A stretch of 60,893 nucleotides of DNA, the filler included, from Rhizaria sp. SCN 62-66 (taxonomy: Eukaryota), in NCBI GenBank assembly GCA_001724265.1. It is 2 parts of 2 records of this genome, joined end to end, with 100 filler letters (N's around TTAATTAATTAA, not from the genome) between each part and the next. Parts side by side here need not be neighbours in the genome. Positions count along the whole stretch, not along the records: positions 1 to 30,224 come from MEDY01000368.1; 1 more part is not named here. One strand, written 5' to 3'. Made by a program: the position numbers and the translations under genes. Positions 1 to 60,893 of this stretch are shown one piece after another (the stretch's first letter is position 1; each line of letters starts with the position of its first letter). The notes under the pieces are model-generated. The model was not told the DNA's origin, searched no databases, and saw only the letters and a list, made by a program, of their open reading frames with translations.

Positions 1-1
1 G

Positions 2-1422
2 CGCGCGTCGCGTCTGCTGTCGGGCCTGGTCAGTCTGCTCGACAAGGGGCTCGGCACGGCCGTCGGCGTAGCGCCCGACCCCAGCGCAGACGCCGCCGCG
101 GCCGCCGACGCTGCAGCCGCAGCCGCAGCGGCCGTGGCTTTGGCGACGGGAGCCGGCCCCGCGGGCGCGCCCGGCGCCGGCGACGGCGCCGGCAGGGGCG
201 GCCGGGGCGGCCTGGACGCGCCCGCGCGCATCGTCAGCGTCGGCACGGCCGCGCTGGCGCTCGAGAGGGCCCGCGCCGCCGCCAACGAGGCCGCGGTCGG
301 CGCGGCGGCGCGCTCACTCTCGGCGCTGCCCCGCGCTGGCAGCGTCGCCGTTAGCAGCAACCCGTTCGCGCCCCCCGCCGCGTCGCCGGCCTCCATGTCC
401 CGCTCTGGCACCGGCGCCGGCGTCGGCCCGGGCTCCGCGATGGGCTCGACCGCCGCACCCGTGACTGTCTCTGCGACTGTATCCGCGACTGTGTCGGCCG
501 CCGCGACGCCCGCGCTGGTGCCTCTGCCGGTGCACGTGCCGGCCCGCGGGCTTGGCTCGCCCGCCAGCAGCTTCCACGGGCTCGGCGATCCCAACGCCAA
601 CGCCAATGCGTATAGCACCAACGTTGCGACCAACGGGCAGTATGGCGGCCTAACTTTGGCGACGAGCCCGCACGGCCAACAGCAGCCGCAGCAGCACATG
701 CCTTTGGCTCACGGCCAGCTGACGCCTGCGCAAAGCTACGACACCCTGCAGGCTCAGTCGCAGAGTAGCTTCAACGCCTTCGCCCCTGCCCCTGCTCACG
801 CGCCGACGCCGACGCTGATGATGCCACCCCAGTATCCCCAGCAGCAGCACCAGCAGCTGCACCAACAGCAGCACGGCGCAATGCCGCCGGTGGCTTACGG
901 CGCCTCTGCGCCGCAGTCCCCGCTGGGACACACCCACACGCACGCGCTCGCACTCAGCAGCAGCAGCACCAGCAGCGGCGGCGGCGGCGGTGGCGGCGGC
1001 GGCAGCGGGCCGGGCGGGCTCGGACTTGGACTGGCGCTCGCTCCCGCAGCCCTGAGTCCCCACAGCTCGAACCCGGGCTCGCCGGGCTTCGCCCACGGCC
1101 ACTTGCCCGCTGCCCACGGTCACCTGCCCGCTGCCCACGGTCACTTGCCCGCCGCCCACGGTCACCTGGGCCCCAGCCCGGTGATCCCGACTCTTTACAC
1201 CGCCAGCAGCAACGTGACCGTGAGCAACAGCAGCAGCAGTAGCGGCGGCGGCGGCGTCAACGGCGGGCTCAGCGGCCACGGCAGCTCCCCCGTCAGCCCG
1301 TACGGTGCGGCCGCGCTGGCCCCGCACTCGGCCCCCGTGTCGGCCGCGGTGCCGCACTACGGACACCCGCACGCCGGCCTCGCCGCGCAGGGCTACGACC
1401 ATAGCAGCATGCACTACGCAGC

Positions 1423-1460
<38 letters not shown>

Positions 1461-1888
1461 TGTTGGCGCCAGGAGTGCCAGAGCAGCAGCTGTCGCTCTC
1501 CGCCCTGGGCCCCGAGCCTCAGCCCAGCAACAACAGCAACAATTACGCTGCAAACAACAACCATAACAACAACGCTAATGTTAGCAGCAGCAGCAGCAGC
1601 AGCAACGTGCCTGCGACGCCTGTGTCTTCGACCGCGGCCGCTGCCGCCGCGGCCGCCGCCTCTGCCGCGGCGACCGCGGCGGCAGCCGGTGGCGCGGCGC
1701 TCAAGTCGACGCTGACGGGCTTCATGTCGATGTTCGGTGGCGGCACACGCGCGCGCGAGGCCAACCTGACGCAGGGCTCAGACTTCTACTACGACGAGAC
1801 GCTGAAGCGGTACGTGGACCGCATGAACCCCGACGCGCCGCTCAACGAGGGGGACCACAGCAAGCAGAAGGCCAAGGACGCCGCGGGC

Positions 1889-1925
<37 letters not shown>

Positions 1926-2182
1926 TGCCCCCCATGATGATGCCCGGCGGCCCCGGCTCGCCCGTGGCTGGCATGGGCATGGGCGGCATGGGGTACGCGA
2001 TGGACGGCAGTATGCCGCTGGCGCCTCAGATGGGCGGCGAGTACCAGTTCAGTGCCCAGACTGGCGGCGGCGGCAGTGTGGCGTCTCGCTACGTCTCCGC
2101 GCTCGACTACGCGCCCCCGGCGGACCACTAGCACCAGAGCGGCGCGCAGTCGCCCCTCATGCCCCAGATGCCCGGCTTTTAA
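2..2182 (+). CDS. SEC16: SEC16-like COPII/ER-exit-site scaffold, 3' part (5' truncated by window edge); ends at TAG 2129-2131 in the standard code or at TAA 2180-2182 if TAG is read through
   Basis: Frame is open from nt 2. Low-complexity P/Q/A/S/N-rich region, then 'REANLTQGSDFYYDETLKRYVD..PPPP..SRYVSAL', which resembles the Sec16 C-terminal motifs (FYYDEKLKRWV; SRYVD). The 16 codons after the TAG keep coding-like GC3 (15/16). Confidence 0.7.
1092..1168 (+). repeat. 21-nt coding tandem repeat, about 3.6 copies, encoding (HGHLPAA)n
   Basis: cccacggYcacYtgcccgcYg repeated directly. Confidence 0.9.
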
Positions 2183-2566
2183 GCTGTCAAATGGGACACG
2201 CAGTCTGAGTCACAGTCTGAACCCAGTCTGGCTATTTGACTGGTGCCGCGGGGTTTTTCCATGAAAAGTCGGCGTTGCGCCCCAAGAACTAATTGATTAT
2301 GGCATATTTGAATACAAAGTCTTTATTTTATTAATCGTCCGATTTTGATTTTGTTCCCGCCAATAGATCTTCCGAGGTATCCGGGCGCAAAGCGGCACGC
2401 GCGCGATCTAAGGGGGAGGCTGCAGCTGTCCTGCTGCTCACGGTCACTTGGCAGGCAGGCCCAACGAGCCAAGCAGGGAGTCGATCAGAGGACAAAAGCT
2501 TGGACACGTTTGCTTTCGGCTGTGATTGTTTCCCAGATACCATCACCTCCACAAAACAAACACACC

Positions 2567-3808
2567 ATGTCAGCCTCTCAACAGAATGATTCCAGCGCGC
2601 TGTCTATCGCCCCTGTCGGCCAGCGCAACCCTAACCAAAGTACAGGTACGTTCACACTCAACTTGTGGGCTAGCCCCAGAATGCATATTCCCTCTTCTTG
2701 CCCGCCCGCCCCCCCTGTTAACGCGCAATGCATCGATAATCCAGCACATCTTGCCTGTTTTCATGGTATATTATGGGGAAATTCCCTGGCGTATCGATAT
2801 TGGCGGTCTATGGTCGTGCATAGTGGGCGCGCGAGTGACGTCGTTTATGGCTGGTCTGCCCTACCGGGGAATTGCCCTACACGCGCCCCGTATCCCTTCC
2901 ACCCACTCAATAACTCATTACGCTTATAGAACTCGACCCACAGCATCTTTAATTTAACCTCCGACGTCATCCGTGCTTCTTTTTCCCGCCCTTTGAATCC
3001 CCCGTTAGTGATTCTCTTTGACTGGGACGACACTCTGTGCCCCACGACCCACCTCTTCCAGTCGGGCTTCCGCCTCGAGACTGAGCTCACTGAGGAGATC
3101 CGCCTCGAGCTTGACCAGATTGAGGCCTCCGTGTGCCGTCTGCTTGAGCACGCCTGCCAGTTCGGCGACGTCCACATCGTCACTAACGGCCAGACTGGCT
3201 GGGTCGAGCTCTCTGCCAAGAAGTTCCTCCCCAAGGTCGTCCCCATCCTCGCCAAGATCAACGTCGTGTCCGCTCGCTCCACTTTCGAGGGCATGTTCCC
3301 CGGCTGCCCGCTCAAGTGGAAGTTCTATGCCTTCCGCGAGAACCTCTCGTCCTCGTTCGCCTACTCGAAGCTCCACCGCAACGTCATGTCATTCGGCGAC
3401 TCGCACTACGAGCGCGAGGCGATCCAGACCGTCACCCAGGGCCTGCCCAACACCTACACCAAGTCGGTCAAGTTCACCGAGCGGCCTTCGCTCGACCAGC
3501 TGCGCCGCCAGGTTGACCTTATCGCCTCGTGCTTCGACGCCATTGAGTCCCACGACGGCAACCTCGACCTCCAGCTCACCGTCTCCTTCCCCGAGGACGG
3601 CGCCGCCAACCCCGACGAGGTTGACGCCGCGTCCGCCGCCGCGCCCGCCACCGACGCCTCCCCCAACTCGGCCACGGGCGCCGCCGCCGACGCGATGCTC
3701 GCCTCCTCTGCCGCCGCCGCCTCTCACGCTGCCCCCGTCTCTGCGGCGTCCAAGATCGCCCAGCAGCAGCAGCAGGCGGCGGCCCACCGCGCCGCGCTCG
3801 CGCTCTAA
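2567..3808 (+). CDS. HAD-superfamily protein (FDWDDTL type), 2 exons: 2567-2645, 3009-3808; 292 aa
   Basis: ATG at 2567; GTACGT..TAG intron 2646-3008 in consistent phase 1; HAD motif I 'ILFDWDDTLCPT', 'IVTN' motif II and 'SFGDSHYE' motif IV; stop TAA. Confidence 0.85.
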
Positions 3809-6800
3809 GACTAGAGCCAGAACGAGAGAAAAACAAACTAACAGACTGATCGACTGAGCTCGTGGACTCGGTCGCACTTTGCAACCCTGTGCGACGAGCT
3901 TCCTCTCCCTCACTCTCTTTCTCAGTTCTCTCGCGCGCGCCTGCGCTCAGCAGAGCGTTGCCGCCACACACACACAAATTTCTGCGCTTGTGTCTGTGTC
4001 TGCATGCACTCTTAAACACACAACCATAATTTCAACACAAACGTCACGAATGACTCTGATTGCGGCTGCGATTGGCCGATCTTTGTCCTCTAAACGTCAC
4101 TCAGCTGACATTACCCAGCCGACTCCGATACCTCGACAAGCAAAACAGTCAAAAACACAACAACAACGACAACAACAACAACGAGGAAACCCGTGTTGTT
4201 CTGTCTGTTCCGACTGCTTGTTGCGGCGATGCGGTCGCTCACCCCGTTTCTCCCCTCTGCCCTGCGCCGTAAACAACAACGCGCTCGCAGCTCTTAGTTT
4301 TCTCGCTCTTAACACCCACTCGCGTAGTCAAAAGCATCTGCGGCTTTGTGGCTTTAACTTTTTGTTTTGTTAAACCCCTAACAACCAGTTGTTTTTTCTG
4401 TGCTCGTGTTTTTTTCTTTACAATTCGTTTCTTTCTTTTTCTTTTTTACAATCTCAACCAATCAATCAATTATTACTGCATCACCACCTCCGACTACGCA
4501 CTTACATTCGTATTCCATCTACACTTCACATCTAACACACTTAGAGTGCCGCCGACACACTGAGATAACAACTTGTTGTCTGTGGTCGCTTTATGTTTCG
4601 TTTCATTCATTCTCCCATTCACCTCCTCACTCGTGTTTGGACTCTCCTTCAGTGTCGACTCCCCTCCTCTGTCCCCCTAACTCACCTGTATCATAACAAC
4701 TACACCGTTCTAACGCACTCCACGAATGCAAGCAAACCACACTATTCTTCGTTTGTCATACTGTCTATGCTTTGCCTCGTGTGATCTGTCCCCAGTGTGT
4801 CTGCGCCTTGTGTGCACCCACACGTGCTCGCTCCCTCTCTCTCACTCCCTTGTGCGCCGCTGCTCGACTCGATGATGAGGCGTCAGTCAAATTAGGACAC
4901 TTTTCTCAGTTGTTGTGATTCCTTCCCCCTCGTTGTTGTTTTTCTTCGTGTTTTCGTTTTACCTTTCTTTTTTCACACTCTCGTCTCTCTTTTCGTCCTT
5001 TTTTATTTTCGTGAAATCTAAACTGACCGGCATGGCCCCCACTCACTCGGCACAGCACAGCAGTGCAACACCAGTGCCACTGCCTGTCACCGCGCAGCCG
5101 CAGTCGCGGGCCAGCCGGTCCCCCGTTTCCCTTACCTGCCTGATCATACTAGTGGATTTGTCTTCAATTCGTTTTCATGCATGTACCTGCGTCGTCGTCG
5201 TTATCATCGTCGTAGTTGTATTGCCGCTGCTTTCCGCCAACTGTCATCAATACGATGTCTGTAATGTGCCGTTGTGGTAGCGAAACGCAAACAATCAACC
5301 AACCACACGAACAAACGACAACGCAGTGATTTTTTTATTTTTTTCCCTCTCATTTTCACTTAGCTGTAAGCTCTTCTGTAGTGCCGTGATGTTATGCGCA
5401 CTCGCCCGTTCTTTTTTATGTTCTTCTTGTCTTCTTGTTTTTCTTGTGTCTCTGTTCATTGTTTTGTTGATGTTGATACTACACCATTTCCGTCATCCGT
5501 TCGTCCCCATCCTCTGCAATTCTGCAATTTGCAGTTCGCGCTTCTTCCGCCCCGCATCCCCCCATTTGTTCCCCCTGACGCACGCACGCACGTTACACTC
5601 ACAGCCACAGCCACAGACAGTCTTGCAAGCGTCGCAGCCTCAGACTTCGCCTCAGTCGCGCTGCCATGCCTTGTCTCACTCGACCGCGCTCTCACGCATT
5701 AGTGATTACCGTGTCGTTTGTCAAACGTGGCAGTCTGGTAGTGGCCGAGGCCACCGCTGTGTCGCTCTCTACGAGCGTGTGTTAGCCGGTCTTTTGTTCA
5801 TTCGTTCGCGTTTTTTAACCAACTGACTTCCCTTAAGACTAGATTCCAATTATTACTGAAAAAGAAACACACTGTATGCCTGTTGCCTGTTGTGTCAGTA
5901 AACACACTCACGTGCGCACACATGTGTTATATGACAGCTTTTTTTTCATGTTGTCGCCATTGCTCTCAATCTTCAACAACTGCTTCTTCAACTGCACTAT
6001 GCGAGTACTTCCACCTCATTCAATCCCTCATACTCTCACTCATTCAACACCAACTGACGCCATGCATTGGCCTCTAATCTCATTTCATCGGCTGCCCCCC
6101 CCCCGCTGTCTCACGCATAGCACAGCTCGTCATCAGCCCCGCACGGTGTAGCACCGCCCGGCACGATCCCACGCTCTCGACCCATCGCCCAGCACTGCGC
6201 TGGGCTGTGCACGGTGCGCTGCTCGGCCGCGGGCTCTGTGTCCTGTGCTGTGCTGTGTGCTGTGCATTGATCTCTTGCCCGCGTTGCTGCGATTGGCAGA
6301 CAGCGTTCGTTATTTTTATGTTTCGTTTTGATTTGTTTTTGTTTTGATCGTCTCGCGGTGTTGGTACGTGTGTGTTTCTGTTGTCTGCTGTGTATGCCTT
6401 CAAACCCCAAAGACCCTTTTTGGGCCTGTGTTTTATGCCTCTGTCACGTATGCAATGCCCTCATTGCTCGGCTGACGCATCGCAGTCTCCGCAGTCTCAA
6501 AGTTTGATTAACACAACGCAACACCATCAAACTACACCGTCACGTCACCAGCGCCGTCGTCGCCGTCACTCGCCCTCGTTCTCACCCCATCAATCGTCTT
6601 TCGTTTGTCTTTTGACCCAATCTAACATATATACGTCTTATTTCCTTTTTTATATATCTCTGTTGTTGTCGTCGCATACGCTGCCGTCGTCTTTTTTTTT
6701 TACCTGTGTCTAATTATGTTTTTGTTATGTTTTTGTATATATCCACCTTTTATATTCACTTTAGTTTCTTTGTTTGTTTCATAACACAAATAACATTTCA

Positions 6801-7716
6801 TTACTTTTTTTCTCCTACCGTCTGCTCTGTATATGCTCTATAACCATTACACACCTGAGCTTTCTATCTCGTGACTTCATCCAACCAACCTACGACATTA
6901 CTGCTCGCGCTCGCCCCTCCCACTCACGCCCACGCAATGTACCGCGTCGTGCCGTGTTGTGTATGTGTCTGTGTGTGTCTGTGTCATTCGTACGGTGCCG
7001 TAATCGATCCACACTCTCGTTTCTGTGTGTGCATGCGTGCGTGTTTCTATTTCGATGTCCGATGTCCGTGTTAAGCTTTCGTATCTGTGCCTGCGCCCTC
7101 GCTGTGTGATCACATCACACCACGAGCTGCGCTCTCACCGTCAGCTAATCACCTATTAGCTTGTTTTGTTTCACTCGCAACTCTTCTCTTGCACACACAC
7201 CTTCATGCACTCTACACTCGCAGCAGCCTCTGCAACAGCCAATGTCCCTGTCACGCTCTCACTCAGTCTCGCCACATGGTGGCGGCACTGCGGCCCCGGC
7301 GTCGCGAGCGTTTCTCTCGCCTCGCAGGGCCGCAGCCGCCGCTCTGTGTGGCGTGACTGTGCTGTGTTGTTGCTATCTCTTGCTCTCTGCTGTGTAGTGC
7401 GTCGTACATGTGTGACCCAAGTCGAATGTTGTTGTTCCTGTCTCTTCTTGCTTCTTGTTTGGTAACAGTAACAAGGAAGTGCAGTTCTAACGCAAACATT
7501 GTTGTTGTTTTCTTCAACAACTCTACCCAAAATACCCAACAAAAAGAAGAAAATAACACGCAAGCCCCAACACGGAACAATCATGTCGAATAATTATTAC
7601 TCTTTACTTCGTCCATTTCGCCCACGCTCCCCCTACTATTCCCCCAAACATCAGTCAGTTTTTTTCAGTCAGCCTCAGTCAAACCCCACTCAAACAAGCA
7701 TATACCAAGAACATTT

Positions 7717-7760
7717 CAAACAAACAAACAAACAAACAAACAAGCAAACAACAAAACAAA
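7717..7760 (+). repeat. (CAAA)n imperfect microsatellite
   Basis: caaacaaacaaacaaacaaacaaacaagcaaacaacaaaac. Confidence 0.85.
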
Positions 7761-8026
7761 ATTAGGAAACCGTATCAAGTCAACAACATTCCAAACATTT
7801 TCTTTCACCAAAATGTACAATTAACCTCAATACAGCCTTCGCTTGCGAACAATCAATCAACAAGCTTATTGTGAAAAATGACTATGTATTCAGCAATATG
7901 CATGGCCCTACTTTGTACTACGCCCTCTGAACTCTGTTTCGGGTTCCGTTATACGTTCGTACACGCGCAACGCGACCTCATTGTGTTGACGTCATAACTC
8001 AACTCCACTCTGCTATTCGCACACAC

Positions 8027-8975
8027 TCACGGCTTCGGCCCCGCAGAAGCAGCAGCAGCCGCAGCAGCGGCGGCGGCAGCAGCCTTAGCAGCAGCAGCCT
8101 CAGCAGCAGCCGCAGCGGCGGCCTCAGCCGCTGCGGCGGCGGCGGCGGCGTCCGCGGCCTCGGCGGCGGCCTGCGCGGCGGTGGGGTAGGAAGGGGGCAC
8201 GACGCGGCTGAAACCGGGCATGGTGTTGACGTTCATGCTCTTCATGCTGCGCACGTGCATGTGGTTCGCCATCAGCTCCAGCGAGTCGAAGTCCTGGGAA
8301 TTGCGCATATGCGTGTCGAACAAAGGCGAGGACAATCGTGCGTAGACGTACAACAAAGGGGTATTAGAGAGATTAAAAAATAGAGTGAGTTGGGAGTCCG
8401 TCTGTGTGAGCATCAAACAAGAAGCAAATTGAGTGATAGATAAAGTTTCTTGGAGATATAAAACCCCGGGCGGTAAGATAGCGGTGGTTGTGTCGGCGTA
8501 CGTTGGGCTTAAGATGCTTTGAGCGGCGAAAGAGGTCCTGCTCGTCGAAGCTGGGCAACGGGTAGTCGGCGTCCTCCGACATCACGCCCTCGGGGTCGAA
8601 CGCCAGATTCAGCGCCTTGGCGTAGCACGCGCGCGCAAGGCTAATCTTACCCTCGTACAACAGCCGGTTCGCGTATTGGCTGTGAGGGTGCGGAGAAGAC
8701 AAGATGGTGTGAGACACGAAGGGTGGTAAGCTTTGCAGGGCTAGAACGAGGTCAAAGGCGGTGCTAAGAGGACAATAACGGGTTTGACCGATAGAACAAT
8801 AAAATGAGACGTACCGAATCTTCTTCAAATTGCCAGCAAAAGGGCAAAAGTCCTCGATGCCCGAAGTGTCGGAGTGGGCTGTGAGACTGGTCAGTGGTCC
8901 AGCCTGGCACAGCGCCAACACCGCCAGCAGCACCAGGGCAGCCAGCAGACGCGGAATCGTTGCACACTGTAACAT
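8027..8975 (-). CDS. Hypothetical secreted protein with one TPR-like helix pair and an Ala-rich tail; exons 8975-8815, 8679-8502, 8293-8027 (about 201 aa; start uncertain)
   Basis: Signal-peptide-like 'RLLAALVLLAVLALCQA'; two GTACG..CAG introns join in frame; 'YANRLLYEGKISLARACYAKAL' is TPR-like; stop TGA. Confidence 0.65.
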
Positions 8976-9577
8976 ATGCAAACACCAACTCACAAGCAAT
9001 TTGCGTGAGAGCACTCTTAACGGTCGCCCGAATGCGATATCACCCTTCCAAATTGGGCTCGCCTCCTTCCGCCCAGCACCCGGGTTCCTAAAAAATCGCC
9101 CAAGAAGCTGATCTGACTGACTGCACTGCGAGAGGCTCGATCATGTCGGGTGCGCTTCGTGAGGGTTTTGCAGCAGTTTCTTGCGTGAATAACTATAATT
9201 TTCCGGCACAGCATAGCCCAGTCTGTGTTTTATACAATATCCAATTTATTGATCTCTCAGATGCCGTCTTGGCCTCGCCTGTGTACCGCTGCGACAACGG
9301 CTGCGTTGCGGTTGAAACGTAACGCCCCGACTCACGCTTCTTCTCTCCCACGCCTGCAACCCTCTCCTGTGCTTCACTATTTTACTTCTGCAGGCTTGCC
9401 GAATCGTTTTTCTTTTCGGTTTCGCCTCTTAACTCTTTTTTCCACTTTTCCCGCCGTCCCCCCGCTGGCTCCCGTGCCCGCCGGACCGGACCTCCCCCAC
9501 CGACTTAACCAACACACTCTCGGCCTAGGCCTGCCCTCGCGGCCCCCGCGTTCCACCGCAGCCCCCCACCCCGTGCG

Positions 9578-12500
9578 ATGAGCCTCTCCGCCCCGCACAA
9601 GTCCGTTGGGCTGAGCGGCATGACCAAGCTCGCGAGCGCGGACGCGCGCGTCAACCGCCGCGTGCGCCACAAAGGTCTCAAAGAGCGCCGCACCGACGTC
9701 AACGTCGACGTGCACCACAAGGTTGCCGCCGTTGCGCTTGCGCCCAAGGTCGACCTGGCGGGCAAGCGCCTCGACAAGCAGCGCGAACTTGAGCTGTCGG
9801 CCTCGTTCTTTGCCGACGCACTCCGCAAGACGGCCAACCAGGAGGCGACGTTCGCGTATGCCGCCTTCGACCGCCAGATGCGCCCCTTTGCGGTGAGCCT
9901 GCCGATGCTGTTGCACAACGCGCGCCGCGTCATGCGTGTGTTCCTGCGCCACCTGCAGATTCCCGACTCGGACGCCTTCCTGCCGATCATCCGCCTGCTG
10001 CCCGTGCTGGCGCGCGACCTGCGGTCCGAGATCTTCCCCTTCTTCTTCGAGGTCGTGTCTGCGCTCGTCGACTGCGTTCACCCCGACAAGCCCGAGGAGC
10101 TGGAAGCCATCTTCGGCACCATCGCGTACCTCTTCAAGTTCCACGCGCGCGACGTCGTGCACCGCATCCCTGACCTCTTCTGGACCGCCTTCGTCGGGTT
10201 GCTCTCGCACCGCGCGCAGGTCATCCGCACCAAGGCCGCGCAGACGCTCGCCTACGTCTTCCAGATCGTCCAGAACCCGGCGCGGTTGTACCGCGCGCTC
10301 GACGCCGTGCTCTCGGTGCCCGCACTGCAGGTCACCGAGGCGCAGGCCGCGCGCGCCGCCGCCGAGGTCGCCGCGCGCGCGGTCAAAACGGCCGCGCGCG
10401 CCGCCAGGCACGCCGCCGCCAAGCAGGCCGCCGAGGGCGCCGCCTCCACCGCTGCCGCCGCCTCCGACGCCGCCGCCGCTGAGGCCGCCGATGACGATAG
10501 CGATCTCACTGACGACGACGACGACGATTATGAAGACGCCGAGGAGGCTGCCGCCGCGCGTGAGGCCGCGGCCGCTGAGCGCGGGTCTTCCAAGTCTGCC
10601 GCGATGCGCTTGGGCTCCGCCCGCGCCACCGCGGCCGCGGCGCGTCGACCCCCGCGCACGTGCGCGCACTCGCTGCACGCGGTGCCGTGGGCCGCCGAGC
10701 CGCGCCGCGCCGCGCAGCTGCAGGAGGGCCTCGGTGACCTCCTCTTCTTCATCCTCAAGAACGTCCAGGGCCAGATGCACTCGACGGCGCCCCGTGTGCT
10801 GGGCTACCTCGTCGCGTCGCTTGCCAAGGGCGCGCGCGTCACGCGCATCGCCGCCGCCCTCGCCACCACAGACGCCAACTCCGGCGCTGTGACGGCGGTG
10901 GCGCCCGCCGCGGTGCGCGCTGCCCTCAAGCGCATCGCCCGCGGCAAGCCCTGCGCCGACTCGGCGGCCGCCCGCGCCGCCGACTGCGCTGCGCAGGCCG
11001 CGCTAGCGGCGGCGCGCGCGGACGCGGCCCGCCAGGTGCACTTTCGCACCCGTGTGCTGGCCCACGCGCTGCAGCAGCTGGCCGCGTGGGTCAAGCCGAG
11101 CGAGAGCGACGCCCTCTGGGGCGCCGTCGCCGCGCGCGCAGAGCTCGTCGTGCGCCGCTGGCGCAAGGTCACCGGCATCAAGCCCGCAGCGACCGGTAGC
11201 GCCTCGAACAATCGCAACAACGAAAGTGACGATGACAGCGAGAGCGACGAGAGCGGAGCCAGCAGCAGCGGCGCCGAAGACAGCGACAGCGACGGCGAAA
11301 TGGGCACCACGGACGAGGAGGAGGCTGCCAAGCTTTCGGACCAAGACATCACCGACAGCGACGACGACAACGACGACGAGGGTGTGCCCGCCAAGGACGT
11401 CCCCGGCTCCGCCGCCTCGCGCGCCGCCGAGGCCGCAGCCGCCGACGAGGCGCGCCGCCGCGTGTCTGCCACGGCCCGCGAGCTCTCGTGGGAGCTCACC
11501 CACGTCACGGGGATGCTCCAGGTGCTCGTCGGCAGCGCGAATGCGCGGCTTAACTTCGACATGCCCTACATCGCGTCCATCGCGCTCGGGCTCACCGAGG
11601 CCTCGCTGCTCTCTGACGCGCACAACACCAACGGCAGTAACGCGAACGCGGGCACCTGCGCTAGCAGCGACACTGTCGTTGATGCGCAGCTTCGCGCGCC
11701 GACGTACGCGGTGCACGCGGTGTCGCTGCTGACGCAGGTCTGGGGCGTGACCCTGAAGCGGACGCGTGACCCCGTGTACCAGGCTGAGGCGCCGCAGCTG
11801 CTCGAAATCTCGCGCCAGTTCACCGCGAAGCTGCCCGCACTCTTCGCCGCGCTGGCGCCGCACCCGCTCGCCGTGCTTCGCTTCGTCACTGGTCTGCGTG
11901 TGTTCCTGCAGCCCAGCGAGTTCGAGCTGCGGGTGCTGCCGCGCCTCGTCGCGTACGCGCTTACGCTCTCTCAGTCCACCGCCAGCTCCAACAGCTCTAG
12001 CGTTAGCGTGAGTGCGAGTACGAGCTCGAGTGCGACGACGCTGTGGGGCCACGAGTCGCCCTCGTCGGCAGCGCTGCTGCTGCTGCTGGCTGTCATGGCG
12101 CCTCTGCCGCAGCCCAAGGCGCGGTGGGACCCGACCGAGTTCACGCACCGGCTGTGGCTGGCCGCGCTGCCCTCGACGGCGACCTACGACGCCATCGCCG
12201 CGGCCTCAGTGTGGTGCACCGACAAGTTCGCCCCGCAGCACTACGTGCACCAGGGCGCGCAGCCCGCCTTCACGGCGGCGTATGCGGAGCACCGCCTCGC
12301 CATGGCGCTGCTGCGCGGCCGCGGCCGCGTCGCGGCGCTGGTTCCGCCCGTGCTGCCCACGGTCGACGCCGCCGTCTACGGCGACGACGCCGCCGCCGCC
12401 GACGCAGGTAACGGCGACGACGATGACGACGGCGAGGAATACGACAGCGCGGACGAGGACGCCGCGGTGCGCGCCCGGCTGGCCGCGCGCCGCCGCGCCG

Positions 12501-13026
12501 CCCGCGCGGCCCGCGTGAGCTCGGCCGTGACGGCCGCCTCGCTGGCCACGGTCGCCAGCGCCGCCCGCAAGGACTTCAGCTACACGCCGCTGACGGCGCT
12601 CTCCGCGGAGACGCAGGCGCGGCTGTTCACGCTCACGGCGCGCGCGCTGCTGGGCGCGGCGCAGGAACTGCTGGCGCTGCCCACGGAGACGGCCGCGCTC
12701 GCCGCTACCGTCGCGGGGTCCCCGGCGCACGCGCTGCTGTCAGACGTGTGGGCCGCGCTCACGGTCATGCTGGGCATGTTCATCCCTCTCTACACGCCCG
12801 TCACGGTCACCATCGCGAGCGCGAGCTACACGGCCAACGCGAGCAGCGACGCGAAGAAGAGCAGCAAGAAGAATGCGAATAATGCAAGTAGTTCTGCTAC
12901 GCCTGCGAGCGAGACGATTGCGACTACGACAGTGGGCTCGGTGATCTTCACGGCCCAGCGCGCTCTGGCGCATGTCGTCACGCTCGCGCTCGCCGCGCTG
13001 CCCCCGGCCGCGGCCCTCACCACCAC

Positions 13027-13062
<36 letters not shown>

Positions 13063-13468
13063 GAGCGCTGGTGGCGCGGCGTGCTCCGCGCTGGGCCCGG
13101 ACCCGCACGCGCTGGCGCTCGCCACGCAGGTGCGCGCGCACGCCGACGCCGTGTTCTTCGCCCTGGCGCGCGCGCCCGTGGCCACCGCGGTGCCTGACGC
13201 CATGCGCGCGCTCGACTACCTGCAGCTGCTGCTGCCGCTGCCGGTACCCGCCGTGCTGTCGCTGTCGCTCACCGACATCGTCCCCAGCTCTTCGGCTAAC
13301 AGCAGCAACGGCGGAGACTGTGCGAGTTCGCTTGCGTTGGCGACTGCCTTCATGCCCACGTCCACCGCGCCCCTCGTCGCCGCCGCGCTCGCCGCCGTTT
13401 CCAGCGCCAGCGCCGGCGCGAACTCGAGCGACGAGAGCAAGGACGGCGCCATCTCGGTCGTGACCCCC

Positions 13469-13503
<35 letters not shown>

Positions 13504-16500
13504 GCTGGCCACCTCCGGCCCCGCGGCCGCGACGGCGTCCGCGCCGGCGCTGTCGCGCGCTGTCCGCGCGCTGGCGGCGCAGTGGCCCCGCGCCGCGGGC
13601 TCAGTGTTGACGCTGCGCGCGTGGGCGGCGCTGACTGCGCTCGAGGCCGTGCACGACGTCGCCGTGGCTTCGCGCGTGACGGCCCCGCCCGCGCTAGCCG
13701 GCACCGTGTGGCCGCTGGGCGTCGACGCCGCGGGGGCCTGGGCGCCCGCCGCGTCGCCGCTCTCGGCGCTGCCCGGAGCCGCATTCCTGACGCTGCAGAC
13801 GGCGGCGCTGAAGCGGCTGACGACGCTGTGCCGCTACCTCGCGGTGATCCTGCCCCACGCCGCCGCTGCCATGGGGTCGGCCACCACGGCGCTCACTGTT
13901 GCCAACGCGCAGCGCAAGAAGGGCGACAAGAGCGGTGCCGCGGCCGCAGCTGCTGCCGCGATTGCGGCGGTGCAGTACGAGGTGAGCCCGATGCACCGCA
14001 CGACGGCGTGGTGGAGCCACAACGCGGCCCAGGACATGGACGTGCTAGACGGTAGCGCCAGCAACAGCAGTCTGGTCACCACCACGACGCACATCAGCGC
14101 CAACTACAGCGCCGATCGCGGCGACTTGGCGCCCGTGTACTCCAGCGACGACGAGAACGACGACGGCGACGACGACGACGGCGACGGGCGCACGGTCGCC
14201 GCGCGGTCCGCGTCGCAGAACATCCACAGCATCAACCTCTACGGCAAGCTCAACGCGATCCAGCTGAACCGCATCAAGGCCTCGTCGAAGCTGTGGAAGC
14301 AGTACCGCCGCATCCAGAAGGCGCGCGCGGCGGGCGAGCTGCTTGAAGAAGAGTACGCGCCGCGCATCGACAAAGACACGTTCCTGAGCGACGTCGACAA
14401 GCTCCGCAAGCAGCAGCGCGCGCGCGCCCGCGAGGACACACGCCTCGAGGTCTCGATTCCGGCTGACTATACGCGCGCCGAGCGCCGCGCGGCCGAGAAG
14501 GGCGCCGTGGTGCACGCGCGCGAGCTGCAGCAGCGCCAGCGCGCGGCCCGCGAGCGCGCCGCTGACGCCACGCAGCTGCTGCGCGCGGATGACGACGACG
14601 GCGATGGCAACGGCTACGAGGCCGGTGCGGGCACCGACTTCCTCTCGGTCCTCGCCGCCTCCGCTTTCTCCGACAACGGCAAGGCCGGCGCCCGCGGCGG
14701 CAGCAACGCCGCGCTGGAGGCCGCCGCCGCCGCGGCCGCGGAGACTATCTTCGCTGGCGCCGCCCTGGGCGGGCCGGCCGCGGACGCGCTAGCCGCCGCC
14801 TTCGCGCCGGTGGCCGCCGCGCTGCTCTCGGCCAACGCGGCGGACCGCGCGCGCGCGACGGCGGCGCACGAGGCGCTGACGGCGCTTGTGGTCCCGTCTC
14901 TGCGCGCGCCGGCGCATGCGATTCGCGCGCTCGCCGTCGACGCGCTGGCCGCGATGCCCACCCTGCACCACCTCGCCGCGCCCGTGCCCGCCACCAACAC
15001 GAGTAACCACAACAACAGCAGTGGCAATGGCAGCGGCAGTGGAGCGAAGTCAGTCAAGTCTGTTTTGACCGGCGCGCAGACGCAGCACCGGGCCGCGGGC
15101 CAGCCTTGCGGCGTGCTGGCCTCGCTGCACTTCCTGCTAACGCACGCCGTGGGCATGGAGCTGGACCGCCGGTCCGCGCCCCGGCTCGAGACCCTGCTGG
15201 CCTCAGTCAACCTGCGCCTGCTGCCGCCGCTGTACGCGTCGCTGCTACCGCCCTTTGCGCTGGGGCTGCTCTCAGTCAAGCTCTCGCTGCTGTGGCCGCG
15301 CGCGCTGGCGCTGCTGGGCGGGCTTGCGCAGCAGTACCCCGCGCTCACCTGGCCCTGGCTGCGACTCGCGCTTTCGGACGCGATGCTGCACTCGCACGCC
15401 GTGCTCGCCGTCCGCGAGCAGGCCATGACGCTCGGCGCCTCGGCCCCGGCCCCCAGCCGCGGGTCGCTCGAAGCCGCGCGCGAGGCCGCCGCGGGCGCCG
15501 TCAGCCGCATGCAGGACCTGGCGGCCGCCGCGGTCAACGCGCGCGCCATGGCGGACGGCGACTGCTTCGGCGTCGTCGCCAAGGCCGACACGGACATTGG
15601 CGCCCCCGTGGGCACCGGCGATGGCGACAACGGTGACTCTGCCGCTGACAGCGACGCCGTGTACGTCGCGATGGTCACGGGCAAGTCCGCCTCGGCCTCC
15701 GCATCGGCGTCCGCCGCCGCGACCGTCAGCAGCAACGGCTCCAACGGCGTGGTCACCCGCGGCCAGATCGCGGCACTGACGGCGATGCTGCGGCGCGAGG
15801 CCACTCTGTCACAGCACGCGACCGCCGCCGCGGTCGACGGCCCGACTCTGATCAAGTCCCTGCTCTCGGCAGTGGGCAACGAGGCGCTGGCCTCGCTGGT
15901 CAACTCGGCCGCGCACAAGGAGGGCCTCGTCGCGCTCTTCGCCGCCTTCGTGCACACCGAGTGGGCGCTGCTGCACCCGCACAGCGCCTTCGGCACGGCC
16001 ACGCAGGCGCGCGGCCGCGAGACGGGCGACGGCACGCCGCGCAAGATCACAGTGGTCACCGCGCGCCAGGGCTTCACGCACGACGTCTACATCGCAAACG
16101 TGCTCTCGCAGGCGCTCGGCATCGCGAACCCGTCGCCGCTCGTCCCCGCCGCGGGCGCCGCGGTGGGCTTCGTGCTCGCCGACGGCGCGCGCACGGTCGC
16201 GGCGGCCAAGATGAACCAGTTCTTGCGCGCCTTCGCGGCCAACTACAAGACGCTGAGCACGCTGCCATACGCCGACGCGCTGCTGAAGCCGCTCGCCGTG
16301 CGCCTGCTGAGCATGCCCAACCCGGACCTGCAGGAGAGCGCGCTGGCGCTGCTGGACAAGGCCAAGCTCGACTGGCTGAGCCCGTACTCGGACCGCCTGC
16401 GCCGGTTGATGAACGACAAGACGTACCGCGACGAACTCACGGCGATCTCGGTCGCTGTCCAGCGCAGCATCGACCGCTCGCGCCGCGCCGCCGCGCCCGC

Positions 16501-19500
16501 GCTGCGCCGCCGGCTGCGGCGCATGGGGCTGCTCGACGCGACGGGCAGCGCCAAGCTGCGCGTCGTACGCTCCGAGGCCGGCGCCGCGGGCCAGGACGAC
16601 AGCGACGCCGACGAGGACGACGACGAGGACGACGACAACCTCGACGACGACGGTGAGCTCGACGGCGACCGCGCCCACCTCAACCGCTACAAGTCCCACA
16701 CCCACGGCGACAACGCCGGCGCCGTGACGATGAAGGGCGTGGACGAGGACGACTACGGCGACGCCAATGACAGCGCGGGCGTGATCCACCCGCGCCACCG
16801 CGCGCACCTGCTGCCGCTGCTGTCGGCCGTGCTGACGACGCGCATGGCGACCTCGACGCACGCTAAGAGCGGCCGCTCCGCCGCGGCCAGCCGCCGCAAC
16901 GCTGTCATGGCCGTGCTCGCGCAGTTCCCGCCGCAGGAGCTGTCGTCCTACTTTGCCAGCATCCTGCGGCCCTTCGTGGCCGCGCTGCTGCTGACGACGG
17001 GCAACGGCGCGCTGCTGGCCGCTGCGCTCGACGCCGACGACGCGCGCAACGCCGCCGTCACGGCCCCCTTTGGCGCCGCCGTAGCGCTCGCAGGCGACGC
17101 CACGCACCACACGCCCGCCGCGTCGCCCGCCGTCGAGGCCGCCGGCGCCGCTGCAGCGGCGGCGCTGGCGGCGCCCGAGCTCGTGGTAACCACGACGAGC
17201 GAGACGGCGGCCCGCACGCGCGCCGTGATGGCGTCGCTGCGCGCGCAGGAGCTCGTGCCCGCGCCCGTCCGCGCCGCCGCCGCGTCGGGCGCGCTGGCCA
17301 CGGCCGCAGAGGACTACGTCGCCGTGCTGCAGCGCGGCGAGATGCTCACGGCGCTCACAGCGCGGCTCATCCGCGAGGGCGGCGGAGCGCTTTTCGCCGC
17401 CGCGGCCGCGATGGTGGCTTCGACCGTGCCGCCCGCGCTCGCCAACGCCGACAGCGTCGACCCCGAGTCAGCCGAGGCCGCCGCGGACAGCGACGCTCTG
17501 GCGCTGGTCGAGGCCGCCGTGCCTCCGCAGACGCTTGCCTCACGCGCCGCGGTCAAGCGCGTTATGGGCGCGGCCTACGTGGCGCTTGCCGCGGACGCCG
17601 GCGCCGACCCAGACACGCTCGACGCGTCCTCGCTGGGCGCGCGATCCTGGGACGCCGTGGCGATGAGCGCCATCAACGCGCCCCCCGCCGCCTTACTATC
17701 GGTGCCCGTCAACTCCCCGCGGCTGTCTGCGCCGCACGTGGTCGCTGCGATCGCTGGTTCGACGCTCGCGGCCTCGGCGGCGGCGGCGGTGCAGCGACAC
17801 GTGCTTGTCGGCTACGGCAGCCAACGTGGCAGCAGCAGCCGCGTAGCGCTGCCCGAGGTCGACACGCGCAAGCAGGTCGGCTTCCTCATCGGGTTGCAGG
17901 CGCTGTTGGGCCAGATGCGCACCGCAGTGACCCCGTTCCTGCCGACCCTGCTGCCCATCATCGTCTTCCTACACACGCGCGCGCACGCCCGTGCGACGCT
18001 CATCATGCAGTACCGCGCGGTGCGCCGCGCCGCGGTGCGCAAGACGGCCGAGGAGGAGGCCGCCGCCGCCGCCGCCGCGGAGAAGGAGGCCCGCGAGGTC
18101 CGCCGCGCCCGCCGCCGCGCCCGCGCAGGCCGCAAGCTGGGCTCCGCGCTCGACGACGCCACGCCGGCCCCCGAGGATGAGGACGCCAAGAACAGCGACG
18201 ACGATGACAACGAGGAGGAGGACCTCGCCGAGAGCTCCGGCACCGATTCGGACTCCGAGGACGCCGACGCGACCGTGGGCGTCGAGTCAGAGAAGGACAC
18301 GCAGCGGCGCGTGGCGGCGGACCTGGCCCGCGACGCGGACGCGCACGAGGCCGCCGTCTCTCGCATCCTTGCAGAGCCCGACGCCGAGGGCGCGCGCGCA
18401 CACGCCGGGAGCGCGAACCCCGAGGACGGTGTCGACGACGCCGGCGAGGCGGCCGCGCTTGAGGCGCTGCTGGGCGGGAAGCTGTTCGACCCCGAGGGCG
18501 AGGACAAGGCGCTGGCCTACACGGCCGAGTCGCTCCGCACCGTGCGCCTGCTCTGCAACAGCATCATGGCCACGGTCGTCGAGAGCCTGCACCCGCTCTT
18601 CGGCATCGACGCGGCGCCCGCCCAGTGCCCCGCGCTTGTCCACAGCGCGCCGAGTGGCAAGAGCAGCAAGAAGAAGTCCGCGATGAGCGACAGCGGCGAC
18701 ACCGAGGCCGAGTGGAGCAGTCTGGAGCGCGCGCTGACGGCCGCCGACGACTGGGCCAAGCGGCCCTCGCGCAGCCTCAGCGCCAGCGCGCGGCTGCTGC
18801 TCTCGGTGCAGCGCGGCGGCGACATCACCACGGCCCACGTCGCCGCCGCGACCACCGGCTCCGTCGCCGCTGACTCGGCGGCCGCGGCGTCGGACGACAC
18901 GCTGGTGCTGCCGCTGTGCGCGGCGTCGGTCGCCGACGCGCGCGCCGCCGCGGCGGCGGTGGCAGAGGCCGAGGCGCTGGAGCGCGCGGGCCGCGTCCCC
19001 GCGGGCGCCGAGGCCGCCGTGGCCGCCGCGCGCGCCTCGGCCGTCGTCTGCGCGCTCACGCCGCGCGCGCTTTTCGCCAACGTGTACCTCTTCGCGCAGT
19101 CGAGCCGCATGACGATCGAGCGCCTGGCGCTCGACGCCACGCAGTCGCGCGTCGGCTGCATGGAGTTCGTCGTGTCGCTCGCCAAGCACCGCGCCACACA
19201 GCCCTTTTTCGCGCTGCCGACGACGCAGTTTGTGCTGCCCTCGCTCTTCGCCGTGCTCTCCTCGGCGTCGGTCACGCCCGCGGTGGCTTCGGCGCCGCTC
19301 GAGGCCGTCGAGCACATGCTCAACACGATCGACCAGCTCGACCAGGAGCAGAAGCAGGCAGCCGTCGACGCCAAGACGGCCGCCGCGGACCGCGAGGCCC
19401 GCCAGGCGCGCCGCCAGGCCCGCATCCAGGTGCTGCAGCGCCGCGCCGCCGCGCTCGAGGCGCGCCGCGGCGATTCCTCGCTGCACAACGACGAGGAAGA

Positions 19501-22500
19501 GCTGGAGGCCGAGCTTGCGAGCGCGTACGCCGCCATCGAGGCTGTGCGCGCGCGCGCCGAGGCCGCAGCGACGGGCGCGCTCACGGCGGTGCAAGATGCC
19601 GAGGAGTCCGGCGATGACAGCGACGACTACGACCAGTCGACCGACGCGCGCCGCGCCAAGCTGCGCGCGTTCGACGCGCGCACGGCGGAGCGGCTGCGCG
19701 CGGACCGCAGCGACAAGGAGATGGCGCGGCGCGCGAACCCGCGCGCGACGCCGCTGGGCGAGGACTCGGCGCAGTCGCCGGCGCTGCGCGGCGTGCTGGC
19801 GCGCGTGCTCACCACGCATGCGCCAACGCTGCTGCGCAACCTCAACGTGTACCTGCAGAACGTCGCTGACGGGCTTACGGTCACGTACGACTCGCTGTCG
19901 AAGAAGAACCGCGGCAAGCGCGCGCGGCTGCCGCGGCGCGAGCTGACCCTCGCGGCGCGGCTGGCGCCTTACGCGCGCGACGCCGACACGGCGCGCACTC
20001 TGGCGTCGATCCTGATCGCGTACCTGCCGTTCGGGCAGCCGCAGCCGCTGCACTCGCTGGCGCCCTCGGCGTCGTACACGTCGCGCCGCGGCTCCGAGGA
20101 GGACGCCGAGGAGGCTGACAGGCTCTCGCGGCTGCGATACGGCGTCGAGCTGCACCAGACCACGGTGCTGGGGCTGCTGTGCGACCTGGTGCCGTGCGTT
20201 CGCGACGTCGAGTTCCTCGTCACGCTGCAGGACACGCTCGCGCACCAGCTGCTGCTCGTGTTTCCCGGCAAGTCGCGTGTCCGCGTCGCCTCGCTGCTGC
20301 GCTCCATCGCGCAGAGCGCGCGCGCCGCCGTCGCCGAGGCCAGCAGCGGCGCAGACAGCTCGGCCGCCGCCGCCGCCGCTGCCACTGCCGTGCTGCCCGA
20401 GGCGCTGTCGGCGCCCGGCGCGCTCGAGGCCCGCCTGCTGTCGGACGACGTGCTGCTGGTCATCGACGGGCTCACCTCGCTGGAGCCCACGCGCGCAGAC
20501 CCGTCGCCGGACTACGCGCGCCACCTGCGCACCTACCGCGCGCTCACGCTGCCGAACCGGCAGATGCTGACGGCCGTGCTGTCGGCCGACGCGGCCGCTG
20601 TGGCCGCCGAGTCGGCCGCCGCGCTGGCCAACAGCGAGGTGATCGGCGCCAACATCGCCGAGGACGCCGTGCTGCCGGGCCCCACTGCGCACACCTTCGG
20701 CGCCAACAAGCTTGCCGCGCTCGTCACCACATCCGCCGACGTGCTCGACGCCGACAACGACGCTGCTGACGGCGCGGGCGCGGGCGGCGTGTGGGTGCAG
20801 TGGTCGTCGCACCAGGCGCTGCCCGTGGCCTACGCGCTGCTGCACGACATGTACGCGGCCGAGAGCTCCGCGCGCGAATCCGCCCTGACGGGGCTGCAGC
20901 GCCTCATCGCCGCCAACGCGGGCGCGACCGCCGAGGAGCGCGCCGCGGGGCTGCCCTCGGCGCTCGTCACGCGCGTCGTGTTTAAGGCCGTCACGGACGG
21001 CTTCGCGTCGAAGCACTACCTCCCGCGCCGCGCGTTCCTGCAGCTGTTCGGCGTGTTTGCGCGCTGCTTCCCCGCGCAGTACCCCGCGCTCGCGCTGCTC
21101 GCCGCGCTCACCAGCAGCGGCAACAACAACGCGCAGCTCTTGCAGCAGTCCCAGTCACAGTCTCAGGACAAGGCCCAGGACAAGGCTCAGAAGGAGAGCG
21201 CTGCTAAGGCCAAGGCCAAGGCAAGCGCCGCGGCAAGTGCGGTCGGCAGCCTGAGCAGCGGCAGCGGCAGCGACGAGGAGATCGACTTCTTCACGGCCGT
21301 GATGCACTCGCAGGTGGCGCACCGGCGTCGCGCGCTGGGCCAGCTGCAATCGCTGCTCACGCTGGAACGGCAAGCGCAGGCGCCGCGGGTCCAGGCAATG
21401 GGTGTGGCCGCTATCGAGTCGTCGTCCAAGCCGGTGTACGAGACCAAGCTGGCTGAGCTCATGTCGTCGCTGCTGCTGCCCATGGTGGGCCACGTCATCA
21501 CCGAGGCGGGCGGGCCCATCGCGCAGGGCCAGTTCAACAAGGGCCGCCGCATCAAGAAGGGCCCGCTGACCAACGTCTTTGGCGTCGACGCCGACACGCT
21601 CAGCCTGGCCGTGCAGGTCTACGGGCTGCTGGGCTCGTTCCTGCCGTGGAACCGCTACCGCGCGGAGCTCACGGCGTCGCTGAACCGCGTCATGAAGGAG
21701 CCCACGCAAGAGCGCGTGCTGCTGCGCGCGACCGTGGCGCTCATCGACGGCTTCCCCTTCCCCATCGGGCTCGACGCCGCGCAGCTCGCGCTCACCGCGC
21801 TGCCCGCCATGCGCCGCAGCCGCGGCGAGCCCGACCCCGACGACGACAAGAAGGGCGGGGATGCGAAGAAGAAGTTCAACCGCTGGCGCCCGCCGCCGCG
21901 CGCGCCGCGGCCCGTGTCGGCGCACGCGCTGTTGGGCATTGAGCCCGGAGGCGCGGTGCAGTCGTCGCTCTTCACCAGCGACATTACCGACATCGACCTC
22001 GCGGCCGCGGCGAGCGGCAAGGCGCCCGTGGCCGACATGATCCGGTTCACGCTGGCGAGCAAGATCCTGCCGCGCATGTTCTCCTTCTGCACGTCAACCA
22101 AGGACATGGGCGGCGATGCGCGCTTCGAGGCGATCCAGCAGCTGCGCATGAAGAACGGCGACGTCGACACCAACAACCCGCTGTTGCAGGGCAAGCAGCT
22201 GGGCGAAGTGCGCGTGTCGGTCGTCATGGCGCTCGTCAAGCTGCTGCAGAAGCTGCCCGCGTCCGACTTCCACAGCCAGTTCCCGCGTCTGGTGCGCGTC
22301 GTCGTCGTGCATCTGGCGCGCAAGGAGCAGGAGCACCGCGACGTGGCGCGCAAAACGCTCAACTCGGTGCTCGACTCGGTCGGCCCGGCGTTCCTGTTCT
22401 ACGTCATCTCGGAGCTGGAGACGTCGCTGGTGCGCGGCAACCAGCTCCACGTGCTGGGCTTCGTGCTGCACGACATCCTGCACCACATGGCTGAGGTCCG

Positions 22501-25500
22501 CAAGATCGCGCCCGGCGCGATCGACTACGCGCTGCCCTCGCTGCTGCCGCTGCTGCTCAACGACCTGCTGGGCGAGGCCGCAGAGCAGAAGAAGTTCGCG
22601 CTGAATCAAGTGCTGTCATACCGTGAATCGCGCCGCAACGTGGCGCCGCACGCTTTCCACCTGCTGGGGCAGCTGATCCGCTTCAACCCGACGGTGACGG
22701 CCGTGGTGGGCGCGCTGTGCGGCAAGCTCACGCCCTCGGCCGTGGGCCGCGACACGGCGCTGAGCATGTCAACGGCGCAGACGGTCGGCGAGGCGCTGCA
22801 CCTCTTCGGCATGGGCCTCCGCAAGAACCCCACGGCGACGCACGAGGACGTGCTGTTGTACGTGCACACGGTGTTGCGCGAGGTCACCGGCTACGACGAC
22901 GACGTGCGCAAGAAGGAGCGCGCGCGTCTGCGGGCCGCCGTCAAGGCCAAGGCGCTTACGGACGCCAGGAAGAGCAACAAGGACGGCAGCAGCGGCAGTG
23001 ACTCGAACTCATCTAGCTCCAGCTCTTCCGGCTCCGGCTCCGACTCCGGCTCGGACTCGGACTCGGACTCGGACTCGGACGCCGCGCCCAGCGAGCTCGG
23101 CTCCGGCAAGAAGGCCGCTGTTGCTATGAAGGACGGCGACGACTCTAGCAGCTCCAGCTCTGGTTCTTCCAGCAGCGACGGCGACAGCGACAGCGATAAC
23201 GCGGGCAACCTCGCCGCGGCGGCGATGCTCGACGGCGATGATGAGGGCGAGAGCTCGGCTTCTGGCCGCAGCGACGGCCTGAGCAGCGGCGACGAGGACA
23301 ACGACGACTCGTCCGCGCTCGACTCTGACGACGAAGCGCGCTTCGGCTTCCGCAACAAGAACGCCGGCGCGGCGCCGGGCAAGAAGAAGTACGACGGCAC
23401 GCTGCACCGCAACCACAGCGCGGCGACGCTGGCGGCCGCCGAGCGCGGGCTCGCGCGGCCGGCGCGCGCGGGCAAGCGCGTGACGGTCGAGGAGGCGCTC
23501 TTCATCCACCCCTCGCTGGGCGGGTCGCTGGGCAAGACGCGCGGCACGATGAGCCGCGAGCAGCGTCAAGTGGCGACGCAGCTTAAGTCCTTCTCGAACC
23601 ACTCGCTGTCGCTGGCCAAGGGCGTCAACCACGACGCCGTCAACTTCAACGGCGGGTCAACGTACCTTCAGTTCGGGCTGCAGCTGTTGCAGATGGTGTG
23701 CTATGCGCTGGGCTTTGACCACGGCATCGTCAAGCTCACGGCGGCCTCGCCCGTGGTGATGGGCATGCTCGACGCGCTGCCCAAGCTGCTCACGCGCGCC
23801 GTGCTGCTGGTGCGCTCGTCCACGGCCGCCGCGAAGCTTAAGCTCGACTCCGCCGCGGGCGGGCAGTCGGCCGACGTAGCCAAATTCATGCGCAACCGGC
23901 TGCGCATCCGCACGGCCGCCGTGGTGACGTCGACCCTGCGCGTGTGCTCGCTTCTGGTGCGGCTGCCGCTGCCGTCCCTGCAGACGGTGGCGTCGCCGCT
24001 GGGCCGCTTCGCGCTCAAGAACCTCGCTGACACGCCCGTCAACGCCGGGATGCACAACACCGTCAGCGGGTCGCAGAAGGACGGCAAGGACGACAGCAAC
24101 AAGGACGGACTTATGAACACGGCCAACGTGCGCCTGCGGTCCGCGTGCTTCCGCCTCATCACCAACGCGCTGATCGACTGCCCGCACTTCACGCTCGAAG
24201 GCCCGCAGGTGGACGTGCTTCTCAACATCGCCGACTACGACCTGCGGCTCACGCACCACGTGTCTACCGCCTTCCACCTCGTGCGCTGTCTCATCCTGCG
24301 CCGCATCACGCACCCCAAGATCTACGCGATGGCCGAGCACCTGGGTGAGCTCGTCGTACGCTCGCGCGTCGCGACCGTGCGCACGCAGGCCGCCACGGCG
24401 CTGCTCGAGTTCCTTATGAACTACCCGCTCGAGCGCCGCCGCCTCGACCAGCACATCACGTTCCTCATCAACAACATGCGCTTCGACAGCGCCGAGGGCC
24501 GCGCGAGCGTGATCGAGCTGCTGCAGCACCTGGTGAGCAAGATGCCGCAGTTCGTCATCGACTCGTTCGCAGCCGTGCTCTTCACCACGGCCGCCGTTCA
24601 GCTCTACAATGACGACAGCGCCGTCTGCCGTGCGCGCCTCACGCTGCTCATCCGCGCCCTCTTTGCGCGCCTCGCCGGCGTCATGGGTGTGGCCTCGAAC
24701 GCCGCCGCGACCGCGACCGAGGCGTCGGACGCCACGCGCACCACGCTGTTCCAGTGGCTCTTCCTGTGTCTCAAGGACTCGGACCCGGCCAAGGTGCGCA
24801 TGGCGCTCCAGGTCATCGCCATCGCCGCCGAGGCCGTCGGCACCGCGCACTTCGCCAAGTACATCCCCCGCCTCGTCACTATGGTGCGGCGCGTGGTGCG
24901 CGGGTGCACGGCGACGATGCTGGCCGATGCCGCCAAGGCCAACGCCGAGGAGCAGCGCAAGCGCAATCTGCTGCTGCAGATGCGCGCGATCGAGAACGTC
25001 GCCAAGGGCAAGACGCTGAACCGAGGCCGCAACAACAAGGACGGCGACGACGACGATGATGACGACGACGACGACGGCGAGAACGACGACAGTCTGCTGT
25101 CTCTCTCGCGCGCGGCGCGCGGCGCGCAGGCGACGACGGACGAGGACGCGGCGCTGGCGGCGAGTCTGGCCTCGGCGCGCGCCGCGGCGGACGCCTACAC
25201 AGCCGTGACAGTGGCCGACGCGGACGAGCAGGAGGAGGAGGCGCGGGACGCGAGCACCATCGCGCGCTACAACGCCGACGCGCGCGCGGACGAGGAAGCC
25301 GCGGAGAAGGCCGCCGAGGAGGCGGACGGCGCGCGCATGCGGGCCGCCCTCGCCGCTAAGGAGGCCAAGCGCGAGCTCAAGGCTGCCGCGGCCGCGGCTA
25401 AGGCTAGCAAAACCGGTGCGAAGGCCAAGGCTGCCGCCGCTGCGGCTGCTGCCAAGGGCAAGAAGGGAGCCGCCGCGATGGCCGATGGCAACGACGGCGA

Positions 25501-26288
25501 AGAGGAGAAGGAGAACAAGAGCAACGGCGACGAGAACGAGGACGACGAAGACGAAGACGATGATGAGGACGACGACGAGGACGCGCGCGCCGCCAAGCGC
25601 TCCGCCGCGGCCCGCGCCAAGGCCTTTATCACGGCCTCCTTCTCCTCCGTCCTCTCCTCCGCCAGCGCCAACAGCGCGGCCGCTGCGATCAGCGCGACGG
25701 GCAGCGACGCGCCGGCGCCCGTGATGGACGCGCACGTGCACACGCCGTGGCAGATGGGCTACGCGGCACTTAACTGCCTGGAGCGCGTGTTCAAGTTGTC
25801 GCCGCCGGCGGCGCTGGCGGCCGTGCAGGGCAGCGAGGGCCTGTGGGCCGACGTCGTGCAGCTGGGGCTGCACCCGCACAACTGGGTGCGCAACGCTGTG
25901 GCGCGCGTCGTGTCAGCGCACCTGCAGACTCTGCAGCTCGAGGCGCTGGCCGATGAGCACGGCTACCTGGCGCAGGCCACGACGTTCCGCACCAGCGCGG
26001 GGCTCTACGAGGTTGCCAAGATGACCGCACTGCAGTTTAACTCGGTGTACCTCACGGCTGCGATGGCCGAGAGCATCATCAAGAACCTGACGTTCTTGAT
26101 GCTCGCGCTCTACGTCGCGCGCGAGCAGCCCTTCTTCGTCGAGATGACGCGCGAGAAGACGGAGCGAGTGCGCGAGGGCATCGCGCGTGAGCTCGCCGAG
26201 GACGCCGCCGTGCGCAAGCAGGCTGAGAAGCACCGCAAGCGCCTCGCCTCCGTTGCCAAGGGCACGGGCAAGGCCGGCGATGAAGACA

Positions 26289-26332
<44 letters not shown>

Positions 26333-26938
26333 GAGGCCGAGGTCCAGCTGCCGCGTCTGAGCAACAAAAAGATGCTCTCGTCGTCCAAGCGCCTGGCCTC
26401 AGTCGGCGCCGTCAACGACGGCCGCGGCGGCTTTGCGCACGCCGCGATGGCGTGGGTGCTCACCACGCTGTCCTTCACCGCGCGCCGCACCGAGAGCATC
26501 ATCGTGCGCGACTCGGTGCTGCGCTTCTTCGGGCACCTCGGCACGCACCTGCCGCCCGAGCACCTGCTCGTGTTCCTGCCGCACATGATCAACCCGCTGT
26601 ACCGCGTGGCCGAGTCGGCCGTCACGGTCTCGCGCCACACGCGGCTGCTGCTGCGCCTCGCGGGCGGCGGGCTGTCGGAGCGCGAGAAGAGCCAGTTGCT
26701 GGCCTCCGAGGTCATCGACGTGCTCAAGAAGCGCGTCGGGCTTGAGGTCTTCATGGGCGCCTACAACCGCGTGGCGAGCCGCGTGAGCCACATCCGCAAC
26801 GAGCGCAAGCGCAAGATCAAGGAGTTGGCGCTCGTCGACCCCAAGGCGCACTTCGAGCAGCGGCACAAAAAGTCGCTCAAGGACCGTGAGCGGCAGAAGA
26901 AGGCCAAGAACCGCATGCTCGACATCGTCAAGCGGTAA
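9578..26938 (+). CDS. UTP20: U3 snoRNP/SSU processome component UTP20 (HEAT-repeat), 5786 aa, apparently intronless
   Basis: N-terminal 'SLPMLLHN..LLPVLARDL..IAYLFK', DRIM-type block 'NPDLQESALALL..LSPYSDRLRRLMNDKTYRDEL', C-terminal 'HPHNWVR' and 'EVIDVLKKRVG..AYNRV..RKRK..LVDP'; stop TAA. Confidence 0.92.
26291..26329 (+). repeat. (GAC)13 coding microsatellite (poly-Asp) in UTP20
   Basis: Perfect GAC run. Confidence 0.9.
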
Positions 26939-27369
26939 GTACCGCTGACGGCCACGATGGGTATGCGAATCATCGCGAATGTGCATTTTTTGGTAATACT
27001 ACTAATAGCTGTCACCGTAATTAGTTTATTCACTTTTAATACTCTTATCGATTAAGTGAGTAGTCTTTTTTATTTTGTATCAATCTTAGTCTTAAGTGTG
27101 GACGAATGTAAGCGATGTTAAATTTCGGAACATAGCAAATGCGTCCTATCTCGTTTCAAGTAACTCAATACACAAGTAATCATAACTAAATAAGTCACTA
27201 GTACGACGAAGACAACGTCTAGATTGTGTACCACCATTCGCCTCTTATGTTGTATCTTGTCAATCCCATATATGTGATCATATACCCCGAAACACTTGCT
27301 CGCCCGCATACATGTAAGATGCAAATACACAAAGCTCACTTCACACGATTTATCTGTTAAGTCGACAGC

Positions 27370-30224
27370 TTATTTCTCCACCAGATCCCGCAACGCATCG
27401 ACCGTGATCAGCCACTTCTCCACGTTCTCCCGGTAGCGCTTGTTGCTGCACAGCGCCAGCACAGGCTCCACCACGCTCTCGCGCAGCCAGCGTCGCTGGA
27501 ACGCCGTCATTGTCCGCGGCCGGTTGCTCTTCTTGTCATTAGTGTCATCGCCACTCTCCGTCCCTTCGCCCTCCGTGTTGTCGGTCGCAGTGTAACGCGC
27601 AACCATGCCATGGATGCAGTGTTTCAGCGACGACAGCAGCGAATTGATATAATACATCGGGTCGTCGGCCAGGCCCTCGCGCAGCCCCACGGCGGCAACC
27701 AGGGGCAGCAGGCCGGCGCGCAGCAGCAGCGGCGCGACCTCCCAGCCGGGCACAACTTTGTCCTCTGTGTCCGCCAAGATGGTCCGCGTCAGGAGGTACG
27801 CAACCGACCGAACGGCGTCGTCGTCGCCGTACTGCAGCAGCGCCAGCACGGCACCCAGGTGCGACTGCGACAAGTCCACCGCGGCGGCGAGCTCGTCGCG
27901 CGGCACGGGCGGCTTGTTGTGCGCGCGTCGCGCAAAGCCGTCCTGCCAGCGCTCGCCCGTTGCGGTGTCGTTGGCCGTAAGCGGGCCGCGTGTAGCGGAC
28001 CGCAGCGACGGCGTGGCCGCCAGGCAACACAGGTTATGAAGCGTGCGCCAAGCGAAGCGGTGGCCCGCGGCCCACATAGCGGGCGTCAACAGACGGTGGA
28101 ACGCAAAGGCTGCGCCACAACGCATCAGTGCCAAGAGGTTATTGAAGTTTTGCTTGCGTGTAATCGAACTCAATGCAGTTAAGCAACTCAGGAGACACTA
28201 CCACTATGGATACACCTGGGTGCCAAAGTATTTGACTGGCACCACTGGCAGCAGCGGCAGGAGACTCATCACGCTCGCGGCCATCACGTCAGCCGAGAGA
28301 CTCGCCGCGAGGGCTTGGGCTAAGAGGTCGACCAGGAGCGGTGCATCCTCCACCGCAAGGGTATTGACGTACGCAGTAAAAGCTTTGTTTGATGTGCGCA
28401 AGTTAGCTTCTTCGCGCTTCCGCACCTCGGCAATCTGCGCCGCCACGCCCGGCGCCACCGAGGCTCGCACGGCGGCTGCGGCGGCGCTGCATGCTTCACG
28501 CCAGGCGTCCATCACGTGCTCCGTGTTCTCCCAGAGCGCACTATTGAAGTCCTCGAAAAGGAATGCGTAGTTCCATTCGGGCTTCTCGAACGGGAGCTTC
28601 AGCCCAGTGAATGTGTTTGAGATACCGAGCATGTTCATCAAGCTGTAAGAGATCTCGAGCACTTGCTGCAAGCGCCGCTTGTTGTCCGCCTTCGTGACGT
28701 ACGAGTCACGCTTCGCCCTCGCACTCGCATCGGCAGCAGCTGCTGCCTTTGCCATTGCCTTTGTTCCCGCGGCCTCAGCGTCATCCTCATGGACAATGCA
28801 CGCAGTCGTGTCGCCGAGCATTGCCGTGCAGACAAGTCCGGCCAGTGGCGCGATCACGAACGAGAGCGCAGTCAAGCGCGACACCGCGTAGTGGCGCGAG
28901 ATGCATTGATCCTGAACAAGGTCCATGATCACAAACGACTCGCCACGACGGTATTTCATCGCAACAGCACTAGTCCCAACAAGCGAGACAATCATATCGC
29001 GGTAGGCGCTCCCAGTGCATGGCAATGTGCGCAGCGCGCGCTCAGCCAGTCGCAGTAGTTTGATTTCGGCGCAGTCGTCAAAGGAATCCGGCAGCAAGTC
29101 CACGGCAAAATCGTCGAATGTGCACAACTTGCAGTTGCTGCGTTGTTTCTTGCCGTCGCAGACAGAAGAAGCATCGTCATTCGGGCTCGCGGCCGCGCAG
29201 TCGTCGTCATCATCGCTCGGACTGCGTCAGCACGGTAATTCTTGTCATTGTCCGTGGCCACGACCGCACCTGCGCTCGGAAGCGGCACGGCCACGGGACT
29301 GCCCACAGCGACCATCTCGTATACCGCGCGCTGGCTCACCGTGCAGCAGCGGTCCAGGCAGTCGGCCAGCGCGCCCACCAGCATCGGGCTCGTCAGCGGC
29401 GCCGCCAGCAGCGCCTTGTACACCGGCAATGCGAGTGCGCGCGCGAGCCGGGCGCGGTAGCGGCGCGGGGCGACGTTGGCCAGCCCCCGCAGCGCGACAG
29501 CGGCCAGCGTCGCCGTGGTCGGGTTGGGGGAGTAGAGCAACGGCACGAGCGTGTCGCGCGTGGCGGCGACCGCGGCGGGCGTGTCGTAGAAATGCTCGAA
29601 CCGGCGGCGGAGAAAGCGGAGCACGCGTTTGCAGAGGAAGGGGTATGATATCTCGCTCGCGCCCGCGCGGACCGCAGCCACGGTAGCACTGGTGAGCTCA
29701 TTGTCCTCGTTCTTGACGTTGACTGGGGGAGGCAGGTCCTCGACGTCGCCAAGCTGCTCAACGTCCTTCTCGGATTCGTCGTCCTCAGCCTCGGCGTCAA
29801 CCTCGTCTTCGTCCTCGGTCGCTTCGTTCTCACACACACCCTGGTCATCATCAGCAGCATCGTTGTCTGCCGCGTCCTCCTCCTCGAGCTATCGGGGGGC
29901 CACGGTATGTTTGACAAGTCGAAGATAGCGATAGAAGTGGTTGCCCACCACGTCCGCTGTCGCAGCGAGACGCGCGAGAGAGCTCAGCGCGTTGGGGTCG
30001 CTCGCTGCCGCAATCTCTTGTGTGCGGGGCACGTCGGGAATGTTAATGTCAACCATTTCGAGTAGATCGGTGGCAGAAATCGGGAACTCCGAGGGTTCTT
30101 TCCATTGATACGTTCGCAAGAGCTATGTACTTCGGGCAAGTTGCGTCACGACCGCGCGAACAGAGGGCGACAGCAAGCCACCGATCGCCTCACGTACTGC
30201 GAATGTATGCTCCATGTGAATGGG
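27370..30224 (-). CDS. Divergent ARM-repeat (importin-alpha-like) gene with 4 in-frame TAGs and one frameshift near 29225; 5' end may run into the gap; may be a pseudogene
   Basis: ARM-like segments 'LVPLLYSPNPTTATLAAVALRGLA', 'FAWRTLHNLCC' and 'LALLQYGDDDAVRSVAYLL'. ORFs 29889-30119 and 28992-29837 share a frame, as do 28204-29127 and 27370-28173, and each pair is separated only by TAG codons. Terminal stop TAA. Confidence 0.6.
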
Positions 30225-30324
30225 NNNNNNNNNNNNNNNNNNNNNNNNNNNNNNNNNNNNNNNNNNNNTTAATTAATTAANNNNNNNNNNNNNNNNNNNN
30301 NNNNNNNNNNNNNNNNNNNNNNNN
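30225..30324. other. Artificial contig-join linker: 44 N + TTAATTAATTAA (six-frame stop) + 44 N
   Basis: Exactly 100 nt, symmetric N runs around a palindromic all-frame stop. Confidence 0.95.
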
Positions 30325-30869
30325 TAAATAAACCACGTAGTTTGATAACTTCTACGAAAGTGCGCCAAAGTCGCAAAAAAAGCGCGAAATCGCGTTTTTT
30401 AGTTGACGCTACATAGGGGTTATATTAATATGTGAACGCAGTCAGTGGATGTTATGTAAGACTCTTTCAGACTTGAATACTAGTAACATAATGTTTTAAG
30501 ATATTATGCACAGTCAGGGAACTTATACGTTTGTGGTGAGAACGTAGAGTGCCATAGTGGTGATACAACAGCTTTTTAGGTTACGTCTGAAGGCTCTTGC
30601 TAAAAAAGTAACATTGTGAGCTGTTAGTCGGGGATCGTGTCAAAAGAAAAGAACTCGTTCCAATTGTCCTAAGCTGTCTTCAACCGATGAAAAAACAGGA
30701 TATATTATTAAAACAAAGTGCTCAAATATGACAGTAGTGATGAGACAACATTTTTTAATTATATGACAGAGAATTACATCAATATGTATATTGCCAACAA
30801 GACCGTTAGTATCCTAAATTCAGACTGAGAAGCATCAAAGTACTTACATTTCGTAGTGGTACTTAAAAC

Positions 30870-30942
30870 AGTTCTATAGCTCAGTGGTATGAGCATTGGT
30901 CTAATAAGCCAATGGTCCTGGGTTCGACCCCCAGTAGGACTA
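30870..30942 (+). tRNA. tRNA-Ile (anticodon AAT), intronless
   Basis: Acceptor stem AGTTCTA/TAGGACT; D arm GCTC..GAGC; anticodon stem TTGGT/GCCAA with loop CT-AAT-AA; T arm CTGGG-TTCGACC-CCCAG; discriminator A. Confidence 0.92.
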
Positions 30943-30949
30943 TTTTTTT
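30943..30949 (+). terminator. RNA polymerase III oligo-T terminator of tRNA-Ile
   Basis: T7 run immediately after the discriminator base. Confidence 0.8.
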
Positions 30950-31740
30950 GTTCCTGGCTCCTCTAGCGTATTTTTTTGCTCGCGTCTGCACTGCTCAACA
31001 CCTGCCCGAGCGCGCCCTGCAGGCCTCATGACCATTCTTGCATTCGTGGTTGACAGACAGGTGGGCGGCATCTGAAGGCTCAGACTGTCTGTCCTGATCG
31101 TGTTTTTAAAAGCTATGACATGGTTTTGCTGACATGCTTGTTCTGACTTCACATGTGTTATTAATATGTTGTCCACTGCCACTTCGTTCTGTCAAATCCG
31201 AATGTTCAATGCTTAGTACTGTAATTTTTGTGACTAGTACTACTAGTAAAGTATTAATATCATCACATAAAATCGACGTCGTGTTTGTGCGCAAATGGTT
31301 AGCAATCTCACATTGTGGTTGCGTACACGTCGACACCACCTGCCCTGCCCCTTCTGCTGGGGTTCTCAAAAAATCACAAATTGTGACCCCTGTATGCTGC
31401 TCACGGTCACCACAGTCACAAGCTCGTTGGGACTACTTAGCTGCTCACTTGCTTGCAAACCGTTCCTTTCGTCCTCCTCCGTTTCGCGACAACGTAGCAA
31501 TGTAATGATGTGCCACTTTGTGGCATTGTTAAATACGCAGTATTCGATGTGAAAATCAATTCAATTGTTTCGATCCCGCTTCTCAACCTTCCACTTCATC
31601 ATGTCACTCTTGTGTATTTTATAGCTTTGTTGTTCTTAGGAACACGTATTAGGTGAAATCTCTATCTCTACAGGCGCTCTCCTTGATATCCTGTTCGTTC
31701 CCTGTCTTTCTTTGCCAACCTTTGCTCAACAAGTAGGCTG

Positions 31741-32895
31741 ATGAGCAGGAAGACCTCGCAGGACTCCATGGAGTCTCAATCCAGCACTAGTATAAATATT
31801 AGTAACCCTGGCTCCGAGGAGGATGAAGGCGACGCTTACGAGGGCGAAGACGAAGCTTATGAGGGCGAAGACGAAGCTTATGAGGGCGATGACGGAGCTT
31901 ATGTTGACGAGAACGAGGACGAGGACGAGGACAACGAGTCTCAAGCGAAGCGCAACGAGCCGGCAAGCAGTAGCGCTGGGCAGAGTACCTCTGTTGTTCA
32001 GCTTAAAGTGCCGTATCAAGATAGTACGTCGTTCGATCGAATTAAGATCATCGTTATTCTAACATCCGTTAAGTGTGTTAAAACGTGCATCTCCCACTCT
32101 ATCTTGTTTTTTCATTGCTGACTCGCGCAAACTCACCCACATTGTCTTCTCGCTCTATCCACACACAGTCGTGAATGACGGCAAAACTCTCGCGGCTGCG
32201 CAGGATGAGGCGCGTCAAAAATCGATTCATGAACTTCAACAGCATCACGGTGAACAGAAGATTCAGCTCAAAAATGCAACTCAGGAGATGAAAAATGCTC
32301 AGAATACATTAGCTAACACAAGGAGGGAGGTTCGCAAGCTCACGGCTCTGGTCTCTGTGGCAAAGCGTGGTCTTTCCTCAAAACGGCACGCTCTTTCAGA
32401 GTCTCGTTCCGCTCTCGGGGACCAAGAAAATGTCCAGCTTAATGCCCAACTTGCGGTAATAAAGGCTACAGATCGCCTAACGCAGAGGTACGACAATCTT
32501 GCTATGGCAAGGTCTCGGCTGGCAAACGCGAATTCTCTTCTGTACGACGCAAACGATGCGCGTCATCTGGCACAGATTCACTTTGATATTGCGAATGCAG
32601 AGCTTGAAATGGCTCGCAATGTGGACGAAGTGGCGCAACGGGCAAGAAGGCGGGTAAGGAGCATGCCAGCGAGACGTCACTGGAAGATGATATTGCCAAC
32701 GGTATGAATGTTTCGACGTTTTTTGTTTGTATGGAGGAACAATTCGTTGTTGGCTAATCATAGGCTGCCATAGAGAAGTCATGTGCATACGACCGCGCGT
32801 TTGCGCATCAGCTTGTGATTGGATATGCAACATGGAGCAGTATTTATATCGATCGCTTTCGAACGAACGCAGTTTTACTATTGAACAACTTTTAA
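31741..32895 (+). CDS. Hypothetical acidic + coiled-coil protein; exons 31741-32023, 32169-32701, 32764-32895
   Basis: GTACGT..CAG intron (phase 1) joins the two listed ORFs; GTATGA..CTAATCATAG intron (phase 0) leads to a TAA stop; heptad-like central region. Confidence 0.55.
31840..31902 (+). repeat. 21-nt coding tandem repeat x3 (EGEDEAY)
   Basis: gagggcgaagacgaagcttat x2 plus one degenerate copy. Confidence 0.9.
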
Positions 32896-32930
32896 TGTAC
32901 AATGTACAACGAGGATTATGAAATACAACT

Positions 32931-32958
<28 letters not shown>
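32931..32958 (+). repeat. (AC)14 microsatellite
   Basis: Perfect AC run. Confidence 0.9.
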
Positions 32959-32963
<5 letters not shown>

Positions 32964-33532
32964 GCTGTACAATGTACAGTAATAAAAAAATATAAAAATT
33001 GGGTACTCCCGTTGGTCACCTTCCATGCAGATCCCTCTGAATAAAGTCAATTCTGTTTCAGGTGAGCTTCAATATGCCTTAATGATAAGCTTACCTGTAT
33101 ATGGCAAGGAGTGTTCAGACCCGCGAAAGCTTCCTGAACAGATAACGTGAGATAAAATAAGCTGCTTTGTATGACGCGCATCGTTTGAATTACCGTACTA
33201 AATAACAAGTAACTGGTGATAATATTTTTGCTGACATCATGTTTGTTCTGACTTAGTAACGTACACATGCTACCGCCAGCTTGTTGCTGGTGTTTCAAGA
33301 AATAAAAAAAGCCCAGCTTCACTTCCCTTCGTATTACGTTACTCGTGTCCTAGTTTTTGTCTATAACTGCTCCAGTAACTTAAATTTAAACAATATCACT
33401 TTGTATTAACGTAAAACTATGTAATGGAGCTTATTAAAATCGTATCAAGCTTAGTTATGGCCAGAAAAGCACCGCTGGCCGGATAATCTTCACGAGCATA
33501 AGTTGTCGCACACTCTGAGGGCGTAGCGAGGT

Positions 33533-33828
33533 TCACTTCTTGCTCTTGTTGTGCTTCTGCTTCTGCTGCGTTTGCTGTTGCTTTCTAGGCGACGCAACCG
33601 CCCTCTCACGCAACCCCGCAGTCTTCTCCTCCGCCGCAGAAACAGTTGCAGCAGCCGCAGCAGATGCAGCGTCAGTGTCAGCTTCATCATCATTGTCGTC
33701 ATCGATGTCGTCCCCGAGACCCGCCTCAGCGCCCGCAGCGCTGCCATTACCCACACTCTCATCACCCGCGTTAGCGTTGGCAGCGACACCGCTATTGCCG
33801 TTGTTATTATTGCTGTTGTTATTGTTGC

Positions 33829-33901
<73 letters not shown>

Positions 33902-34555
33902 ATTGCCGATAATTGGGTCTGAGAAGCTTGTGCCGATGAAGTCTAGCGCCGAGGGCTCGATGGCGATACCGCGCGCGCGCAGGGCGTCGTCGATCTGCAG
34001 CGTGATGGTCGCGATGTGCACGCGGTAGCGGCGCCACAGTGCGAGGCCGAAGCACAGGCTCAGCAGCGCCAGGAACAGAAGCACGGCGATGATCGCCAGC
34101 TGTCGTTAAAAACATAGAGCAAGCGAAACAAAGCAACAACAACAAAAATCAAGAGTGAGATAACAAAATCAGCCGATAGCAAAGGGAGTACAATAAAAAT
34201 ACAAGAACAGCTCAAGTAATGATTGATGTCGATGAGCAATGAACAGATTAAGTTAGTGATGACTCATTCTTTTCACAAGAGGATGACGTACCACAGCTCG
34301 GTCGGCCTCAGAGAAGGAAAAGAGCCACCTGATCAAGAACCCGGCGACTCTCTCTCTGCCCGCGGGACCGGCGCCGGGCAGCGGGGGCGTGAGCGGGCTG
34401 CCCGTCCCACCGCCGCCGCCGCCGCCGCCGCCGTTGCTGCCGCCGTTGAGAACTGTGTCAGCAACGGTCGAGGCCGCGGAGGCGACGACGTCGGGGAAGG
34501 CCGCGATGTCCCAGTCGTCGAAGTTGTCCGGGATAAACACGCGTTCGGACTCCAT
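33533..34555 (-). CDS. Hypothetical single-pass membrane protein with poly-Asn tract; exons 34555-34292, 34099-33533 (276 aa)
   Basis: GTACGT..CAG phase-0 intron; TM 'LAIIAVLLFLALLSLCFGLALW' followed by RRYR; stop TGA. Confidence 0.7.
33800..33906 (-). repeat. (AAC)n coding microsatellite, poly-Asn
   Basis: Long (TTG)n run on the + strand. Confidence 0.95.
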
Positions 34556-35268
34556 CGGGGACGCGGCGAGGAAGGCGACTGAAGGCGCAGCGGTGGCTGG
34601 GGAGATTCAGAGGGCACGAGCGGACGCGGGTCGTCGGGCTTCTGATCAAAGGGGGACCTTCACTGGAAGGCGCAGAGAGGCTATATGTCCCTCAGAAGGG
34701 CTTTAATTACAGAATTAAGCTTTCAAAGCAAGGATAAAAAGGATATCCAAACTGAAGCCTAGTTGACGAACGTTAAGACTGTTTCCTGGCTATATCGTGA
34801 GTCGCTCGAGGGGCAGTCGGGGCGGGCCCTCCAGCGACGAGGCAATTGGGACGTCGGCCATTCTAAAGTCTCTATGTGCGTTATCTCCCATCGTCATTCC
34901 GCTCTATGTTCACGCGAACCAGTTTGGCCATTTATTTTTGTAGATAATCTCATTTCTTGTTTGTCTATATTATGACGGGATTATGTTGAATTGCTCGTGC
35001 CGAATGCTCTCGCTCCGAAAATGAGCCGCCAAATTTTTGGGCCCTCTGTTCTTATCACTATCCTTATTTTTTCGTCTTACTGCATTTTTTTGGAGCATAT
35101 TCTAGCTATATCTGTCTGATATATTCATAAGCCTTTTCAAGGACGACTTCTGGGCTTTCAAAAACACCCGCAAAACCTTCGGGCTCCTCTGCTCCGCTTC
35201 CCTTGCAACCTTCGCTCCCGCAAAGTCGCAGCCGTAGTCATCGTTCCCCGTTTCGCTTCTTTGCTCCG

Positions 35269-38200
35269 ATGCGCTTCCCGTTTCTGATAACCCGCGCGCT
35301 GTTGTGCGCCGCCCTGTTTGCGCTGTGCGCGGCGTCCTTCGCGCACGCCAAGGGCCCGCGCCGCATCGTCAGCGTCGATCCCGGCTGGGCCTACTACATC
35401 CCCGCCACACCCACTATCGCTTTCTCTTCTCGGCCCTCCGCCGCTGAGGGCCCGCGGCTGGTGCCCGAGACGATCACGGTGTACGGCGACGACTTTACGA
35501 CCCCCAACTACACCCTGCTCGCCGTCTCGCTCGACGGCATCATCTGCCGCAACCCCACCCCAGTCAACTCTACCGCTCCCGCTGCCACCGCGAACCCCGC
35601 AAACGATGTGATCACTGCCAGTGCGGGCGGAGCCACTGCGTCGACGCCCCGCTCCGGCGTCGCGCGCGCGGCCCCCGTGGCGGCCGTGACGGGCATCCGG
35701 TGCACGTTGGACGCCTCGACCGCGCCGGCCGAGGTCCTCGCCGACCTGGCCGCGACGGGCCTCGTCTCGGTCGAGGTCTCCACCGTCTGGCAAACGCCGG
35801 CGGGTGGGAACAAGACCGTAACGCTGCCGCGCGGCATGGTGTTGTACCAGCCCGCGATCCGCGCCGTGGTGCCGCCCGCTTTCGAGGCCACGGGCGAGAG
35901 CGAGGTGCGCGTCACGTGGCAGGGGCTGCACCGCGATCACTGGGCGCGGCTTGCTGTCACGCTCGCCGGCGTTGCCACCACGACGCTGCGCGTGACGGGC
36001 CACTACGCCGTGGTTAAGGCCTCCGTGGTGCCGCTGGACGAGGATCAGGAGCGCGTCAACGGCGACATTGTCGTCTCGCTCCTCCCCCCAAGCCACAGCG
36101 TCAACGCCGCCCATGACGACTGCTCCGGTCAAAGTGATGAAGACACCGCTGCTGCTGCTGCTGCTGCTGCTGATGCGAGCGATGCGGCGCTGATGCGCGC
36201 GCTCAGGGCCGCCACCGCGAGCCTCACCAAGGCCTACTCACAGTCATCTGCGAATGCGAGTGCGCGTGCTACGGGACTGACTGGGGACCCAATCCTGGCC
36301 GTGCTGCCGGCGGCGGTCAACGTGACGAACCGGGCCCGGTTGAACAACCCCGTGGTGACGCGCGTGTCCCCGTCCTGGGCCTTCACCACCGCGGCCGAGC
36401 TGGTCACCGAGACCGTGACCGACCCCAAGACGGGCAAGCTGTCCACGGTCACCGTCAAGCGCGCCATCGACCCGCGCGCCCGGGGGGCGACGATCAAGCT
36501 TACGCTGACTGGGTCCGCGCTGGGCAACGTCGAGCAGGCTGGCGTCAACGGGCTTACGTGCCAGAACGTCTTCATCGAGGACGACAGCACGCTCACCTGT
36601 GACCTCCCCGCCTGTCTCGTCGTCAACGGCGCCGCGGGCAATGGCGACGGCTCTGCGGGCGATTTGGCTGCGGCCGAGAGCAACGCGTCGTGCGTGGGAC
36701 CCGGCTGGATCGGGCTGTACAACGACCACACGCAGATCGGCTACGCCGGCTTCGAGTTTGTCAAGCCGCCGCTGTTCGAGAGCCTGTACCCGGGCACTGA
36801 CATCCCCTACTCGAGCGACGCGTTCCTCACGCTGCTGCTAAGCCAGTTTAACCCGCACGTGCCCTTCTTACTGACGGTCGTCGACACGACCATCTCGGAC
36901 GAGTCGATGTGGGGTCGTTCCTCGGAGCCCTGCTACCTGCGGCTCATCCTCCCGCGCTGCGCAGACTGCACTGAGACGCGTCGTGGGTCCATCTCGCTCC
37001 AGGACTCGGACGCCGTGCTGCCGACTTATACATTCGCTGTCGAAGTCTCGCGCGTGCCGCCGCCGCCGCCGAACGTCTTCTCCGCGCTGCCCAGCTCTAT
37101 CGTGCTCGGCGACGACGCGCACGCGCTCACTTTTACCGGGGATTCGCTGCTCGCCGTCAGCCGCGTCGCCATCTCAGTCGACGTCCCCGACACCGTCACC
37201 GCTAACAACAACAACAACAACGATGCTGCTGCTGATGCTGCTGTGTACGCTGCGGATGGCACGCTGCTCGCCGGCCCCGTGGTGACTTCTCGCGTTCTGC
37301 GCAGCGACGGCAGCGGCGAGTACGCTCTGTCGCGCACGCGTCAGGTCGAGTTCGTCCTCGCGGCCGACATTGAGGCCAGCGACACCAAGCTCTCGGGCTC
37401 CTTCCCCTACTGCGGCGTCAGCGAGACGGCCTGCCTGCCGGGCGAGTACCCCGTCGAGCTCTACGACGCCGACGGCGCTCTCATCGTGCGCTCGCAGACG
37501 CACATCGTGCTGGCGTACAGCGCCGAGCCCGGTCTGCAGCTGCAGCTTGTGTTCGCGCAGGTCGCCGACGACTACGACAACGTCGACGCGTTCCTGGCGA
37601 AGCTGCTCGCGGTCCTCACCAACATCTACCCGGGCACTACCAAGCCCGTCAACAGCAGTGATGACGGCGCGAACCACAACAACGAGGCGCGCTCTGTCTC
37701 TGTTTCCACTGGCGTCCGCTCTCGTCTCGCTTCCCGTCTGTTCTCGACTCCCGTGAGCACTGTGTACTCCGCCGTTACCTCCGAAGTGACTGTGGGCGAG
37801 GGGCTGGACGCGCGCCTCGTGCTCAAGCGGTCGTCCAAGTGGAAGTCCGCGCTGCGCTCGAGCGTCAACAACACGCGCGTCATCGTCCAGTTCTTGCCCG
37901 GCTTTAACCTCGACACGTCGCCGTCCCCGACCGCGGGCGTCGCGGCCGTCCAGAACGCTATCGACACGCCCGGCTCGGCACTGCGCCTCGCGCTGCCCAA
38001 ACTCTCGGTCTCGCGCACGCAGGCGCAGACGGCGGTGACCGTGGCGCGCTGCGGGCTCGACTCGTTTAAGAGCGACTGCGCGCTCACGGCAGCACAGGAG
38101 GACGAGGTTGACGAGGCCTGCGGGCTCGACTGCACGCCGGGCGACGACGACAGCGGCGGCGGCGGCGGCGGCATAGACCCCACGCGCATCATCGTCATGG

Positions 38201-38508
38201 TCACCGTCGTGTCGCTCGTCGCCGCCGTCGCGATCATCGTCATGATGCTGCGCGCGCGCAACCGCCGGAGCAAGCGCGCGCGCGCTGGGCAGGCGCCGAG
38301 CGGCGGGATCATCGGCAGCAGCGGCGGTGGCGGCAGCGGCAGCGTCACCGGCGACGCGTACGGCGGCGTCACGACGGGCGGCCTGCTCGACGAGGACGAG
38401 GTCGACCGCGAGTTTAAGGCGCTCGACTGCGCCAACGTGAGCGTCGGCCGCAGCTTCGGCGAGGCCGACTGCAGGCACCCCTCCTACGACAGCACCGGCA
38501 TCAACTGA
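35269..38508 (+). CDS. Type I membrane/surface protein with IPT/TIG-like beta domains
   Basis: Signal peptide 'MRFPFLITRALLCAALFALCAASFAHA'; repeated 'PVVTRVSPS..LTLTGSAL' / 'PNVFSALPS..LTFTGDSL' IPT-like motifs; TM 'IIVMVTVVSLVAAVAIIVMML' then RARNRR; stop TGA. Confidence 0.75.
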   Translation: MRFPFLITRALLCAALFALCAASFAHAKGPRRIVSVDPGWAYYIPATPTIAFSSRPSAAEGPRLVPETITVYGDDFTTPNYTLLAVSLDGIICRNPTPVNSTAPAATANPANDVITASAGGATASTPRSGVARAAPVAAVTGIRCTLDASTAPAEVLADLAATGLVSVEVSTVWQTPAGGNKTVTLPRGMVLYQPAIRAVVPPAFEATGESEVRVTWQGLHRDHWARLAVTLAGVATTTLRVTGHYAVVKASVVPLDEDQERVNGDIVVSLLPPSHSVNAAHDDCSGQSDEDTAAAAAAAADASDAALMRALRAATASLTKAYSQSSANASARATGLTGDPILAVLPAAVNVTNRARLNNPVVTRVSPSWAFTTAAELVTETVTDPKTGKLSTVTVKRAIDPRARGATIKLTLTGSALGNVEQAGVNGLTCQNVFIEDDSTLTCDLPACLVVNGAAGNGDGSAGDLAAAESNASCVGPGWIGLYNDHTQIGYAGFEFVKPPLFESLYPGTDIPYSSDAFLTLLLSQFNPHVPFLLTVVDTTISDESMWGRSSEPCYLRLILPRCADCTETRRGSISLQDSDAVLPTYTFAVEVSRVPPPPPNVFSALPSSIVLGDDAHALTFTGDSLLAVSRVAISVDVPDTVTANNNNNNDAAADAAVYAADGTLLAGPVVTSRVLRSDGSGEYALSRTRQVEFVLAADIEASDTKLSGSFPYCGVSETACLPGEYPVELYDADGALIVRSQTHIVLAYSAEPGLQLQLVFAQVADDYDNVDAFLAKLLAVLTNIYPGTTKPVNSSDDGANHNNEARSVSVSTGVRSRLASRLFSTPVSTVYSAVTSEVTVGEGLDARLVLKRSSKWKSALRSSVNNTRVIVQFLPGFNLDTSPSPTAGVAAVQNAIDTPGSALRLALPKLSVSRTQAQTAVTVARCGLDSFKSDCALTAAQEDEVDEACGLDCTPGDDDSGGGGGGIDPTRIIVMVTVVSLVAAVAIIVMMLRARNRRSKRARAGQAPSGGIIGSSGGGGSGSVTGDAYGGVTTGGLLDEDEVDREFKALDCANVSVGRSFGEADCRHPSYDSTGIN

Positions 38509-39623
38509 AGAGGCTGGCGAGGTCGTTGTTTCGCAAACACACGAAGTCGAGGTTGTTACTAAAATATTGGAGGCTTTGACTGTGTTTGAAGAGTCTGTGT
38601 CGCCTGTGTGCTCATTTTTGGATGTGTGTCTTTCGTTCGTTCGTCTGGATGTGCCGTCCATCACTTATCTGCATCCGATGCAGGCATGCTATGCTGCGCA
38701 TTTTTTATTCTGTGAGATGATGAGATCTGTGTTTAGTAAAGAGTGTTTCATTGTATACTTTGCTGTGTGCATTAGATCTATTTTTATGTTCTTTTTTCTT
38801 CTTCTTGAAATCGAGGCCTTGGTCTCTGTTGTGTTTTGTGTATGATTGCGACAGCAACGATTCTGACAGGTCACAGTGTCCCAGACTACGAGAGATGACC
38901 GTGGTAATGTGATGTCACACGGCGATGTGTTCACTGGTGTGGGTTCAACCGCCAGTGCGCTACCGTGTGACGCTGTCATTTTCTTCCTTCCTGTTTCCTA
39001 TTACTGCTATTGTTACTGTTCCTGCTACCGTTACTGCTTCTGTTTTTGTTCCTAGTATTTCTGCTCATGTTCCTGTAAGACCGATTGTTGTGTTTTCGCA
39101 CTGTGTTCACTTAGTTATATTTTTGTCACGATCTCTTGCTTTGCTTGCATGCACTTTTGCACAATGTACGTTCCTCATACGCAACAATTCCTATTTCTCT
39201 CTATTCGATCACGATGTTTGTTTAGCTGTACATAATGCTGCCGATGCTGCTGATGCTGATGTCGACGTTTTCTTATTAACGTTGATGCGCGCGCGCGCGT
39301 CGATAGCACTGTATAGCTCCACACATCTGTCGAAGTTGTTGCGAGGCGCGTACAAGTGACAGTGTATGTGTTTAAACATTAAATCAAGATTGATGATGAC
39401 CAAGCTAACAAGTTGACTGCAAATGCAAAGCACCCTTTTGTTTTGGTCCAAAAGAGATAGCAACGCGATCAGAAAAGGAGAAACTCAGACTTTCTCAATA
39501 CATCTTAGTGATTGTTTTATACTATTTTTGTGTGGCAATTAAGTAAAGCTATTGTGTATTCTTATGTAAACTCTCTGTAAATAAGTGGAACTAACTCTTA
39601 CTCTATCAATCAATCAGAAGTTC

Positions 39624-41426
39624 TTACGCATCGCCAAGGAAAGCATCGATCTCTGCCTCGTCCTCCTCCTTCTGTCTGCGGGCAGCCTCCTCAGCCTCGG
39701 CCGCAGCCTTAGCTCTGGCAGCCTCCTCATCGACCTCGTGCGGGGCCACAGTGCTAAGGAATTGCTTCACCTGCGCCAGCACGGCCGCGAGCTCGCGCTC
39801 CGCGGCGACCTTGCTCTCGTACTCCTCGATGAACACGTCCACCAGCTTCCGGATCGGGCCCAGCGGCATCCCGATCGCGCCGCCGCTCGCGCGCGCGCCG
39901 CCGATGCTGCTCCTGCCGCTGCCAGAGCCCGCCACAGCGGCGAGCGCAGAGGCCATGAACCCGTCTGCCTCGGCAGCGCTGCCCGCGCCCGCTGCGCCGC
40001 CCGCGCCTGCGCCGTCAACCGCGAACGGGTCTGGCCCGTTAGGGTCCAGCGCGCGCACGGCGCGACGCGTGTCTTCAACCGCGGTCTTGACCGTAGCGAG
40101 CTCGGCGGAGCAGTCAGCGTTGACCTTGGCCTGCGAGAACTGCGTCTCGACCCAGTCGTCCTCAGCCTCGCTGAGCTGGTGCGACAGTGCCTCGCACTGC
40201 AGCGCGCTCTGGTGGCAGTCGAGCAGAGTCGTGCGGATCTTGCTCTCCGACACGAGCAGCGCCTGCATCTCGCGGTACTGCCGCTCCAGCGCCAGCGCCG
40301 CGCGCGCGCGTTGGTTGCGCCGCGCGAGCGCGAGAAGCCGCGCGTACGCGTCGTAACCGACGCGGTTGCCCGACAGCGAGCATGTGATGATGAGCTGGTT
40401 CGCGGCAAGCCCGTCGAGCAGCGCGCGCGCGGCCGCGTCGTCGAGCTCGTTGTCGCGCAGGTGCAGCGTCGACAGCGACGCGTTGTGGTGCAGCGCGGCG
40501 CCCAGCGCGCGCCCGCCGCGGCGCGAGATGCGGTTCAGCCCCAGATCGAGGCTGCGAAGCGGGCACTCGCAGCCGGGCGCGAGCAGCGTCGACGCGATCG
40601 CCACCGCGCCCGCGTCGCCAATGCGGTTCGCCGCGAGCGTGAGCGACAGCAGCGCCTTGTGCGCCGCGAAGCGCGTGGCGAGCAGCGCGGCCAGCGCGTC
40701 GCCGACGCCGGAGGCGGACATGGACAGGCGCTGCAGAGACGTGTTGCGGCTCACGCGCGACGAGATCGCAGGCGCAGAGCCCGCGCCTGCGGCCGCAGCA
40801 GCAGACGCGGCTGCAGCGGCCGCGGCCGTCGAAGAGGATGAGGACACGGACGCGCTAGCAGCAGAAGAGGAAGGTGAGGACGAGTCGGACATGGGCATCA
40901 TGTCCATCAGCCCGCCGCCAGAGGAGCCGCCTGCAGGCATGAACGAGAAGGCGCCGATGCCACCCTTGTCCGCGCCCGCGCCCGCCGTGCCCGAGGCGGC
41001 AGAAGCGCCGCCCGCGCCAGTCGACTCGCCGGACGCGGCCGATGCCGCGGCCGTGGCCGCCGCCTCGCGCCGCTGCGGCAGCGCGAAGTCGTTGCGATCG
41101 AGCAGCAGCACTTCGATGCTGGGCGAGTCTGCGAGCGCGTCCGTGAGCAGCCCCAGCCCCTTGACGCGGATGCCGCAGTCGGAGAGATCGAGGCGCTTAA
41201 GCGTGACGTCGCGGCGCAGCAGGTTCGCCATCACGGCCGCGCCCGCGTCGCCCAGCGCGTTGTTGCCCGCGAGGTTCAGTGAGACGAGCCCGGCCTTGCG
41301 CGTCACGGCCGCGGTCGCGGCGGCAGCGGCCGCGGCGGCGGGCGGGAGTAGGGAGAGAGAGGACAGAGACCGCGTGCGACGGTTGCTGACCGTGCCTGCG
41401 CCAGCAGCAGCCGCAGTGGCGGCAGC

Positions 41427-41461
<35 letters not shown>

Positions 41462-44400
41462 AGGCAGCAGCGGCAGCGGCAGCGGCGGTGGACGCGGAGG
41501 CCGCGCCTGACGCCGACGCCGCGGCCGCCGCGCTAGTGCTATTGGTGACACTGACGGCAGCCGCCTCAGCAGCAGCAGCGGCAGCCTTGGCCGCCGCCGC
41601 CGCCGCCGTGGCCGCGGCCTTGGCCCTGGCGCGGGCGCGCTCGGGGTCCGTCTCCTTGGCGGGGAACGTGGTGACGGCGCGCACGGCGAGCGCGTCGGCA
41701 ATGCTGCGCACGTGCGCGGCCGAGAGCGCGTTGTTGCTGAGGTCGAGGTGCTTGATTGCGTAGTTCTCGCGCAGCCCCGCGGCGAGGAGCGCGGGCGCGG
41801 AGGTAACGAGCCCGAGCCCTATGTTGGACAACGAGAGTGTGGTGATGGAGCAGTTAAACATGACCATGCGCGACAGCGAGCGCGAGCCGCGCAGGCCGAG
41901 GTGCATGGGCGCGCCTGACGACAGCGAAGATAGGTCCAGCGCGCGCAGAGTCACGTTCTCGCGCGATTCCCACTGTCCCGGCGCAGAGCGCGACAGACGG
42001 CTCGCGAGACTCGCGATCATCGCGCCCGCCGCAGCGCCAGCACCAGAGCTACCACTGATACTGCTGCTGCTGCTGGTCGTGAGAAAGCCGGTGCCCGCCA
42101 GCGGCAGTGGCAGCGGCTCCGAGTTGACGAGGTCCGATCTCTCGGCGTCGGCCACAGCGGCCTCGGTGGCGCGCTTGAGAGCGTTGTCATACGCGGCCGC
42201 GGCGCCGAGGCGGACGGAACGCTGCGACGCCGCCAGCGCGCTTGCGGTGGCCTGTGCCTTGTCGCGCGCCGAGAGCGCCGCAGTGGCTGAGTCGAGGTTG
42301 GCGTCGTCAGCAGCGTTCTTGCCGGCGCCGCTGGCACTGCCGCCGCCGTTGCCCGCGCCGCGGCCGCTGTTGAGGCCCAGAGTGACGTGGCGGCCTGTGC
42401 TGTTGCCGGCGCCGGCGTCGTCGTCGCAGTCGTCGTCGTCGTCGTCCTCGGCACAGCCGTTGTCGCGCCGGTCGTCCTCGTCGTCGTCCTCGCCGACAAC
42501 CGCGACCGACGCCGCGGTCGCCGTGGTGTTCAGAGTGACCGTGGTGGCCGATGCAGCCACCGCGGCGGCCGCCACGGCCCTGCGGACCTTGCCGCGCGCG
42601 ATCTTGATGTCTCCGCCCAGCACGTCGCACAGCGCCGCGATGCCCCACTGCGAGAGCCCTGTGGAGGCGAGTTTCAGCACGCGGAGGTCGGGGCTAGCGC
42701 GCAGCGCTTCGGCGATGAAGAACGCGCCCTCGTCGCCCAGCGCGTTGCTGCTCATGTCCAGCTCGTGCACAGGGCGCGGTGCGCGGGCAGCGGCAATGGA
42801 GGCCGCGGTAACGGTGTTTCCGTCGTTGTCCTCGTCCTTGCTGTTGTTGCGCTCGCCATCTTCCTCGTCGTCTTCGTCGTCGTTGTCATCGTCGTCGTCA
42901 TCGTCGTCGTCCTCTTCGTCTTCGTCGCTGTTGTCGCCATCCTCGTCGTCCGACACGCCCCACGTCGCCATACGCACCGCCTCGCGCTCCAGCGCCTTGC
43001 GGCCCACACTCGCGCCAACCGTCGCGCCCACGCCGGTGCTCGGGACAGGCGCGGACACAGCCTCACTCGCGGTCTCAGAACCAGCCGCTCCGTGACCGTG
43101 ACCGTGGCCGTGGCCGTGGCCGGCGACGGGCGGCGCGTCGACGCGGACGGTCAGCGGCAGCCTGCCGACGCCGCTGCCGCGCGCGGGCGCGACCGTGGGC
43201 GCTGGGAGCGCGGTGGACGTGGCCGTGGCCGCCGCCGACCCTGTCGCGGACGCAGTCGCCGCGGCAGAGGCGGTGGCGGCCGTGAGCGCGCGTGCCGCAA
43301 CGGCCTGCACGAGGCGCGAGACCGCGGCTTCCATCACGTACTCGGCGACGACGGCGGCCGCGCGGGCGCCGAGGCCGCGGGAGGCGAGCCGCAGACGGCC
43401 GCAGTGCGCGTCGCCGCGCAGCTGCGTCACGAAGCGGTCCTCGCGAGCCTCGGCCGAGGACGTCTGCAGTGCTAGAGAGCCACCCGTCAAACTATTACTT
43501 GACGGGCCACTGCCGCTACTGATGCTGTTGCTGGTGCCATCGGCTGCGGTCTTGCCCTTGCTCTTGCTAGTGCTCACGACTGTGCGCGAGCGCGCGCTGG
43601 CGCTGGAGCCGAACACGGGCTGCTTGGGCCTGCTGACCGCGCTCTTGTTGTTAGCACTGTTCGCAGCAGAGCCGCCGGGCAGCGTCGTGGTGGTGACCGA
43701 GTCTGCGCAGCGCGCGCGGAACAGCCGGCTCAGCATCGCCGCCAGCGCGCGAACCTGCGCGCGCGTGCGGGCCGCCGCACGGGCCTTCTCGCTGTTGCCC
43801 GCCGCGGCGGCTGCTGCCGCCGCTGCAGCGGTAGCCGCGGCGGCTTCCTCGGCCTCGCGCGCGGCAGCGGCGGCGGCGGCGGCGGTGGCGGCGGGCCCCG
43901 CGGCGGCGGCGGCGGCAAGCGCGGGCGGCAGCCACGGCGCGGCGTTGCGCGGCGTCGGCGTGAACCCCGCGCGGCCGCCCGCCGCGGGCGACGGCGACGG
44001 CGAGCGGCGCGCGCGGCTGGCGGCGCGCGAGGGCGAGCTCAACGGCGACGGCGACGACGCCGGAGACGCCAAGGGGCCGGTCGCGCCGGCGGCGGGGGAT
44101 GGGGACGGCGCGGGCACGACCACGGGCGCCGGCGCGCCGCCACTGACGCTGCCGGGGAGCGCGAAGCTGCTGTTGTTAATGGTGGAGCTGGGAACCCACG
44201 GAGCAGCGTTGCTGGCGTTGGCGGAAGCGGCATTGGCAGCGTTGGCGGGCGCGTACAGCGGGGGCGCGTGCGGGTGCATGACGAGCCTGATGTCGCTGCT
44301 GCTCAGCGCGGAGCTGCTCACAGTCGTGGCCGCGGCCGTCGTCGCTGCCGCTGCCGCTGTCCCTGCAGTCGCAGCCACAGGCGCAGCGGGAGTGGCGCCT

Positions 44401-47400
44401 GGTTCGCTTGAGTTCGCGCCAGTCGCCGTCGCAGTCAGAGTCGCAGCAGAGACGTTCGCAGCGCTGGACGCGTCAGCACCAGCAGCAGCAGGAGTCGTGA
44501 CAGTCGTCGCGGGGGCGGGTGCGGGCGCAATGGCAATGGCGGAGGGCGCGAGAACCGAGTAGGACCGCAGCACGACCGCCTGCGCAGGTTGGTACGGCGC
44601 GGGTGGGAACGGCGGCCGCCGCGCCTCGACGAGCAGCAGACACGGCGCAGCGGCGGCCGTGGCTGCGGCGTGCGAGGACCGCGGCGACAGCGGCTGCGCG
44701 AGCCCACGTGACGCGCCGCGCAAGCCGCCGCCCGCGGAGCCCGGGGTCGGGGACGCGGTGCCGGCGCGAGAGCGCGACGACAGCAGCGCCGTGGAGGTGG
44801 CGGACGACGGCGAGGCCGAGGGGAGCGAGAAGAGCGTGCGGCGGCTGCCGGGACCCATCCCCGAGGCGGCCGCAGCGGCGGCGGCGGCGGCCACGGCGGC
44901 GGGCTGCATGCTCTTGTCCGAGATCGCTAGCGGTGTGGCGACGGGCCGGCCCTTGGCGGCGACGGCGGCGGCCACGGCCACGGTCGCGCTGCCCAGCAGC
45001 CTGCTGCGCGCGCCCGCCGCAGACAGTGCCGCAGTGCGCGCGTGATAGATGTCGACGCGCAGCAGCAGCTGCGGCGCAGCGAACCCCGCGCTGTCGGTGA
45101 CGGGCACGGGAAGGTAAGGGATCGTGATGCCCGGCTCAAACAGCGGCGAGGTCTCGTTGACTGTGGGCGCGGTTCGGCCCACGAACATCCACTCGACGTC
45201 GCCGTCCCCCGCCCCGCCCATAGTGGCGCAGGCCGCGCCGCTGGTTGCGGTGGGTGAGGACGCAGCGAGCGCGATCGACGCCGGCACCGCGCCAGCAAAG
45301 CCCACTGTGCCCTGGAACTGGCCCTGGATCTGGCTCAGACTCAGACTTTGCGCAGCCGTGAGGGCGGGCGCCGCGAGGTTGGGCGCGCCGCTGGAGGGCG
45401 ACGTGAGCGGCGAGAGAGCCTGTGCCTGCGACAGCGCGCGCGACGCCGACGACGCCGACAGCAGCGCGGTACGCGGGACTCCTAGGTACGCGACGGCGAA
45501 GGTCGAGTTGAGCACCTTGACGTTCGCGGGGTGTGGGAGGTCCTGCAGCGACACGTGCAGCGTCAGCGTCTGCGTCGCCGCGGCCGACAGCCAGGCAGGG
45601 ATGACCACCTTAGCCGACGTCGCGGGCGCGGTGTGACGGCCGCTGCCGCCGCTGCCGCTGTTGCTGCTGTTGCGGCTGTTGTTGTTGGAGCGGCGCAGGC
45701 GCAGCGCACCGGGGCCGCTGCGGACGGAGTAGGCGTCGCTGCGCTCGGCTTCGTCGCTGTCGCCATCATCGTCGCCGCCGCCGTTGGGGCCGTCATCGTT
45801 GTCGTCGCTGTAGCCAAGCCCAGGGCTCGTGCCGCTGAGACGCCTGTTGCCGCCCGCGCGCGCCCGCACTCTCGACTCGCTATCGAGCTCGCCGCTGCCG
45901 GCCGCGGCGATCGCCGCCGCCGTGGCCGCGGCCGCAGCGGCGTCGACATCGTCGTCGGCGTCGCCGTCGTAGTGCGTTTGCCCCGACAGCGACACGGAGC
46001 CCAGCAGCCGCTCCATGAGCGCGCTCGCTCGCGCCTCGGCGGCCGCGCGCGCCTCGGACTGCGGCAGCACGCCCGCAGCCGCGGCCGCAGCCGTAGTCGC
46101 AGCCGGTGCAGCGCCGTGGTTCGCGCCGCCGTCGCCGTATTTCGCTGTGTCGGCTGCGGCTGCTGACTTAGCCTGCAGCGCGGCGGCCACGGCGGCGCCC
46201 GCGGCGATGGCGGCCGCGGCGGCGCGCTTGGCCTTCTTGCCCTTCTTCTTGCCGGCCGCGAGCGCCGCGGCGGCCGCGGCGGCCGAGGCGGCGGTGGTGG
46301 CCGCGCTGGCGCCGGCGCCGGGCATGTTGCCGTAGTCGCTGACGCCCGCAATGATGACACCGCCAACAGTAAGCGGTGGCGGCGGCGGCGGCGGCGCAGC
46401 CAGAGCTGGCAGCGGCAGCAGCGAGTGCCCGGGCCCGAGGCTGTGGCTATGGCCGTGGCCGTGACCGGGGAGGAGAGCGGAGTGGCCGTGGCCGTGCGCG
46501 TGGGGCTGGGCAAAGGGGTTTGAGCCGGCGCCACGCGTGCCGAGGCGGCTGAAGCCCGCGCCGTGCACCAGCAGCCCTGGAGCGGTCGGCAGCTGCGCCG
46601 AAATGGACCCACTGTGACTCTGGCTCGGGTGCTGGTTGTGGTGGATGAGACCGGGCTGGGCCTGAGGGAACGAGTCCTGACTCTCACTTGCTCCTGCCGC
46701 AGCAGTTGCGGCGGCCGCAGCGGAGGCAGCGGTCGGGCTTGTGATGAGCTGCAGGGGGGCGGGGCGAACTGCTGCTGGAATAGGCAGTGCGCTTGCATCT
46801 TTTTTCTGATCATCATCCTCGTCCTCGTCCTCATCGCCGTCATTAGCGTCGTCGTCGTTGTCCTCATCATCTTCGTGGCTGGGCCTTCTATCGCCAACGC
46901 TGTCGTCGCTGTCACTGACGACATCGTTGTTGTCGTCGTTATTGTTTGCGGCGCGACGCACACGCTGCTGTTGCTGCGGCTGCTTTTGCTGCGGCGGCTG
47001 CTTTGCGTCAGAGTCGCCGTCGCCGTCGCTGTCGCCGTCGTCGCTGTCAGTGTCGGTCGCGGACTGCGCGGGCGGCAGCGAGAAGACCGGCGCCGGATGG
47101 CCGTGCGAGGGCGTCACGCTCTGCGGCGCTGCAAAGCCGAAGCTGTGCGTGAGGCTGTGCGCAGGCAGTGATAACGCTCCAAGCGACCCGTGACTGTGCT
47201 GCTGCTGCTGCTGCTGCTGTTGCTGCTGGGCCCAGCCTTCGGCGCCGCGGCGCACGCCGGCCCGCTCCAGCGCAGTCGCGTGCGCGCGCGCCAGGGACCG
47301 CAGCGCGCCGGCGCCCGCCGCCGCCGCCGCCGCCGCCGCAGCGGGAGCCAGCGTGGGCTCCACAGGTCCCAGAGGCGCGGCAGCAGCAGTCGCCGTCGCC

Positions 47401-47601
47401 GCGGTTGCGGCGGTGGGCGCAGCAGCCACGTGCGCGGCGCCTGTCGACGCGAACATAGCAGAAGAGCCAGCGCCAGAGCCAGCGCCAAGAGCGCTGAGAG
47501 CGCCGGAGGCGGCGGAGGACGAGGAGGGGACTGCGAGGGAGTACGTGCGCACGTGCGAGAACGGCGGCAGAGGTACCAGCACGCCGGAGCCCGCGGCGGG
47601 C

Positions 47602-47639
<38 letters not shown>

Positions 47640-48506
47640 CGACGCGGCGGCGTTGTTGGACGGCAGCGGCGGCGGCAGCGACAAAGCGAGGGCGATGGCC
47701 CCGTTCGCGGTGCCGGCGCCGCGCGGGGCCAGCGTCGACCGGTGCAGGTGCACGCCCGCGCCCGCGCCCGTGGCGGAGAATTTGGCGCCCGCGCGTGAGC
47801 TGGCGGTGGCGGGGGCCGTCGCCGCGGTGGCGGCCGCGGTGGCGGCCGTGGCGGAGTCACGCAGACGCAGGATGTTGATGTAGCCGGTGGAGGACAGGAG
47901 CGGCACGCGTGCGCCCTCAGTCGCGCCGCCCTGTCCGCCCGCGCCTAACGCCGCCGCGGACGAGGCGGCGGCGGCGGCGGCGGCGGCGGCGGTCGAGGCC
48001 GAGTAGGTCGAGAGAGTTGTGTCGTAGGAGAAGATGTTCGAAGACGCGCACGAGTAGCGTACCAGCGGGAGACCGCCGTCTGAGCCGCCGCCGGTGCCAT
48101 CGGCGTCAACACCCGCGCCCGCGCCAGCGGGGTCCAGCGACGGGTCCGTCTGCGACGCCGCAGCGGCCGCAGCGGCGGCGTTGCTGTTATTGCCGTTGTT
48201 GGCAGCAGCAGCGCCGCGCTTGCGCTGCGGGGGCAGCAGGAGCGAGCTGAGGAGTGCCATCGCGGGGTCGCTGGACGCCGTGACAAGCGGGCGCATCAGC
48301 GGGTCATCGTCGTCCAGTACGGGCGGGCCCTGGGGCGCGCCGCGGCGCGAGGAGCCGCTGCCACCAGATCCTGAGCCAGAGCCTGAGCCTGTCCCGCCAG
48401 CGCCTGAGCCCGACGCGGAGGTCTGGATGAAGGCGAGCGAGCTGGCGGGCTTGCGGCGCATCTCCGGGGGGAGCTCGGGGCGCTTGGAGCGCCGCACGGT
48501 GCTCAT
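39624..48506 (-). CDS. Large C2-domain + RNI/NLRC3-like leucine-rich-repeat protein with C-terminal coiled coil (about 2960 aa, intronless)
   Basis: Copine-like C2 pieces 'LTLHVSLQDL..WMFVGRT..SPLF..LLRVDIYH..LLGSATV'; many 'LxxLdLsxNxlgdxGa' LRRs; stop TAA. Confidence 0.8.
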
Positions 48507-49243
48507 GGGGCAGCCGGGTGAGACGACAAGGACTTGGGACAAGGAGGAGGACGGGAAGGGAAGAGAGGAGTGTGTTTTCGCGAAACTGGAGCAGGGGACA
48601 CAGAGACAGAGACGCATCGTGAGCGTTTGTAATAAGTGTATAAGTTAAATTAACTCAACTGTTAGACCATATTTACTGCGCAGAAGTATACACGAAGAGA
48701 GTGACGCAGTAGAGTTGCGTTTATGCCCCGTGACGGTTACACTCGCTCGTGTCTCTGGATCTTGTGGTTCGCAAAAATGACTGGGCGGCAGTGGTGGTGC
48801 CAATCGAAATTGGTCTAGACCAAGACCGGGTTGATCTTGGATGATACCGTGACGTCGGTTAAAACATCTTTGAGCTAGGCATATAACTAATTTAGATCTA
48901 AACGTGTTGCTTTTATCTCTCTTGGATGTTTTTGTTCTCTTTTGACGGACTCTGACTTTGTACTCGCGTCTTTTCGTCGGTGGCGCAATCGAGTCAGAGC
49001 GGCGTCATCACCGCAGCTTTTGACGACTCGTGTGCTACCATCTCTCACCATGTGCAGATAAACTCTGGTTCACATGACACAACTCACTTATTAAAATGCC
49101 ACTGTTACTCTTTTATCTTTTGCTCAGGCCTTCACAGCCTTCCAGCCTCCACCCCAGCCCCCCAACCCTCCAACCCCAGCTTTCGCCTCGAGCGCCCCCC
49201 GTCCCACCGCGCCGTCCCGCGCCCGCGCCGTTTCCCCGCCACC

Positions 49244-50708
49244 ATGTCCACCACGTACGACAAGATCAAGGAGATCGAGGAGGAGATGCTCCGCACCCAG
49301 AAGAACAAGGCGACGTCCTACCACATCGGTCAGCTCAAGGCCAAGATCGCCAAGCTGCGCCGCGAGCTCATCTCGCCCTCGACCGCGGGCGGCAAGCAGG
49401 CCGGCGAGGGCTTCGACGTCTCTAAGACGGGCGACGCGCGCGTCGGTATGATCGGCTTCCCCTCGGTCGGCAAGTCGACGCTGCTGACGAAGCTCACCGG
49501 CACGTTCTCCAAGGCCTCCGCGGAGGAGTTCACCACGCTGACTTGCATTCCTGGCGTGTTCAAGTACAAGGGCTGCCGCATCCAGCTGCTCGACCTGCCC
49601 GGTATCATCGAAGGCGCCAAGGACGGCCGCGGTCGTGGTCGCCCTGTTATTGCCGTCGCGCGCACGTGCAACCTCATCCTCATCACGCTCGACGCGTCCA
49701 AGCCTATGACCCACAAGCGCATTATCGAGAAGGAGCTCGAAGGCTTCGGCATCCGCCTCAACAAGAAGCCCCCCGCGATCATCATCAAGAAGCGCGAGAA
49801 GGGCGGCATCTCGCTCACCACCACGCTTAAGCTCACGCACCTCGACAAGGACCTCGTGACCATGATCCTCCGCGAGTACCGTATCTCCAACGCCGACATC
49901 ACCATCCGCCAGGTAAGATTTATATCTAATAATCGCTCTTTATACTGATATAGCGTTGTATAATAGCGGTTCACTTAGCGTTTAGATGTTTTGATCTATT
50001 TTCTGTTCTAAATCATGAATTTCTTTTTCTTCTCTCACTCATTATCTCATTTTATGTCTCTTTTTGCTTTCTCCAACTTTCACTTCGACTTGACTTAGGA
50101 CGCGACGGTGGACGAGCTGATCGACGTGATCGAAGGCAACCGCATCTACGCCTCTGCCATCTACGTCATGAACCTCATTGACAAGATCACCATCGAGGAG
50201 CTCGACTTGCTCGCCACTGTCCCCCACTACGTGCCCATCTCGGCCGCCAAGGAGTGGAACTTCGACGAGCTGCTGGAGAAGATGTGGGAGTATCTCGGCA
50301 TGCTCCGCATCTACACCAAGCCCAAGGGCATGATGCCTGACTACGACGACCCGGTCGTGATGCCCGCCGAGAACTGCACCGTCGAGAACCTCTGCCGCCG
50401 CATCCACAAGGTACGGGAACGGACTACTACGACTAGATGGTATCAAGCTGTTTAATGTCATTTTGTTCGATTCAAGTGTTTTATGCCAATCCACTCATTA
50501 ATGCGTCTATTTTATGCTTATTTTTTTCTCGTTTTGTTGTTGTTTTGTCGTCAATTATAAATTGTAGTCGCTGCTCGAGTCGTTTAAGCACGCTATCGTG
50601 TGGGGCAAGTCCGTCAAGCACAACCCCCAGCGTGTCGGCAAGTCGCACGAGCTCATGGACGAGGACGTCGTCCAGATCGTCAAGCGCGCCTCCGGCTCCT
50701 CCATCTAA
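49244..50708 (+). CDS. DRG1: Developmentally regulated GTP-binding protein (OBG family, DRG1/Rbg1 type); exons 49244-49912, 50099-50410, 50568-50708 (373 aa)
   Basis: '[21 protein letters not shown]', 'EFTTLT', 'DLPGIIEGA', TGS tail '[23 protein letters not shown]'; two phase-0 GT-AG introns; stop TAA. Confidence 0.93.
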
Positions 50709-51279
50709 GCAGCGAAACACACTCAGTGTTCAGTGCGTTGCGTGTTGACTGTGCAAGTCCGAGTTGGTTCGTGTGAAGTTCGTGTGAAGTGAAGTTTAGA
50801 AGATTGTTTCTGTCTATGTAAGTTTCGTTTTAGTTTTCGTCGTATCTTTTTTTCTATTTTGTTGAGGCTTGGGCGGCAATGTGGGCAGCGAGACAGGGCG
50901 TACGGTGAGTTATGCTAGTACGTGGTTGCTTCCAGCTGTGTTATGTTGATGTGATTGTTTCCATACATTATATCGCCTTTTTGTAGATTTCTGGGAGGTA
51001 ACCACCAATTAAGCTTATCTAAGTTTAGGACATTTTGCACTGAGTAGAAAAGCAAATGGAGTTCATCAAACAACTAGTTATTAGTGTATATACCATTATC
51101 ACAGTCACTTTAAGCTGGTTTTGTATTTGTGCCACGCACCCTTGGCCATTGTGACCGTTGGCCGTGGTGGTGCGGCTGTTGCTGACGAGTGTGGGACCGG
51201 CTAACTTCGGTTGTGATTATCTCGACCAAGCGTTCGTCCAGAGTCGTCAAAGTAAGTCCCCACTTGTGTTCATTGCAGA

Positions 51280-54200
51280 ATGTCTTTGGCATATTTGCAA
51301 GAGCTCGTGGAGCTTGCAGAACAAACGCATGGCACCTTCGGCCAACAACTTACCGAAGCTCTCAATCTCACCTGGGTACGTCCTCATTAAAAGCACACTG
51401 CCCTACTCGTTCATCGAACTGCTAGTTAAAATCATTCATTGTGCGGCATTGAACTGTGCGCATGTGCGCAAAATCTTTCTTAATACTCTTGCTGCTTTTG
51501 TTTATTATGCTATACTTCCACTTCTGTAGGCCGCTTCCGTTGCCTGGTTCCGAATCTGGCTCCCTGCCCTGCTCTTTATGGCCCGTGGCCTCACCACGGC
51601 CTTTACGTACGTTATGAGATGATATTCCTATTGTTTATCTAAACGAGCTTCTTTGATACATGTTATTAGAACTCTTGCTGACGCATATTCAATCGATATC
51701 TCACTCGCACGTGCTTTGACCACACTCATATTTGTCCCTCATGCTCCACACTATTATTATCTGACCTGACTCCTCCTGTCCACAGCTACTGCGCATACTG
51801 GCTCTCTGAGTTTTCCGTATGGGCCTGGCCCTACGTGCGCCGCTCGCTAATCACCCTGCGCCGCGCTATCCGCGACGCCGATCCCGAGACCCTGATCGCC
51901 ATCGCCATTGCTTTCGCGGTACTGACCATGCTACTACTATTGCGCCACTTCATCGTCAAGCAGCGGTACGTGCCACGCCTGCTTACCGCCTGGACGCGCC
52001 TTCGCATGCGCACGCACCGCCGCTACCGCCGCTTCGTGGCCACTCTCCGCCGCCGCTCGCGCGTCGCCGCGCTGTTTCTCCCGCACTTGCTATTCTTCGC
52101 CGTCGTCGCACTCGCGTCCCTGCTCATCACGCCCGCGCCCGACCCCGTCACGGGCGCGCGCGTCGCCCCCGGCTTTCTGTCTGCCGCGGCCATTGCTGCG
52201 CGCGGCAGCTACTACGACGGCGCCCCCACGGCCGACAACCGCGGCATGTTTGCACTGATTTTCGCGGCGTTGACGTGGCCTTTCGCGCTCATCGCGTCCT
52301 TTCTGCCCTCGTTCCTCCCGTCGCTGTCGCTGCCCGCGGTTGCCCTGCCCGCCTTCACCCTCCCGGCGCCGCTTACCGAGGCGCTGGCCGCTGTAGAGTC
52401 GGTCTTCGACGCCCTCGCACTGCTGCTGCCTGGCTGGCTCAAGCGCGTCCTATTCCGTCTGGCCACCGCGCCGCTGCTGCTGCTGCTGCTGGGTCTCGCT
52501 ACGCCCGTCGCCAGCGCGTGGCACGCTGTGTCCGCGTTCCACTGGCGCTTCGGCCCGCGCTGGCGCCGTTTTGTGTTTGAGTGGGGGCTTGCAGACGGCG
52601 AATACGACGAATATAATGACTATAGTAACGCTGCTAGCATCGATAGCGCCAATAACAACAATAACAACGGGAATAACAGTCCTACGGCGAGTGACGCGTC
52701 CCCGCTTGCACTGCCCAGCCCGAGTGACTCTGAAAGCAACAACAACGGCAGCGTCCAGCAGTACTATGAGCCGCCTCAGCTGTCGCAGCGGTCGCCGTCG
52801 TCGCTGTTGTCGACCCAGGGCGCTGCGTTCCTGGCCTTCAACTCGTCCTGGTTCCGCCTCTACCTCTCCCCGGCTCTGCTCGCACCCCATTACCTGTCGC
52901 TGCTCTCCTTAGCGCGCCTACTTACAGTCACCGCCCTCATCGCGTTCCTGCTGCTCGCGCCCGTGACCGGCTCCGCGCTGCTCTCAGCGGCCGAGCACGC
53001 GCCGCTGCTGCCGCTCGCGCTCATCGCGTGGCTGCAGCTGCCCGTTACCGACGGCGCCGCGCTGTTGTGCCGCGTGCTCGCCGCGCGCGTCGGCGGGCTC
53101 TTCAGCGGCGCCGCGCGCGGACAGCTGCGCGCATTGGTGCAGGCCGCCTCGGCAAAGGCAGGGGTTGTGCTGGCGCAGCAGCGCACGCGCCGCAGGCGCA
53201 GGCGCGTCGCGGCCCACGCGGGCGGCCACACTGCCGCCGCCGCCGCTGCGCTGGATGGACTGGATGACGACGAGGACGACGACTACGACGAGAGCGACGA
53301 CGAAGACGCGGCTAACGAGTCCGCGCTAGTTGCAGCCGTCACCGCCGCCACCAACGCTGCCACCGCGGCTTCCGCCTCTGCGAACGGGAACATTAGCAAC
53401 GGTGGGACGAAGCTGCCCGCGCAGGCCGCGGCACTGGCGGGCGCAGGCAGCGACGAATGGGACCTGGCCGCCTCGGCCGCGGTCGCGGAGGCGCTTGCGG
53501 AGGCCGTTGAAGCGGCTCTCTTTGCCCGCAGCGACTACAACCTCCTGACCAGCGCTAGCAGCTGCGCGAGCAGCAGCGACAGCTACGCCTCGCTGCCGCT
53601 GACGCCGACATCCTCAACGGCGTCCTCAACTGCGAGCAGCAGTAGCGCGAGCGCAACGGACAAGAAGGCCGCCGCCGACGCCGCTGCGGCTCGCGAGGAG
53701 GAGGCCCGCGCCGCCGCCGCGTTCGCCACCGGCGCCGCGTCCCCGCTGCCGCCGTGGCTGCGCGCCGTGCTCTCGCTGCTGTCGCCGTCGACGCTCATGG
53801 CGGCGGGTCGCTTCCTCATCACCGCCGTCACCGCCGCCGCGTCCGCGGGGTCGTCGCTGCACTTCTACCTGCTGCCGCTGTCGCTATTCTTCCTCTTCAC
53901 GCCCAGCTTTGCCACGCACGCCGCCGCGCTCGCGCTCTCGCTGCTGCGGCCCGCCTACCTGGCCCTGCGCACGCTACACGCCGCGGCGCCGCTCGAGGCG
54001 CTCGTCGTTGCGCTCGCTCGCGCGCGCGCGCCGGCCGCTGTCGTCTCCGCCGCCGTCGCACGCGCCATGGAGCGCTCCGCCGAGCACGAGAGGCGGCTCG
54101 AGCGGGCCGCGCAGCGCCGCGCCGCCGCCGCCGCCGACGCCGCGGTTGCCGCCGCCGCCGCCGAGGCCGCTGCCGCCGTCGCGCCGCCCGCTGTAACGCA

Positions 54201-56009
54201 AGCTCCACCGTCGGCCGTGGCTGTTGCTGGCGCCGGCGACGGCAAGAAGCCCGTCGAGAAGATCGACTTTGCGGCCGGCGGCGTTGCGGCGGCTACGCTG
54301 GCGGCGCACGTGGCCAAGGTCGCGTTCACAGTTGCTTTTACTGCCGGTGTGGACGAGGCTGACTTGGACACTGCGGCGGAGGCGGATGCGCTCTTCGCCC
54401 CCGCGCCCGACGCTCAGGCCGCCGCCGCCGCCGCTGCCGCCGCCACGGCTGCCTCGGCCAAGACCACCAGCGCTGCGGCGGGTGGTGGCTTTTCATCCAT
54501 AATCAACAAGGTGTCGTTCGGCTACTTAGGCACTTCGCCGGCGGCCGCAGCGGCCGCAGCGGCGGCTGCTACTGCGCGCGCCGCTGTTGCACGCGCATCC
54601 GCGGCGCGCGCGTCGGCGTGGCTGGGCTCGCCGTCGCTGCGCACGTTGTTCCAGCCCGTCGCGGACGCGGCCGCGCTGCTGACCGCGGCGCTCGTGTCAC
54701 GCGCGTGCTTCGACGCAGTCTTCACTTACGGACCGCTCTGGTGGGTGCCCTTCCAGGTACTACAGCTAATTTGCAGAGATATACTCATGATCTGAATTCA
54801 TTTCTTGTTATTTTTTTGTAATGTTTGACGAAAAATTTATAATTTTACTTTGATTTTGTATATATCTTAAAATGCACATCTATACTGATTTGTGTTCGTT
54901 TCTTTGTTTAGGACCACTGCTTCCTGCTGGTCACGGTCACGCTGCAGTCGCCGGTGGGCGGGCCTGTGCGCCGCCTCATGGCGCGTGCGCAGCCGCTGCT
55001 GCTGCCCTCGGTGGCTGTGATGCACCAGCTGTACTTGGCGGGCACGCCGGTGGCTGAGGCTTGGGGCCACGGTCAGCAGCAGGGTGAATACGCCGGTGAT
55101 GCCTCCGCAGTCGCCGCCGCCGCGGCAGCTGCTGTTGCCAACGGTAAGGCTGGCAAGAATGGCGTCAGCGCTAAGAAGGCTAGCAAGGGCAAAGGGAAGC
55201 ACAGTGGCGCTGACGGCGAGCTCCGCGAGCGCCGCGGGGGCAAGTGCTCCGCTAACAGCGGCAGCGGCAGCGAGAGCGGCAGTGGCAGCGGCAGCGACAG
55301 GAACGCCAACGACAGTGATGATGACGACGACTCGTTCAACGCGACGATTCCGACCTCTGCGCCCGCCCCGCCCGCGACCTCCACAACAGCGCGGCGCCGC
55401 AGCAGCTTCGGCGGCTCCGGCCCCGCGTCGGGCCTCGCGGGCGCCGCGATGGTAGCGTTCGCGAGTACGATCCCCGCCTCAGTGCCTGGCTTCCTCGCGC
55501 TTGCGTCCCCGCTCATCGGCTCCGTCAAGAAGCTCCAGGCGCGCCGCCCGCGCTTCCCCGCCGGCGCGCCGCAGACGCCGTCCTCGGTGCCCACCCCCAC
55601 GCCCGCGCGCGCGCTCACTGCCGCCGGCACCGCTGCGGGCGCTGGCTCTGGAGTCCTCGCCAACAGTGGGCCGGCGTCTGCGCCCGCGGGGCCCGTGGCC
55701 GTGGCGGCTGCGGATGGCGATGGCGACTCTGGCAGCGCCGGATCGAGCCCCAATACGGGTGTGAATGTTAGCGCGAATGCAAATGCGTATGCGACGCCGA
55801 TGCGTTTGCGTCCGTCGCAGAAGCAGCAGCAGCAGCTGCAGTCGCAGTCACACAGCAGGTATCAGCAGCAACAGCAGAATCAGGCGGCGGAGTCGGGGAG
55901 CATCGCTGAGGAAGAGGATGAGGCTGCGAGAGAGGACATTGTTCGTGCTAATAGCGAACAGACCGATAGGACGAGCGGCAGCGGCAGTGACGCAGATGTC
56001 ATGGATTGA
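51280..56009 (+). CDS. Multi-pass membrane protein with two TB2/DP1/HVA22(REEP)-like motifs; exons 51280-51375, 51530-51606, 51786-54756, 54912-56009 (1413 aa)
   Basis: All three introns join in frame; motifs 'LIAWLQLPVTDGAALL' and 'WWVPFQ..LLVTVTLQSP'; stop TGA. Confidence 0.6.
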
Positions 56010-56448
56010 GTAAACATGAAGCAGAGTAGATGCGAACTATTTACAAAGAACAACTTCGTATTATGGCCATCGCCTTCATTGAGGCCACTGACAAAAACAA
56101 ATATTAATGATACAAATATTGAAAAAGCAAAAACATATGTATGCTTTATATAAGCGATTCTCATTACATCTTGAATATTCCTGAAAGAAATGTTGTACAT
56201 GTATTACAGAAACAGCACGGCCAGTAAGCTGCTCGCGGACTTCGTCAGTTGAGACGCGCATGATCGCTTTCTTAGAGGCTGCCAAGCTCAGTATGTACGC
56301 GGGAAACTTGGCGGCAACTTCAGCGGCACGATCTAAGCTGATTTCTTCATACTGCCCTTCCCTCGCGCCACCTATCTTTGACGCACGCGTTCCTTCCCCA
56401 CTTATCTCACCTAATCTCACTGCTGACGCTTTGGCTGACACATTGCAG

Positions 56449-57258
56449 ATAGTTTTATTTGCGCACAACGGCACGAAAATCCGCACCTTTATTGTACAGG
56501 CAGCCCATTATACTTTGGCATACAGTACAATGCGGTAGTGAGGGTACATCGCGAAACCCCTTTGCCGACGCTCTCACAACCCTTGCCCCCATGTTACGCA
56601 GTCAAGGAAGCCGCTGCTAAGGTGATTAAGTCGCTGTGGGTTGACGCTCTTATTAACACTAACAATATCTTTAAGATTACACTAGAATGTGCGCGACTAC
56701 CCCTTGCTGCCTCCGGCAACCTCGTAGTTTTATTGTCGCTTCGTGTGCAACTGCAAATGGTGAGCGCCAGCAAGGACTACGTCGCTGCAAAGACTAACCT
56801 GCTGCAGATGCTTATCTGCACGGCCCCGTTGGCCCGGCCGCTATTCAAGGCCGTCAAGATTTGGGCAAAGCGCGCGGGCTTATCAACGCCTACGAGCATC
56901 TGCTCAGCTTGTATTCGATACTTCTCATGGTGCTCTAGTACCTCCAGCTCCAAGTCAAGGACCGCTTGGCGTGGTGCAGCCCTTACCGTTTCTCTGCTCA
57001 ACCGCCGCAGCCACTGAGCTAAAGCTAGTGGACATGAGTAGCCCCACCGCGGAGGGCACAGGCGTAACTGCAGACAAAGAGGTATCAGCACTGGTGAGAA
57101 TAGTGTTAGAGTCACCATTACGAGTGCCATTAGTGGGCGACGCGCTCGACAAACTTGGTGGTAATGTCAGCGGGAGAGCTCGCGTCCTACTCCCTGATGC
57201 AAGTACTGTATCTCTAGTCACCGCGTCGACTTTTAGCCCCAAGATTACAAAATGGTGA
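56449..57258 (+). pseudogene. Degenerate Cid1/TRF4-type (non-canonical poly(A)/TUTase) nucleotidyltransferase remnant with apparent frameshifts and one in-frame TAG
   Basis: Ordered motifs 'TGS', 'ARLPL', 'KTNLL..RPLFKAVKIWAKRAG', then after a shift near 56880 'INAYEHLLSLYSILLMVL*YLQ'; no clear catalytic DxD. Confidence 0.6.
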
Positions 57259-58024
57259 GCATTTCAGCAAAATACAGCGATTTATTTGTATTTTTTGTGG
57301 AAGGCAAAATACAATAATAAGATGCACACCATATCTTTGTTTTCAACTTAAAACATACGATTTGTGCCTGAACCACATGTTGGATCACACATGCTAATAA
57401 GCTTACTACCATTCTGCAAAGGACGTTGCTTGAGCGAAACCATGATCAGAAAGCTCTGTGGCGAGGTTGCTTGAGTGTTATGTGAATAAATGTTTCTTAA
57501 TCTTTCAAGGTATGATTACAGAATAGTGGTTGTTAGCAGAATATGTGAGTCAGTGGCATGCAAATGCTTTTAGAGTGTCGCGAGTCACAGCTTCAAGTTG
57601 ATGTCGCACCCGAACGCATCAAGCGCCCAAGAAATCAAGTTAACGCACTGTGAATGGCGTGAGGCAACACTATCAAGTACGCCAATTTAAAATATATTAC
57701 GTGTTTTAGTGACTTAAGTGCTTGAGTTTAGCTTCACATATGTACTCAAAGCAGGCTAAGCACGAAAACCACCGAAATTGTGTTCGTGGTGACACAGAGG
57801 TTGTCCTAAATTGCCTTACAAAACACATATAACTTCGTGTATTGATCGTCTATGAAGCTGTAACACATTAACTATACGATAATTTTCCTTTTAACATACT
57901 TCTTTGTATTTATATGACAATAAACCTCATGTGTCATCTTCAACCTTCGTCTCTATCTCCGACTCACAGACTCCCACACAAGCCCTAGTAACCCACTGTT
58001 TCGTCGTCGATTTAGACGTGAGAA

Positions 58025-59392
58025 ATGTCACTTGATGCTACAAAATAGTGTCAAGGCTGTGGATAGTCGTGTGGCAGTTTACATAACAACAAGGCGAGTC
58101 GATGCCCGGCATGTTTAACGACGGTACGGATTTCCTGCAGCATTGCAGTATTGCCCACAGAGCCCATGTTAGAGTGTTAGAGTGACTAATCATCATATCT
58201 TCACGCGCCCTACTGCACAGTTTTCTCTATTCGACCACACTGCAGCTGTTTAATAGTTAGCTGATATACTAAGCGTGACGCACGTACGTACTTTTTTTCA
58301 TTTGAAAATATCCTTTTCCAGAACCAAGGCTCTCTCGCCAACATCGCTCCACCCGAGAGTGCTCATACAGATGGCGCCACCGCTGAATTGTCGTTGTTGT
58401 CATCCTCATCGTTGTCACTCTCATCAGAGTCGTTGACATGGGAGTCCCTCATGCAGTTTTCCGCCTGGGAGCCCGAGTTTGATGCGCACATTGCGTGCAC
58501 CCTTGAAGCCAGCGGCTACCCGCGTCGTCTCAAACGCGACCCGTGGATGGAGGAGGTCGAGCCCTTCCCCGCCCCTGTCCGCGCCACTAGCCCGCCGTCA
58601 GCGGCCGAACTCACCGCCCTGCAAGCCAAGGCGCGCGAACGCATTCTTGCGCACGCCCGCGGAGGTGTGGGACGCGAGCACACGGCGTCAGCGCTCGAGA
58701 TGAACATGTGGCTCAGCAACGCAGACACGCCTCGATGTTCGTACCGGCGTATGGCCGTCCGGTTAGACGACGAGCGGTTCCCCGCCAACGCCGCGCATGT
58801 CCGCACTGCGATAGAAAGCACGCTGGGACGCCTGCTGCACCAGTGCTTTGTTCCTCCGGGGCGAACCGCGGCGTCGCTGCCGTTCGTGACGTGGTACACC
58901 GGCGTGCCCCACTGTAGCTCGCAGCCGCTCACGCTGCCGGACAGCGACATCGTCTACGGCGAATACGCGGCGCCGGCCGCCGACGCGGGTGTAGTGTATT
59001 CGGCCGGCACGGTGCTTGTCTATCCGCGGTCAGTCGTTCCGGCCGACCCACCGTCGTGCGGCGGCGAGTGCGTGGCTGATACGCCGATGTTCCTCGTCTT
59101 CAAGCCGTGCGACGCGACGCTCTTGCGCGGCGCAGTGCCCGTTGGCCGCGTGTTGTGCTGCTTTACTGACTATGCGCAGGCGGATGTGTATGATAGCGGG
59201 GACGCGCCATTCGATGAGGAGATGATACGGTGCTTCGAGAGGCACTGTGCGCAGGACACGACGAGTCAACAAACAGGACAGACGTTCATAGTGTTTATTA
59301 GGTTCGCCGAAAGTGACATGGCGCGCACCGGTGGTGATGTACCTGTACGTGAGCGTATTCGGAAATCGGTTTGTAGTTGCTCTATCGCGTGA
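58025..59392 (+). CDS. N-terminal CxxC..CxxC Zn ribbon + divergent cyclophilin-like domain with C-terminal CaaX; exons 58025-58123 (2 in-frame TAG), 58322-59392
   Basis: Exon 1 MSLDATK*CQGCG*SCG..RCPACLTT|GTACGG joins in phase 0 to TTTCCAG|AAC; 'RMAVRLDDERFPANAAHVR' and 'FLVF..VPVGRV' resemble cyclophilin strands; stop TGA. Confidence 0.55.
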
Positions 59393-59696
59393 TGATGAGT
59401 GCTAATACCGAATTCTAGTGACCATGCACAACGGTGACTGGCGGCGACCGTGGGTCAGAAAAAGGAAGGCCAAATCACCAAAGAGACATCGATCTTTTGC
59501 GTAGTTGATCGTCAATACATGCATAGCCCGGCTACCTGTGACATAACGCTGAATGGTACACTATTTGTATTTTTTGTGCCGGTAGCTCCTTTGTGTAACC
59601 ATTAATCGACGGCTCAAATTCCCGAACCGACTTCAACCCGTCCACCGTCCACGCTCTCTCCTGCATCTCAAACTCTGTTCCTACTCCTAGAGCCCA

Positions 59697-60893
59697 ATGT
59701 CAACTGATATTGGCAAATGTTGCAAGTTATGTTGCAAGCCTTACGTTGCATCTCCTGGAGGCCCAGCCATGGACATCTGCGTGAGTTGCTTGATGGTACG
59801 TCCACACACATTTGGCCTGAGTTTCTTGGACAACACGCCTCGATTGCAACACAAATGAGCTGCGAGTTGTATTCTGGAAGACGACGCAACGCCAAATTAT
59901 TTGACTAACAATTACCTCTCTTAAAATGTGCGATTGCTTTGTATGTTGTTATAGGCTCAACTCGCGCTTCTCAACTCAGGGCCCTCCGATCTGACTGTCC
60001 TGTCGCCTTCCGCCGCTGTCGCAGCAGCAGCAGCAGCAGGCACCGCAATCGCCACTCACATCCTACCGAACAACCCCAACGTACGCTTCTTTACAGCTGC
60101 GTGTCCGTAATTATTGCCTTTTGTTTGACGCTGACAAAGTCTGTGCAAGTTGTTCTTGAACACCAAGTACTCATGAAATGAATGATACCAGAGTTGTATC
60201 AGTACTGCATCACGTTCGTTACGATGCTCTGTGTCGATAATCACGCTTTTCATCATCTTCGCTCATCTAATTCTTTCTGCACCCCCGAAATCCATCATGT
60301 TCTTTTCCCAACTGCTTTGGACCTTTGATGCTCGCACAGTACTGCCACCGACACGAACACCCGATTGAGATCATGAACTGGTGCGACACCTGCAACACCA
60401 CCGCGTGCGCGCAATGCGCATATCACTCCGGTGAGCACAAGGATCACACGGGCCGCTTGCTCAGCAGCGTGCGCGCTGAGCTGCGGACACGCGCAGAGCA
60501 GCTACCGCCGCAGCTGGCTCGCTTTGAACGCATTCACTTAATGTAGATTTTCTCCGTAATAGCGTTGTAAGAGCACCCGGGGCACTGTGTCTAATCGTTA
60601 TGGAAAGGAAATAACAAGTAAAAGTAGCATCTAAAAATGAAACAAACATATCTCGAAACAAACATATCTCATATGCAATACGTTCTTGCATCGACTCTGT
60701 ACTTGCAACTCAGGAGCGAAGCGTCGATATGACTCACTTCAAGACCGATGTCGAGGACACGCATACGGCTCTGCTTGACCAGAGCAAGTCCTTTACCGCC
60801 CAAGCCGCCGCCCCGCTTGCGACAGTGTTGTCGCAGCTCAAGCTGTACACTGCGCAGTCAATGAGTGCTGAAGAGAAGAGGCTCGCAAAGGCA
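59697..60893 (+). CDS. Zn-ribbon + B-box + coiled-coil (TRIM-like) protein, 3' truncated; exons 59697-59795, 59955-60080, 60340-60555 (TAG at 60544), 60714->60893
   Basis: B-box 'CHRH..WCDTCNTTACAQCAYHSGEHKDH'; all introns phase 0; only the phase-0 frame of the last exon is open. Confidence 0.7.

Follow-up and report, generated by a model that had tools for sequence, protein, structure and literature searches.

A TAG inside a SEC16-like reading frame and the probable reading of UAG as glutamate in a GC-rich protist genome

Background

At the start of a contig of the protist Rhizaria sp. SCN 62-66 a long reading frame meets a TAG and continues to a TAA shortly afterwards. Does the gene end at the TAG, or is the TAG a codon, and if so, for which residue? 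The frame lies in a stretch of 60,893 nucleotides (the window). It is open from base 2, comprises 709 codons up to ...ADH, and is followed by the TAG (2129-2131), the tail HQSGAQSPLMPQMPGF and the TAA (2180-2182). The 5' part of the gene is missing because the stretch begins at the start of contig C368. The original prediction held that the TAG is decoded in this gene, which was named SEC16-like, and implied Gln as the residue. We have compared the site with stop-type triplets elsewhere in the 34.9 Mb eukaryotic assembly, of which 203 sequences were scanned (about 0.93 Mb distinct, or 2.7%, partly chosen for TAG hits), and with the genetic codes described in the literature.

Results

The SEC16-like frame and its tail

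Coding potential was scored with a three-periodic Markov model trained on the same genome. The 48 bases after the TAG score +17.6 bits, those upstream of the TAG +23.6 bits and those downstream of the TAA -3.5 bits. None of the 67 control positions that resemble gene ends in TAA or TGA reaches the value of the tail (median -17.7, maximum 8.8), and at only one of them do at least 15 triplets after the stop end in G or C, as a count confirmed for 15 of the 16 codons here. The claim that the frame runs past the TAG for 16 coding-like codons is thereby upheld. It had also been stated that the composition becomes UTR-like only after the TAA. As a qualification, the GC content after the TAA declines stepwise rather than at once, from 0.53-0.60 up to base 2280 to 0.33 and then 0.23.

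Table 1. Positions in the window of the SEC16-like frame, its parts and a possible second case
Feature	Position	Strand	Basis
Low-complexity, SEC16-like gene, 3' part (709 codons)	2..2128	+	open frame; GC3 0.87
FYYDETLKRYVD	1784..1819	+	sequence
SRYVSAL	2084..2104	+	sequence; TAG 8 codons further on
In-frame TAG, sense codon, most likely Glu	2129..2131	+	contigs of three studies and genome-wide evidence
Tail HQSGAQSPLMPQMPGF, 16 coding codons	2132..2179	+	GC3 15/16; +17.6 bits
TAA, likely true stop	2180..2182	+	next base G, as at most TAA/TGA ends of the genome
Two in-frame TAGs one codon apart	28198..28206	-	618-codon frame 27370-29226, ends TAA

The TAG is bridged with zero differences by contigs of the runs X3 (1932-2880), X4 (1932-2773) and X5 (2022-2259). 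Four runs were compared and three of them, from three studies, span the site. Since the contigs of three studies cross it unchanged, the TAG is not an assembly error. The same contigs represent near-identical strains and are therefore uninformative on its conservation. Among the contigs listed for the RNA run X10 none covers the site, and no ortholog of the tail was present among 80 metagenome loci fetched via the neighbouring gene, the closest of which (L166, 78%) begins after the tail. Further downstream in the window lie a HAD-like gene (2567-3808), with an intron at about 2646-3008, and a gene on the opposite strand (8373-9140). The two are adjacent also in the 78%-identical relative L166, where they end in TAA and TGA. 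Run X4 contains, at window positions 3007-3599, a second related organism that is about 87% identical over the HAD-like gene and should be useful for dating the code change.

The name SEC16-like rests on two motifs: FYYDETLKRYVD, which may resemble a motif of the SEC16 C-terminal region, and SRYVSAL, which may resemble the last conserved motif of SEC16 proteins. A hallmark of SEC16 is the central conserved domain PF12931/PF12932. The label was not substantiated: a Pfam search of the window frame, which lacks the 5' part of the gene, gave no match to the Sec16 family, a profile search with PF12931 gave none anywhere in the assembly, and no solved structure matched the frame. As a site the tail is moreover of the least telling sort, being of low complexity and without an alignable homologue, and having its TAG just 17 codons from the end. 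The proposal that the TAG is decoded here is supported, yet the support is genome-wide and comes from outside the window.

TAG within coding sequence elsewhere

In a symmetric scan of the 203 sequences, coding sequence was found on both sides of 29 TAGs, four TGAs and three TAAs. This excess was by itself rejected as proof, since random single-base nonsense changes under the codon usage of the genome were computed to yield 75-77% TAG. We noted one TAA in a Gln-rich frame (L090:3551, minus strand) and one TGA (L249:4331, plus strand) that are flanked on either side by coding-like sequence; these two may be nonsense changes, errors or cases of rare readthrough.

Matches to protein domains were searched for lone stop-type triplets. 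The 142 kinase matches included nine with a lone TAG, one with a lone TAA (an intron) and none with a lone TGA; five of the nine TAGs are located in exons, and the remaining four, all at match edges, are splice acceptors. Five family searches yielded 11 further TAG hits, four of them exonic (a kinase hinge, SUV3 and two USP enzymes) and seven acceptors or intronic. The family searches also gave five lone TAA or TGA hits inside domain matches. The TAG hits in kinesin (one in 54 matches), DEAD (one in 43), dynein AAA_6 (two in 18) and SNF2 domains (one lone TAG in 25) were discarded as sense codons, being splice acceptors, and the 20 ABC_tran matches contained no TAG. Because splice acceptors contribute TAGs, the signal of domain searches is diluted. 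In-exon TAGs were found in eRF1, six kinase domains, SUV3, two USP, UBE2J1, ABCA, Brr2/ASCC3-like and DEAD-box genes. Annotation with the standard code breaks such genes: in the public protein collection the ABCA gene is halved into two proteins (P0340 and P0334), split exactly at the TAG.

Within the window, the pair of TAGs on the minus strand (Table 1) constitutes only a possible second case, because their frame has no Pfam match and a weaker coding signal. This 618-codon frame overlaps a 298-codon frame (28992-29888, minus strand) in another phase, possibly owing to an intron, a frameshift or decay of the gene.

What ends genes, and how rare TAG is

For a census of gene ends we took as unit the first stop-type triplet after coding sequence, which gave 208 cases (93 TAA, 74 TGA and 41 TAG). 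Coding sequence continues after 31 of the 41 TAGs, as against two of the TAAs and four of the TGAs (Fisher p 1e-22), and noncoding DNA follows 85 TAAs, 65 TGAs and eight TAGs. None of these eight could be retained as a gene end: one is an intron donor, two belong to exons that continue to a donor, one sits in a poly-Gln tract with 812 more codons downstream, and the other four are in wrong frames or noncoding DNA; one of the eight was judged on the census output only. A raw total of 515 TAGs was set aside as a count, as it includes wrong frames. The 2.7% of the genome that was read thus holds no confirmed TAG end next to 32 TGA and 29 TAA clean ends. UAA and UGA are kept as stops, and the base after such ends is a purine in 39 of 44 cases. 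If 10% of genes ended in TAG, finding none beside the 61 clean ends would be improbable (p 0.002), and for 5% the exclusion is marginal (p 0.04). As the data cover 2.7% of the genome, they are compatible with a share of a few percent; a protist with the standard code is reported to have UAG at 4.12% of its gene ends (PMC9161772).

With an estimated usage of about 1-2 per 10,000 codons (five in the 142 kinase matches) TAG is the rarest codon, ranking below ATA, TTA and AGA, the rarest ordinary sense codons (3.5-5.5 per 10,000). Seven long window frames, picked as stop-free, contain no TAG in 11,601 codons. The argument for the standard code that might be drawn from them was dropped in view of this choice of frames and of the very low frequency of TAG. 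Indeed, UTP20 (9509-26938) is a single exon of 5,786 codons without TAG and so shows how rare the codon is. Such rarity would be expected where GC3 bias is strong and one tRNA gene serves the codon, or where the change is recent.

A tRNA with a CUA anticodon

One tRNA gene with the anticodon CUA, present in a single copy, was found in the assembly (G000:C84:76008-76080, minus strand). It has a full standard cloverleaf followed by a run of T, scores 58 bits with the Rfam tRNA model (cut-off 29), and its neighbours are GC-rich protein genes, which places it in the nuclear genome. It was located with a loose tRNA pattern that gave 45 hits and recovered, as a control, all five tRNA-Gln(CUG) genes; eight hits had a CTA anticodon, four of which were fetched (one being the tRNA) and four dismissed by eye. 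An Rfam search in which 63 of 506 candidates were scored, a search with a tRNA-Gln query and two tight patterns had all missed it, the single hit of the tight patterns being a gene end and not a tRNA. No tRNA with a UUA or UCA anticodon was found among 33 pattern hits, in which the anticodon stem was judged by eye and which come from an assembly that may be incomplete.

Pyrrolysine tRNAs have a non-canonical fold with a 6-bp anticodon stem and a 3-nt variable loop and are not known to carry the standard D and T loop motifs. The CUA tRNA has a 5-bp anticodon stem, GG in the D loop and a standard T loop, and was rejected as a tRNA-Pyl; the Pyl label assigned by ARAGORN follows the anticodon only. 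When compared with 24 other tRNA types (an incomplete set) it was most similar to tRNA-Glu(CUC), with 64.4% identity, followed by Thr (56.2%), His and Glu(UUC) (both 54.8%) and Lys, Ile and Asp (53.4%), whereas the two tRNA-Gln reached 49.3% and 39.7%. In a tree the CUA tRNA clusters with tRNA-Glu(CUC) (support 0.92), and its first five acceptor pairs are common to both tRNA-Glu. Leu and Ser bodies are excluded, because the variable loop counts four bases. In addition, the CUA tRNA has U11-A24, U13-G22 together with A46, and no residue 47, features that are described as body determinants of E. coli tRNA-Glu (PMC9976931). These are bacterial rules, partly common to other tRNAs, and the margin over unrelated tRNAs (Thr 56%, His 55%) is modest.

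The release factor eRF1

One eRF1 gene was found in the assembly (contig G000:C63); the other two PF03463 matches are in our reading exons of a pelota-like gene. The gene itself carries a TAG (L032:1603-1605, minus strand), mid-exon and within the N domain, at the position of human E107; the alignment is free of gaps before and after it. In a comparison with 117 homologues (120 were collected and three fused proteins left out) the protein stands out by T32S, G57S and L124M, at which positions all 117 carry T, G and L. A further change, T58K, is common to the closest relative (84% identical). As this relative retains T32 and G57, it could help to date the change within the lineage. Residue T32 makes contact with the G of UAG, and Iotanema has Gly in its place (T32G; PMC5304391). 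T32A is inviable in yeast, according to a report whose available part covers neither T32S nor G57 (PMC4381064). The eRF1 of the present organism is altered in two stop-recognition motifs, with a predicted effect on termination; T32S, which keeps the hydroxyl, would be a milder change than T32G.

Which residue UAG encodes

Six residues were tried at the 10 TAG sites covered by Pfam matches. The summed score was highest for Glu (736.6 bits), followed by Lys (732.9), Gln (731.5), Asp (730.3), Tyr (721.9) and Leu (719.3), which puts Glu 5.1 bits ahead of Gln and 3.7 ahead of Lys. Without the kinase hinge site this lead becomes 2.7 and 0.5 bits. By site, Glu scores above Gln at six, equal at two and below at two. 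The eRF1 column at the TAG contains Glu in 106 of the 117 homologues, Asp in 10, Val in one, which is the closest relative, and Gln in none. The hinge column of 41 kinases of the organism itself holds 27 Glu, six Asp, no Gln and five gaps. The ABCA column (154 rows, with Glu in the query) has Ala 56, Glu 27, Pro 17, Ser 15, Asp 10, Gly 10 and Gln 1, and that of UBE2J1 (86 rows) Asp 44, Thr 14, Ser 11, Glu 9 and Gln 1. Individual human proteins have Asp at the SUV3 site and Gln at the NEK1 site and at the hinge of CaMK1D. At the DEAD-box site DDX5 and DDX17 have Gln and DDX46 has His. The alignments with Brr2/ASCC3 (Lys or Cys), ABCA1/ABCA7 (Cys) and CaMK1D (Tyr) were set aside as uninformative on the residue.

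One ubiquitin copy has TAG where all five other copies of the organism have Gln. This copy (L305, G000:C681) lies in a virus-like stretch, where a lower-GC frame joins it to a Peptidase_S74 domain. The N-terminal part of that fusion frame resembles, by eye, a frame of the window (58265-59392).

The sequence around the TAGs has a Gln-like character. A neighbour-context test on 23 sites gave 15.8 bits for Gln, 3.9 for Lys and 2.2 for Glu, and the difference between Gln and Glu (13.6) is inside the range of true Gln codons and outside that of true Glu codons. The base after the TAG is C at 14 of 34 sites, where the fraction is 0.39 for Gln codons and 0.27 for Glu codons (p 0.055). We infer that this context could stem from CAG codons that underwent C-to-T changes where constraint is relaxed, which would amount to Gln-to-Glu substitutions, because non-synonymous neighbours of CAG are as common there as TAG: the one-step variants found in Gln-rich context were GAG 6, AAG 5, CGG 6, CCG 14, CTG 23 and TAG 2. 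Glu rather than Gln is likely, though not proven, and the originally implied Gln is probably wrong, because Glu is favoured by the body of the tRNA and by most of the conserved columns.

Affinities of the organism

Matches to dynein AAA_6 at 11 loci suggest that the organism is a flagellate, and the data sets in which it was matched are wastewater metagenomes wherever the habitat is given. Its closest HSP90 relative is 88% identical. An rDNA contig (L085, G000:C706) carries a very divergent SSU rRNA gene in which helix 17 is followed by an additional hairpin. The gene spans 4,445 bases and has several large insertions that resemble group I introns, one of which contains a His-Cys-box-like reading. 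The extra hairpin resembles helix 17_1 of Tetramitia as described in PMC12328842, and the contig possibly stems from another organism.

The ubiquitins (L306-L310) are unusually divergent and have an extra Ser at the start, which is reminiscent of the cercozoan polyubiquitin insertion. Three copies end in GG plus three residues, two are cut at contig ends, and a polyubiquitin junction is absent from the assembly. Contigs C1, C88, C172, C174, C247, C299, C375, C501, C522 and C650 share an identical element of some 60 bases, often at their ends, which probably represents one end of a repeat or a transposon.

Discussion

The combined evidence makes it almost certain that UAG is read as an amino acid throughout this genome. 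That it stands mainly for Glu, with little termination and with UAA and UGA as the stops, has in our estimate a probability of about 0.7; this estimate is derived from sequence comparisons. The best reading of the TAG in the SEC16-like gene is that of an ordinary codon and not of gene-specific readthrough. As in programmed readthrough, the TAG is followed by C, a short tail and a second stop. Unlike programmed readthrough, the signal is genome-wide and a cognate tRNA is present, and the tail ends in PGF, which is not a known targeting signal. If UAG is Glu, the protein would therefore end in ...ADH-E-HQSGAQSPLMPQMPGF.

The code could have arisen as follows. A copy of tRNA-Glu(CUC) would have been duplicated and its C36 changed to A, giving the anticodon CUA. 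The resulting tRNA would be charged by glutamyl-tRNA synthetase and would pair with UAG and not with UAA. On the side of termination, T32S and G57S may weaken the recognition by eRF1 of the third-position G in UAG, and the CUA tRNA would outcompete the weakened factor at this codon. In the SEC16-like gene a Glu (or former Gln) codon would then have become TAG, with the tail as ordinary coding sequence. An old TAG stop turned sense is not a plausible origin of the tail, because it would leave no coding-biased extension.

The TAG within eRF1 invites a more elaborate scenario, that of a young UAG = Glu code in a GC-rich non-ciliate in which one suppressor tRNA is set against a half-altered eRF1 and the eRF1 TAG serves as a feedback switch on termination, through which surplus eRF1 would cut short its own production. 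A parallel is found in the frameshift of bacterial RF2, by which an excess of the release factor curbs its own synthesis. We regard this full scenario as doubtful. The TAG may be there by chance, and the switch is speculation because, by our estimate, about 7% of genes of the length of eRF1 would carry a TAG by chance.

UAG might instead be in an ambiguous state, partly decoded (as Glu by the CUA tRNA, with some Gln) and partly terminating, so that long and short protein forms are produced. The rarity of TAG relative to the rarest sense codons, the single and divergent tRNA copy, the mild change of eRF1 and the mixture of Glu and Gln signals would all suit such a state, as would the base after sense TAGs, which is a pyrimidine at 19 of 34 sites where 0.37 is expected (p 0.02), while TAA and TGA ends are mostly followed by a purine. 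Even so we consider it unlikely, as no TAG end was confirmed beside the 61 clean ends, and as eRF1 and other essential single-copy genes have TAG at an early position, where much termination would be costly.

Rather unlikely, too, is a reading of UAG as Gln, either through charging of the CUA tRNA by glutaminyl-tRNA synthetase or through tRNA-Gln(CUG) reading UAG by first-position wobble. Gln is the commonest meaning published for codes in which UAG alone is reassigned (PMC11687900), and in E. coli amber tRNAs are able to become acceptors of Gln (PMC9976931). The NEK1, DDX5/DDX17 and ubiquitin sites, the neighbour-context and following-base tests and the occurrence of TAG in poly-Gln tracts point in the same direction. 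The body of the CUA tRNA is nevertheless Glu-like and unlike both tRNA-Gln, and Gln is absent or nearly absent from the four columns of eRF1, UBE2J1, the hinge and ABCA. Moreover, the Gln-like context can be ascribed to C-to-T changes in relaxed tracts, and the ubiquitin copy with the TAG sits in a virus-like fusion.

Under the standard code the TAG would be a nonsense change that became fixed and removes a dispensable tail of 17 residues, or a gene-specific leaky stop, and the other TAGs would be errors or lie in decaying genes. The preponderance of TAG among random nonsense changes, the low complexity of the tail, the TAG-free (and stop-free by choice) window frames and the precedent of a protist that seldom ends its genes with UAG (PMC9161772) would be in line with this. 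It is very improbable all the same, for it leaves the CUA tRNA, the changes in the eRF1 motifs and the TAG inside eRF1 unexplained. Nonsense changes would, furthermore, be expected to strike many codons for Lys, Ser, Tyr, Trp and Leu, yet most of the aligned sites are of Glu, Asp or Gln type, and the TAG site is identical in three studies. The idea that the TAG at 2129-2131 is a splice acceptor or intronic and is removed from the mRNA is extremely improbable: many TAGs at match edges did prove to be acceptors (four of nine kinase hits, seven of 11 later ones), but the DNA before 2131 is coding-like with 70-75% GC where introns of this genome are AT-rich, and the frame-keeping upstream GT sites (4 of 16) lack its GTA-type donor.

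Codes in which UAA and UAG differ in meaning are rare, and the tRNAs behind them have mostly remained unseen. Here a codon census, a cognate tRNA gene and changes in eRF1 come together in one genome, of a strain that several public wastewater data sets contain. If Glu is correct, the organism would add a further code table, intermediate between the standard code and the codes in which UAR is Glu or UAG is Glu and UAA is Lys. The very low usage of UAG in a GC-rich genome does not agree with the route through AT pressure that has been proposed for Blastocrithidia, and it makes it possible to test codon-capture versus ambiguous-intermediate models. The changes T32S and G57S, in turn, provide a ready hypothesis for the discrimination of UAG from UAA by eRF1.

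Among the published nuclear codes that reassign UAG alone are those of Iotanema spirale (Gln) and the rhizarian exLh (Leu) (PMC5304391), phyllopharyngean ciliates (Leu and Gln), Protocruzia tuzeti (Gln) and Scotinosphaera (Ser) (PMC11687900). The present genome resembles them in that UAG is sense, UAA and UGA are stops and a tRNA with a CUA anticodon is present. Like Iotanema it has a changed T32 in eRF1, although to Ser and not to Gly. It differs from the UAG-only codes in the available parts of these two papers by its most likely residue, Glu, and by its GC-rich genome. In the ciliates among them 78-91% of genes use UAG (PMC11687900), far from the one to two codons per 10,000 estimated here.

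In Heterolobosea, a 2025 study by Panek and co-workers reportedly finds that Dactylomonas venusta reads UAG as Gln in its nuclear genes. The most likely residue in our organism is different, and it need not be a heterolobosean.

As for Glu, we found no published listing of UAG = Glu with UAA and UGA as stops in a search that covered main texts and few subscription papers; in the literature found, and as far as its available parts go, UAG = Glu is known only where UAA is reassigned as well. In Oligohymenophorea sp. PL0344 UAG is Glu, UAA is Lys and only UGA stops (PMC10553269), whereas TAA is a main stop here. Its tRNA-Sup(CUA) is likewise closest to tRNA-Glu, with 69-93% identity there and 64% here, and it has ten CUA tRNA genes compared with the one found here (PMC10553269). 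Blastocrithidia reads UAR as Glu and UGA as Trp and uses UAA also as stop (PMC12153298), so that UAA and UAG are both reassigned there. Its UAG amounts to 1.4-1.7% of codons and the change has been linked to AT pressure, in contrast to the GC-rich genome studied here; a C36-to-A change in the anticodon of tRNA-Glu has been proposed for it (PMC12153298). In peritrich ciliates UAR is Glu (PMC11687900), so that UAA and UAG are both reassigned, as opposed to UAG alone in the present case. The likeness with Blastocrithidia and the peritrichs is that UAG would be read by a CUA tRNA derived from tRNA-Glu. Since UAA is not reassigned, the system probably works like the UAG = Glu codes at UAG, yet it is not the same code.
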